A DNA stretch of 63,992 nucleotides, counting the filler, from Basidiobolus ranarum (Eukaryota), in the NCBI GenBank assembly GCA_040143965.1. It is 5 parts of 5 records of this genome, joined end to end, with 100 filler letters (N's around TTAATTAATTAA, not from the genome) between each part and the next. Parts side by side here need not be neighbours in the genome. Positions count along the whole stretch, not along the records: positions 39,076 to 51,978 come from JASJQH010000515.1; 4 more parts are not named here. One strand, given 5' to 3'. Below the pieces are notes generated by a model that was given only the letters and a program-made list of their open reading frames with translations, had not been told where the DNA came from and ran no database searches. Of this stretch, positions 1 to 63,992 are shown in pieces. The first letter of the stretch is position 1; every line of letters begins with the position of its first letter. Position numbers and translations under genes: made by a program.

Positions 1-272
1 TTGACAAAATTCCCGCCGCCGAAGTTGCCACCACCGAAGTTCCCTGGATATCCATTTGGGAATGGACATTGAGGGCCAGGGCAGTAGATGACATTTGTTC
101 CACCGCCATTGTCTCCACCACCACCTCCATCACCACCACCTCCACCATTATCGCCGCCATCATCACCACCACCAGCAGCTGCTTTATGACCACCAAAGAG
201 ATTAAAGATTGGTACCGCTTGTGTAGCAGCAACAACTGCAAGAATTGCAATAGTGGAAGAAAGTAGTCTCAT
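1..272 (-). CDS. Small secreted Gly-rich protein, 3' end runs off the window
   Basis: Read manually on the minus strand (absent from ORF track): MRLLSSTIAILAVVAATQA|VPIFNLFGGHKAAAGGDDGGDNGGGG...VIYCPGPQCPFPNGYPGNFGGGNFGGGNFV. Signal-peptide-like N-terminus; TATAAATA on the minus strand near 340-347. Confidence 0.75.
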   Translation of the reverse strand, partial: MRLLSSTIAILAVVAATQAVPIFNLFGGHKAAAGGGDDGGDNGGGGGDGGGGGDNGGGTNVIYCPGPQCPFPNGYPGNFGGGNFGGGNFV

Positions 273-738
273 GATAACGGAGTAGGTGAGAAGGAGAACA
301 ATCGAACCAGGACAAAGAAATAATTTACATCACATACCCTATTTATATCTAGTTGTTTAACGATTTAATTGGATATATTTGATTTTAAGGAGGCTCATTC
401 AATTATGTGCGATGAACGTGTCTGCTGCAACTAACATATCACAAAGCAAGTGGATACTCGATGGTTTCAAGATATTATGTATCACTCTGCATGAAACATC
501 TCCTGAAATTCTGGTGTTATTATGAACCCGTTCTGCATTAAAGTACAGTAGTTAAAGTTTGGAGATCTACCTAGAAAATGGAGAATCCCATAAAATTCTG
601 ATAATGAAGTTTCATGAATTAAGGGGTAGAGTAATATTGGTTTCATACTATGTAGACGAAGCTTTTTTATACCTGAAACCAACACAAAATTGAGTATAAA
701 TTGAAGGAAATGGAGTGTGAGAATAATTGAAAATCATC

Positions 739-912
739 ATGTTCAGCCCTCGTCATCTCATTGTACTGGTCTCCGTAGTCGGCCTCTCTTACAGTCTCCC
801 TCAGCTACCTTATGGAGTCGGAGAGTCAGATGTGGCTATAACGAATGGAGTTTTCCAACCCATGTATGTTTATCCTAACTATCCACCACCTTGGGCTAAC
901 GCTGGTTGGTAA
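739..912 (+). CDS. Small secreted Pro/Tyr-rich peptide (57 aa)
   Basis: ATG at 739: MFSPRHLIVLVSVVGLSYS|LPQLPYG...YVYPNYPPPWANAGW. TATAAAT about 40 bp upstream; AATAAA near 980. Confidence 0.65.
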   Translation: MFSPRHLIVLVSVVGLSYSLPQLPYGVGESDVAITNGVFQPMYVYPNYPPPWANAGW

Positions 913-1300
913 TCTGGTTAATATGGGCTCAATGAGTGATGCAGGAGCATCCTTGGTCATATGATTTTCGAGGAATTTGAATAAAGTTTCGATTAAAAGT
1001 ATAATAGGTTCCTTATTGCTATTTGACTTCTTTAGTTGTATTTACCAATAGAAAAGTACCATAGTGTTACTAGTGTATTAAGATATATCTATTGGGTAAT
1101 TAATCTACGTGAAAGCTCTTTGTTATACATGATGAATTTTCTTGTCCATTTTACTATGTTTTTTACTCTATTTTGGTGTGAACATGTGTTGATTATCCAA
1201 ATTATTTATTGATTTTTTTGTATTTTTCCATTCATAATTATGACCTACACTCTCAAATTTTACAAGCGTAACAAGCAATCTGTGTTTCATATAAAAACCT

Positions 1301-1546
1301 TCAAAAATACCCCGGATAGGCCAGTGGGACACCATAGGTAGATCCCCATGGTACGCCACCATATGGAGGACCATAGTTTGGAGCAACATATCCTGGAAGA
1401 CCATATCCAGGATATCCATAAGGTGAGCCATATGGTAAAGCATCCAATGCACTAGGGACATTCACCAAATATGGATCTGGCTTTGGTGTAGGAGCAGCAT
1501 AAACAGAAGCGAAAATACCAATCGTTACAAGTAGTTTAGCAATCAT
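1301..1546 (-). CDS. Small secreted Gly/Tyr/Pro-rich protein (81 aa)
   Basis: Signal peptide MIAKLLVTIGIFASVYA, then APTPKPDP dipeptides and PYG/YPG repeats. Confidence 0.8.
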   Translation of the reverse strand: MIAKLLVTIGIFASVYAAPTPKPDPYLVNVPSALDALPYGSPYGYPGYGLPGYVAPNYGPPYGGVPWGSTYGVPLAYPGYF

Positions 1547-1967
1547 TCTGATACTGGCGTCCCAAGTAGGTTTGAACTGGTAGAGGAAAGTGCGGTAAGT
1601 CCGGTGTCATCGAATAAGGGGTTCTTATAAGCCTCCTTGTCTTCATGACCTTTATCACTTGCTGTTTCTCAACCACTTAATCACCTTGCTTTTCTAGTAA
1701 ATAGTATAAGCATATGAAACGTGGCAAGGTTCTGCATACGAAACATTTAGATATACCACTATGATACATTTGATTCAATCCCAGAAATTTGTTAATATCG
1801 AGGTAATGAGTAATGTCACGAGTATGAAGATGTTTGGTGAGCTTCAATTTTAAGTGGATGTTAGAGAGTCGGACACTTCAGAATTAGTTACGTAAAATCC
1901 TTGGAATGCCGTTATAAAATGTTTAAGTAACTCAAAATTTCTCATCTCCCTCCTACCTCCTCCAGTC

Positions 1968-2399
1968 ATGAAATTCACCGCTGCTCTGATCGCCTCTGTT
2001 GCTGCTTTCATCGTAGTAGAAGCTCTTCCAGAGCCGGCCCCAGTAGCGGCTCCTAATCCGGCTCCAGTTCCAGCTCCGGCTCCAGAACCTAATCATTATG
2101 GTCGAGGTCTCTACCGAGGTGACAACTATAATTTAGATGATGATTATGACGATAATGATGATGCTCATGGTGATTGGGATGACGGAAATTGGTATGGATA
2201 TAATGATGGTCGTTGGGATTCCGGTCGCTGGGGCCGACCAGGCCGTAGCAGATGGGGCTCAGGCAGCTGGAGTCACCCAGGTCATGGTAGTTGGAGAAGC
2301 GAAAGCTATAGACGACCATACGGTAATGGATGGGGTAGACAGGACGGTAACTACTGGAATACGCCAAGTGCTTATGGTAGAGGGGGAACATGGTTCTAA
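1968..2399 (+). CDS. Secreted Gly/Trp/Arg/Asp-rich protein with X-Pro/X-Ala pro-region (143 aa)
   Basis: Signal peptide MKFTAALIASVAAFIVVEA, then LPEPAPVAAPNPAPVPAPAPEP, an acidic block and a GRW/GSW block. TATAAA at ~1913, AATAAA at ~2440. Confidence 0.85.
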   Translation: MKFTAALIASVAAFIVVEALPEPAPVAAPNPAPVPAPAPEPNHYGRGLYRGDNYNLDDDYDDNDDAHGDWDDGNWYGYNDGRWDSGRWGRPGRSRWGSGSWSHPGHGSWRSESYRRPYGNGWGRQDGNYWNTPSAYGRGGTWF

Positions 2400-2790
2400 T
2401 GTACAAGAGTAGTCAAGTACGCTTGCAAATCTCATCATAAATAAAGTTTCAGTAACATGCACAGCTGATATTAATTACATTTATCCTGCCTGAAGTTTAA
2501 TGGTAAGCTTAATCATCCAAGGTTATTCCATGGAAAATAGAACACTAAAACCCTGATATAATTTAATTATCACAAATATCTGTCACATATTCACAAATCG
2601 TTGATTACTTATGACGGTAACCCAAATAGATACAAGTCTATTAACAGTCATTGACGAGTATAGCGTACAATAAAAACATACTCGTAACGCACAAGTACCC
2701 GGTGGACCCAAAATGATGATATTTGAAGTAGTAGAGATTGAACGAAATTCCATGCTATACGAAAGTAAGTACTTCCTGGATGTCTAATGC

Positions 2791-5700
2791 TCATCGTTTG
2801 TTGAAGTACTTGTTTAACAGGTACAGTAGCCTCACAACATTCAGTTGTACATATTCAAGATCTAGGAGTTGCACGTTATCTTGTTGCTAAACGAAGCATA
2901 CTAATGTTTAGAGTTTGACGGATCAAAAGAAATAAACGCCATGCAAACCATACCTTTTCCAACAGATCATCCAATTTTAGATCCATCTCAAGAATAGGCT
3001 TTTCACGCCCTAACAGCATATATATTAGCTTAGTTTAGCAATGTAAAGATTGACAATTCGGTGAATTTACCTTTGTAATGTAATGAAATAACAAATGTAC
3101 CCGGGATGGGCGATACAATGTTAAAGAATATATTGTTTCTCCTACAGATGACATTAACTGTGTTAAGATGGTTAACAACCAACGAGCGTGACGATAAACT
3201 GACCTGGTTTCCGGCACATTACACTCAAATATGACTCCATCACGTTCCAGTTGATGATGCGAGAATTTTAATGGCCCTGAGATATATTGTGTCTTCTCTT
3301 TCTTTCCGCCAGAATGCATTCTAACGTTCTGTAAGTAGGCTTTGTACGATTCCAACTGCATTCTTAAATAGTTGTTGTGATCACAGATGGTTTTATAGAC
3401 GCTATCCAGTGATTCCATCTCAATAAGAACCTGCTCCCGAATATTCCCCAGGTGTACTAGTTCCTTTTAAACTGACTTTTAGTATTCCCTGGATCACGAT
3501 GAACCTCAGATCTCTAGACATACCTGATTAACTTCCTGAGTCATTAGAGCAAAATTATCCACCGGGTCTATCACACCATTCGTGACAAGCTCAGTCAGCA
3601 TTTCTTGCGCCCTAATTCCTTTTCTTATCAAAGAGATATCTTTACTATCCGCAGCGACATCCATTATATCCGATAATGAGGTGATGGTCTCATGGGAAAG
3701 TTGTGGAATGCTTCGTATGATTCGGACTAATAATGACTTTGCTTCCATATACAATATGTCGTTCAAACTAATGATCTCTCTGCTCTCTTGAGAATTTTCT
3801 ACCTCTGCAGTAATAAATTAGCAACATTCGGATTGGAACGCAAAAAGTGGATTGACATACCAGCCAAAGGATTCTCCCACCGACTAAACAAAGGCAATTC
3901 AATGGAACAATTCTCGTTACGGGATACTTGGGATGGTGGAGCACCGAGTTCGTCCAGTGACATACGCAGGTGCGAGCTTTTGTTTGGGCACTATTTGAAC
4001 GTCCGTTAGAAAATTAAACATGCTTGACAATACCAATAAGCGTGTTACCAAAATATCTTGATGCTTTACAAGCAACGAATGAGTACCAAACAACTCGTTT
4101 AACGTGATGTTTAAACACAGATCTTTCTTCGATAACGCCATGTATTGGTCCATCTGTAGCAATGTAAGATCTGAGTTGGTTTGATTCCATAAGCTTATCA
4201 TTACATTGAACAAATACCTCCAATGATTCGTAGAAATCTCCAACTTCACACAAGGAATCGAAAAACCGGTTTATCCTTGCTTTGTTGCTTTCTACGAATG
4301 GATTCAAAGACATCATATATGCCTCTTTAGCATAGGAAGCTTTGTTCGCTAAGTTTTGTAACATCTTAGCGACCTAATGGCAAACGCATGTCAATATTTC
4401 CTTAGAGCACCGAAAAATAGACTTACCAGAGTCAAGGTTCGTCTTGGATGTCGCGATGGATTTTGATCTACTAGCATGTATGCTTGAGGAGTTACGATAG
4501 CAGGATTAATGAAACGTAGAAAGAAGAACCCCCCGATCAATGAGCAGATACCCATTTCGGTAGCATCGGGATATTTCCGCTAGTGAATGGTATATGAGTG
4601 TGCCGCCATGTAATCAATAATAATGAAATACAAACACGAACCCAAGTGAGCGAGCGTATCTGTTTGCAAATCCACCGAATACCATAAGGAACCGACTCGA
4701 TAGAGGCAATTATCGTGCTTAAAAACATGTTAGCAATCTTCATTAACTGGCCAATTCTCGGCTCCAGTATGGCTTGAACCTGAGGATTTGCCTGGGCTTC
4801 TTCAGCAGATACACCTCTAGGCAAGTTGACAGGCAATGCTTTATCTTCCAAATCGGAGATTATTTGCTCATACACTTTGAGTGGATTGATCTCTAAATTC
4901 AATTCAGAACCCTCTATGACTTGATTAATACAGTCCGAGAGCACGCCTTTCAAGTACGACTGACCAGGCCCGCGTCTAAAAACAACCCCACAAACGCTTT
5001 AGAATTTCAACAATACTTGGATAGTTGGCGTATATCAATGTACCGTGTGTACGTGTTCATCATTCGAGACACTGGTGTATTGGCTCGCAATAGTCCCCCG
5101 AAATCAGTGGCACTTTCGAATTGACTTGCCAGCACAGACTAATTAATCATTTAATTAGCACTATAGTAAAGGGTTACTTGACACATATTCCATATACTTA
5201 CCTGGAACATAGTTAGCAAAAGATGCTCCTCTCGTGACTCATATTGATTTCCATATAAAGTAAACATAACGGTCTGCAATAGTGTGTCAATTTCACCCAA
5301 GCTTACTAGTCTCACAAGCGTGGCAATATGGCGAGGCTCTGTTTGCAACAAGAAATACAATCCACTGTATTGCTATGACATTTACTGTTACCCATTATTC
5401 ATGTTTATTAATAAAGAAACAAAAGACGAACCTGCATCCTTCGGTCATCAGGATAAGCCACATCAGTAATTTCAATCTCATAGAGGTGGGAAGATACTTC
5501 TTGCTATCACTCCCGCAAAGAGTATTATTAGTAGAGAGAAAATCCAAAAATAAACTGAAAAATATCTACCTTGAGCTCTTCTAATGCCATATGATTCTGA
5601 ATTAATAAAGCAATACGGCCATCTAAATATCGAACATCTCTTTCAAGAGTAAAGTTCTTTTTCGATAATGTAGAGATACTAAGCTTGAGCTTTCGTAACC

Positions 5701-6039
5701 GCTTTTGGGCTTGATACGAGTAATGAAAAGAAGTTAATATAGGTATACATATGTATGCTATCTTAAGATGACTTCACCTTTGGATAAATCATCTTCAACC
5801 TCTACATCCTGCTCTGCTGCCATCGAATATAAGGCTGTTACGGAATATCTACGACTCTGCCTTAATTCGCCAGAAGTTGTTGGAGGATCCTGATCAATTA
5901 CAGGAAGACCATGAGCGGCGGCCAATGTTACGGTACGAGCCAAATTCCGACCTGACTCGATGTCAATGCCGGGACTTCCATTATTAGATCCAGTATTGTT
6001 CAGGATACTCTGCCGCTTAGTGGAAGCAGTTGTAGTCAT
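2791..6039 (-). CDS. gap1: Ras GTPase-activating protein (S. pombe Gap1/Sar1-like, RasGAP plus IQGAP-type C-terminus), multi-exon
   Basis: Exons give [12 protein letters not shown] (arginine-finger region), [30 protein letters not shown] (RasGAP signature), LQNLANK and the C-terminus ...[16 protein letters not shown] introns. Confidence 0.92.
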
Positions 6040-7099
6040 CGTTTGTGAGGATTCAATGTTATGTTGGATGAGATAGGTAGTAATTTGAATAACTTGGGAG
6101 TGGGCTAGTTTATTACTCGAGAAATTGTTTAACTTCCACTGTTTCTAAGAGTCTGCTCAAGTTTCCAGACTGGTCTGCTATGTGTTAAGTTTATTCTGTT
6201 CGTAGTTGAAGTAATGATACTAAATTATAGTGTACTACTTGATACTTGACTATATGGCTCTTGGTAGGTGTTGAGATAGTGAAGTGGGAGGCCTAAAGTC
6301 AGATTTGGTATGGATGAGGGAAGACTGTATTACTATAAACTTGATTTAACTTCTATTGATTGTTCCTGTCAGATTTGACGAAAGGTTTAATGGTATCGCG
6401 TTACTATGACTGAGTAGAATATGAAACCAATATAAATGTGGGTTGAGCCCGTGTGGTGAACCCCTATTATAGTAGAGTAGGCACAAGTTGATTTTGAATT
6501 ATATCAGATGAACTAACGATATATATGAGAGTACATACATATCGCCCACTTTATTGCATATGATGCTTAGCTTATGACGCTTAGTGTGGATTGAAATCAG
6601 ATGTATGAAAATGCTAACGTTTGATGCAAATATTGAGGCTTACATGAGTTTGAGTGGTTCCAGCATTCAACCGATTTTCAAATAACTGACTGATAATTCT
6701 TATTTTAGTAAGTATGTATATTTATGTATATATACTATGAAAAATCCTAGTGCGATTTCAGCCTGATTTGACCGATGGGTTTACTGTGATAGTTGTTTCT
6801 GATACTCTACCTTAAGGTTAGTATTTCGTACCAGTAATTGTTGATCTGAGAGCTCACCAAGATTCATTGTACTTGAGCTTGATAACTAGCGAAGCAAAAA
6901 TAGTATCAGCCAGCAGTTATTCAACTAACCTTATCTGGCCTTGTCCACCTGGACTCACTTGTACCTTTAACTTAACCCCACACAGGCTCCGAAACAGGAA
7001 AGTACAAATCCATTTTTTTATCTGTGAAAACCGTATCTTGAGCTTATGCTTCATTTCTTAATATATCTACTTTATCATATAGTATCTAGCATATTACTC

Positions 7100-8560
7100 T
7101 CTGAGCTTAAGACGTTACTGCCTTCTCTTTACTGCCTTTTCTTGCTCTTCAGTTTAACAGAACTGTAGATGTATTTTCACCAATGCAAATACGAATACTT
7201 ATCTTTAATTCACTGAGCAATACATGCTCAAATCACATTTTATACTCCCACTGAAGGTCTGAGCACAACCGCAACGATTTTTCTGTATTTGTACCAAAAA
7301 GTATAATGCTGTATTTCAGGGCAATAAACAACATCTCTCAATCTTTAAATATATATATTTCCCAAATACTAATTCGAAACATCTCAAATACTTCCAGCAA
7401 CTACAATATCATCACATTAATTTAGTCATATGGTGTACATTGTAATCACCAAATAGAGCTTTATTTTGAAGTGCTCCTCAAATTAGTCTGGTCATGCTGG
7501 AAGCTCACTTTCACTGAAGCTCTTAGATGGATAACTTCTTTTGCCACGACAGATTCAGAAAATCTGAGATACTATAAATACAAAGCCAAATTGTATATAT
7601 ATTAGTGCCTCCATTAAATTTGCCATTCTCACCACCAGTGTTATTTCTCAGATATATGCTAAAGATTAGCACTGAGTAAAAATCCAGCATTTGAACAGTT
7701 AAAGTATTTAGGAGTCTGTTGGAAGTGGTTTGGAGAATTAGGGAATTTGGTGGATATCACTTGTTGATATATTGAGTATTCAGTTGACATTTATAGTTTT
7801 GTCAAGATGTAAGCAAACTAACATGAAGAGTGTGTAAGGAAGGTCCCAGGAACATGTGTGCAAAGTTTAGGGCTTCTAGCACAAGTTATTAAAATCCATA
7901 TATCTGAGAACTTCTAAGTTGGTGTCAATATTCTTCGTAAATTCCTTATGAGAATAATGGATAATATCTTAGTGAAATATAAGACAACTAAGTACGAAGC
8001 TATATATGACTATATAGGTGTTTAAGCAATGCTAATTTCAACATGAACTAATAACATGCCTCTACAGTACCTAATTTCACTTGCTATAGACAGAATGTCC
8101 AACTGACAAAGTGATCTGGAAATGATCAGAGAAGTAACTTTTTTGAGAATATAAACATTAGGTAACATGATATAGTGGTTATATCATTAGTTAGCCATGA
8201 GTTTTCTGTACTTTATGTTAGACTCATTGTAGAAATATGAGTTTATACAAGTCCTCACTGTAGTGGAGATTGTTGACATTAGCATTTCATAAACACCTAT
8301 ATAGTCATATATAGCTTAGTATTTAGTTATCCTATATTGAACCAAAATATCATCCACCATTCTCAAGAGGAATTTACTTAAAAGTTTGAAGATATATAGA
8401 TTTTTTCAAACTTGTGCTAGAAGCCCCAAACTTTGCACATATGTTCCTGGGACCTTCCTTAGCACATTCTAAGCGTTAGTTTGTTTACATCTTGACAAAA
8501 CTATAAATGTCAACTGAATACTCAATCAATCCAACAAGTGAAAACTTTAAGTACTTGTGT
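7100..8560. mobile_element. Decayed Ty1/Copia island: RT remnant plus two oppositely oriented LTR copies (7697-8043 minus; 8271-~8545 plus)
   Basis: Both LTRs match the family at 24701-25015 and 28023-28368 (TGTTG...CTAAGTATTTAGTT-like core...CCCAAACTTTGCACA...). Minus strand near 7400 reads DDIVVAGS, like the YVDD motif of Copia RT. Confidence 0.75.
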
Positions 8561-10203
8561 TCATGCAAAATTTTAAGCGTTGAACTTTTTTTCGAGATAT
8601 TTACTAAGATTATCCAAACCACCTAAATCCAAAACAAGTAGTTATCGAGTGTGTAAGTGTTGAGGTACCAACAAAACTAGGTATTTAGTGAAACTATTTA
8701 GTGAAACGGGAGCTGGCATACACCACTGACATACACCACCCATGATTTATAACCCTAAATAATAGTCATGATCAGCGTTGTCGACATGCCTACGCAATAT
8801 GCTGTACCACAATTCTGGTAGTACGTAGTTTAGAGGTAAGTCGCGTGAAAAGGAGGGAAAGTGCAACTATAAATGTTGTTGAGAACTACAACTGTGAATG
8901 TGACAAATGAGCAGAACTGCCGTGGTGGGACCTAATGTTTGTTAACGCATTAAGTTCGACTCTTGCCTTGTATAAGCTTCTAGATACCATCGATCAATTG
9001 AAAAAACACGGATACTGTGGAGGAGGGTTAGGGTACTAACCCTAACCACCACATAATCACTAATTAATCTTTAATTAGTCGTTGTAGCTTTCAATTTCAA
9101 CTAAGCATGATCACACTAAGATTGGATATCATCGGAAATCGTAGATTTGAAAAAACAACTATCTGTATCAGGACATTGTATCCGGATTTGGAATGTAGAA
9201 ATCCTAATGCTGTATACAATGCTCTGTCAGTAGATTTGTTTCATAGCGTTGTTTCGAGGAAGGAGATTCTTACAGTTAGATCACTCGGGTTAGAGAGTGG
9301 CCCAACAATGCAAATTTTGTAGTCGTACACAATAATTTAGGGTTGGGGTTTTGTTGAACTCCTAGGGTTCACCATAATCTTATGTATGTACTATTTAGCC
9401 TAACCCTATACCTACAATAATAACCTATACCCACAATAATAATAATCATACATATGCTATGCTATACCTACCAACCCACTTCAATCCGATTTGGATGGTT
9501 GCACTTATGATATTGCCTCACGTTAACAAAATGAGCATCGTGAACAAAAATCGCGCACCCAAACCAAGACTAAGTTTAAGACACCCTGTGATCAAGTCTT
9601 ATCCCGATAACTTGTGTTACAAATTTGTGATTTGAATTCAGGACACCATTGGCCCAAAATTATCAATAAATATGCGAATGATAACTTTAGTGAGAAATAA
9701 ATAGTCTCGAGTCATGTGATTCGTCCTGTAACGTGTTAGGAAGATTATTGTGGATACAATTATATTTGTTGATATAGCAGAGCCAATGGGGTATCTCCAG
9801 CTTATATCTATAAAAAAACTTGATCTATGGATGGCTGCTTAGATTCCTGTGTAGCTTTCAGTGATAGTTCATTTCAAATGTGATTTATTCCGATTTTCAG
9901 CTAGATCAGGTTTACCCCGAATTTACCCCGAATCTCCCGAAATAGCTTACTGTATGGGCGCTCTTAACCATATGCAAGCATCAGATCAATGCATCGTTAC
10001 CTAGTGTATACATAGAGCTGGCTATACAGAAACTTAGCTACTGGCAAGCCAATCAGGTGACTTTCTAGCTTTCATTGGTATCCTATGCTACTTTTGTTCT
10101 AGATATTCGCACACGATATAAAACTGTAGTACTAAGACTCCCATAAATACCCTTGCAATCCGTCCTCATTCACTATACTTCTTTCCAGGTGTTCAATCCT
10201 AGC

Positions 10204-11889
10204 ATGCCTCTCCCACGTCTTTCGTGGTATACGCTTGGGTTCAAACCTTTGACTCGCCTTTTATCCCTTAATGCATTCGTTCTTGCTATTCTAGTCCTCT
10301 CAGTCTTTCCTGTTATTGATGCTGCAAACGTCTACTATGAGTTTAACGTTACTTACGGCTTTCGATCACCTGATTGCTGTCAGCGAAGCATGCTCTTGGT
10401 GAATGGTGGTTCTCCAGGACCGACTATCTTTGCGGCACAAGGCGATAAGCTTGTTATTACTGTCAACAATCATATGGAAAGTGATGTGACCACGGTGCAT
10501 TGGCATGGAATCGAACAACATGGGACGCCCCATATGGATGGCACTCCTTTCGTGTCGCAAGATCCTATTTTCCCTGGTCAATCATTTGTCTATCGTATGA
10601 ACTTGGATGACCAAGTTGGCACATACTGGTACCATGCACATGTTAGTTTGCAATCTAACACAGTATTTGGAGCTATTATTATTCGCGAATCCAACAAAGA
10701 GAACACACGAACACAAGCAGGTGTGCACTATGACGATGAGCGACTATTAATGATCAGCGATTTGTTTCGTCGAGCAGAGCCAGATATGACCACAGGTATA
10801 GTGAATGAAACGTTTAATTGGATTGGTGATCCAGCCTCTATTTTGACAAATGGTAAAACCTTTGGCGACTGGGCCAATGGTTCTACTACACCAGCTACAC
10901 AATGCGCCATTCCAAAACCTGGAACTTGTTCTTACAGTAAGATCGATGTCGAACCAGGAAAGACTTATCGTTTACGTATTATCGGCGCTACCTCTCTCTC
11001 CTATTTGAGTTTCAGTATTGCTAATCACAATATGACCCTTATCGAAGCTGATGGTAGTATGATAGAACCCGTACAAATAACCAACTTGGAGGTTAACTCT
11101 GGTCAACGGTACTCTGTGTTGGTGACCATGGATCAAACCCCGCAAAACTATGCCATTCACGCAAGTCCAAAATGGCGACCATTTCAAGCAAGCAACGGGA
11201 TTTCCATTTTACACTACTCCAGTATTCCTGAGCCAGAGCTCAACCAAACAATAACTAATGGTATTCCCACTCACCCTAGTGAATCTCCTAATTGGATACT
11301 ACCAAAGATTCAAATGAAAAAGAAACAACCCATCAACAGCTATCACTATAAGTTCCCGAGGAGAATCTCTCGAGAGCTTACCTTGACTGCCACTCAACAA
11401 CCAGTAGACACTACAGTCAAATGGTTTGTAAACGGGATTAGCAGTGAAACTCCTTCCGTAACATTACTTACCCATCCATGGGCTACCAGTGCTGAGCATT
11501 CTGTTCCAGTAATCAAACTTCGAACGGGTGAAGTAGTTCAATTGGTATTCCAAAATACCGTTGCGGCGAATGGCATTTGCGAGCAACATCCATGGCATTT
11601 ACACGGTCGCTCATTTTATGATCTTGGTTACGGTCCTGGAGATTATAACACTACCTCAGTTAAAGATCGTAATACATTTTTGGATACAAATAATCCAGTA
11701 CTCAGAGATACCACAACTGTATTCCCTTCGGAAAATGCGTACTTCCAACCAAAGACACTTAAACCAGGAGATAAATGTGGTTGGAGAGTGATTCGGTTCA
11801 AAGCGGATAATCCTGGATTTTGGTTATTGCATTGCCATATCACTACTCATATGATGATGGGTATGCAAGTAATCTTTCAGATTTCATAA
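10204..11889 (+). CDS. Secreted three-domain multicopper oxidase (laccase/ascorbate-oxidase-like, CAZy AA1), intronless
   Basis: All four Cu motifs present: HWHG, YWYHAH, HPWHLHG, HCHITTHMMMGM (axial Met). Hydrophobic N-terminal signal. First ATG at 10204. Confidence 0.95.
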   Translation: MPLPRLSWYTLGFKPLTRLLSLNAFVLAILVLSVFPVIDAANVYYEFNVTYGFRSPDCCQRSMLLVNGGSPGPTIFAAQGDKLVITVNNHMESDVTTVHWHGIEQHGTPHMDGTPFVSQDPIFPGQSFVYRMNLDDQVGTYWYHAHVSLQSNTVFGAIIIRESNKENTRTQAGVHYDDERLLMISDLFRRAEPDMTTGIVNETFNWIGDPASILTNGKTFGDWANGSTTPATQCAIPKPGTCSYSKIDVEPGKTYRLRIIGATSLSYLSFSIANHNMTLIEADGSMIEPVQITNLEVNSGQRYSVLVTMDQTPQNYAIHASPKWRPFQASNGISILHYSSIPEPELNQTITNGIPTHPSESPNWILPKIQMKKKQPINSYHYKFPRRISRELTLTATQQPVDTTVKWFVNGISSETPSVTLLTHPWATSAEHSVPVIKLRTGEVVQLVFQNTVAANGICEQHPWHLHGRSFYDLGYGPGDYNTTSVKDRNTFLDTNNPVLRDTTTVFPSENAYFQPKTLKPGDKCGWRVIRFKADNPGFWLLHCHITTHMMMGMQVIFQIS

Positions 11890-12559
11890 ATCCAAATCTC
11901 GGATAGAGATGCTGTTAAGACGTCGTTTTTGTTCTATTTCTGCAGCATTTGGGCTTGGGTGGAGGAGAAATCCAAACTGGTGCAGTCATTATAGAGATGG
12001 CTTTACACAGATATCCAGGTAGGGCTCCAGATACTTTTTTTACATGTTACTCGTTAGGATGATGTCTTCATATATATCTACGATTTGTACCGTAATTCCC
12101 CTAATATTTTCAATATTCCAGTGAGCTTAAGTTAACTTTTGTCTTTCATTAAATACACCGTATTTGACACCGTCGCAGTCAATTCATTGATAATATAGTT
12201 TGAAAATAGTTGCTAAGTTACCCAGAGAGTGATATTCTTGGTGTTAAACAGATGACCATTATGGTTCTAAAGCATAGGGGGAGGAAAAGCAGCACTATGG
12301 GTGTGTTCTTCATTTACTCAATAAAACAAAATGAAGAAAACAATCAGGAACATTGCAATTTCTGCAATAATAGATTCAAATGTACTGTATCATTTAACCT
12401 GATACAGTGTAGAGATTTATGCAACTCTTGCTCAGAAAATACCAGGTTTAAAGGGAAGGGGCGAAGAGCTAGTGGGCTAGGTTTGTGCAGGTGTGAGTTA
12501 CACTCATAATGTAGATATTGCTCAGCAGCCTCCTCGGGCTTCTCAGACTCATGCATCAT

Positions 12560-12720
12560 CTGTTGAAGTATTTTCGAAATTGTTGGAAGTAATATAGAGA
12601 ACTAGAAAGAATTGATGGTTTTCGCTTATTGATTTATTTGTTAAAGCATTTTGGGAGTTTGTTGGAAGAAGTATGGAGGACTTGAAGAATTGGTGGTTCT
12701 CACTAATTGATTTATTAAGT
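12560..12720 (-). mobile_element. Two tandem degenerate fragments of the Copia LTR 3' end
   Basis: tgtt(g/a)aag...tgttggaag...gaattg(a/g)tggtt...ttgatttatt occurs twice and matches the LTR family terminus. Confidence 0.6.
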
Positions 12721-12932
12721 GCATGGTCTGGCAGTAGGTGGGAGGTTTAAATCATTAAGGAATCTACCAGGCCTCCATAATACACTGTATCCTTAACCAT
12801 AAATTGTACTAGACCCTAACAAAAATAAAATCGATTTGATCCGGATCGGATCCACCCTCCGAAATAGCAAAACCGTCAGAGAACCGTCACAATATTGTTG
12901 GCTTGCATTCTGCCAGGGATTTTGATGGTGTG

Positions 12933-13032
12933 NNNNNNNNNNNNNNNNNNNNNNNNNNNNNNNNNNNNNNNNNNNNTTAATTAATTAANNNNNNNNNNNN
13001 NNNNNNNNNNNNNNNNNNNNNNNNNNNNNNNN
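12933..13032. other. Assembly gap (N run with TTAATTAATTAA spacer)
   Basis: Identical 100-bp construct at all four gaps (also 25962-26061, 38976-39075, 51979-52078). Confidence 0.98.
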
Positions 13033-13390
13033 GGTATAGGTTTCCTCCCGATACACCAAACCACGAACGAAGCACTGGTTGGGATTAAGAATTAACCAAT
13101 CATTGCAAGATTAAGTACAGGCTTACCGCTAATTAAGCTTGGCCAACTATTCAAGATAGGTAAGCATTTTCAAGGAGAGATCCCGATCTTTATGCTATGA
13201 ATATATCCTATCGAGATTCAACCCAAACGTCAACCACCCTTCCCCTATTTTTTTTCCAAGTCTACAAAATTTCCGTTTAACGTTAAAGAGACGTTCATAC
13301 TTGGCAGCTTTACTAGTTTGATATACAACACCTTTCGTCACTCTCTCTTGATACACTAGTATTTCAGTTTCCCTCATAATAAAATTCAAC

Positions 13391-13961
13391 ATGCTTCCAG
13401 CTAAACAAAACAAGATTGACTTGAGTGTAAGTATTTTTTAAATCTCATCTGTTATGGTTGCAACTACTTGGATGCTACTCGGTGTTCAAGCTCGTTTGTG
13501 TCTACTTCCACTGTAACCACACGTTTGAAACATTTTACTTGAGTGTGAGCATTATTAGTAACCTAACTTGTTCTAATTTGGGTATTAAGAAATTAACCGA
13601 GGAAGAGAAGAAAATCTTCAAGATGTACGGTCGTCTACCAAGTGGTAAAGATTTAGTAAACCATCGTCTTAAGGTAGATATTTTTTTACTTGAACATCCT
13701 GTGTTACTCTAAAATTAACTTTTGATTCTTTGAAAGGATCGTAAATATTTCGACTCTGGTGATTACGCTCTTCAAAAAGCTGGTAAAACCACGGCTGCTG
13801 AAGTTGGCTCTCAACATCCTAGCCCTGAAAAGATTCCACACCCTCAGAGTCCACCCACTTCCCCCTCAGCCAGTCTTCAAAATTCCCCTCATAAGGAAAC
13901 CAACCTTTCGCAACTTGCCAAAGAAACAACAGAAAGCGTTCCACCTACCTTCAATTTGTAA
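13391..13961 (+). CDS. IGO1: Endosulfine/ARPP19 family protein (Igo1-like); exons ~13391-13426, 13590-13672, 13737-13961
   Basis: Spliced: MLPAKQNKIDLS|KLTEEEKKIFKMYGRLPSGKDLVNHRLK|DRKYFDSGDYALQKAG... The RKYFDSGDY Greatwall/Rim15 phosphosite motif is diagnostic. Confidence 0.92.
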
Positions 13962-14678
13962 ACCTCGAACTATCCTTTATGACATCATACAAATAGAAAT
14001 TTCCTTGGAAGCATAACTACAAATGAAATTAAATTCTTGGATAAGCAGTTTCAATAACTCCTTCTCTCTCTCCCTCTCTCCACACTTTGTCTCTTTATGA
14101 AATGGATCTCGGTACTTTCTCATTTGGTAAGCATGTTACTTCGTTGATTACCATAAAAACATCTGACCTTTTATACTATTCTTCATCTCAATATATTCAA
14201 CATTATTGGTCTCTTCAAGTGGTATCGCATATATTTTTATTCAATTACTTTGAAACCCTTACTTTCTATGTTTTAGTATTGTTACCGACTACATTATATT
14301 CATCACATTGGAATATCCTAAAAATGATTTTGAATTCCTTGCTTCCTTTCTATTCATGGTATTCGATGTCTAGTTAAATGTAACGTAGAGATCAAATAAA
14401 TCATGGAAGACATGTGGAAATGGTGGCATTCAGTATTTATTATCATGTTATTGGTAGAAATGTGGACTTTTTATGGAAATTGCCTTGGTTTTACATCTAA
14501 GCTTGCGAAAGTATAATAACATATATCTCCATGTCGAATCGAACACATACATATACACATACACACATTTACATATACTAGTGTATTGTGAGAAACATGA
14601 TTTCAATTCTTGACGGGAGAAAATCAAGTACGAGAACTGAGATGAGGATAGGAATAAGTGGAATGCCTTTGGGATCTT

Positions 14679-16618
14679 TTACTTTTTACTTTTCGTGGCT
14701 TCTTCTATCATATCATCGGATAATACTTCAGCATCGCTACCAGCATCTGAACCAGCATAATTCTCATTATATTCTTCTTCAATATCTGAGTCACTATCTT
14801 CGGCGATGAAATCTTCATCAGGACTTTCTTCTTCTTCTTCACCTGGTGCACCTGGTGAGCTAACGCGGACACGCTTACGTCCACCACTTGTGTTCTCTTC
14901 TTCACTATCGGACAGATCTAATCCGGCGTAGCTAGTAGGTGCTTCATCGCCCAGTTCACTCTTCATCTTGATCTTCTTGGATTTGAGGAACTCTTCAAGA
15001 TTCGTGTATTCTTCTCTGTTGATGCTGGAGAATTGGTAATCCGTACCACTCTTCATATTGAACTTCACATCGAAAGTACGAACGGATGATGTAGCTGCAC
15101 TACCAACACTAAAAGGTAAAGAAAAGTGAGTTTAAGGGAGGATTTTCAATGGTTATGAAATCAATCTTTTCTTACCGTGAGAAGGTTACACTACCAACTT
15201 CTGAGTGGGGAATAAACGTGGGTGGCTTGGGGATAAACATAAAGCATTTCTCCAATGGATACAAGAAACCTTCATTCGCTTTCATCGAAGCCTTGACGGC
15301 AGATGTACCATGATGACTGCGGTATTGACCAGGGACGGTAACCTTTCTGCCGGTTAATACTCGGAATATCGTACTGATGACTTCATATGTGGGTGCTTCG
15401 TATTTCTTACTCAATTTCCCTTCGTATTTCTCCTCAATAGTCTCATCATCCAAGTTCAATAACACATCAATCTCCTCATCTCTAACAAATTGAGTCACTA
15501 AGAATGGATATCTAGTTTGACCCTGTCTGATGGGTGGATCCAATCCAATCACAAACATAACGTGAACATCATCTGGCTTGGGTAACAAGAATAGTTTGAT
15601 GATGTTGTTGTAGACGATTTTGTAGTCGTAAGTTTTACCACGTAAACGTAAGAAAGTAGGAAACATGTCCATATCGTAACGACCACGTGGTGTAAGACAA
15701 AGGATTTCTTGGAATAAGACAATACTTTCACCAGTAACTTGTCCCAAGTCTGCTTTAGTTTTAACAGTTTCGTAAAAGACAGATACGGCATTTTTAACTT
15801 CTTCACCGTCTTCTTTTTCACCTTCCCCTTCAGCAACTTCCTCTTCTCCGTCGGCATTGGTGGCTGTAGTACCTGGTATGTAAAATCTCATTTCTACTAA
15901 CTCATCCCCGGAAAATCCTTTCTTTTTGCTACCGAATCTATCGCTTTGTTCGGGGGACATAAATTCTAAACTAACTTCGTTCTTACCGGCCAAATTGGTG
16001 TTGGCCACTTCACTCATGGGTACTTCAAACATAGGTCTATTCTGTACATTGAAAGTGAGGTAATTTCCTAGAGTAAATGTATAGTTAACAAAAGAACTTC
16101 AAGACTCGTTTATACTTAATCAAAAACAAGAGCATGAAAGAAGCTCACAAATTACCTTCAAACTCAGTTTTTCCCCAATTCCAACCTTTCAAACTTAATT
16201 CTTTCATCTCCAACGGAATCTTGTATAAACTTTTGGCCACCTCTTTCAGAGTTTCAAAATCCTAACAATAAAATAAGTTTCATGGTTACTTGGATAAGTT
16301 CAAATAACTCGTAATCTTTTAACTTTCTTAACAAAGAAATATATATATGTGTATATATAGGTGGAAAAATCTCGATTTACTTACATTTCTATGAAAACCA
16401 TCAAACTTGACGGTTGCATCATTTCTTAACTTAATTCTTAACTCATAATCTCTGGCTGCACGTAACCAATAGAGCTTTCGAATCTCAGCAACTGGAATGG
16501 TAAAAATTTTCTCTCCTACTGTAGCCTTCCAACCGATACCACTATCTACCAATCTCAAACGACCTGGAGTTGGCTGTAAACCCAGGTAAATATTGTCGAA
16601 TTGGGTTTTACCTGACAT
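14679..16618 (-). CDS. POB3: FACT complex subunit Pob3/SSRP1, multi-exon, acidic tail, no HMG box
   Basis: KGWNWG, LTPRGRYDMD, LRGKTYDYKI, DPPIRQGQTRYP, ANEGFLYPLEK motifs. ATG at 16618. Confidence 0.97.
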
Positions 16619-17245
16619 TCTAACTTCAGTATTATAAGTATGGGTCAATTGAAAGTAAGAAAAAATTCGCTTGAAACGTTTGGTAAAACGTAACGAGTAA
16701 CTCTACTCAACTGAAGGAAAAAAAGGTTCAAAAGGAAAACATAAATTCCCCTAAATAAAAACAATCAAATACAAACTTATTTGTTATGGCGATGATGACT
16801 CCCGTTCCATGTAATTGGGTTTTACTTAATCATGTTTCAACTCCAAATTCAAACTAAATGCTCTTAAATTGATCTTAAATGGATTAACTTCCGGTGTTCC
16901 TTAAACAAATATTCAATTCTTATTCTTATGATTAATAAATGGTTTATATTCCTCTAGTCAAGAAAAAATTATTGGAAAGAGAATTTAATAAACAATGAAT
17001 AATATGGGAAAAGCGAGGGCAAAATTGTAGAAATGGCTAATTAGGTAAATGAAATACTAGATAAAATCTTGTCTTTACAACGAAAATATTCCCTTATAAA
17101 TGAGTTACCTGGGTTACCATCACCTCGCTCAGTAATCTTGAATGGCTATGCTGGAAATAATCTTATGGCTTGTGAAACAGTCCCTGCCCTGGTTGTTACT
17201 TGAAGGTCAATTGGGATTAGGATCGGGAAAGATATACAGTTAGGG

Positions 17246-17770
17246 TTAGGTAAGTTCACTTACAGCTAATACCACCACTATGATAATAATCAGTGAGATA
17301 ACTGCGACCAAGATCCCGTAAAGAAACAACTTGGATTTATACCACTTGACGGTTCTTACTTCAACATTCGCATTTCCTAGCTCAAGATGTGTATCATCCC
17401 TCGGGGCAATGGGCTTTTCGTTGATTATGGCCAGAGTGAAATCTGATATCAGTTTACTGGTACGGTTTGAACTATCCAAAGTGAAGAAATTCTCACTTCC
17501 AATCGCCTGTTTATACAGCTTCTCCCTTCTGACTTCATCGTTATACTCATGATAGCTAAATATCTTTTCTGGTTTGTTCGTTTTGTCCAATAGTGTACTC
17601 ATTCGCATAGTTTTACGTAATAATGAGTTTAAATCTTCATCGGGTGTATCCGTATAGGTTTTGGTCAAACTACGGCTCAACGCTCCTCCCGCTTTGGTGC
17701 TGCTAGAGAAAGTGATACCCTTTTCAGTTGAACCATTTGCATCGATAATCGCCTCTGTATTCGGTGGCAT
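17246..17770 (-). CDS. Hypothetical protein with C-terminal transmembrane helix (possibly tail-anchored)
   Basis: ATG at 17770, long ORF ending KWYKSKLFLYGILVAVISLIIIIVVVLAV. A GTAAGT near the end may indicate a further exon. Confidence 0.55.
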   Translation of the reverse strand: MPPNTEAIIDANGSTEKGITFSSSTKAGGALSRSLTKTYTDTPDEDLNSLLRKTMRMSTLLDKTNKPEKIFSYHEYNDEVRREKLYKQAIGSENFFTLDSSNRTSKLISDFTLAIINEKPIAPRDDTHLELGNANVEVRTVKWYKSKLFLYGILVAVISLIIIIVVVLAVSELT

Positions 17771-18608
17771 TGGTTTCTTGAGTGGCTCTTCTAATATAGT
17801 AAGTTGGAAATGTTCAATAACGATGTATTTGTATATATCAGGGCAGTGTAGAGTAGATATAACCAAATAAAGCCATATACTACAAGATAATGGGTAGAAC
17901 TGACTTTTAGAAAGTAAGTATACTAGACAAAAGGGTAAAGAGCAAGCGGAGTACGGTAAATAAGGGAAAAAGTAGGGGATGAAGAAGGGTTAAAAGAAGC
18001 AATGAGAGTGTAGAAAACACGCTTAAGACTGACTTTCAACATCTGTACTCCCTATGTATACTATTGCAGATATTCTAATGCTTTCAGACATATCATAAAA
18101 AACCAGTTGAATCTGATATCGTTAGTGTAAGTAAATTACAGTGGAATGTAGGTCTCTGTACGATTGTTTAAATAAGGATCTTTGTCAATGCTGGGTACTC
18201 AATCAATTTACTAGTAAATCTCAATGTACATTCCACATTCGAATTATAGTCCAGATCCAATATATATTATGTTTAGGATTAATGAATGGTTCGCCTAATA
18301 TAGTCGAGTGAACAGATCAATTCCAAACAGTTTCAGTTCTTGCATTGAAGTTTAGATTAGTGAGTGTATACAAAAGAATATTAATTCATAACAGCAATCG
18401 TTGATGATTGTTGATTTCCCGAGACTTTGTAGGTATCGTAACAGCCACAACTGGTAAGATGTTTTTAATAAATTGGAATTTCCCGATTGGAAGATTAACC
18501 TCTGACTAGGCAAGTGAACACTTAAATTGATGATCGCACCCAAGTAATCAAACGTTGCGACAGATGTTAATAATGTTGAGTAAATGTACACGACATGCCA
18601 GCAGTTGT

Positions 18609-21012
18609 TTACATTGGGAGTAGCGATGCAAAGTCAGTGCTTGCGGCGTCTTCGAGAGCACGATTTAGCAATTCGATGGTTTGCGAATTGTTGGGCTCAA
18701 TACTCAGTGACTATAGATGGAATCCAAGGAGATGCTGGTGAGCTGATAGTCTCACAATTCGGCAATATAATGGATAAATACCTCATGATACTGCATGATA
18801 GCTTCGTCTAACTCTCCTTTGACATAATGAATGAATCCAATAGCAGCAATCACATCGGGGAGCTTAGATTGTAACTTCAATGCTTTCGTAAAGTATTTTA
18901 ATGCTTCCTCGAACCGACTACAGATTGGAAGGATGATCAGATTTGTGTAGCCTAGATGGTTGGATAACAGAGGCTTCACTTACCCGACTTTGCGATAAAC
19001 GTGACCTAGATTGACCCATATCGAGAGTAAGAGTTTTTGAGTGGCATTGATCTTGTCACATACCAAATTGGCTTCCTCGAGAAATTCTATAGCTCTATCA
19101 TATCTAAACGTTTACTATATTAGTAACAGTTCGGGCTGATGTTGGGTGCAGATCTTACAAATGACTCTGATAATATACAACACCAAGTTCGTTCAGTAAG
19201 CATGGATCGCCATTGCATATTTTGTAACTTGCTTGTAAGTACTCTTCAGCAAGGGCGCCGTTGTTTGAGTGAAGTTGTTGCATTCCAATGAACAATGCTG
19301 GCAAATGACTCCTAGTATAATTAAATAGAAAATTTCAGTACATGAGGGCCAATCCGGCTTGATCGGAAGTTATCACTCACCCCTGGAAAAGCCTCGCTGC
19401 CGTAGAATATGCAGAGATTGCTTGATCATGCTCACCCTCTATAGCAAACGAATGAGCAAAGCCCAGCCAAGCGGGACCAAAGTTGGAATCCATGGTTGAG
19501 GCTTTACTGAAGTAACGCCTTGCCTCGGGTATTTTAGTTACACTCAAATAGTAGCAGCCAACCGCGAACCAACTAACAGGTGAGTTGGGAATGTTGTCAA
19601 CCAAGTGATGACCTAAATAAAATAGCTTGTTCTTCATATCCAACTCGTACATGCAAGAGATGTGTGTAGGTAAGCAGGCTAGATTGAATGGGTCAGCATC
19701 TAGAATTCTATGATAACAAAGCTTGATTAACATCCAGTATCATCATAGTTATCCTAGAGAAACGGCTCACTTGGTTGTGACTTCCAAACATTTCTTGAAA
19801 TCGCATTTGAAATAGTACGTTTCAGCTTTGCTAAACATCACATCTGAGTTATTCGCCAACTTATATTCAGTTTCTAAGGTATTTACAGCAGATTCCAAGC
19901 TCTCTTCATTATCATACTGGAAAGAGCAGGGGGGAAATGGGTTAAACCTCTAGTTAATTCAGCAGAATACCACCATCAATCTCTCACCTTTTTAAGTTTG
20001 GTTGTGTACAGAAGTTGAATCAGTTGTGCGTCTTCAGTGGTATGTTCATTGTATTGTAAAGATTCAAGTAGATTACGTTCTATGAAAAGGTTGGCTTAGT
20101 TTCTAGTCCGCTTGGATCCTCATTAATGTTACCTACCCTCTTCATCGGTCAGCATGTGGTTTCCGATTAAAGCTTGAAATGCCTACATAAACAATCATCG
20201 TAAATAGAGGTTCATCGATTGGCTAAACACATTAAGATTATAACCTCGTAACATTTGACGTCGATCAGTAAAGCTTCTTTGTAACACTCTTTGGCTCTGT
20301 CAAGTTTCCCTTGCTTAGTATAAATTACTCCACGAAGATAACACATTGAGGCTTCAAGTTTAACTCCTCCATCGGTATTTTTGACTTTAGGTATTGACTC
20401 CATTCCTTTGATTGATATTATGATAAAATCTTGTTGAGAAAGGAATAGTTTTACGAAAGAACAACTTTTCTCCAAGATAAATACCTGAGGTGGTTTTGAA
20501 AGGATTTTCCTCGCCGAGAATCTCTAAAGCTTCACTCCACTTCTCCAGTTTGATCTAATAATTTCTTTTGATAAGCAACCTGTTACAAGAGTAAAATAGA
20601 TTTTGAAGAATAGTTATTCACCGAGCATTGCGCAGCCAAGTATCTACAGGCTACACTAGATTTGAGCAAGTGTCTTCGCTGTAAAAGCTTCTCAGCGCGA
20701 GTATATTGTCTTGTCAAGAAATAAACTTGGGCTAACCAGAATACATCGTTTGGATCAGCTAAAAAAAGGTTAAAATATTGTAGATATGGGAATTCAACGT
20801 TTAGTCATTCACATACAAGTCATTGAAAGTACTTTGTCTCCCCAGAAAATTGCCGTTTCATATAAATGTTGTTGTAAAGCATCATGCCTCCACATTCGAA
20901 GTTTATCAGGTAAAGTAGGGGTATTATAGCTATAACTCAAGTCAGTTAAAGAAGGCGAGTAAGGGGAGGAACCAGTAATAGTAAAAGGAGTTGGGGAGTT
21001 TAGCGGATTCAT
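18609..21012 (-). CDS. CDC16: Anaphase-promoting complex TPR subunit APC6/Cdc16/Cut9, multi-exon; 3' end uncertain
   Basis: [85 protein letters not shown]. Confidence 0.95.
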
Positions 21013-22710
21013 TGTGTAAGTGTACTCTCCAGGTTTCTAAGAATGATAACGATATATTAACTGGTTCATAAAAATCGGCCCTAACGATATATCATACACA
21101 TACACTTTGTTTTGTTATGATTTCATGTTTTTATTCAGTGTTGATTTTAAAATGGTATTTGTATTTGGCGGTTAAAACACGGTTTTCTTCTATACACTAA
21201 TGGGTAATTTGTTATTCTAGACCAATCAATTTTATCTATTGATTTGTATCTTACGGCTGTCATGACATTTCTTATTTAAACAAAGAGTATGTTTGCTTCC
21301 AGCAAAAGTCTACCCTAATCCTAATTATTTTGTAAATGATTTTTGATATATTGTAAGTGAAAATGAATTTGTCGTTTCTTAGTTGATCTGATGACAAAAT
21401 ACAGTCATCAAACCATGAGGAAACGTAGTTCATTAGAACCCAACTCTCCCCATCCTTTCCCCTCCACTAGCTCATGGTAGGAGCGCTGATGCAGTGAATA
21501 AGACGGGTTGTAAAGCAACTTTCAAACAAGGAAATCTGCTTACTTTTATACTTTCGTTATCGAGGGGACCCCCAGTTTTGGAATGCAAAATTTTCCTGAT
21601 CCAAATTAGGATTCCTAAATATGGTGACTTGATTCAGAGAGGATGGGTGGGTAACAAATTATAATTGAGGCTTTGCGGCCAGGGAATCTTAGGATATTCT
21701 ATTATACAAAAACTGTAAGAGGTTAATAAACAGTTCGGATTCAGTATGATTGCTATTTGCACCTGCTTCGTATGTGACTCTAAGCAAAGATGTTGTTATA
21801 ACCTCATTCCTATAGCAAAAAAAATACATACTTAAACTCAATGGCACCATTGTCAGTTGAACATGTAGTTGAAGGGTAAATTTGTGAAAAGTTGGACTAG
21901 TTGATAGTTTTTTGGTAGCTTTTTATAGGTGAAAAAGATAGGTAGATTTTGTATCAAAAGGCAAAAAAGACCTTGGGAAAATAAGCGAGATAGGGGTAGT
22001 TAAGGTAGGGCTACTTAGGTAATCGGATTCGTATAGAACAGTGAAGCTGTAATAATTCAGTAGAGCAGATGTGGTACAAAATACCCTTGGGTAATAGAGA
22101 TGGCGACTATACGTTCAAGAATAAGAAAAATGGACTTTGTATGGAGCCTGCTGAAGTCATGTCCAATAATAAGGAGATTCTTCTGTCCACTTGCAACGGA
22201 AAAAGTTTACAAGACTGGAGAGATGGATCATAGATATGGCTAATAAGTTATATTGAAGTAACTTGAGCGGTGGAAAGATGCAGTCTTCATTCCAGAAAGA
22301 AACTAGTTTAATAAACTACCTTTTCGCTAATGAATTCTGAGAGTTAATCTTAACAACCAAGTATATACAACATACCAGAAAGAATAGATAATTCCAGAAT
22401 ATTAATGATATCAATGCTGTAAGTCAAACCGCAAGATGCATGTTAGGCCATTTTATGACACACAAGCGAAGCATACATACTCTTATTTGAGTTGGGATGG
22501 TCTACATCATTCGGCTTTGGAGAAAGTCAAAAACTATCTAGAACTCTGAGCTAACCATCACAGTAAACCTGTTGGAAGTCTTATTTCGGTTGGAGCTTGA
22601 AAATCAACAATTCCATTTAATTTACCACTACAAATTTACTTTGACAGCCAGATAACTTGTCAATAAAATGGGGTTTATTTCATCATGACAATCCTACAGA
22701 GCATGAGTGC

Positions 22711-23556
22711 TTAACAGGTACCCAAATCAGTCCAAACACTGTTAGTATCGGGTGATTCCTTTTGAGTCCACCATTTGGCCTCCCACAAATGCTTTTTGTA
22801 AGTCACCTTCTGAGCTCTATTGTAACCAGTTGCTGAGTTCCAAACTGGAAAACCGTTACAAATTCCCGCGCTTGGAGTGGAAGATGTTGGGCTTTTGTTA
22901 GACGCAGTGCTTGTGGTCGTAGGTATATCCTTGCCATTGGGACGAATAGTAACAGTTGGTCGCGCAGCCAATAAATTTCGACCATCATTAGGGCCATCTT
23001 GGGGGAATTCGGGAATAGTAGGGTATCCAGGAAGGTTGACAGTCAAAAGTTTAGGTCCAACAATAAAACCTTTATCAGATCCTTGAATCTCAATGTCAGC
23101 ACAATTCATATAGTACTCTCGATTTCCAATTTTGTTGATCCAAGTCCAGGCAAAGATAACATTCTTGCTAGAGCCAGCAGTATTAGGGATAGTCACGGAA
23201 TACTCCTTACTAGCAATGATACAATCACTGTAGATTGTTTCTAGCACCGCAAAAGTCTGACCCTTGTCATAGGAGATGGCAAACTGACAGTGACCTCCTT
23301 TATGAGTGGCAATTCCGCTAAGCTTGACCTGAATGGAACCACCAGCTTTCACAGTCTGGACAATCCCGCCTTGTTCATAGCCCTTGCATGGGTAGGTACC
23401 TAAAGGATTCACCATATCGTAGTCGGGGGAACCCTTCCATGTTGGATTGTGTCGGGAATGACGCGGCGGAGGCTGGATCATCTCCATATGAGCAACGGTC
23501 AACGTTGAAAAGCCAAGCAAGTAAACCGAAGATTGTAAGAAATTGAGGAACATCAT
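22711..23556 (-). CDS. AA11-type lytic polysaccharide monooxygenase with C-terminal CBM5/12 chitin-binding module, intronless
   Basis: Signal peptide then His1 (TVA|HMEM); THKGGHCQFAISYD; FAWTWINKIGNREYYMNCADI; Thr/Ser linker; WNSATGY...VTY...WEAKWWTQ...WTDLGTC. Confidence 0.88.
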   Translation of the reverse strand: MMFLNFLQSSVYLLGFSTLTVAHMEMIQPPPRHSRHNPTWKGSPDYDMVNPLGTYPCKGYEQGGIVQTVKAGGSIQVKLSGIATHKGGHCQFAISYDKGQTFAVLETIYSDCIIASKEYSVTIPNTAGSSKNVIFAWTWINKIGNREYYMNCADIEIQGSDKGFIVGPKLLTVNLPGYPTIPEFPQDGPNDGRNLLAARPTVTIRPNGKDIPTTTSTASNKSPTSSTPSAGICNGFPVWNSATGYNRAQKVTYKKHLWEAKWWTQKESPDTNSVWTDLGTC

Positions 23557-24700
23557 AAATAGTCAAAGGAAACTGAATAATTATGAATGGCTTGCACCTG
23601 AAGTATTTATACTTTACTTGAGTTATGAATGGCATTCAGTTTGACGTAGTCAACTATGCTTGGGTTTAGTGCAACCCTCTTGGTTAGGAAATTGAGAGAA
23701 ACGAGGCGTCTAGAGTTTCTTTTGTGGTATTATTTCCAAAGTGACCCAGTTCTCACTTACTATATAGACTTAAAAGACAGCTCAGGGTTTTATCCATTAA
23801 TGTTAATTTCCTCAATTCTTAACTTACCCGAATTCCAAACCATCTCTTCTTTACTAGCATAGTCTTCTGAACTGGGTATTGTGTACTGACTATCCAAAGC
23901 TATTTTTCAGGGGCCGACTTCAACAGGCAATTTGGTGAGGGACAATCATGATTAAAACTGGATTTGGTCTTTATATGGTTTTGTGTACTCAATTTGTGAA
24001 CTAGTGGTGCTTGTTAGAATCCACAGCATGGGATTGGAATTGAGTTCAGCATAAATGACGTAAGAGATTATTTAAATACTTTTCCTACCACGACTTTACC
24101 ATCTTTCGTGTAAAGAATTTATATCGTTGTTGATGGATGATTAACACCTTATACCCCTAGCCCCAAGTTACAATTTGAGTACACCTGAGGATTTGGATAG
24201 TTATTCCGAAATATCTCAAATTACTTCGCATTGGACCTAGCTACTATGGCAATTAAGAAATATCTCTCACTTTTGAACAACAATTGAGGTGATGTGTAGA
24301 GCTCACTAACGAGCTCACTAACGCAAGCAATACCTACTTATATAGAGCAACCGACAATCAATGCGACACTATGAATAAATTATTAACCTCAATATATTTC
24401 AGTTGCTGGGTCACCAAGATAGGTATTAGCATTAGAAAAGCAAGCAGCATGATGATTTTAACTACTATTATCCTCAACTGGATGTTTGGCCAGATTCCAA
24501 CACTATTAATATTGCTTGGACAAACATGATCTCAGAATCAAAGGTCTTCCCAAGTTCAACATGCTGAGTGTGTTGACAGTTGCTTCATACTCAAAAGTGT
24601 GAATAATCACCCAAAGCAATATGCTTATGAAATTTCAAATCAGTGGAGAACATCTAAGTTAACCAAAATGAAAGATCCTAAGAAGCATCTGACTAGGGTT

Positions 24701-25015
24701 TGTTAAAGTATTTGAGAGCCTGTTGGAAGTGGTTTGGAGAATTAGAGAAATAGGTGGTTTTTACTTATTGATTTATTGAGCTGGAAGTTTATATTTATAG
24801 TTTTGTCAAGATGTAAGCAAACCAACGTGTGGAATGTGTTAAGGAAGGTCTCACGAACATGTGTGCAAAGTTTGGGGCTTCTAACACAAGTTATCTGAGA
24901 ACTTCCAAGTAAATCCCGATATCGAATAATGGGTAATATCTTAGTTCTATATAAGATAACTAAATACTAAGCAATATATGACTATATAGGTGTTTAGGCA
25001 ATGCAAATTTCAACA
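24701..25015 (-). mobile_element. Solo LTR of the Copia family (315 bp)
   Basis: TG...CA termini (TGTTAAAG...TTTCAACA). Flanks GGGTT and GGGCT form a 5-bp target-site duplication with one mismatch. Confidence 0.85.
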
Positions 25016-25205
25016 GGGCTGATGTTTAGAGGATTATACCGAATGCTTATCACGAATATAGATATTAGCTATGCACTGGTTTTATTTGATAAATAATTAT
25101 TTAAAGTCTTGATATTAGAACCATTGCGGTGTCAATAACCGTGTATTTCTAACATTACTAATATCCCTTTTACTAGTACCACAGAAAAAACCAATTATCA
25201 TCTAG

Positions 25206-25961
25206 CTAAGCCGCTGGACGACAGATCAATTGACCAATAGCCAACTTGTTACAATCAATGCCTATATTACTCTTCAATAGTTGAGCTAGGGTTACCTTCC
25301 AAGCCTTCGTAATCTTGTCGCAAGTATCACCTGCTTTTACTGGTGAGGATTTCTCTCCATTTTGACAAAGTGGAGGGATACAAACGAGTTGACCAATAGC
25401 CAGCTGGTCACATTTCAGCTTAGGGTTAACTGACAAAAGTCTATCAACGTTGATACCATTCTTAGTTGCTATTGCTGAACAAGAATCACCTGACTTCACA
25501 GAGTAAGAAGTAGTTCCAGAAGCACATTTTGGTGGAGGTGTTACTGTAGGCTTTGGAGTTGCCGTAGGAGATGACACTGCGGGTGGTATACACATAGTCA
25601 GACCAACCGTCAATTGATCACATTTCACACTTGGGTTAGCTGCTTGAAGACTCTCCACCGATATGGTATACTTAGTGGCTATCGCATAACAAGTATCTCC
25701 TGATTTTACTGAATATTGACTTGCTCCTTTTTGGCAGCTCACTGAAGGAGTAGAGGTTGAAGTAACAGAAGTAGCGGTGGTGGGGATGGTAGTAGTGGCT
25801 GTGGGTGCTCCACCTCCGGGACGGCATATTAATTGACCAACATATAGGCGATCACAATCAAAACCAGGATTGCTCATCTGGAGTTGAGTTAGACTCACCA
25901 TCGATGATTGCATATATTTCGTACATGTATCACCCGAGACAACATAATATGGCTTGTCTTT
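25206..25961 (-). CDS. Multi-LysM (CBM50) protein, at least 4 LysM domains; 5' end lies in the gap
   Basis: YSVKSGDTCYAIA...LQAANP...C..L.VG...C repeats with Thr/Pro linkers. The first visible LysM (YYVVSGDTC) is out of frame near 25910. Confidence 0.9.
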   Translation of the reverse strand, partial: KDKPYYVVSGDTCTKYMQSSMVSLTQLQMSNPGFDCDRLYVGQLICRPGGGAPTATTTIPTTATSVTSTSTPSVSCQKGASQYSVKSGDTCYAIATKYTISVESLQAANPSVKCDQLTVGLTMCIPPAVSSPTATPKPTVTPPPKCASGTTSYSVKSGDSCSAIATKNGINVDRLLSVNPKLKCDQLAIGQLVCIPPLCQNGEKSSPVKAGDTCDKITKAWKVTLAQLLKSNIGIDCNKLAIGQLICRPAA

Positions 25962-26061
25962 NNNNNNNNNNNNNNNNNNNNNNNNNNNNNNNNNNNNNNN
26001 NNNNNTTAATTAATTAANNNNNNNNNNNNNNNNNNNNNNNNNNNNNNNNNNNNNNNNNNNN

Positions 26062-28368
26062 TCAGATATATAGATTTTTCAAACTTGTGCTAGAAGCCCC
26101 AAACTTTGCACACATGTTCCTGGGACCTTCCTTAACATATTCTACATGTTGGTTTGTTTACATCTGGACAAAACTATAAATGTCAACTTTCTACTCAATA
26201 AATCAATAAGTGAAAACCACCAATTCCTCTGATTCTCCAAACCACTTCCAACAGGCTCCCAAATACTTTAACAGTTTGCAGATATATAGATTTTTCAAAG
26301 AAGCCTCAGGCTTTGCACACATTCTCCTGGGACCTTCCTTAACACATTCTACACATCAGTTTGCTTACATCTTGACAAAACTATAAATGTCAACTGAATA
26401 CTCCATAAATCAACAAGTGAGAACCACCAATTCCACTAATTCTCCAAACCACTTCCAACAGGCTCCCAAATACTTTAAAATGTCAACATTCTACTCAATA
26501 AGTCAATGAGTGAAAACCACCAATTTCTCAAATTCTCCAAATCACTTTCAACAGGCTCCCAAATGCTTTAACATCCTGGAATCCAAGATAGATAGAACTA
26601 CCAATACAATGACTTTAAACCAGTCCAACTATATCTTAGATATACCAAAGAAGTTCAAAATGGAAGAAAGTAACCCAATTTCTCTTAAGGTTTTTGGGAG
26701 CCTATTGGAAGTGGTTTGGAGAATTATAGAAATTGGTGGTTTTCACTGATTGATTTATTGAGTTGAGAATTGACATTTATAGTTATGTCAAGATGTAAAC
26801 AATTTAACATCTAAAATGTGCTAAGCAAGGTCCCAGGAACATGTGTGCAAAGTTTGGTGCTTTTAGCACAAGTCTGAAAAATCTATATATCTGACAACTT
26901 CTAAGTTGGTAAAAATATTCTAAGTAAATTCCAATTGAGAATAATTGATAAAATCTTTGTGCATTATAAGAAAACTAGATACTAAGCTATATATGACTAT
27001 ATAAGTGCTTAGGCAATACTGATTTCAACATTCTCCCTCAACTAAATAGTCATATAAGCTAATCCTAATAAAGGTCTAAATTTCTCATATATCAGTCTAG
27101 CTAATGGTTTGGTTGACACATCAGCAATCATATCTTCTGTAGAATAATAAGTTAAGTCAACAAACTTATTCTCTATGGTCTCTCTAAGGAAGTGATGTCT
27201 GGGTCATTTTAGGTGAAATTTTTTCATTTTCATTGAACAAAACATCCCAGGACTTGATAACTTGGAAATTTTAGTATCATAGATTCTGGAGGCCTTATAT
27301 TGAGTACAATAACCTAGAAATATGCATTTCTTGCTTTTTGACATAAGCAATGCATCCAAGTATCCTGAAATGTTTTATATTGGTTACATCAGGTTTAACT
27401 CCAAACCAAGCTTGATATGATGTAGAGTTAGACAGACTTCTAGTAAAGCTCCTATTCTGCAAGTATAGAACTGTAGCAATGGAATCTGCCCAAAAGTTAT
27501 GATATAAATTTTGAGCATTTATCATAGATCTTGCCAATTCTCAAATCACTTTCAACAGGATCCCAAATACTTTAAATGTTGTGTGTTAATAGTTCTAAAA
27601 TTATGTATCTGATCAAATCATAGCAGTTAAGCAGACTTTCCAATATTTGAAATGTACTGTTGATCTGTGCTTAAAATATATATATTTTAAAACAAATTTT
27701 GATCTGTTAGAATATTCAGATGCAAATTAGGGAAGAGATAGTGAGGACAGGAGATCTATAATAGGATACTTATTTCTTTGCTGTAATGATGCTATTTGTT
27801 GGAATTCAAAGAAACAGTCAATATATCACTTTCAACAATATAAGCAGAATACATAGCTGCCTGTGAAGCAACAAAAAAAGCAATATGTTTTATTGACTTA
27901 ACTTGTTGCTCTACAGAAGATATGCTTGCTGATGTATCAACAAAGCCATAAGCTGCACAGAAATTTGAGAAATTTAGACCTTGCTTAGGATTAGCTTATA
28001 TGGCTACTTACTTGAGGGAGAGTGTGGAATTAGCATTGCCTAAACATCTATACAGTCATATAAGGCTTAGTATTTAGTTGTCTAATATTTCACTAAGATA
28101 TTATCCATTATTCTCAATTGGAATTTACTTGGAATATGTTTGATGAGATAGGAGTTCTCAGATATATGGATTTTCAGAAGTGTGTCAGAAGTCCCAAACT
28201 TTGCACACATATTCCCAGGCCCTTCCTTAACACACTTGACATGTTACTTTGTTGACATCTTGACAAAACTATAAATGCCAACTTTCAACTCAATAAATCA
28301 ATAAGTGATAGTTACCAACTTCTCTATTTCTCCAAACTACTTCTAACAGGCTCTCAAATACTTGAACA
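26062..28368. mobile_element. Scrambled Ty1/Copia island: tandem partial LTRs, RT, integrase and RNase H fragments, two PPT+LTR junctions
   Basis: RT fragment LNQSNYILDIPKKFKME (26573-26680 +). Integrase ARSMI...FWADSIATVLYLQNR...FRILGCIAY (27295-27537 -). RNase H STEDM(I/L)ADVSTKP twice. PPT TTGAGGGAGA before the LTRs at 26684-27030 (-) and 28023-28368 (+). Confidence 0.9.
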
Positions 28369-31040
28369 TATCAAAGGGATATTAGTTTCAACAAATTTGA
28401 GACTAGCAGGACTTTGCAAGGCAAGAATTGATTAAAGTTGGAAAGATTTTTATCAATTCAACTGAATTAATACATTCACAAACGAATTATCTTCAAAATA
28501 TCTATGAAATCATAATGAGCCATGTTGATATTAGTAAAATCAACAACCTTAGAATTTAGTCAAGAAGAGGTATAATAGTAGTGAAATCCCCATGAGTCAT
28601 TTGGCTTGTCTTTTGTATATTTTTGGGTTCTTAAAACTAACTGCGTTACGCAGTGCCAAAAATTCTGTGTAAAGACTCTTTTGTCAAAAGCTTGATCACA
28701 GTGGGTAATTACGTAGTAGTCACAAACAGTTGAGTACGTATCATTTTATTACGAATGTGTGCTGATACTAGTCGTACCTTGTCTGTGACGGGCGTCTTGT
28801 ATGCCGGCTTTAAGACCGTGTCCAACTTTATCTTTCTTGTTATGCTTGTGTGATTCCCCAGCAGTGCTTGTACTTCCTCTTGCCTAGTTGACTTATGGTT
28901 TGGACATTCTCTTGACCTTGAACTTTTATGAACGCTTTGATGAGAGCTTGAGCATACAGCTACGCTCTCTACTTGTCACTACCCTTTCCTTTTGCCTCAA
29001 GCTTTTGCCTTTTTGACTCATTTTTTCATATTAAAGTAGGTCTTTTATGCTTTGTACCGACTATATTATGTACATGGGTATTAGATATTACTATTATATC
29101 TGTATCATGTCTTTGAGTTTTATCTTGTTCCTCTTCTATCTCTTTTTTACACTTCCAAAACCTTTTTAATATATCATGAATTTTTTGTATAAACATTTAT
29201 TTTATAGGTAGTTATATTGCTAAAAAGTAAGGGAGAGTGAGGGAGGGATATAGAGATATGAAGATACATGGTTGACAGGAAAAAGCGTTTCAAAATATTT
29301 TTAAAAACGTCCCAAACCCAACCTAAAATAATGTAGTATATTCCATCCATCAGTCGAGTGGATATACTTCGAAGTGGCCACCGAGCCAATCAATGATCTT
29401 AATATACCATGGAATAAAAACGTAATTATGAATAGATCTTCCGTCAAATGAATCCTGATTCTGATTAAACCAGAGATGATAGGTCAATTGAACATGGAAT
29501 GGTGAATATTTTTGGCTGCTTCCAATACGAGACATGCTATACTACTGGGCTGGATAGAATAAGAATGGTTCTATGCCTATACATCTAGCCTTGTATATAT
29601 CAACGCATTTATGGATCCCAATTTCATCTTCATCGAGCCTAATAATATTGTTACCTTTACCATAACAGTCGGATGTCATAAAGTATCCTACTCTTTGTAT
29701 CGGAGATATTTGTTGGTCTAACGCGATAGGCTTAATCAGATCGTTACAGATTAATGTTTTTGATATAAGCAGCTGTACAGAGGAAAGAAACCGCCTTCGT
29801 CCAAGTTGGAGAAACCCTGTATAGGACGAGGAAACACCGCTTCAATGCTCTGACAAGGTATGTGTTGAATTCATCGATACAATAGGAAGATCAATTTGTA
29901 CTGGCAATCCCTTTATCGAATAATGGATCTAAGTTGAACTCTCGCTGAATATGACGTGGGTGCATCATCTTGATATTGTTTCCTTCTAGACATGTCACCA
30001 ACAAAAGCTTCTACACCATCCCAGGTGTTCATGTCAAGAGAAGATTGCTGGCTTTGTGCCTTTGTCTTCAGAAATCGTGATTTAATAATGATACAGGCTA
30101 TATAAATGGTTCCTCGCGGAACACAAGGATTCAGTTGGCCATAAAAAAAGGTAAGATTGCTGAATGCTTAAAATGTCCCTCCCACCTCTCCGGTATAGAC
30201 AAGATATTGGTTCCGGTGATATGCCAGTAATCGTCTAGAAAAGAAAATATCCCCTGATGGGGCACGCAATTCTCTGCAATCCATATTGAGAAATTCATTC
30301 TCTAAGTATATATTAGATGCTCCTCTCCTACTTGCGTACAAAGGCCGGTTCCAGATTAATGATTTATTGGAAAATTCATCGATAATTAATATACATGGTA
30401 AAGATAACTAACCCACAATATATTTTATTGGTCAGGAATATTCCATAGTTTTTTTAATATATAACCTATTCGCTTACCCAATGGAATTGCTCACATGATG
30501 GGATTCTTATGAGCCCTTGTTCCCAGTTTTCCTAATAGCTTTCCAAAGTAACATCGTCCCAATTTAAAAAACTGAATTTTAGAGACAGAGAGAGAACGTT
30601 GTTGTAACTTTGAACTGTCTAGTTTGAAATTCGAATGCTGACAACGTAATTATAGTCTGTGCTTGCCAGGTGTTTAGGTCAAAGTAATGAACATATGGTA
30701 CATATAAAAAGTTAACCATGAAAAATAGATAGACCATTTTTGAACAGAGTCCTTGAGCAACTTCGATGTTAGAAGTGTTTAATTATATGAATCGCAGTAA
30801 TAGGAATGGAAGGTATTTTGATCTCTAAAGCACCAGATTAGCCCAGCTAAGAATCGTCTGTAAATGTATATACAAAATGGATTTACTAAATAAAAGGTTG
30901 TTGAAACTATACGGTTCATGATTAACATCGCTTCGGTGAACCAAGAAACATTATGCAACATTTCAAAAATTAATGAGAGGACAGCGTAGTGAGTTATTAG
31001 GGGAATATCAGAAAAATTGAAGATGTCTTGCATTTCATCA

Positions 31041-31496
31041 TCATTTGGTTAAGGTAACATTTGTGTAAGGGTGGAAGTTACGACTGGACCTATTGACCTG
31101 TGTTCTCGAGCTCGGGAATGAGACCTTGGGAACGCTCCAATCGGCTATTAAAGTGGCCCATTTCTCAAACGCAATAGTACTAATATTTACATTGAAATCC
31201 AACAATTTGAATAACTCCCATTCAATTCCGATTATATCAGAAATCGATATTGCACTACAACGTGACCATACGCGGGTGGATTTGGTGGTGTCGTCTAGGA
31301 ATTTATGTGATAGTATTATGGCAGCCAAGAAAAGTTGCTGGCCATTTTGGATAGTAGAGACGGGTGGTCGTGATTGGTTGAGCCGTAACAGGTAGATACT
31401 CGCACAGAGCAAGTGGCTCATAGTGAGTGCGCAGTGGCGTGTGATATGCATCATAAAGGCTCGTAGGGGAACTTCGTCAGTTGGCTCGATTTTCAT
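31041..31496 (-). CDS. Pho85-type (Pcl/Pho80-like) cyclin, single cyclin box
   Basis: LLCASIYLLRL...LFLAAIILSHKFLDD....RVWS...DIIGIEWELFKLLDFNVNI is the typical Pcl cyclin-box pattern. Confidence 0.8.
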   Translation of the reverse strand: MKIEPTDEVPLRAFMMHITRHCALTMSHLLCASIYLLRLNQSRPPVSTIQNGQQLFLAAIILSHKFLDDTTKSTRVWSRCSAISISDIIGIEWELFKLLDFNVNISTIAFEKWATLIADWSVPKVSFPSSRTQVNRSSRNFHPYTNVTLTK

Positions 31497-34026
31497 GGTT
31501 CGAAGTATTGCTTGAATTAACAGAATGGTGACCTCTATTATGTTTTGTGAGTTTAGTAAGGGTGCTTAAGGGTTATGTTTGATTAAGATTTCAACTCTAC
31601 CTGTCGTAGCGTGAACTGCTTTAATATTTACAGATTTGCGTGTGGGAACAACTCTTAAAGCTCCAGTGTCTTTCATTGTGTCAAAGGATTGAAGGTGAAA
31701 TAATGATTTTGATGCGAATCAGGGATTCTTTGAGGCTAATCCAACTGTATTGGATTTGATGTGGGTGAGGAAGTGAGATTTGAAATTAGGAAATAGCAAG
31801 ACCGATATATATATTGGAACTATAACGAGGCGATGAATATACAGCAGGAAAATACTGACTATTCTGATGACTCCCATTGCTTTTAAATGAAACTTCCGAA
31901 AATACCAAGACACTGCCAAGGATAGCTCACTCTGCGACACTTTTTTGGCCAAGCACTGGTTATACAATTCTGAGGCAACTCCTACTTGTCCCGATTAGGC
32001 TCTGAATTATCCATTTCCGATCACTTTAAACGTAACACGGTGAAACCAGTTATTTTAGTGTTATTCAGCAGTATGGATGGCACCATAGGTCGATACTGGT
32101 TACAGACTTTTTGACTGGTATAAGTGCATCTAGCTTTAGGAAAGTATGCCAAGAGCTCCTCGGCATTTTACCTCAAATACCAACAATTGCGGCATCCACG
32201 GTCTCAGCAGCTGCTAATTGGCGCTACACTAAAAATATCCAGATTAAGTATTTATAGGAGTTTATTCTACCACGTCCATATATGAGTAACCTGCTCAGTC
32301 CATTGGCTAAGCAAAATATGGGATCAAAAGCGTTTCAGAGCTACTCTCTTCTAGGAGGTGCGATCTCCAGGAGATTATCAATTGATCTTTATATTAACTT
32401 GCAAAAAAACGTTGAGTGGCAAAAGTGTTTTGGGGATTATTGACAAATTTGGATTCCATGGATGAAAATGGATACACGAATTACTAATCGTTTGGATTCT
32501 TCAAGTGGCATTTTAGGAAATATGTGAGGAGAATTACTGTCAGTTTATCCAAGCCAAGCTAGCTAGGCTGTCAAGATGTATTTTCTAAATCTCCGGATTC
32601 TGTGGGTATTACGTAGACTATTGTGCTAATATGCATCTCTGAGGTAACACTTTTGATTTATACCCTTATGTAGCCTCAGCATTACACCTCTAGGTGAAGA
32701 CGCCAAAATAGATCCGAATTTGTTGTATGTAAATTCTCGCCAAGCACAGATTTTAGTGGAGGTTAACTGTGTGTCGGACTTCTTGTTCGCTAGTGTTTGG
32801 TAGAATTCTAATGCAGACTTCAGGGATCGATATGCATACAATTGGAAGCGATGATATGCCATTGTAATTTCAGTTATGTACGATCAACTGGTCACACATG
32901 AAACAGAGATATGAATGCCTTAGATTGAGATACTCTGAGGTTAGGTAAACAAGCACATATGCTCATCATTTGATATGCAAGAGACAGCCAAGAGCGAGTA
33001 TATATAAGGTTCATGTCGAAAACTCGCAATATACTCCTGCTGATCTCGAAGTTGGCTAGAATACGACTGATGTATCTACAGTGAAATCACCACTTGCTGC
33101 TTACAAACACCTGTATGCAAATGGTTCATAGCTTATTAGAGAGTAGCGTTTTGTTCCAAAATTGTGTCTACTCGCCCATGACTGAGCTGGGGAGCGTATT
33201 ATGGTTGATCATAGCGTGAATAACACGTAGTTTATTCGACCACAATACAGAAGCTACGTAAAGATAAGGATAGTCCGTTCTATTAAATATGTTTTACTTC
33301 CGATAAATACTGTTGAGATCCTATTCCAACCACGATTCTCCTCTTGATTTAAAATAAAGTATACTGACATGGATATTTATCTACATTTGCAGTGAATATT
33401 GTATGATGTTTAGTTAGACCACGTTCAGTAACAAGCAATTTTGGGTACGGGTATGAGCAGGATGGGTTCTATTCATAACAAATATTCGACGATTTGCGCA
33501 AATGTGTATATCGCCAGGTGTAATCCTTGCTAGTCCCTTAATAACAGCGAACCTGCCATTGTTCGGGATTCGGATCAAGTATTCACAGACATATGCTGAC
33601 ACTGATAAAAACATATCAAAGTTAATTCGTGGGGTTGGGCCATTTGGAAAATTCTCCATAAATAATCCGAGCTGCTTTTCATACAATCCACATAGCAGAT
33701 GAGCGTTATTGTAGTTCCTACGGTATGCCGTCTCAATGATAATCCAGCAGTAAAGAATCTTCCTAGTAGACAGCGGTTCTCTAGTGGATCGGTGATTTTG
33801 ATCTTCTCAAGCTTCACAAAGAGAATATAAGAAGACGAATCCACCTTTTCTGTTCACTATTCTATTTCAATCTTGGTACTATTCGCCTGAATTTCATTGC
33901 ACCTCTATACCCAAGGTAATCTCACATTGGTAGAAAACAGTGTTCTATAGTCACATTCAGCACAAATCCCATTAGATACCAGAACAATCTATCGGTGTTG
34001 CTTTATTAAACATATACCCATTAGTG

Positions 34027-36399
34027 ATGAAACCTCAGAGAAAATTAGAAAAGTCAGACATTCAAGAGCCTGGACAGGGCATTACTGCTGGTCCAAATCT
34101 TGAGGATTTATACGACGAGAAAAATGCCCCACCACCCAACGCGCGGCGTTTTCGACAGTTCATGGAGGAGCGGCAGCGTAATCTAAAATATGTTGAGCTA
34201 ACTTCGGGGAATCTGGTTATTGACTGTCCAGTTCCAGATAAGGTGCTACAAAATGTTCCATTCGCAGATCACGAAGAATTCACTCAGATGAGATACACTG
34301 CGGCTACTTGTGATCCAGATCATTTCTTGAAAGAGAGATACACACTCAGGCCTGCACTGTATGGAAGACAGACTGAGCTATTCATCGTGATGACTATGTA
34401 CAACGAAGACGATGAATTGTTCATTAAAACTTTTACTGGTGTATTGAAAAGCATACATCATCTGTGCAAGCGTTCCAAATCCCGTGTATGGGGCAATCAG
34501 GGCTGGCAAAAGGCTGTTGTATGCATCGTAGCTGATGGCCGTACAAAGATCCACCCTCGTGTGCTAAAGGTACTTGGTCTTATGGGCGTGTATCAGGATG
34601 GTATCATTCAAAATTCGGTAAACGGTAAGGCTGTCACAGGGCATATCTTTGAATTCACGACACAGAAATACGTGGACAAAGAGTTGAGTGTGCATAGTAT
34701 ACGCGAAAAAGGAATGGATCCTATTCAGATCCTCTTCTGTCTCAAAGAGAATAACGCTAAAAAACTCAATTCGCATCGATGGTTCTTCAATGCTTTTGCT
34801 CCGCTGTTAAATCCCAATGTCTGTATATTACTCGATGTTGGTACCAAGCCAAGTGGTACTTCCATTTATCATCTATGGAAAGCTTTTGATAGAGAGCCTA
34901 ATTTGGGCGGTGCCTGCGGTGAGATATGTACTGAGTTGGGCAAAGGTTGGAACAACTTGATAAATCCTTTGGTTGCTGCTCAAAACTTCGAATACAAGAT
35001 GAGCAATATTTTGGATAAGCCACTTGAGAGTGTCTTTGGTTACATTAGTGTACTACCTGGAGCTTTCTCTGCGTACCGATATGCTGCATTGAAAAATACA
35101 GCCCCTGGAGTTGGCCCTTTAGCATCATACTTCAAAGGAGAGAAAATGCACGGTGCTGATGCCACAGGTGGCATTTTTGAAGCAAATATGTATCTTGCGG
35201 AGGATCGTATTCTTTGCTTTGAACTCGTAGCCAAGAAAAACTGCAAATGGTTGCTGAAGTATGTGAAGTCAGCAAAAGCTGAAACAGATGTGCCAGATGC
35301 GTGGCCTGAGTTCATTTCTCAGCGACGTCGCTGGCTAAACGGTTCACAGTTTGCTGCATTTTTTGCAATGTACCACTGGTTCCAGATATTCAAGACAAAT
35401 CATAGCAAAGGAAGAAAACTACTGTTCTTAGTAGAATTCATATATAACTTTGTTTCATTGATATTTTCTTGGTTTTCAATTGGAAATTTCTATTTGACAC
35501 TATACTTCTTGGCGGAGTCCTCCATTCCCAAAGATGACAATGGAAATGTCATTAGAGGCTATGACTCTTCTCGGCCGGATCCATTCTTTGGTGGTTCGTG
35601 GATTGCATATCCGATTGTCCGTCAAATATTTTTGTTAGGATTGGTGATTCAGTTTATCCTAGCACTCGGCAACAGACCACAGGGCTCACACTCAGTTTAT
35701 CTGGTGTGCGTGTGTCTGTTTGCGTTTGTGATGTTAGTTATGCTATACACGATTGTCTTTAACCTGGTTCAATACTTTATCAACCCTGCCACCATAGCCA
35801 CTCTATCCTCCGGGGATTTAACGTTAGATAGCTTGAACATCTTTATAGCGTTGGCTTCCACCTACGGCTTATATTTCCTATCCTCGTTTTTGTATTTCGA
35901 GCCTTGGCATATGTTGACCTCCTTTTTGCAGTACATGTTTATATTTCCCTCATATGTCAATATTCTGATGGTTTACGCCTTCTGTAATACCCATGACGTT
36001 TCGTGGGGAACTAAGGGCGACAATAAGCCCGATTCAGATCACGCTGGGCATAACGTAACCACGACTACAACCAAGGAGGGAGTACAGGTGGCGGAGGTTC
36101 AGGTTCCAACCGATATCAACGGCTTATACGATAACATGGAGAGCGAGTTAAAAATTCGACCTGGAGCAGCCAAGCCTGTAATCGATTCTGCTACACAAAA
36201 GGAGGACTATTATAAGTTATTCCGTACAAGAGTGGTACTACTATGGATTATATCCAATGCCTTGCTGTTGATACTATGCCAAGCTAAAGGGAGCAGTGAT
36301 ATTTACCTTACTGTGATTTTCTGGTCCGTAGCTGGGTTGTCAGGGGTGAAGTTTATTGGCTGCGTTATTTATTTGATCTTACGGCTCATATTTGGTTAA
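34027..36399 (+). CDS. Chitin synthase, division 1 (class I/II/III type), uninterrupted ORF; an upstream exon is not excluded
   Basis: [49 protein letters not shown] and a C-terminal TM region. Confidence 0.97.
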
Positions 36400-38040
36400 C
36401 TTTATTACCAGAGCAATCAAACGCAACTAGTAAGTGTTGAAGCACTTGAAGTATTGTATACACTAGGCTAGAGTAGTTGAGTTTTGGCAAAGAGAGTCGT
36501 ATGTATCTATCTGTTAGTAAGATTATCACCAACACAATCATGTAGACGGCAGTATCTCGAGTTCACTTAGTGGCGCTATTTTTGATTTATCTTGCCGACA
36601 AATATCTATTAAAATACCACATTACATGTAACAATCGTTGATTTGTATATTCCAATGGATATTTACTAAGGTAAGTATTTACACTCACTAGGATGGACCA
36701 GGTAGTCCTGACCCAGTGTTTGAAGACTTCGAAGCATCATTTGAATTCAGGGCTATATATATTACAACACTAGTAAGCTAGTGGTGGAGTATCAGCTCAA
36801 TTCAAAACCTGCTTACGGATATACTTTAGTATGTGGGTTCTGGAACAGGAATTAAGATATGCCGATCTTGATGGATACTACTGGGTTACAATAGTCATCT
36901 GCAGTTTCATACATATCTTGCTTAGTAATTGGTAGCTGCAACTTATCTGTGGTTCAAGTCTGACGAGGTTTATCGAGCACATTACGCTGTTCGCACAACC
37001 AACATTAAGGCAGAGCCAAATGCATTTGTAACATGGCTCGATATAGATGACGGATGAATGGCTTTAGACAGCATTTGTCCTCTGAGTATTTGTTAAAATT
37101 GGTTGCTCCAGTGAATATCCAGCCAGGCAAACATCGAATGGGTCATTTCATCGGTGTAGCATCGGCTATTGAAGGGGTTGAGTATACGTGACAGGGTAGC
37201 GGGAACAGTGATTATACTTGCGCATTCACACAAGGTTTGGTCACTCCCGTACGACCTATAGGATTGCAAATGTAAGTTTTACGCCTGAGCTGATCTTATA
37301 GTAATTGAGTACTATATATATATACAATGTGCCAAGATCATGCTGAAATCGTAAATGCCAAGACATTGCATAAATCCAAAAACTCGCACTCCATTATGTA
37401 CTAGTTTTCGAGTCCTGCTCTGGTTCAGGATTCCTGAAATATTGGTGCAGGACGATGTTTCAGAGGTATAGTACAAACAATTCTTATTTTGAGCACGCTT
37501 GTGTTCCATATGGCTTGCGCAGATCACCGTTGACAAGAAATACGCGCATGTGGTCACCTTTACTTGACTTCTGAATAGGTCAATTTCAGGTAACTTTTAT
37601 GCAGTATCAGTGCTCTGATTCACTGGTAATCCGAGTTAATTGGTTACGTCAACCCATTTCATAATAAATGTTCTGATTCTACTATTGACAGCCAAAACCA
37701 TTTCAGTCATCGCGTTGAATATCTTAAGCTGGTCAGGCCACTGAATCATATGTTGTCAGTGACAACATTGTTATTACCGCCTATGATACTTTGTGTTATC
37801 CAAGATCCTGATTGGGATAGATCTACCGCATTTAAACCAACCAGTTTAAACACATATCTTTAAAGTAACCTAGGATATAAACGCACGTTGAATCATTGCA
37901 TATAGGAAAAAGCAGCATATCTGCTATCACGTATTCAAAATGACTTCGATAGAGTCCCGGCCGGGGAACTGATCCAGTTTCTATATTTTTATAAAGTTTG
38001 CCATCACACGCCACTACTATTATTAGTTATATGAACATTA

Positions 38041-38475
38041 CGTTGAAGTACATTGGGAATTGTTGAAAGTGATTTGGAGAACTAGAATATTTAGTGAATT
38101 CATTACCGATTTATTGAGGGGTAAGTTGACAATCTTACTTTTGTAAAGAGATAGGCAAACCAACAAGTTGAATATATTCAGTAAAGTCAAAAGAACATGT
38201 GTATAAAGTTAGTGTTCTCTTGGCCAAGTTTGCAAAAACGACATAATGTGAGAACTTCCAAGCGGGTAAAAATAATCCATGTAAATCTGGAGTGTGAAAA
38301 ACTTAGTAATAATATAGAGTAATTTAGGTAGTTAAGTATAAGACTATATAGATACTTGAGCTGTATCATCATAACACCCTCCCTTAACTAGATAGTCATA
38401 TGAGCTAATACAAGAGGATTTACAATTTCACAAATTTTTCTGTGGCTAGTGGTTTGGTTAATAAATGATAGCAAC
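38041..38475 (-). mobile_element. Degenerate Copia 3' end: RNase H tail, PPT and LTR (38041-38376)
   Basis: Diverged match to the LTR family; PPT AAGGGAGGG adjacent; TKPLA-like remnant. Confidence 0.65.
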
Positions 38476-39075
38476 AAAGAAAGGTTTGGATGAGTTGGGA
38501 TAAGATAGAGTGGGGGCTTGGGGAGATATCCTGCCCAGTGAATCATAGGCTTGATCATTTGCTCAGGGTATAGTTCTCCTAGCAAAGGTCACAGAGGGTA
38601 AAGATTTGTTTACTACTATATTATCACTTACTTAGGGGGATGAAAAGCACCAGATGGTGTGGACCTTATTTAGCTTATATACTAACCCAAACAAAGTGAC
38701 AATCAAGACATCAATCTTTTAAGATATTGTGACAATACTGTATAATATCCATACTTAACTTGATGACCAATGTCATCAAGTTCAGAGGATGCAAATATAG
38801 TGTTAGAGGCTAAAGGTGGTAAGCAGAAAGGAAGGTACTTAGGGTATAGATGTTCTGGTAAGGGTCAGGATGAAAAGAGGGGGTCTGCAGGATACAGTCC
38901 TCCCAGTATAAAAAGAAAGCAGGGGGTATGGGGGATGCAATCCCCTATGTAAAAAAGAAAGCAGGGGGTTTGGGGNNNNNNNNNNNNNNNNNNNNNNNNN
39001 NNNNNNNNNNNNNNNNNNNTTAATTAATTAANNNNNNNNNNNNNNNNNNNNNNNNNNNNNNNNNNNNNNNNNNNN

Positions 39076-39812
39076 CCATGGTGTTTACGAACATCCTCTA
39101 CACTAACATCGTAGTTTTCTTTACGATCACGGTCACCGTGCAGTTTATTCCTGCTACCTACTTTAGTTGGATGGTTATCTTTTCTTCCATGAAGTTCATG
39201 ACCTCTACCTGCTCCAAAATCGTGATCCACTTTACCATTATTGTCTCCTTTTCCTTTATGAATTTTTCGGTGGTTGTTTTTATCAGTATCACTGTGTTTC
39301 TTACCACTGCCATCTTTACCATCCTTGGAGCCATGCCCGTTTAATCGAGGCGCCGATTTAGTGTCGTAACCTTTCTTGACTCCATGATCTTTGTTAGCAC
39401 CACCTTTTACTGTTGGGTGACCTCCATCCTTATCATCCTTACCTCCCCTACAATGGCTATCTTTACCACCACCTGCTCCAGCGTCATATGCTCTTTTTTT
39501 GATATGCTCTCCGTTGCCATGCCCTAGTCGAGATTTGACACATTGCCTCTCATCACATCTTAAGCCGAGAATGTTAGCACTCTGGACTAAGGTTTTGCAA
39601 TCATGCCTGATAGGTCGAGAGATGTCGATGTGGAGTCTCCTTATATCAATGTGACCACAAGCTCTGATGTCCAAGCTTATGCCATAGACCTTCAACTCGG
39701 TAACAACGCCTTGGCAATACTTGCGATAGGCATTTGAATCCGGAATGTTAACACTGGCCACTAGTGTGAGAACTGCGAATGTCAATAATGATTTCAAGGC
39801 AAAAAACTTCAT
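39076..39812 (-). CDS. His/Gly/Lys-rich secreted repeat protein, array copy 1 (3' end in gap)
   Basis: MKFFALKSLLTFAVLTLVAS signal, 5-Cys domain, KKRAYD, low-complexity tail. Close paralog of copies 2 and 3. Confidence 0.8.
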
Positions 39813-40703
39813 GCTGTTGGAGTGAAGAATGAAAATGAGAATGAATGAAGAATTAAGTAGTAGGAAGATTGGAATGCTGATTTACTTTTCTTTTTCTTTA
39901 TTCATAATATCTCAGCCAAGGTCCACTCTGTGCTAAAATTAGCCTCAGCCAAGAGGGTAGCATTAAGTAATTAGCCTTATTTGGTAAGCGTTTCTTCAGG
40001 AGATTCTGGATACTGATATAACAATGTCGAACCAGTAATTTTATTTCATCTCTACAGTTTTAGTAGATAGCGCTTCAGCATGATGCAAATCTAACCAAAT
40101 ATAGGTGCATTTTCGTATTGACATCAGCTCGAATTATTTCAATATGGCTGTCTTATTGAGAGACATAGGAATTCCTTCCAGCAGTGAACGCTAATTCATT
40201 ACTTCGGTATACGAGCTATTCGTAGTACATTAGAAATACAATTTTGCGTCCTGAAGGATTTAGAGACGAAACTAGCAATAGTTGAACTGGTCTCATAAGG
40301 CATCTTCAATTTCTGTCTTTTCGCACATGTAGACACAAATAGAGAGCAGAGTTCTAGTTTGCTCTTGAACTATCTCCACAAAGTTCATTTCTCCACGATT
40401 TCACAGAACTTAGGAATTAGTTGAAAATAGAGTTACTTTCGGAATAAATATATATGCGAATATTCATTTCAACCTAGTACCCGAAAGATGACTACGTACT
40501 GCAAAAAACTCAATCTTTTTGGATTAAATTTATTCAAATGAAAAAACTGAAATGAAAAGGATATATCCCACTTGTTAGTAAAGTCCATTATAACAAGAGG
40601 AAGGTTACATCAGTACTGAATCATGTGTCAAAAGCTAACGGAGTTGGCCACTCGTGTCACCTTCATAGTCAAGCATACACTTTGTCATCAGACTTTTACT
40701 CCA

Positions 40704-41795
40704 TTAGTATGCTGACTTCCCACCACGTGCGAGAGTAACATGGGTGTCTTTACCTCTATCTTCTTTGCTGTCACCGCCTTTGCCATCAACTCTCTTGCCT
40801 CCATGTCCATTGCCAGAACCGTTGGTGCCGTAGTCTCCTTTACACGATTTTCCATGATGTTTGTCGAACCCCTTAGTACCAGCATTATGGCCTCTCTTGT
40901 TGTCTTTGCCATCTTTCTGTTCATGGCGCCTGCCACTACTGTTTCCACTCGCTTCTTTACCATCTTTATCATCTTTTTTTCCGTGTTTATACCCCACGTC
41001 GTATTTCTTGCTATGAGCGCTTACAACAGTTGCGTGGTTTTCTTTGTGCCATTTTTTTCCATGGTGTTTACCGATATCCTCTACACTGACATCGTAGTTT
41101 TCTTTACGATTACGATCTCCGTGCAGATTATTCTTGCTACCTACTTTGGTTGGATGGTAATCTTTTCTTCCATGATGTTTATGACCACCGCCTACCCCGA
41201 AATTATAATCAACTTTCCCATCATTGACCCCTTTCCCTTCATGGATTTTTCTGTGGTCATTTTTACCAGTCTCATCGTGCCTGTTACCTCTACCGCTTTT
41301 ACCATCTTTGGATCCATGTCCGCTTAAGCGAAGCGCCGATTTACTATCATAGCCTTTCTTGACTCCATAATCTTTGTCAGCACCGCCTTTTCCTGCTGAG
41401 TGACTTCCATCCTTACCATCCTTGCCTCCTCTACTATGACTATTCTTGCCACTTCCTGCTCCTAAATTATATGCTCTTTTTGTGATATGTCTTCCGTTGC
41501 CATGCCCTAGTCGAGATTTGTCACACTGTATCTCGTCACATCTTAAGCCGAGGATGTTAGCACTCTGGACTAAGGTTTTGCAATCATGCCTGATAGGTCG
41601 AAAGATGTCAATGTGGAGTCTCCTTATATCAATGTGTCCACAAGCTCTTATGTCCAAGCTTATGCCATAGACCTTCAACTTGGTAACAACGCCTTGGCAA
41701 TACTTGTGATATGCATTTGAATCCAGAATGTTAACACTGGCCACTAGTGTGAGAACTGAGAATGTCAATAATGAATTCAAGGCAAAAAACTTCAT
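40704..41795 (-). CDS. His/Gly/Lys-rich secreted repeat protein, array copy 2 (363 aa)
   Basis: Complete ORF; signal peptide, Cys domain, TKRAYN, G/H/K/D-rich tail. TATAAAG upstream at ~41895. Confidence 0.85.
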   Translation of the reverse strand: MKFFALNSLLTFSVLTLVASVNILDSNAYHKYCQGVVTKLKVYGISLDIRACGHIDIRRLHIDIFRPIRHDCKTLVQSANILGLRCDEIQCDKSRLGHGNGRHITKRAYNLGAGSGKNSHSRGGKDGKDGSHSAGKGGADKDYGVKKGYDSKSALRLSGHGSKDGKSGRGNRHDETGKNDHRKIHEGKGVNDGKVDYNFGVGGGHKHHGRKDYHPTKVGSKNNLHGDRNRKENYDVSVEDIGKHHGKKWHKENHATVVSAHSKKYDVGYKHGKKDDKDGKEASGNSSGRRHEQKDGKDNKRGHNAGTKGFDKHHGKSCKGDYGTNGSGNGHGGKRVDGKGGDSKEDRGKDTHVTLARGGKSAY

Positions 41796-42014
41796 GCTGT
41801 TGAAGTGAAGAATGAAAATGAGAATGAATGAAGAATTAAGTAGTAGGAAGATTGGAATGCTGATTTACTTTTCTTTCGAGAAAACACAAGTGCCTTTATA
41901 CTCTTACTCTACAGTGCATCATTTACACCTGAACCACATTCTCTTTGAATATCAGTGAATCTCTACTCTTCGTAAGTACAAATTCATAATATCTCAGCCA
42001 AGGTACACTGTGTG

Positions 42015-42073
42015 CTAAATTTAGCCTCAGCCAACAGGGTAGTCCTCGATAAAATTAGACTAGCCTTATTTGG
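42015..42073. promoter_or_regulatory. MEF2/Rlm1-type CTA(A/T)4TAG and CArG CC(A/T)6GG boxes upstream of copy 2 (also 39933/39975, 44111/44153; CArG alone at 48813 and 50083)
   Basis: Exact consensus matches CTAAATTTAG and CCTTATTTGG. The CArG sits ~260-270 bp from the ATG in copies 2, 3 and 5. Confidence 0.5.
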
Positions 42074-42873
42074 TAAGCGTTTCTTCAGGAGATCCTGGAT
42101 ACTGATATAGCAATGCCAAACCAGCAATTTTGTTAGATATTTACAGTTTTGGCGGATAATGTTTCCGGATGATGCAAATTTAACCAGACGTAGTATATTT
42201 TCGATTTGATAGCAACCCAAATGATTGCAATATAGCTGTCTTATAGAGAGGCCTAGTGATGCTTTCTAGCAATGAATGCAAATTCATTACTTCGATATAT
42301 GAACTATTTATAATACATTAGAAATGTTTATTATGTCTTGGGACCTATGCCTTAGGTTGGTAACCAATAAAAGACTTCTTGGTGATACTTGCTATACGAC
42401 TTTGCGTCCTGAAGGTTATAGAGATAAAACTGGTATTAGTAGAACCGCTCGTGGAAGTCTTCTCCAATTCCTGTCTATTTCGCGCATTCAGACGCAAATT
42501 AAGAGCATAGTTCGTTTACTCTTGAACTATCTGCACCAAGTCTATTTCTTGACAATTTCCCAGAATTTTGAAATTAGTTGAATATAGAGTTACTTCCGCA
42601 ATAACTATATATGCGAATACCCATTTCAAACTATCGAACAAGCAGTGCCTGAGAGATGACTGCGTACTGCATAAAACTAAATCTTTTTAGATTGTGTTTA
42701 TTCAAATAAAAACTTAAATAAGTAGGATATATCCCTCACATGTTAGTATAATATATTATAACAAGATCAAGGTTACATCACTACTAAATTCTGTTTCAAC
42801 AGTTAGAGGAGTTGACCACACATGTCACCTTCATAGTTGAGCACATACATTTTGTCAACAGGCTTTTACTCCA

Positions 42874-43896
42874 TTAGTATGCCGACTTCCCGCTGCGTGC
42901 GGGTGTGACATGAGTGTCTTTGCCTCTATCTCCTTTGCCGTCACCGCCTTTGCCATCTACTCTCTTGCCTCCATGTCCATTGCCAGCACCGTTGGAGCCG
43001 TAGTCTTCTTTGCTTGATTTTCCATGATGTTTGTCAAGCCCCTTAGTGCCAGCATTGTGGCCTCTCTTGTTGTCTTTGCCATCCTTCTGTTCATGGGGCC
43101 TTTCACTACCATTTTCATGAGCTTCTTTACCATCTTTATCACTCTTTCTTCCGTATTTATGCCCAACATCATATTTCTTACTATGACTGTTTACACTAGT
43201 TGTGTGGTTTTCCTTGTGCCATTTTCTTCCATGATGTTTACGGACATCACCTACACTGACGTCGTAGTTTTCTTTGCGATTACGGTCACCGTGCAGTTTA
43301 TTACTATTATCAGCTTCAGTTGAATGGCTATTCTTTCTTCCATGATGTGTTTTGCCATCATGCACTCCAAAATGATAATTGTCTTTACCATTATTGTCCC
43401 CTTTCCCCTCATGGATTTTCCTGTGATTGTCTTTGCCATCCTTGGATCCATGTCCTTTTAGGCCAGGTGCCGCTTTTCTGTCGTAACTACCCTTCACTCC
43501 ATGATCTTTGTCAGCACCGTCTTTACCTCCTCTACGATGGCTAGTTTTGCCACCTCCTGCTCCTACATCATAACCCCTTTTTTTGATATGCCCTCCATTA
43601 CTATGTCCTAGTCGAGATTTGATACACTGCTTCTCATCGCACCTTAAGCCGAGAATGTTAGCACTCTGGACTAAGGTTTTGCAATCATGCCTGATAGGTC
43701 GAGAGATGTCGATGTGGAGTCTCCTTATATCAATGTGTCCACAAGCTCTTATGTCCAAGCTTATGCCATAGACCTTCAACTCGGTAACAACGCCTTGGCA
43801 ATACTTGCGATATGCATTTGAATCTGGAATGTTAACACTGGCCACTAGCGTGAGAACAGAGAATGTCACCAATGATTTCAATGCAAAAATCTTCAT
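42874..43896 (-). CDS. His/Gly/Lys-rich secreted repeat protein, array copy 3 (340 aa)
   Basis: ATG at 43896 (MKIFALKS), same architecture, KKRGYD. Confidence 0.85.
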   Translation of the reverse strand: MKIFALKSLVTFSVLTLVASVNIPDSNAYRKYCQGVVTELKVYGISLDIRACGHIDIRRLHIDISRPIRHDCKTLVQSANILGLRCDEKQCIKSRLGHSNGGHIKKRGYDVGAGGGKTSHRRGGKDGADKDHGVKGSYDRKAAPGLKGHGSKDGKDNHRKIHEGKGDNNGKDNYHFGVHDGKTHHGRKNSHSTEADNSNKLHGDRNRKENYDVSVGDVRKHHGRKWHKENHTTSVNSHSKKYDVGHKYGRKSDKDGKEAHENGSERPHEQKDGKDNKRGHNAGTKGLDKHHGKSSKEDYGSNGAGNGHGGKRVDGKGGDGKGDRGKDTHVTPARSGKSAY

Positions 43897-45001
43897 GCCG
43901 ATGAAGTAAGAAATGAAAATGAATTGAGAAAGAAAGTAGTTGAAGGATTGCAATGCTGATTTACTTTTCTTTCATGAAAATACATGCCCTTTTATACTCT
44001 TACTCTACCGCGAATTGTTTACACCTGAGCCACGCTATCCCTTGAAATCAGTATATTTCTACTCTTCATAGGTACAAACTAATAATATCTCAGCCAAGGT
44101 ACGCTCTGTGCTAAAATTAGCCTCAGCCAAAAGGGTAGCATTAAGTAATTAGCCTTATTTGGTAAGTGTTTAGTCAGGAGATCCTGGATACTGATATAAC
44201 AATGCCAAACCAGTAATTTCATTAGATATTTACAGTCTTAGCAGGAAATGCTTTAGGATAATGCAAATATAACCAAATATAAGTGCATTTTCGTTTTGAT
44301 ATCAACTCCAACCATTTTAAGATGACTGTCATATTGAGAGGTTCAACTATGCCTTCTAGTAGTGAATGCCAATTCCTTCCTCCGGTTTACTAGCTATTTA
44401 TAGTATATTGGAAATATTTATTATGTCTTGGGCCATATGCCGTAAGTTGGTAACCAATGAAAGACTCCTCGGTGATACTCGCTATACAACTCTGCGTCGT
44501 AAAAGTTTTAGAGATAAATTTAGCATTAGTTGAACTTTTCTCGTACATTTTCTCCAATTTCGGTCTGTTTCACACATGCAGACACAAATAGAGAGCATGT
44601 ATCGTGGTTAATTTTGACCAACTCCACAAAGTTCATTTCTTAAGAGTTTCAGCAATAGTTTTAAATGGCCAAACATTACGTATGACCTCGTTTGCAAAGA
44701 ATTCAGATGAAAATAGAGTTACTTCTGATATAAATATACATGCGAATACCCATTTCAAACTATCGAACAAGCAGTGCCTGAGAGATGACTGCGTACTGCA
44801 TAAAACTAAATCTTTTTAGATTATATTTATTCAAATGTAAAAACTGAAATGAGTAGAATATATCCCCCACTTGTTAGTATAATGCATTATAACAAGATCA
44901 AGGTTACATCACTACTAAATTCTGTTTCAACAGTTAGCGGAGTTGGGCACTCGCGTCACTTTCATAGTCAAGTACATGCATTTTGTCATTAGGCTTTTAC
45001 A

Positions 45002-45494
45002 CTATTGGTATGCCGGCTTCCCGCTGCGTGCGGGAGTGACATGAGTGACTTTGCCTCTATCTTCTTTGCCGTCACCGCCTTTGCCATCTATTCTCTTGCC
45101 TCCATGTCCATTGCCAGAACCGTTGGTGCCGTTGTCTCCTTTACTCGATTTTTCATGATGTTTATCGAACCCCTTAGTGCTAGCATTGTGGTCTCTCTTA
45201 TTATCTTTGCTATCCTTCTGTTCGTGGCGCCTGCCAATTACCGTCTCCACTTTACCACCTTTTCTTCCGTGTTTATGCCCCACATCGTGTTTCTTGCTAT
45301 GACTGCTTACACCAGTTGCGTGGTTTTCTTTGTGCCATTTTTTTCCATGGTATTTACGGACATCCCCTACACTTCAGCTCGGAAACAACACCTTGGCAAT
45401 ACTTGCGATATGCATTTGAATCTGGAATGTTAACGCTGGCCACTAGCGTGAGAACAGAGAATGTCACCAATGATTTCGATGCATAAATCTTCAT
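45002..45494 (-). pseudogene. Array copy 4, inactivated by a ~518-bp frameshifting internal deletion
   Basis: MKIYASKS...YCQGVVSELK joins directly to tail sequence (GAAG|TGTAGG) and hits TAA. The 3' part matches the tails of copies 2 and 3. Confidence 0.85.
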
Positions 45495-46520
45495 GCCGAT
45501 GAAGTACGAAATGAAAATGAATTGGGAAAGAAAGTAGTTGAAGGATTGAAATGCTGATTTACTTTTCTCTCATGAAAATACAGATGCTTATATACTCTTA
45601 CTCTACAGTAAATCGTATACTTGAATCACGCTATCTTGGAATATCAGTATATTTCTACTCTTCGTAGGTACAAACTAATAATATCGATGCACACCGAACC
45701 AGTGATGAATATATATTTTTATGTATCAGTACGATTACTTTCAACAGCGAGTGGCAGTACTTCTATATATGATCTATCTTTAGTGCGCCAAAAATGAATG
45801 TTGTAGTTCAAGATGACTTAAGTGGTACTTATATTCAATTAAAGCATCTATCACTTCACTGATTTAAACCTTTTATAGCAAGTGTCCTGATGACCGATTT
45901 ACTAAAAATAGTAAGCATATTAAAGCGAGTATATCATATAATATAGGCAATTACGATCCATTGTGTTTCAGAAAACTGGTAAACGAGAACATTATAATTA
46001 AGAGAAATTCAGTGTCAATGAAAGAGTCAATTCATACGTATACATCAATATCGTGGTTATTTGCATATCTTAGCTCAGTGCCTAGTCAAATACGATCCTT
46101 AGAATAGGAATAAACCGTATTTGGAGTTTCTTGGGTTTTGATATTCAGCATCAACTAAAAGCTGTTTTCAGTTATTGTTTCAGCTTCGATATAGTGTGTA
46201 CTGTTACTATTTCAATTCCCATGGAATTCATATTCAGATGAGATTAACTGGCATCTGCATTCCAAAACCATTAAATAATCTACAGGAATGCCCTCAGTAT
46301 GTTTACATACTGATTACAGCTATGATTGTGTAACTGAATCTTCAATTTTTGCTTTTCTTGCTTTATTTAAGAATATATTGCGGCTGGATTAGAGAAACAA
46401 AAGTAGGATATATTTCCTTACTGCTGGAACAATAGATACTCTCAAATTCACGCTTACATAATTACTAAATTCTGCTACTAGTCAACACTCACGTCGCTTT
46501 CTTAGCCAGACGCATAGGCA

Positions 46521-48551
46521 TTAGGGTTTGACTTTTACACCATCAGTACGCTTACGGCCTCCAGTAGTATAGTCAATTTCACCTCTATTCCTTATGCCAC
46601 TGCCAACTTCCCCATTCTTACGATTCTCTCCGTAGCTGCCTTTGTTCGATTTTTCTTCACAATCTTCATCAGTTCCTCCAACACCGGCATTATGATTAAC
46701 TTTTCGCCATTTTCTTCCACGTTCATCATCAGCATCATTATTATCGTGATCACTTGCTTGAGTGTGGTGGACTGATTTATCAGATTTTTGTCCATCGCCT
46801 TTACCTGTACCACTGACACTGACTTTGTAACCTTCTTTTCTCCATTCTCTTCCATGCTTTTCATGCGAATCACCTGCATCGTGGTCTTCGCTACGACTAT
46901 GACCTTCATGCTCTTTATTGAGATTAGATTGTTGACCGTGGCCTTTATCAGCACCATGATCTCCTTTATGCCATTCACCTTCACCAGCAGTGCGGTCTTC
47001 TCTACGACCATGGCCTCCATGCTCTTTATCACTATCCTCTACCCTGGTGACATGGTTACCCCTTCCTCCTTGATGCTTACCGCCACCTCCTACTCCAAAT
47101 CCGTGGTCATCGTTACCAGATTTTCGTCCATAGCCTTTCCTTATACCACTAACACCAGTAGATTGACCCCCCTCTTTTCTCCATTTACTTCCATGGTTTT
47201 CATGCGAATCACTTTCACCAAAATCGTGATCTTCTTTAGGACCATGGCCCCCGTGCTTTTTATCACTATCCCCTTCCCTGGTGGCATGATCACCGCTTCC
47301 TCCTTGATACTTACTGTCACCAAATCCGTAGCCGTCGTTATGATGTTTACCATCAAATACGCGATCGCCATTACCAGATTTTCGTCCATGGTCTTTACCT
47401 GTAGCACTAACACCGGTGTTGTGATCTTTTCTCCATTTTCTTCCATATTTTTCATGCGAATCACCTTCGCCAAAATCATGGCCTTCTCTATGACCATGAC
47501 CATCATGCCCATCATCATGATCACCTACTCGAGTATGGTATACTGCCTTATCAAATTTTTGTTCGTGGTCTTTACGAGCATCGCTAACGCCAGCGCCATG
47601 ACCTCCTTTGTGCCACTCTTTTCCATGGTTTTCATGAGAATCGCCTTCATTACCAGCGCTATGACTTCCTTTGTGCCATTCTTTTCCATGGCCTTCGTGC
47701 TCTCTATCGCGATTAGATTGTCGTCTGTGGCCTTTATCAGCACCATGACCTCCTTTATGCCATTCTTTTCCATGATTTTCATGAGAATCGCCTCCATTAC
47801 CAGCGCCATGACCTCCTTTGTGCCATTCTTTCCCATGGCCTTCATGCTCTTTATCGCGATTAGGTTGTCGTTTGTGGCCTTTACCAGCGCCATAACCTCC
47901 TTGATGCCATTCTTTTCCATGGTTTTCATGAGAATCGCCTCCATTACCATGACTTTTATGCTCACTCTTAGTGCCGCTTTTTCTATCATGATGATCAGCA
48001 CCATCATTTACTCCATAATTATAGCCCCCTTTGCGTTTTCCTACGGCATGACGTTTCTTACCGTGATCTTCGTTAGTTTCACAATCTTCTTTACCACCTT
48101 TAGTTACTTGTCCTTTTGCGTAATGCTTTCCTCGATGATGCTCTCCAGCACTACTTAATTCAGCAGAGTGGCCACTATGTCCACTGTCACTATAATTGTC
48201 CTCCCCTTTGTGGTTGTTATCGCTACCTAATGCTCTTACATCATAGTTCCTTTTTCCGATGCGGTCTCGAGGCTTGTCACATTGTTTTTTGTTACATTTT
48301 AGGCCCAAACTGTTAGCACTCCTGACTAAAGTTTTGCAATCCTGCCTGCTTGGTTGAGTGACGTCGGTGGGGAATTTTCTCAAATTGATGTGATCACAAG
48401 CTCTTATATTCAAGCCTATACCATAGGCTTCCAAGCCGGAAACAACACCTTGGCAATACTGACGGTATGATTTTGAATCGGAAAGGCCTACACCAGACGC
48501 TAGTGTAAGAGCTGAGATTGTCAATAATGATTTCAATGCAAAAGCCTTCAT
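46521..48551 (-). CDS. Long His-rich secreted repeat protein, array copy 5 (676 aa)
   Basis: MKAFALKS signal, conserved 5-Cys domain, GKRNYD, tail with HGKEWH(K/Q)G repeats in a 49-aa dyad. Confidence 0.87.
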   Translation of the reverse strand: MKAFALKSLLTISALTLASGVGLSDSKSYRQYCQGVVSGLEAYGIGLNIRACDHINLRKFPTDVTQPSRQDCKTLVRSANSLGLKCNKKQCDKPRDRIGKRNYDVRALGSDNNHKGEDNYSDSGHSGHSAELSSAGEHHRGKHYAKGQVTKGGKEDCETNEDHGKKRHAVGKRKGGYNYGVNDGADHHDRKSGTKSEHKSHGNGGDSHENHGKEWHQGGYGAGKGHKRQPNRDKEHEGHGKEWHKGGHGAGNGGDSHENHGKEWHKGGHGADKGHRRQSNRDREHEGHGKEWHKGSHSAGNEGDSHENHGKEWHKGGHGAGVSDARKDHEQKFDKAVYHTRVGDHDDGHDGHGHREGHDFGEGDSHEKYGRKWRKDHNTGVSATGKDHGRKSGNGDRVFDGKHHNDGYGFGDSKYQGGSGDHATREGDSDKKHGGHGPKEDHDFGESDSHENHGSKWRKEGGQSTGVSGIRKGYGRKSGNDDHGFGVGGGGKHQGGRGNHVTRVEDSDKEHGGHGRREDRTAGEGEWHKGDHGADKGHGQQSNLNKEHEGHSRSEDHDAGDSHEKHGREWRKEGYKVSVSGTGKGDGQKSDKSVHHTQASDHDNNDADDERGRKWRKVNHNAGVGGTDEDCEEKSNKGSYGENRKNGEVGSGIRNRGEIDYTTGGRKRTDGVKVKP

Positions 48552-50199
48552 CCTGATGAAGTAAATGGGTATAAATGAATACAAAAGTGTAAGTAAATTA
48601 AGGGAATGAATGGAATGTTGATTTACTTTTCATTCGAGAAATATCAAGTGCTTTTATACTCTTATTTTACCATCAGTTGTTTGCATCCAAACCTTGTACT
48701 CCTGAAATCTCGAAAATCTGTGGATATTTACCTTGTGCAGGAATAAACTGATATCTCAGCTGGCGCATTCTACGCTAAGATTACACTCAGCTATGTTGCA
48801 TTGGCTAATTAGCCTTATTTGGTTAGAGTTCGAAACGGAGGAATTGGATACTGATATAGTAATGCCAAACCACCAATCTCATATAAGAGAATACATTTAA
48901 CGACAGCAACAGATAGCATATTTATAAAACCATACTTCAGCGCAATATATCTTTCAGCGAAACCTTATATGAAGATACTTCGCTCAGTTACCCAGTATAA
49001 TGAATCATATCAAATAATGTACAACTCACGTTAGCGTCTACAAATGGATCCACTACAGCAGTGTGTAAAGTCTCAGGAGCAGAGGAGAAAAGAGCACAAA
49101 TACATTTTATATTAAGTGAAAACAAAATTTTAGAGTGTAGCTAACATTGAGTATAAATCATCAACAAGCAACATTCATGGTTGATTTCGTCAGGTGTACA
49201 TTAGTCTCCACTGAAGTGTAGCATTAACGTGCTCGTCAGCTACTTGGTTACTGAGGCAGCTTCTATGCATCATATTTACTTTCACTGTTCTTCTATAGTA
49301 CCGCTTATACCAATATCACAACCATCGTTTCCACCACCTCCTTTAACGTCGTTGTCTTCATTACCTTTCTCACTCCTGCCTTCGTTCATTATATTTTAAG
49401 CCTAAATCAGTATCATTCGAGTTGGATATTGCTATAGCAATGCCTAACCATCAACCTCCTTAAATTTTCATATCTGAGATCAATACTGAATTATTATGCG
49501 TGTCGAACAAAATGGCTAGAGATGAATGTAAGTCACCATTTTCTCATCGGTGTCAAAGCCAACAATTTGTTATAACAGTGAGTGGTAGTTTCACCGTTTC
49601 AATTTATGAGCTATGTATAGTACATTAAAATGGATATTGTGTCTTGGGAGATATTGACCTCCTTTTAGGGGTAATCAAATAAAGCGAAAGTCGATCTTTT
49701 GACATGAACACAAAGACTTTTTCGGATGTGAACTCTAAGGTACTTGTTTCAAGCAATAATTAATCAATATAAAACCACATAGTACAGAAAGCCCAACATC
49801 TACTAGGCTATTTCATTATGCATTGATTTAGCTTCAGTGAATAGAGTGCCATATAACACATTAGGATTCAATCCATCGAGTAAACAATACTCCGGAATAT
49901 AAACAGTAACTGAGGTAATGTAATATATTTATGAGTTTAAATGGTGCCACAATCATAGTACTCACACTCATCTTAATAGACTCAATACTGGCAAAAATTC
50001 GATATTGGATTATCTGCTTAGAGCTGCTTCAATAGCCCCTTTCTACTTCCATTCAGCCAGGAGGATAGTACCAGTATATTAACCTTATTTGGTTAGATTT
50101 CAGCATATACTATCATTCACTAGATATTTGCATCAAAGCTTTCGATACTGAATTATATCAATAGTATCAGCTTTCGATACGGGTAATCTATTTGCCTTC

Positions 50200-50570
50200 C
50201 ATTTGCCGTAATATATTCACCATAGTATGCTCACTTTACCATCTTTGTCACTATCATCATTACCTGCACTAGGTAGATTAACAAATGCTTCTATTTGAGC
50301 CAATCTGTATGGCTGCCACCAACTTCATTACCAGAATCAGTTTTCCTGTCCTTACGCGCCGCTTACTCAAGCAGGGTTATCACCTCAATCATCATTTCGT
50401 TCATTGCCCTTACCACCACCGGATCCAGCGTCGCTACTGTCTTTATCATCACATCCTTTACCGTCCTTTCCTCAATTGTGGTCCCCACCACCGAGTCTAT
50501 TGGCATAACTTCGTTTCCCACTGTTGCCTGGGTAATCTGTAGCATTTCTTCTATCATCGCTAATATTTTC
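50200..50570 (-). pseudogene. Decayed array member
   Basis: Minus frame ...NSGKRSYANRLGGGDHN*GKDGKGCDDKD...*...VNLPSAG with in-frame stops. Upstream remnants of the shared promoter block at 50640-50870. Confidence 0.6.
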
Positions 50571-51160
50571 TTATTGAAATTTAATGCGATCCTTTGGGCC
50601 ACAAACTAAATAAAGTATTTAAAATATTGGACGGGAATACTGATTTATTTTTGTTTCAAAAGATTCCAAATACCTTAATACTCTTAATATGCAATCAATT
50701 GCGTATATCCGAACTTTGCACTCCTGAAATATCCGACATTTATATATTTCTGCCCTTTCAGACGTAAACTAAAAACCCAGCTATGGTGCACTCTGCTAAA
50801 ATTACACTCACTCTTACTTGGTTGTATTTCAGTAAAAATCTGAATACCGCTATGGTAATGCCAAACCACTAATTGCACTTCTACTACGCCGTTGATATTG
50901 TGCTAAACTGTACATAAATATGCACAGTTGTCTGAGTGTTGCTTGCCATAAAAAAAGTGAAGTCAAATATGAAAAACAAAAGATTAATCCCAACTCATGG
51001 TTCTACATATTGTATTGATGCTTGTTCCTACTAAAAAGATTAATCATAGCTTGATTCTGGGATTTTATTTGTGAGAATATCACTATCTTGACTATCAAAA
51101 ACAAATAGTATACACTTTCTTTCTGCTAAAATATTGAATATCAACAAACCACCACATTAG

Positions 51161-51880
51161 TTAATTATGTTTTGTGTGCCCTCCTTTCTGACTAGAAGTA
51201 TTTCCACCACTATGGCCGCCAGCTTCTCCAGTATCAGAGCCGCTTTTACCGCCTTTGCTACTGCTACCTTTACCACCACCATTATCCAAACCGATATTTG
51301 CCCCAATATTTATACCACTCGAATGGCTACCTCCATTGCCTTTGTCGCCACCACCGCTACCTACGCCTGGTAACTTGACATCGGCGCCAATATTGACTCT
51401 ACCTTTACCATCACCATTGCCTTTATCGCCGTTGCTGCCATTTATACCCGGTAGATTAACATCAGCACCAATATTGATCCCACTTTTACCACCATTGCTT
51501 TTATTGCCACCGCTACTGCCACCTACACCTGGTAGATTAACCTCAGCCCCAATATTGACCCCACTTTTACCACTACTACCTTTATCGCCACCACCTACAC
51601 CCGGTAGATTTACGTCAGCACCAATATTGACTCCACTTTTACCTCCATTGTCATTACTACCACCTACTCCGGTATCATAGCCACTTTTGCCGCCCTTGCT
51701 TCCATTGTCTTTACCATCTCCTGCTCCTGTATCGTAACTATCTTTGCCGTTATCACCTTTCCCGCCCTTACCTCCGTTATCTTTGCCACCACTTACGCCA
51801 GTATCGTAGCCACCTTTGCCATTATTACCTTTTTCGCCCTTACCTCCGTTATCTTTGCTACCGCTTACACCACTAAGCCC
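51161..51880 (-). CDS. Gly-rich repeat protein (YDTG x3; G(V/I)NIGA(D/E)V(N/K)LPG-like x4-5); N-terminus missing
   Basis: Open frame with regular repeats. Sequence character switches abruptly at a GCGGCCGC site near 51882. Confidence 0.7.
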   Translation of the reverse strand, partial: GLSGVSGSKDNGGKGEKGNNGKGGYDTGVSGGKDNGGKGGKGDNGKDSYDTGAGDGKDNGSKGGKSGYDTGVGGSNDNGGKSGVNIGADVNLPGVGGGDKGSSGKSGVNIGAEVNLPGVGGSSGGNKSNGGKSGINIGADVNLPGINGSNGDKGNGDGKGRVNIGADVKLPGVGSGGGDKGNGGSHSSGINIGANIGLDNGGGKGSSSKGGKSGSDTGEAGGHSGGNTSSQKGGHTKHN

Positions 51881-52078
51881 AGCGGCCGCGGCAAAAGCTG
51901 CGAAGGCGTTCGCCAGACGAGAAGAGGAAAGTCTTTCACCCAATCTAGAGGATGAAGAAGCAAAAGCAACTCTAGGTTNNNNNNNNNNNNNNNNNNNNNN
52001 NNNNNNNNNNNNNNNNNNNNNNTTAATTAATTAANNNNNNNNNNNNNNNNNNNNNNNNNNNNNNNNNNNNNNNNNNNN

Positions 52079-52360
52079 AAGCACAGTACTAGATACAAGC
52101 TCCTCGCACCATTCATTAACTCCAAAGTGAAGAAGATCATCGAGCAGATGGTTCCTCAGAAATTGACAGAAATGCTAGTTGATATTGATGATAAAATCGC
52201 TTCTCAAACTGAAGTAATACTCGCTAAAGCTGCTGTGAAACGTGCACAAGTCGAGGAGGAGAGGAGAAGTCTAGATCAACCACAACCAGGCCATGATAAC
52301 TCACAATGGACTTCAGATGCTTATAATCTTCCAAATACTCCACGTCATAATACGAATTAA
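52079..52360 (+). CDS. 3' fragment of an unidentified gene; 5' part in or before the gap
   Basis: Open from the gap edge: KHSTRYKLLAPFINSKVKKIIEQMVPQK...RHNTN*. AATAAA downstream. Confidence 0.5.
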   Translation, partial: KHSTRYKLLAPFINSKVKKIIEQMVPQKLTEMLVDIDDKIASQTEVILAKAAVKRAQVEEERRSLDQPQPGHDNSQWTSDAYNLPNTPRHNTN

Positions 52361-52536
52361 ATGTATTTAGGGCTACAAGGTTTATTCTCGCTAATAGTAA
52401 CAACATCAGTAAATACATATTGAATTAAATTAATAAATATGAGCAAACCATGAATTACAACAATAGTCTAGTACAAAGGATTCTATCATCCATAAATCAT
52501 ATGTAGAATTTAATATGTGCTCAAGGTAAATTGCTT

Positions 52537-53020
52537 CTAATAGAATATATACTTCTTTGGACGATTAATTACGATTGGTACAATACTCGATTTGCTCAAC
52601 GTTTCGATAGTTTTTCTGATGGTAGTAAAAGTGGCATTTCCATGGAACTTTAGAGTATACTTTCCTAGTGGCAGTGATTCTGGTATGAACCATTCTTGTT
52701 TGATGGCTCGAGTCCAGTTATCCATTTTTCTAGAAGTAGATGCGATATTCCATAACATAGTTCGATTAACACTATCCAATAAATCCACTCTCACAAAATC
52801 AAGATATGCTAAATCTTGCTGAAGTAGCCGATAGATTAATTCTACTTTATTACCACGAGTTAGTTTTGCATTGGGTTTTGGCTCCAAGACTAGAATTTGA
52901 TCTTGAAAAGGGCACACGTTAGTTATTTCATCCATGATTTTCTTTCTTCGAACACTTACCACCATGAATGGAATTTAGTAACAAAAGGATTCCTATGGGC
53001 ATGAATCGAGTGATGTACAT
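52537..53020 (-). CDS. Small secreted beta-sandwich-like protein, 2 exons (52960-53020, 52537-52901)
   Basis: Exon 1 MYITRFMPIGILLLLNSIHG (signal). 58-nt intron GTAAGT...CTAAC...CAAG. Exon 2 QILVLEP...EWFIPESLPLGKYTLKF. The splice restores frame (G+AT=Asp). Confidence 0.75.
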
Positions 53021-53647
53021 ACTGTGGGAGGGATGAGTTAACTTGGTTTAAAAAATGGTTTTAGGGGTTAGTTTGGAGGAAATCCAATTAAGGGTAAGAG
53101 AGGGATTATGATGCTTCTAATAACCGGTTATCCAAAGATACTCTCGTTCATCTAGTATCCTTTATATGGTTAATTTTCTCTGCTTGTCATGCATCAAACA
53201 CTATTTCATATGTAATAAAATTGATCGAATATCTGTGATCAACAAAGGAGACTTTGAAAATATGTAACTTGGTAAACATGGAAATTAAGTTTCATAAGGT
53301 TGCCTGTAATCAAAGCAAAATCAAAGCAAATGATTATTTCTCAAATTAATTAACATATGGAGTCATATTTCTTTGTTACCCTTGTTTAGATCCTGGAAAT
53401 TAGGGCCATCATCAATCATATTCAGATCTTTAGTGATGATGAAAGGACGGTTGCCACAACGGTTGCCACTCATGAAGGGAAATCATTCATAGTATTACTT
53501 CGCACAACCGAGGTGATTTGAAGTGAAGAGATTTTGGAAGGATATGAAGTCTCACTTGATTGACTATATAACAGTCAACCACGCCATTATGCAACTACAT
53601 AGAGTATTTCAAGCTTCTTTGAAAAACTCTATACTACCTAATTTCCA

Positions 53648-53968
53648 ATGGAGGCTCTTAGTTCGGATTTTCTAAAGGATGCGGAGCGTTTCTACTCCAA
53701 ATTATCCGAAAGACGTCGTGATGATTCTGGAAATGCTGGCAATTACCGACGAAGATCTGCTATACCAACTGTAGAAGAGGTACGTAGGATTGGTGCAAGA
53801 AGCAGACCCTATAGATCGAAGAATCGAGTGGACTCCACTGAAGTATCCAAGAGATTAAAGGTTTATCTTGGAAGTGGAGAGTCCTGCCCTATTCCAAGCT
53901 CACATGTTGAAAGGAAAACAACGATACCCAAGTCAGCAATACTTCAGAATCTGAATATTTTGATGTGA
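53648..53968 (+). CDS. Hypothetical basic protein (106 aa)
   Basis: ATG-initiated ORF with TATATAA ~80 bp upstream; no recognised motif. Confidence 0.4.
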   Translation: MEALSSDFLKDAERFYSKLSERRRDDSGNAGNYRRRSAIPTVEEVRRIGARSRPYRSKNRVDSTEVSKRLKVYLGSGESCPIPSSHVERKTTIPKSAILQNLNILM

Positions 53969-54518
53969 TCTTCTACTCTGTTAGCGGAATAGTTCAGGGT
54001 TTGTCACTGGTTGTAGCGTTGTAGCGATTTTGTATACTTCATATTGATTTGTTTAGTAGGATGTCAGTTGTATGAGATAATTTCAGTCGATGTAAATTCT
54101 TACCCTATCATCATCGATATCTCCTCCATTAAGGCTGAGTATATTACTGTTTGAGAAGGAATGAAACATAGCTTGACAATTGGGTTTTTGGTTTTAGCTC
54201 TGGCTCAGTTCAATGCATATCTGAGCGCAGTTGTGTAGCGTAGCATAATCAAAGCTATGTATACCATTCACGGTCACTTATTGCCTTTTATTGTTGTATC
54301 ACCTACGTCCTAAGCCACCGTTCATTTAACTCAATAAATAATCTATGCAGGTGATTCGTCTAAAAAGCATTTCTATTCGTCTCAATCTTAAGTTTAAATA
54401 CTGTAATAAATCAATGTTGTCTCAGCTAAGCCCATGCACCTGATTGTTATATAAGGCAAGAGCAGAGTCCGCTTGCGATTTGGTACACACGTTTGATTTC
54501 TTTACATTTCATGATTCA

Positions 54519-57059
54519 ATGAGCATTGTTGAATTGATTCAACGCGGTGATCTGGTAGCTATACAAAAGAGCGTGCTTCCTACAAGCATCAACCAACTGG
54601 ATCATAATGGGAATTCCCTCTTAGGGACAGCTTCGATAAATGATAATGCAGCGGTCATTGAGCTTCTACTGAAGATCGGTGCTGATGTAAACTTGAAAAA
54701 TACCGATGGAAAAAGTCCCATGTCCATTGCTTCGAGACATGGAAACTTTCAAGCTATGAGAGCTTTGGGTACTCAGAAGTGGGATGTCAGCGAACAAGGG
54801 TATGGTGTGTTACTGGATTGTGTTCAATATAACAATTCAGAGATAATCGAATGGTTATATCATCAAGGCATCACACAATCACTATTTGACGATGCAGAGA
54901 AGCTTCCAATTGTACAAGCTATCTATTACGGTCAATTGAATATCGTAAAGAAATTGGTCGAGCTTGGATTTGACGTTAACCAATTCGAATCTTGTGGCAA
55001 TAAAAACTCACCACTAATGATGGCGACTTACTGGGAAAAAGTGGATATCATTCAATATCTACTTGGTATACCTCAACTCAACCTGGATTCCCAGAGACAA
55101 GGCCATCAAAGTTTGATGGTGGCAATCGATCGAAAAAACCATTCGATTGTTCATAGACTACTTGAAGCGGGTATTAACCCTAACGACTATGATCCAGATA
55201 TTGACTTTGTGCCTATGGTTCAAGCAGGATACGCAGGTATACCAGATATAGCTAAAGAATTAATCAAGTATGGTGCCAAGATTGATGCGATCGACAGGCG
55301 AAATGAATCTGCGCTAACTCTTGCTTCGTATTGGGGATATCATGAATTAGTTAGATACCTGCTATCCGAGAATATAGACCTTACATCGCATAATCAGGGC
55401 AAAGTAAGCTTACTCAAAGCGATCGATCAAGACAATCATCGGATTGTTAAATATTTGCTAGAAGCTGGACAAAACGCAAATAGTGAAGATCCGGAAGTAG
55501 ATAAAGTTCCTATCATAGTTGCGAGCTATAAGGATAATGAGAAGATCATAAAATCCCTTCTAGAGTATGGAGCAGATATAAATGCTATAGGGCCAGATTC
55601 CTCTACTTCATTGACTACCAGTGCTTACTGGGGCCATGAAAAGGCCTTGGATTGCTTGCTTGAACATGGTGTGGCACTTGAGAAAGGCAAAAAACAAGGT
55701 TTTCGTGCCCTCATTACATCCATTGATCGCGGATACTATCGTATCACCCGGAAACTACTTAAGGCTGGTGTGAATCCCGGAGACTATGACCCAGAGATAG
55801 ATCATGTACCTATGGTGTCTGCAGGTAATAATGGAACTGTGAAAACATTGGAAATATTGGTCGAATTCAACCATGATATCAATTCCGTACGACATGACAA
55901 CCACACTGCATTGACTATCGCAAGTTATTGGAACCACGAAGCCGCTGTAATTGCCATAATAGAAGCTAATGTGGCTATGGAAAAGCACCGTCAAGGGTGG
56001 AGAGCTTTGATCATTGCTATAGAACGGGGTTATCATCGGATTGTACGGCTATTGCTCAAAGCTGGTGTAGATGCTAGCTCGTTCGACGCTGAAGTGGATA
56101 AGATTCCATTTATCGTAGCAGCATGCGAAGGAAATGTTGAAACATTAAAGATATTAATCGGCGCGGGTTATGATCCCAATATTAATGGTGCTAATAATGA
56201 GAATCCATTATCAAGTGCAGTATTTTGGGACCATTATGATGCGACAAAATATCTAATTGAAAGCACATCGCTCGGGAAAAATGGAAAAATGATTGAAATC
56301 GCCATAGGTGTTGCTGAAAAACGAAGTCATTCAAGAATTGCCGCTTTACTAAGTGAGTTCTTACAAAACATGGAGAGCTCTGTCTTAGATAATATATTTG
56401 CCTGCATAAAGACGGGAGATATATCAGTTGTTAACAACTACATACTAGCGAACCCAGAATCAGTTTTCTTGAGATTGCAACCTACAGATCAGACTCCTTT
56501 GATGCTCGCAAGCATTGAAAACCAACCAGCTATAGTTGAGTCTCTTTTAGATCATGGTGCTCATATTGATGCAAGTGATAACGAACGACAAACGTCTTTA
56601 ATATTAGCCACACGTCTGGGTCATCAAGAAGTTGTCCGCATTCTGTTACAACGTGGAGCTAATCCAAATCTCACTATGGGACCGCAGAACAGAACTTCTC
56701 TTATGATCGCCATAGAAAATGAACAAAACGAAATATTCAACATGTTGATACAACATGAAGCTAATCATGGTTATCCTGATTTAAGACTACGAACCCCACT
56801 TATGTATGCAGCTGAACAAGGAAGAGATCACATGCTTCAAACATTAATCGAGAAAGGGGCTCGGATTCAGGATCGGGATGGAGAAGATTCTTCTGCTGTG
56901 ATGCTTGCATCTTACAAGGAACATCAGAAAACTGCACAGATTTTGTTGGAAAGTGGGGCTACAATAGAAACAAGAGACTTGAATAAGATGAGTGGCATTG
57001 AGTGGTCTACGGCGTTGATAAAGCAATTTGCTCGCAAGTCGTTAGCTAGCTTTTTCTGA
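54519..57059 (+). CDS. Large ankyrin-repeat protein (~846 aa, roughly 20 or more repeats), intronless
   Basis: Repeated TPL..A...G...IV..LL..GA..N motifs over the whole length; no other domain visible. Confidence 0.92.
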   Translation: MSIVELIQRGDLVAIQKSVLPTSINQLDHNGNSLLGTASINDNAAVIELLLKIGADVNLKNTDGKSPMSIASRHGNFQAMRALGTQKWDVSEQGYGVLLDCVQYNNSEIIEWLYHQGITQSLFDDAEKLPIVQAIYYGQLNIVKKLVELGFDVNQFESCGNKNSPLMMATYWEKVDIIQYLLGIPQLNLDSQRQGHQSLMVAIDRKNHSIVHRLLEAGINPNDYDPDIDFVPMVQAGYAGIPDIAKELIKYGAKIDAIDRRNESALTLASYWGYHELVRYLLSENIDLTSHNQGKVSLLKAIDQDNHRIVKYLLEAGQNANSEDPEVDKVPIIVASYKDNEKIIKSLLEYGADINAIGPDSSTSLTTSAYWGHEKALDCLLEHGVALEKGKKQGFRALITSIDRGYYRITRKLLKAGVNPGDYDPEIDHVPMVSAGNNGTVKTLEILVEFNHDINSVRHDNHTALTIASYWNHEAAVIAIIEANVAMEKHRQGWRALIIAIERGYHRIVRLLLKAGVDASSFDAEVDKIPFIVAACEGNVETLKILIGAGYDPNINGANNENPLSSAVFWDHYDATKYLIESTSLGKNGKMIEIAIGVAEKRSHSRIAALLSEFLQNMESSVLDNIFACIKTGDISVVNNYILANPESVFLRLQPTDQTPLMLASIENQPAIVESLLDHGAHIDASDNERQTSLILATRLGHQEVVRILLQRGANPNLTMGPQNRTSLMIAIENEQNEIFNMLIQHEANHGYPDLRLRTPLMYAAEQGRDHMLQTLIEKGARIQDRDGEDSSAVMLASYKEHQKTAQILLESGATIETRDLNKMSGIEWSTALIKQFARKSLASFF

Positions 57060-57574
57060 GCACAGATGTTAATTTATTGTATTTAAGCTTCAAAATAATG
57101 ATCCTTTCAAATGAATATTCTACTGTTTATATTGTCGGTGTATTTAAACCTAAAATTAAAGGATCTTTTGAATAACGCTCACGTGAGAGGAAGAATTAAT
57201 AGGTAATCTAGATTCAGCGAGTGAATGCGTGAATGTGTGAGAGATGGTATAGTAATTGTTGGCCTGCATTTAACACTAACAGAGTATAACTGAGCATGTA
57301 GTAACTACCGTGTATGGAAATTCATTCTTCCATATGGAATACTTCGCATCTATAATAGTCAAGCTGATGACCTACAAGCAACTGATTCCATACCTAAGCC
57401 AAAGATTGGGCTTTGTAGTGGGCTTAGTTGGTGAGTAATGGATGCAACATATGAAACAACATTCGAATGCTTCTCTAAGAAAGCACAACATCATCATTAC
57501 TTCAAGAGTATATATAACATCATCATAGAAGTCCATTTGGGGCTATTATCATCCCTTTGTTGTCTTTATGTTTT

Positions 57575-58060
57575 ATGTCCAAGTCGCATCTTTCTGAATC
57601 CTACTGCCTTAGCCTCCGAACTGGCTGTCTTTTTCTTATGGTTGCCCAGATGGCCTGGGGCTGTATGTCCATAGTTGCCTCTGGCCTAGAGTTACTTCGG
57701 TTAAAAGATTTTCAATCCAATACCATTGATGGAGATCTAGCTCGCAGCGGGATGTGCGTTTTTATTACCGCTGGCATCGCTACGCTTTTAGTCGGTAGCT
57801 GTGGCTACATAGGAGTCCTTAAGAACAAGGTCGATATACTGCTGGCTTACTTGATTCTCGATGGTATGGCAGTTCTAATATCCATAGCTGCTGTCGTTAT
57901 TGTATTCAAAATTGGGGAAACATTACAGGCGATACAAATCATCGCTTCGGCATTATTCCAAGCATCTTTTTCTTATTTTATATCTCAATATCGTAGAATG
58001 ATTTTGATTGATGGAGATATCTGCACATCAAAAATCCCCCCTTTACAGCCAAATATTTAG
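57575..58060 (+). CDS. Small four-TM membrane protein, tetraspanin-like
   Basis: CLSLRTGCL start, four hydrophobic segments, LLVGSCGYIGVLKNKVDILLAYLIL. Confidence 0.65.
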   Translation: MSKSHLSESYCLSLRTGCLFLMVAQMAWGCMSIVASGLELLRLKDFQSNTIDGDLARSGMCVFITAGIATLLVGSCGYIGVLKNKVDILLAYLILDGMAVLISIAAVVIVFKIGETLQAIQIIASALFQASFSYFISQYRRMILIDGDICTSKIPPLQPNI

Positions 58061-58704
58061 AATCAGGATCTAGGAGTAATCTCTATTGCATAATCTTTCC
58101 TCTCACTTAATCGGTCACGCATTTAAGGTTCTTTCCCTATCCTAGCATTAACCTAGCATTAATATTAAACCTCTTCCAACCAATTCCTCCGATGGCCGGC
58201 AAGTAAAGTTGGTTGAATACAGAATAAGAATAGAGATTTATATCATCTACGCTGCGAGTAGTGTGGCAAATATGTGGTCGAACAATGAACCGTTTCCAAA
58301 TCAATTGCCCTCCAAATCCGGTTATTTTCCAACAAATCAAATGGTAAAGGTTAAAATTAGAGTCTGACTAATTGGAACTAAAGTTTGATGAAATTAATGA
58401 GAAATCTTTTGCATGAGAAATGGCCATACAAGTTTCGAAGTGGCGCTACGTGTTACAAGGTCAACTCAACCCTAATCTTATTGACTGTTATAGAAGTGAC
58501 TTCAACGGCAATACCTTATTTAGCTTGATTCGACTGTCAATACTGTGTAGATGTATATAGCAATAAATTAATCAGGTTTTCTCATTGGCGCAGATATAAA
58601 AGTTTAACTTTTGGGGTGTTGTGATCTTTTTATAGATCTCTTGAGTATAAATACCGCCCTGAACCTCCCTTTCACTCAATATATTTTCATTCACACATTG
58701 AAAG

Positions 58705-59268
58705 ATGACTGCAATCCTCTCCTCTGTAGCAACTTCTTCCAAGCCTAGAGTGCGCGATCCCTCTCCTCCAAGACCTGGTCAAATTGCCTTTGATATCGAA
58801 TTAGGGGAAAACGAAGAGGCAATAGTCCGAACCCCCTATCAAACATGCTATACAATGAGCTTGAAGAAAGGCTTATTTGGAAGTAAAGTAAGAGTATACG
58901 ACAGTATTGCCGGTAAAGAGCTCTTTGTAGCAAAGAGTAGAGCGGCACTTGGATATATTCAGATACACAGCTCATGCTTTGAAACACGTTTACAATTTTC
59001 AAGACCTGCTTCTAAAAGTGGTATTTACGGTTTCGAAGTACATGGAATCAAGTATTTCTGGGATTATGAACATGATTCTCATTTGAGATGCTTTACCGCC
59101 TTCGAGAAGACTTTAGTTGCTCAATTCAAATACAACGTCGATGAAGATTCCAAGAAAATCGGACAATTAGTACTTACTGAACAAGTTGCTCATCCTCATA
59201 TTCAGCCATTCTTAATCCTAACGGCGCTTCTGTTCCTCAAACGTAAAATCTGGTGCTCTATGCATTAA
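58705..59268 (+). CDS. Hypothetical protein, possibly tubby/LURP-one-like barrel (DUF6593-like)
   Basis: TATAAATA at ~58647. Pattern FEVHGIKYFW...LVAQF...GQLVL...FLILTALL (beta strands plus a terminal hydrophobic helix). Fold call is inference. Confidence 0.65.
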   Translation: MTAILSSVATSSKPRVRDPSPPRPGQIAFDIELGENEEAIVRTPYQTCYTMSLKKGLFGSKVRVYDSIAGKELFVAKSRAALGYIQIHSSCFETRLQFSRPASKSGIYGFEVHGIKYFWDYEHDSHLRCFTAFEKTLVAQFKYNVDEDSKKIGQLVLTEQVAHPHIQPFLILTALLFLKRKIWCSMH

Positions 59269-59858
59269 TTCGGTATCTTATTGAAGCTGGTCTCTCTATC
59301 TGCCCATTATTCACCCGTTGAGTATCTTCTGAATTCACATACACACATACACATGCATCACAACAATCCACTTCAGAGAAATCGACAATACTATCATAAC
59401 CCTAGATACTGTTTTGAGTTTTGTACATAATAAATCATTGCAAGCAGTTTACCATGTCATAACCTTTGAGTACACGTTTGGTCGTAGAACGGTCCAGATC
59501 CCATGTTTAATGTTCGATAAAGGTCCGCGATCGAACATACGCCCAATTCCAAACTGGTACATGGCCATTGGTTTCAACGAATCAAATTACCTGTCAGCCA
59601 CACTCAGTAGAAGGGCCATGGTCATGATCAATAAATGGTAAAGAAGTAAGTTGATCATTCCTAAACTATATTCAGATGTGTGGCGAGAATACTTCCGGAA
59701 ATACTGGCTTCATCTTGAATTTGTTCGATTCACAGATTCGCTAGCTAAGACAATTTATAACCAACCTGTATGAAAGTGATGACTCTAACCTCGACCCCAC
59801 AATTACCTAATCCATCTTCTACTCACTGACGACAATCATGGCTAATCTTCAGTTCACT

Positions 59859-59980
59859 AAGTTAAGGGATTGCTTCTTTGATTGAAAATGTTAAACAAAG
59901 TTAAGGAACTGAAAATGTTAAACAAAGTTAAGGGATTGAAAATGTTAAACAAAGTTAATGGTTTGCTTCTTTGATTGAAA
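59859..59980. repeat. 27-bp tandem repeat, about 3 copies, with duplicated flanks
   Basis: TGAAAATGTTAAACAAAGTTAA at 59883, 59910 and 59937; TTGCTTCTTTGATTGAAA on both sides. Confidence 0.9.
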
Positions 59981-60617
59981 GTGATTCTATATCAAATATA
60001 ATCAACCAAATAAGCACTCGCCAGAGGATAATTGCAATGTTACGCTAACAAGCATCTAGTAATGATCAAGTAACATCAAGTAACACCCCATATATCAAGT
60101 CATATCCCAATATATACATTACATCATGATTCAATCAAGGTAACTTATCCAAATGTAGTAATGTGCCTTCAATCCTAAAATGCTAAATCATCAGTATTGA
60201 AGTAACCTTAGATTAACCAGCATCCAAACGAGTAATCTAACGCCACTGCCTTGATCCTACTCTTTTCGTATGGGTATGTAGTTATGTCATGACTAAGTTG
60301 TAAGAAATTGGATAGTCTTTCCTAAATTTACCAGTGTATATAAAACTCGGAAAAACGGATTCTTAATTTGTATTCTCAGTGTTTTTTCAGGGCCATGATT
60401 AGTTTATATATCCGTTCATTATGTAATGTGTAATTTCTTTACTTTAGTTGATCTTTCACTTCGTGAATATATCATTTATCTCGAGATCTTGAGTTTGGAT
60501 TGCTTACCTTTTGTTGAAAATGACACAACTTAATCATCTACATTGTCACATAGTTAGCTACCTAAATTTCACTATGTTATCATTCAATTTCTTCACTTGG
60601 AATATTTTTACTGGTAA

Positions 60618-62200
60618 TGCTGAAATTAGTATAGCCTAGATATGTATATAATCATACATAGCTTAGTATTTAGTTAATCTATATTTTGCTAAAATATCAC
60701 TTACTATTCTCACGAGGAATATACATTGAGGTTTGAAGATATATAGATTTTGAATTGGTAGTTAATATTTATTCTACTTTTTGATTACATTTATATATTA
60801 TAAATATATCATAAACAAGAAAGCAAGCAATCTATAGCTCCAATATTCTAATTGGGGTATAGCAACATATATACGTATATAATCAATATGTCTTATCCTA
60901 TGAGAAATGTAACTAGAAATTGTTGCAGAATCTGGTCATGATGGTGGTAGACTCTGTATATTAGAGTCATCTTATGAAAGTATTTTAGTTATGCTATTCT
61001 TAAGAGAATATGATAACTGATGTAGCAAAGAAGTAAGCTAATTGTTTGAGATATTCAGGAGCTTATGCAATAAGCTATAATAGATAAGTAAGGGTAATAA
61101 GACACACTGGATGGATAGATATAGAGACATTGCTGATTATAACATAGGGGCTATAGATAAATGGCTTTCTGTTTCTGATGTATGTATCTTAACTTAAATG
61201 AACCAAGATGATGAATACAGATTAGTTATCTCACATCTTCCCTAAATTCTTGTTCATCATTGTGGTCATATTCATTAATATCTATGACTGCTCTGAACTT
61301 CTCAAACTTGAGGTTTTGAGTGGTTTTGTTGGTAAATCAGAAAGCAAGCTTTTAGTATAACTATAAACAAAGTTCACTTCTTTGTCTTGAACTATCTCTT
61401 GTAAAAAAAATGTCTTATGTCAATATGTTGCATCCATGAGTGATGTTTAGGATTTTTGATATTCTGAATACCAATGATATCATCTTGATATATTGGGATA
61501 GGATTAACTTGATTATATCACATAACAGGAATTTGAGGATGGTTATTTTAAGAAAACCATCATACTTTTAATCCATTTTAGATTGACTGTCAACTTACTA
61601 TCATAAAATCAGCAAGTGAGATTTGATTTCAATCAATGTTTCCAATTTCAGGAGTGAAATTCCAAGATCTTGCAAAATAGTTGCACATGTTTGACTACAA
61701 TGTCAGAAAACTATGGATCTACATATGAGTGAAAAATGTTACCACAATGTTATATTTTTACCACTTTGATGCTAATTTTTCACCAAAATCCCTAGTTTCT
61801 TTGATATATTCTCCTGTATATTGATATGAAGTACTTTATACCCAAGATTTAGCTCATATCTAATATAAGTTTGTATCAGTATCTCTATCAAAGCCCACAA
61901 TTGTATTAACATTGGTGAATCAAAATTCTTCTAGCAATCTGGAAGATATCCTGCAATATTATACCAATCTGTATTGAGTTCTTACCAAATATCTTTGTGG
62001 TCTACACCAGACTGAGTGTCTAAATATCTTGTTGATGGTCCTTCTTCTGAAGCCACTTGTTGCATACTTGCACCTCATTGTTTCCTTCATACTTTTGAAA
62101 ATACTCTTCAAAAACTTTTACTAATTTTTTACATCCCTGTAGTTTGATACTACTCAGTGTGCCTTGTGGTGTTTTGGCAGCTTTTTGCTTCCCTAAGATC
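60618..62200. mobile_element. Degenerate LTR fragment (60618-60750 +) followed by a second Copia-family pol remnant on the minus strand
   Basis: Minus strand: TQSGVDHKDI (RT start), CD-NQ-like and HIDIRHFF...TKPL (RNase H), PPT AGGGAAGA then TGTGA at 61235. Confidence 0.65.
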
Positions 62201-62209
62201 TTACCCCTT

Positions 62210-63740
62210 TTTCTCAATTGGAATTTACTTAGAATATTGTTGCCAACCTGGAAGTTCCCAGATATATTGATTTTTCAAGCTGGTACTAGTGGCCTCAAAC
62301 TTTGCACACTTGTTTCTGGGACCTTCCTTAACACATTCTACAAGTTAGTAGATATATATCGTCACCAAACAATAAATGTAATCTTACTACTCAGTAAATC
62401 AGCAAGTGAAAACCACCAATTTCCCTAATTCTACAAGCCACTTCCAACAGGCTCCCAAATACTTTAACAGGTGAAGAGCCCTGAGCTTGCACTGACTGTA
62501 ATGTCTACTTGCAAACTTCTGGAACTTTTCCCTCTTCTGAAAAATTGGATGGAATCAATTATCTAGCTTGGAAAGTTAAAATGAAAATGCTGCTGAAATA
62601 AAAAGTACTTTGCAACCCACTTGTAGCAGAAGAAAACAATGCAAAACTATCTAAAACCAGAGCTTTACTCCAGGTTAAAAAGAACCAAGTTTCTCCAACA
62701 GAATTTGTCACAATGTTAAAGACAAATTGCTAAATAAAAGTTCAAGAGTTAATGCTGCCAAAAAGGTATGCAAAGCCTTGGAAGACTCCTACCAAACATG
62801 TTCTGCTGCTAAAAAAATTGTTTTTAAGAAGACAATCTCTAACTTAAAGATGATGGCAGGAGAAGATGTTCTATCACTAATTAATAGAGTTACTATTCTA
62901 GAGAAAAAAATAGAATGAATTGAAGTACCTACTTACTGATCAGGATATTGTAAATTCAGTCCTGAATAGCTTGCCACAGATGTTTCAGAGCCTATTATTG
63001 GCTCTAGAACTAAGAACTGAAAATCTACCTTGAATTTTGAATTTGCAGACTCCTAGATATATATTTATGCATATTAAACCTCAACTAAATATGAAGAAAA
63101 TGATTATATAAGCTATAGGTGTTGAAGTTTATTATCTTTATCATATTTGTTATCTCTATCTTTATATACCTAACAATTTCATATATCACATATAAGTAGG
63201 TTAACATTGCTTAGTCAAATATCACATAAGTGAAAATTGGACCATATATTATATATATATGTGAATAATGTGAGAATTAGCAATTCCATATGGGAAATTT
63301 CAAACTTGTCCAAATTGCCCCACAGATAGATAGCTCATCTTACTCCCACAGATGTTCTGAACATAACCCCAGTGTTAGTTTTCTGTATTTCCACCAAAAT
63401 GTATCAATGCTTTATTCCTGGACAATAAATAATTATCTCACAAAGCTATTCACAACTCCACTTTTCTAAAGTTCCTCCAAACAGCCTATATTTTCCAAAT
63501 AATGGGAGGCCTTCCTATAAAGGCCAAAAGAATTTCAGGAGCAAAAGTAACACATTCTATGATTACTATAAAAGAACTGGTCATTTGAGCAAATATTACT
63601 TTAAAAGAATTGCAAAAGAAGAAAAATGCACTGAATCTGGAAATGAGATTGCAACAGAGGATGACTTGTTCATATCTACTCCATCTATGACTACCAACAA
63701 GGATTCTCAGATGTAGTATATTGATTATGGAGGCTCCTAA
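62210..63740 (+). mobile_element. Decayed Copia 5' region: LTR (to 62469), PBS-like site, gag, zinc knuckle and protease remnants
   Basis: LTR end TACTTTAACA followed by GGTGAAGAGCCC (resembles the copia PBS GGTTATGGGCCC). EKLDGINYLAWKVKM; UBN2-like gag; YDYYKRTGHLSKYY (CCHC spacing); *YIDYGGS. Confidence 0.85.
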
Positions 63741-63923
63741 TGTTGAAAGTTTGGTGACTTGTGGTATAAGCAGTAATTCCAAAAGAGGAAAATATGGAGT
63801 ATGGTGACTGCATCTGAACACAAAGTCTAAGGCCAATCAGTTGCTTGTATAGCTGAAATGCCAAAGTACCATACATTGACAGACTAGGTTATGGTTCCCT
63901 AGCAATATAGGCATAGCATACAA

Positions 63924-63992
63924 GGACTGGTAGCTCAGTGGTTAGAGCACCTTGCTAGAGTGAAGGAGGGCCCAGGTTCAAATCCTGGCCAG
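63924..63992 (+). tRNA. tRNA or tRNA-like gene, truncated by the window end; nominal anticodon AGA but short variable loop
   Basis: GGACTGG/CCAG[..] acceptor stem, GCTC/GAGC D-stem, CCAGG-TTCAAAT-CCTGG T-arm, A box TAGCTCAGTGG and B box GGTTCAAATCC. Anticodon stem has a G31:G39 mismatch. Confidence 0.75.

Follow-up and report, generated by a model that had tools for sequence, protein, structure and literature searches.

We found that a contig of Basidiobolus ranarum, one of five joined in the window (the whole stretch of DNA analysed, 63,992 nucleotides with filler), carries a tandem array of genes for apparently secreted proteins. Their N-terminal Cys domain appears, from profile searches, to belong to a family restricted to Basidiobolus, which has a duplicated C-x18-C unit and Pro-rich or Gly-rich tails in its other branches. 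We propose tentatively, and with rather less than even confidence, that the array encodes a tandemly duplicated Basidiobolus-specific pro-protein, from which a putative kexin cut would release a pH-switchable coat or adhesive tail.

The original prediction placed a chitin synthase gene ~2.7 kb from the array, across an assembly gap at positions 38976-39075. This gap proved to be an artificial linker between separate public contigs. The identical 100-base linker, which carries stops in six frames, occurs at positions 12933, 25962, 38976 and 51979, between all five segments of the window, and the segment lengths (12932, 12929, 12914, 12903 and 11914 bp) agree with the contigs recorded for their proteins. 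The window is a concatenation of contigs, and therefore genes lying across a 44N-TTAATTAATTAA-44N linker are not neighbours. Because the contigs of the chitin synthase ORF (12,914 bp) and of the array (12,903 bp) meet only via this linker, the chitin synthase is not the array's neighbour; the linkage as stated is refuted, and a gene cluster in the sense of both genes lying within a few kb on one molecule is not supported. The reading in which the array and an adjacent chitin synthase cooperate as a gene cluster for building the wall has one argument, their apparent 2.7-kb spacing within the window, and retains practically no likelihood, given the separate contigs and the recurrence of the linker. 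No physical or functional link of the array to the chitin synthase has been demonstrated.

The five head-to-tail start codons that had been predicted were borne out, with minus-strand ORFs starting from 39812, 41795, 43896, 45494 and 48551 (unit spacings of 1983, 2101, 1598 and 3057 bp; Table 1). Full units are 77-90% similar at the DNA level (blastn). The expectation of at least five paralogs holds for the number of copies, but complete genes are limited to copies 2, 3 and 5. In copy 4, the deleted segment corresponds to CDS nt 122-639 of copy 3, while the 3' portion of the tail (45005-45373) still shows 74% protein identity to copies 2 and 3. Copies 2, 3 and 5 keep a conserved 5' flank that includes a TATA box, copy 4 reads TATATAAG, and the promoter of copy 1 is devoid of the TATA stretch. 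With this loss in copy 1 and the disrupted copy 4, part of the array is decaying.

Table 1. Features of the array and its surroundings, in window positions.
Feature	Position	Strand	Basis or remark
Chitin synthase ORF, 790 aa, outside the array	34027..36399	+	On contig 26062-38975 (12,914 bp); Pfam
Artificial linker (44 N + TTAATTAATTAA + 44 N)	38976..39075	.	Same 100-base linker recurs
Array contig, 12,903 bp, wholly filled by the array	39076..51978	-	blastn and contig records
Copy 1: signal-peptide-like start, Cys domain, KR, 138 aa of tail; 3' end lost at contig end (39076)	39076..39812	-	ORF; annotated K7432_008858
Copy 2, complete, 363 aa	40704..41795	-	ORF and composition; AF2 for tail
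Copy 2 N-domain, aa 21-107; half units C33-C52 and C72-C91, extra C86; ends with KR 106-107 (41475-41480)	41475..41735	-	Alignment, hhalign, AF2
TATAAAGG box, ~100 bp 5' of copy 2 ATG	41893..41900	-	Lies in a 5' flank that copies 2-5 conserve
Copy 3, complete, 340 aa	42874..43896	-	ORF and composition
Copy 4, pseudogene	45005..45494	-	518-nt internal deletion, frameshift, stop after 46 codons
Copy 5, complete, 676 aa	46521..48551	-	ORF; 46% identical to copy 1
Tandem repeat in copy 5 tail: 147 bp (49 aa), 2.4 copies, 91% matches	47590..47949	-	
Fragments with 60-83% identity to DNA between the genes in units 2, 3 and 5	49419..49654	-	DNA comparison
Promoter-only relic of a sixth unit: 5'-flank homologue, 62-65% identity, degraded TATA, no ATG or recognisable CDS	50608..50877	-	blastn, tblastn
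Gly-rich relative, partial; 5' end lost at contig end, N-domain therefore unseen here	51161..51978	-	ORF, composition

The remaining elements of the array differed from the prediction. A decayed copy had been placed at 50.2-50.6 kb; tblastn with seven family proteins gave no coding match in 48.6-51.16 kb at E ≤ 0.01, and only the 5'-flank homologue of a sixth unit was detected. At the site of a supposed relic (~49.3 kb), what we found were fragments of intergenic type. The Gly-rich relative is present but incomplete. Its ORF (G 31%, S 13%, N 10%) contains 81-bp and 72-bp repeats, and its tail resembles those of two family proteins that carry the N-domain, P0004 and P0005, with the caveat that these sequences are of low complexity.

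By inspection, all copies and their relatives begin with MK, after which come 15-17 hydrophobic residues and then a stretch of small residues (VAS/V), and the array proteins look secreted, in agreement with the predicted signal peptide. The intact copies also share the rest of the expected architecture, namely a five-Cys domain, KR and a G/K/D/H-rich tail. Cysteines occupy positions 33, 52, 72, 86 and 91, the Cys domain spans 59 residues, and KR is found at 106-107 (100-101 in copy 5). Across 15 sequences, no variation occurs at C33, G35, L40, G44, C52 or C91, and hardly any at P67, C72, A79, L82 and G83. Alignment of the first half of the domain with the second was in register (hhalign probability 91.7%, E 7.9e-07), which identifies the domain, at the level of sequence, as two homologous C-x18-C half units. 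The AF2 model predicts that it is small and helical, with four short helices (core blocks at pLDDT 66-86). These helices are not consistently amphipathic (the hydrophobic moment of copy 2 was reached by 16-75% of shuffles) and so lend no support to hydrophobin-like surface activity.

No Pfam family matched any of the five array proteins at E ≤ 1, comparisons with PDB sequences and with known folds were likewise negative, and the Cys domain gave no clue to a ligand or fold. Searched with a profile, 1.84 billion proteins yielded 13 matches at E ≤ 1e-3, all from Basidiobolus or the window itself. The family unit, defined as two C-x18-C halves in which G, L and G-[IL] positions are conserved, was matched by a regular expression in all four window copies. 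Profile and structure searches with the N-domain, as suggested in the original prediction, therefore led to no characterised family, and its statement that no known family applies stands for curated families. A Basidiobolus-restricted four-Cys-unit family does exist, and the array is one branch of it, since the profile search matched Basidiobolus proteins only. Relatives occur in a second species, B. meristosporus. The uncharacterised Basidiobolus relatives (among them K7432_003642, K7432_013913-013915, K493DRAFT_302390/302387/374606; profile E 8e-31 to 4e-04) resemble the array in the signal-peptide-like start, the C-x18-C ... C-x18-C unit, the KR shortly after it, the low-complexity tail and the tandem gene clusters, in which sister branches with both Pro-rich and Gly-rich tails occur. 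They differ in the tails, which are either Gly-rich or Pro-rich, the latter having PPxPEKP repeats and another Cys domain at the C-terminus, whereas a G/K/D/H-rich tail with the fifth Cys (C86) was found only in B. ranarum (the array and the partial K7432_013380). In the N-domain tree, the His/Gly-tail clade, to which C86 is confined, stands apart from the Pro-rich clade with support of 97/98. We found no Basidiobolus proteome or transcriptome literature on the array genes.

The predicted KR site is conserved well outside the array: of 21 tailed family proteins, 17 have it 9-22 residues beyond their final Cys, although these 17 are paralogues and not independent observations. It is absent from the other four (P0004, P0014, P0021 and P0022) and from both repeat-only proteins. 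Such conservation after the Cys domain fits a kexin processing site, as does its location in an exposed low-confidence linker (residues 96-112 at pLDDT <50). The tails hold additional KR, RR and KK sites, being rich in K and R, so that cleavage could fragment the tail rather than free it whole. Cutting at KR/RR would give six fragments from copy 2 (39/48/183/11/34/28 residues), six from copy 3 (39/48/15/156/34/28), eight from copy 5 (81/66/6/55/49/240/151/8) and three from the partial copy 1.

The tails (230-575 aa, 65-85% of each complete protein) are composed of G 19-21%, K 11-16%, D 10-14% and H 9-12%. They are hydrophilic (GRAVY -1.7 to -1.9) and predicted to be disordered, as the Uversky boundary also classes them, with residues 100-363 of copy 2 modelled by AF2 at pLDDT 26-36 and with no secondary structure. 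The tail pI is 9.6-9.8 (7.06 in copy 5), and the calculated charge rises from between +17 and +22 at pH 7.4 to between +51 and +98 at pH 4.5; the tails of copies 1-3 are strongly cationic, and that of copy 5 goes from neutral at pH 7.4 to about +98 at pH 4.5. A C-terminal hydrophobic stretch is absent, hence there is no sign of a GPI signal. Pairwise dN/dS values of 0.11-0.36 for the domain and 0.20-0.25 for the tail point to purifying selection, tail included. Together with the intact ORFs of common architecture, the conserved 5' flank and the relatives in B. meristosporus, they indicate that the genes are real. The lower dS of the domain (0.13-0.26 vs 0.57-0.84 for the tail) suggests that the domain has been homogenised or is more strongly constrained.

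These values bear on a distinctly unlikely reading, in which the Cys domain would be the working binding or assembly module, the tail an attached hydrophilic spacer or brush, and KR kept for a reason other than cleavage. Besides the domain's dN/dS and low dS, it draws on P0010 and P0013, which are repeated units without tails and therefore indicate that the unit can function alone, and on the odd C86, which could form intermolecular bonds. Purifying selection on a tail that makes up most of each complete protein, the processing-site-like position of KR and the missing ligand or fold clue all speak against it.

The charge of the tails could alternatively mean that the array encodes precursors of cationic, disordered, His-rich antimicrobial polypeptides, released by kexin and at their most active in acid, with which a gut-dwelling fungus would act against competing bacteria; we consider this unlikely. 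The tails consist almost wholly of disorder-promoting residues, and their internal KR/RR sites would yield fragments of 11-240 aa. Precedents are the hornerin-derived CIDAMPs, in a study of which all linear cationic peptides that were rich in disorder-promoting residues and put to the test reportedly killed microbes, with activity under acid conditions (PMC6399351), and the reported clustered, quickly diversifying Gly/His-rich secreted immune genes (SpTransformer) of sea urchins (PMC5491942). Both groups, as there described, are cationic, Gly/His/Ser-rich, disordered and secreted like the tails, and the SpTransformer genes are tightly clustered. However, they are animal proteins with no Cys pro-domain and no homology to the array, whose own activity would be hypothetical. 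The tails also contain Asp at 10-14%, that of copy 5 is neutral at pH 7.4, and the Pro-rich and Gly-rich sister tails are unlike antimicrobial peptides.

A role of the tails as extracellular Zn, Cu or Ni chelators, scavenging or buffering metals in the manner of fungal zincophores or His-rich dehydrins, is improbable. Each tail has 14-68 His (68 in copy 5), many of them spaced as HG, HH or H-x-H, and all 13 Trp lie in the motif [KE]-W-[HR]-[KQ], with Gly at -3 in 12 of them and ten occurrences in the copy 5 tail; copper binding has been reported for the disordered tail, containing His, of a fungal LPMO (bioRxiv 10.1101/2025.11.04.686606). Yet His, at 9-12% of the tail, is outnumbered by Gly, Lys and Asp alike in copies 1-3 and by Gly alone in copy 5, the array contig holds no partner transporter or receptor gene, and no metal-binding Pfam family matched at E ≤ 1.

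In the coat or adhesive reading that we prefer, a secretory-pathway kexin (Kex2-type) would cut after KR, so that Cys domain and tail come apart. The freed His-rich polycation would then form a hydrophilic coat or adhesive that responds to pH and metals and stays on the surface of the cell or in its extracellular matrix; tandem duplication may supply dosage and tail diversity. Such a role would parallel the sister branches, whose Pro-rich or Gly-rich tails are like those of structural wall proteins. A broader conjecture, which we regard as a long shot, is that the four-Cys-unit family forms Basidiobolus's own coat and glue system, standing in functionally for the hydrophobins and repellents of higher fungi: the Cys domain would direct delivery or assembly, kexin would free interchangeable Pro-rich, Gly-rich or His/Lys-rich tails, and the array's His-rich tails would act as a pH- and metal-switchable spore adhesive or protective coat on the way from soil and insects through the acidic amphibian or reptile gut. 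In early-diverging fungi, proteins of the wall and the spore coat have hardly been studied. If the preferred reading is true, the few fungal surface and matrix proteins known outside Dikarya gain a genus-specific family, in which a mini-domain pinned by disulfides and not described before is paired with exchangeable tails of low complexity, and the His-rich pH-switchable tails are of potential interest as biomaterials or antimicrobial scaffolds.

Among known systems, the His/Gly-rich proteins of squid beak, invoked in the original prediction, and of Nereis jaw are analogous by composition only (tails with His 9-12%, Gly 19-21%, Lys+Asp 21-30%). These animal structural proteins have very high Gly and His, short GH-type repeats and chitin association; linkage gives chitin association of the array no support. 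The resemblance to dehydrin/LEA-type hydrophilins is likewise compositional, and this assignment was rejected with no Pfam family at E ≤ 1. Hydrophobins have eight Cys, including two CC pairs. They too are small secreted fungal domains stabilised by Cys, and five Pro-rich relatives are auto-named 'Hydrophobin' in UniRef; the array family differs in having four or five Cys (five in the array domain) and no adjacent pairs, and neither the five array proteins nor any of 12 relatives matched PF01185 or PF06766 at E ≤ 1.

Further parallels lie among Kex2-processed proteins. KEPs (Le Marquer 2019, Umemura 2020) also combine a signal peptide with KR/RR sites, and B. meristosporus is reported as the fungus richest in them, with 43 (PMC7329392); four B. 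meristosporus family accessions do not occur in three supplementary table files of that paper. As defined in PMC6339444, a KEP has at least four KR/RR fragments of the mature protein and at least three similar fragments, set apart by KEX2 sites, covering at least 15% of the protein. Copies 2, 3 and 5 give at least four fragments, but no three similar ones lie between KEX2 sites, the 49-aa repeat of copy 5 reaching only 2.4 copies, and we do not class the array proteins as KEPs. The wall proteins Rep1, Rsp1 and Hum3 of Ustilago maydis, which are cut by Kex2, serve as a precedent for the preferred reading (PMC4617103, PMC6339444). They have no sequence relation to the array and carry many similar repeats, each flanked by Kex2 sites, where the array has one conserved site and irregular internal ones; Rep1 peptides are amphipathic, whereas the array tails are extremely hydrophilic. 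All three are nevertheless, on these accounts, secreted pro-proteins with low-complexity or repeat regions and Kex2 sites. The Rep1 peptides remain on the hyphal wall (PMC4617103), and Hum3 combines its repeats with a hydrophobin domain stabilised by Cys, an arrangement comparable to the Cys domain and tail of the array.

The original prediction of a tandem array was largely borne out. The copies lie on the contig at 39076-51978, all on the minus strand (table below). The genes are real, selected and tandemly duplicated, and their product is modular: the N-terminus is of secretion type, a folded Cys unit and a conserved dibasic site follow, and the His-rich tail is disordered and polycationic. 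By DNA self-comparison, units 1-4 are mutually 77-90% similar over the whole unit and about 70-75% similar to unit 5; at protein level the copies share 80%, 82% and, for copy 5, 46% identity with copy 1.

Features of the array contig and of the other contigs of the window
Feature	Position	Strand	Remarks
Copy 1	ATG 39812	-	Cut by contig end after 245 codons; annotated K7432_008858
Copy 2	40704-41795	-	363 aa
Copy 3	42874-43896	-	340 aa
Copy 4	ATG 45494	-	Pseudogene as assembled
Copy 5	46521-48551	-	676 aa
Gly-rich ORF	51161-51978	-	Truncated by other contig end
5'-flank homologue	50608-50877		TATA degraded, ATG absent
Fragments at proposed relic	49419-49654		Intergenic-type
Antisense frame	46854-48158	+	434 aa
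Antisense frame	40740-41327	+	195 aa
Antisense frame	45041-45433	+	130 aa
Gly-rich short frame	9-206	-	Very start of first contig
Multicopper oxidase	10204-11889	+	Other contig
SSRP1/FACT-like fragment	15172-16032	-	Other contig
ORF matching CBM5_12 and AA9 weakly, below threshold	22711-23556	-	Other contig
Three-LysM protein	25206-25913	-	Other contig
Chitin synthase ORF	34027-36399	+	Pfam Chitin_synth_1, E 1.1e-71
Ankyrin-repeat protein	54519-57059	+	846 aa; other contig

As assembled, copy 4 is a pseudogene: it lacks 518 nt, equivalent to nt 122-639 in the CDS of copy 3, the frame shifts, and a stop follows after 46 codons. Protein identity with copies 2 and 3 is still 74% in its remaining 3' part. 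Copies 2, 3 and 5 keep a 5' flank whose TATA-box lies about 100 bp ahead of the ATG, where copy 4 has TATATAAG. The region upstream of copy 1 (39783-40012, compared with 41766-41995) has lost the stretch in which copies 2-5 have their TATA-box, and copy 1 may be poorly transcribed despite its open reading frame. Another homologue of the flank lies beyond copy 5; the DNA downstream of it showed no protein similarity to seven family queries at E ≤ 0.01, so that the "decayed copy" described at ~50.2-50.6 kb reduces to a promoter relic. What was proposed as a second relic, at 49.3 kb, comes down to fragments of intergenic type, with no protein match at E ≤ 0.01.

Pairwise dN/dS was calculated by the Nei-Gojobori method (custom script), with the first 107 codons compared with the tail. 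The ratios were 0.11-0.36 over the first 107 codons and 0.20-0.25 over the tail, indicating that both the domain part and the tail are under purifying selection. Among copies 1-3, dS was 0.13-0.26 in codons 1-107 (signal peptide and domain) versus 0.57-0.84 in the tail, i.e., 2-5 times lower, a difference that gene conversion within the 5' part, or noise from poorer alignment of the tail, may explain.

The array had also been predicted to act with a chitin synthase encoded ~2.7 kb away; this association proved to be an artefact of window construction. Four identical 100-base spacers (44 N, TTAATTAATTAA, 44 N), located at 12933-13032, 25962-26061, 38976-39075 and 51979-52078, delimit segments of 12932, 12929, 12914, 12903 and 11914 bp. 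Database records place the array proteins on a contig whose length is exactly 12,903 bp, the chitin synthase ORF on a 12,914-bp contig, the multicopper oxidase on a 12,932-bp contig and the ankyrin protein on an 11,914-bp contig. The matching public contig records and the recurring spacer thus identify the window as separate contigs joined through a six-frame-stop linker, not as a scaffold. Gene adjacency across any of the four linkers is artificial, and the array and the chitin synthase, being on separate contigs, are not neighbours. In its final 60 bases (38916-38975) the chitin synthase contig repeats a motif of the type AAAGCAGGGGGT(A/T)TGGGG, which may be a repeat that interrupted the assembly.

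Each intact copy starts with MK followed by 15-17 hydrophobic residues, with Cys at positions 33, 52, 72, 86 and 91, KR at 106-107 (100-101 in copy 5) and a long tail thereafter. Gly makes up 19-21% of the tail, Lys 11-16%, Asp 10-14% and His 9-12%; Met is absent and large hydrophobic residues are almost absent. The tails of copies 1-3 have a pI of 9.6-9.8; for copies 2 and 3, whose tails are complete, the charge is +17 to +22 at pH 7.4 and +51 to +55 at pH 4.5. The tail of copy 5 (pI 7.06) goes from -3 at pH 7.4 to +98 at pH 4.5, pointing to a His-driven pH switch. In the AlphaFold2 model of whole copy 2, residues 100-363 have a pLDDT of 26-36 and no secondary structure. All 13 Trp residues of copies 2, 3, 4 and 5, ten of them in copy 5, fall in the motif [KE]-W-[HR]-[KQ], and 12 of the 13 have Gly at position -3. 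A cationic disordered antimicrobial polypeptide seems an unlikely identity for these tails, which under that reading would be comparable to the CIDAMPs (antimicrobial peptides that are cationic and intrinsically disordered) described in the accessible part of PMC6399351. That the tail would serve as a metal chelator has, in our estimate, only a slim chance of being correct.

The ESM Atlas model of copy 2 had a pLDDT of only 0.43, and its structural matches (TM ≤ 0.45, including beta-helix enzymes for the tail) were disregarded; no useful feature matches were obtained from ESM Atlas for either domain or tail. A word-index search for longer homologues (670-2000 aa) found none, a result that the tool itself flags as weak evidence. 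Three antisense open frames overlie the tails and encode hydrophobic strings rich in F, V, I, T and S. The 434-aa frame, the one scanned, had no Pfam match, and these frames are most simply explained as a by-product of stop-poor low-complexity sense codons.

The array proteins had been thought to belong to no known family, and the searches agree: no Pfam family, no fold match, and relatives only in Basidiobolus. The five array proteins gave no Pfam family at E ≤ 1, and 12 relatives gave only three sub-threshold stray matches (Ribo_biogen_C, Thi4, DUF3859). When a profile of four N-termini was searched against 1.84 billion representative proteins, 13 matches were found at E ≤ 1e-3, of which one was the window's own protein and the other 12 were from B. 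ranarum (8) and B. meristosporus CBS 931.73 (4). When the alignment was widened and searched again, 16 proteins were returned, once more exclusively from Basidiobolus or the window itself. We found no paper on the four-Cys-unit family in the literature on the Basidiobolus genome, hydrophobins, the capilliconidia adhesive, secretomes or His/Gly-rich secreted wall proteins; PMC8231275 contained none of the proteomics terms sought, and the accessible part of PMC9391592 mentions Basidiobolus secretomes and not this family. The family thus appears from sequence to be lineage-restricted, previously undescribed and, by prediction, secreted.

The common unit consists of two halves, each C-x18-C, with C33, G35, L40, G44, C52 and C91 invariant in 15 sequences. 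Compared by hhalign, the halves correspond in register (probability 91.7%, E 7.9e-07), indicating an origin of the unit by internal duplication. In the 15-sequence alignment, the fifth Cys (C86) is limited to the array's clade; for folding, this alignment comprised whole proteins, the internal repeats of multi-unit relatives being left out. AlphaFold2 with these 15 sequences predicted a moderately confident core of four short helices (pLDDT 66-86 over blocks 21-60 and 71-90), followed by a linker under pLDDT 50 from residue 96 onward. The amphipathicity of the predicted helices differed inconsistently between copies. The PDB sequence-profile search gave a single match, NisC, taken as chance at E 2.4. 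In the PDB, Foldseek returned nine matches when the cutoff was E ≤ 10; none of them reached E ≤ 0.001. Of 48,161 chains compared by VIA-align, 345 had Z ≥ 2 and none had Z ≥ 5, the best scoring Z 3.5 with an rmsd of 3.3 across 60 residues. As modeled, the Cys domain is without a usable match among the searched structures, which does not in itself prove a new fold.

The relatives combine the same start and unit with other tails, either Pro-rich (PPxPEKP repeats plus a second, C-terminal Cys domain) or Gly-rich; P0010 and P0013, two Basidiobolus proteins sharing the C-x18-C unit, consist of units only, with no tail. An N-domain tree (18 rows) separated a His/Gly-tail clade, made up of the array and the relatives P0004, P0005 and P0014, from a Pro-rich clade with support 97/98, P0014 and P0005 being long branches. 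The Pro-rich genes are clustered as well: a single 5,956-bp contig carries K7432_013913-013915, and three genes from B. meristosporus lie together on a 123,797-bp contig. The Gly-rich short frame on the first contig resembles the P0004 and P0005 tails by tblastn with filters off (E 2e-4 to 1e-6) and could be a further Gly-rich family member cut by the contig end or just a case of shared low complexity.

In 17 of 21 tailed family proteins, a KR pair follows the N-terminal unit(s), 9-22 residues past their last Cys and within the low-confidence AlphaFold2 linker. It is kept across clades with just 26-35% domain identity, though many of the 17 are close paralogues, and is missing from P0004, P0014, P0021 (TR instead), P0022 (KN instead) and both unit-only proteins. 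The accessible text of PMC6339444 gives KR or RR as the usual fungal KEX2 site, and the position and conservation of the pair would look like those expected of a kexin pro-protein site. Kexin cleavage in the Golgi would part the domain from the tail, and the freed tail would work outside the cell. A function centred on the domain, with the tail as an uncleaved spacer, is judged quite improbable. Identity as a KEX2-processed repeat protein (KEP) was rejected using the pipeline of PMC6339444, as far as the available text describes it: cutting at KR/RR yielded 6, 6 and 8 fragments, no three alike. B. meristosporus is named the fungus richest in KEPs in the accessible part of PMC7329392, and the KEP tables available from that source list none of four B. 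meristosporus family accessions.

Our tentative preference, at somewhat less than an even chance, is that the array products would act at the surface or in the matrix, as a hydrophilic coat or adhesive responding to pH and metals. Pro-rich and Gly-rich tails are typical of structural wall proteins. The surface or matrix role is favoured because sister branches join such tails to the same module, and because the whole family occurs in dosage-raising tandem clusters. New in the family are a small Cys unit with no fold match, exchangeable low-complexity tails and a conserved putative processing site. Fungal secreted pro-proteins are already known as a kind, and the array family would belong among them; a precedent for Kex2-cut wall proteins is provided by U. 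maydis Rep1, Rsp1 and Hum3, as described in the accessible part of PMC4617103.
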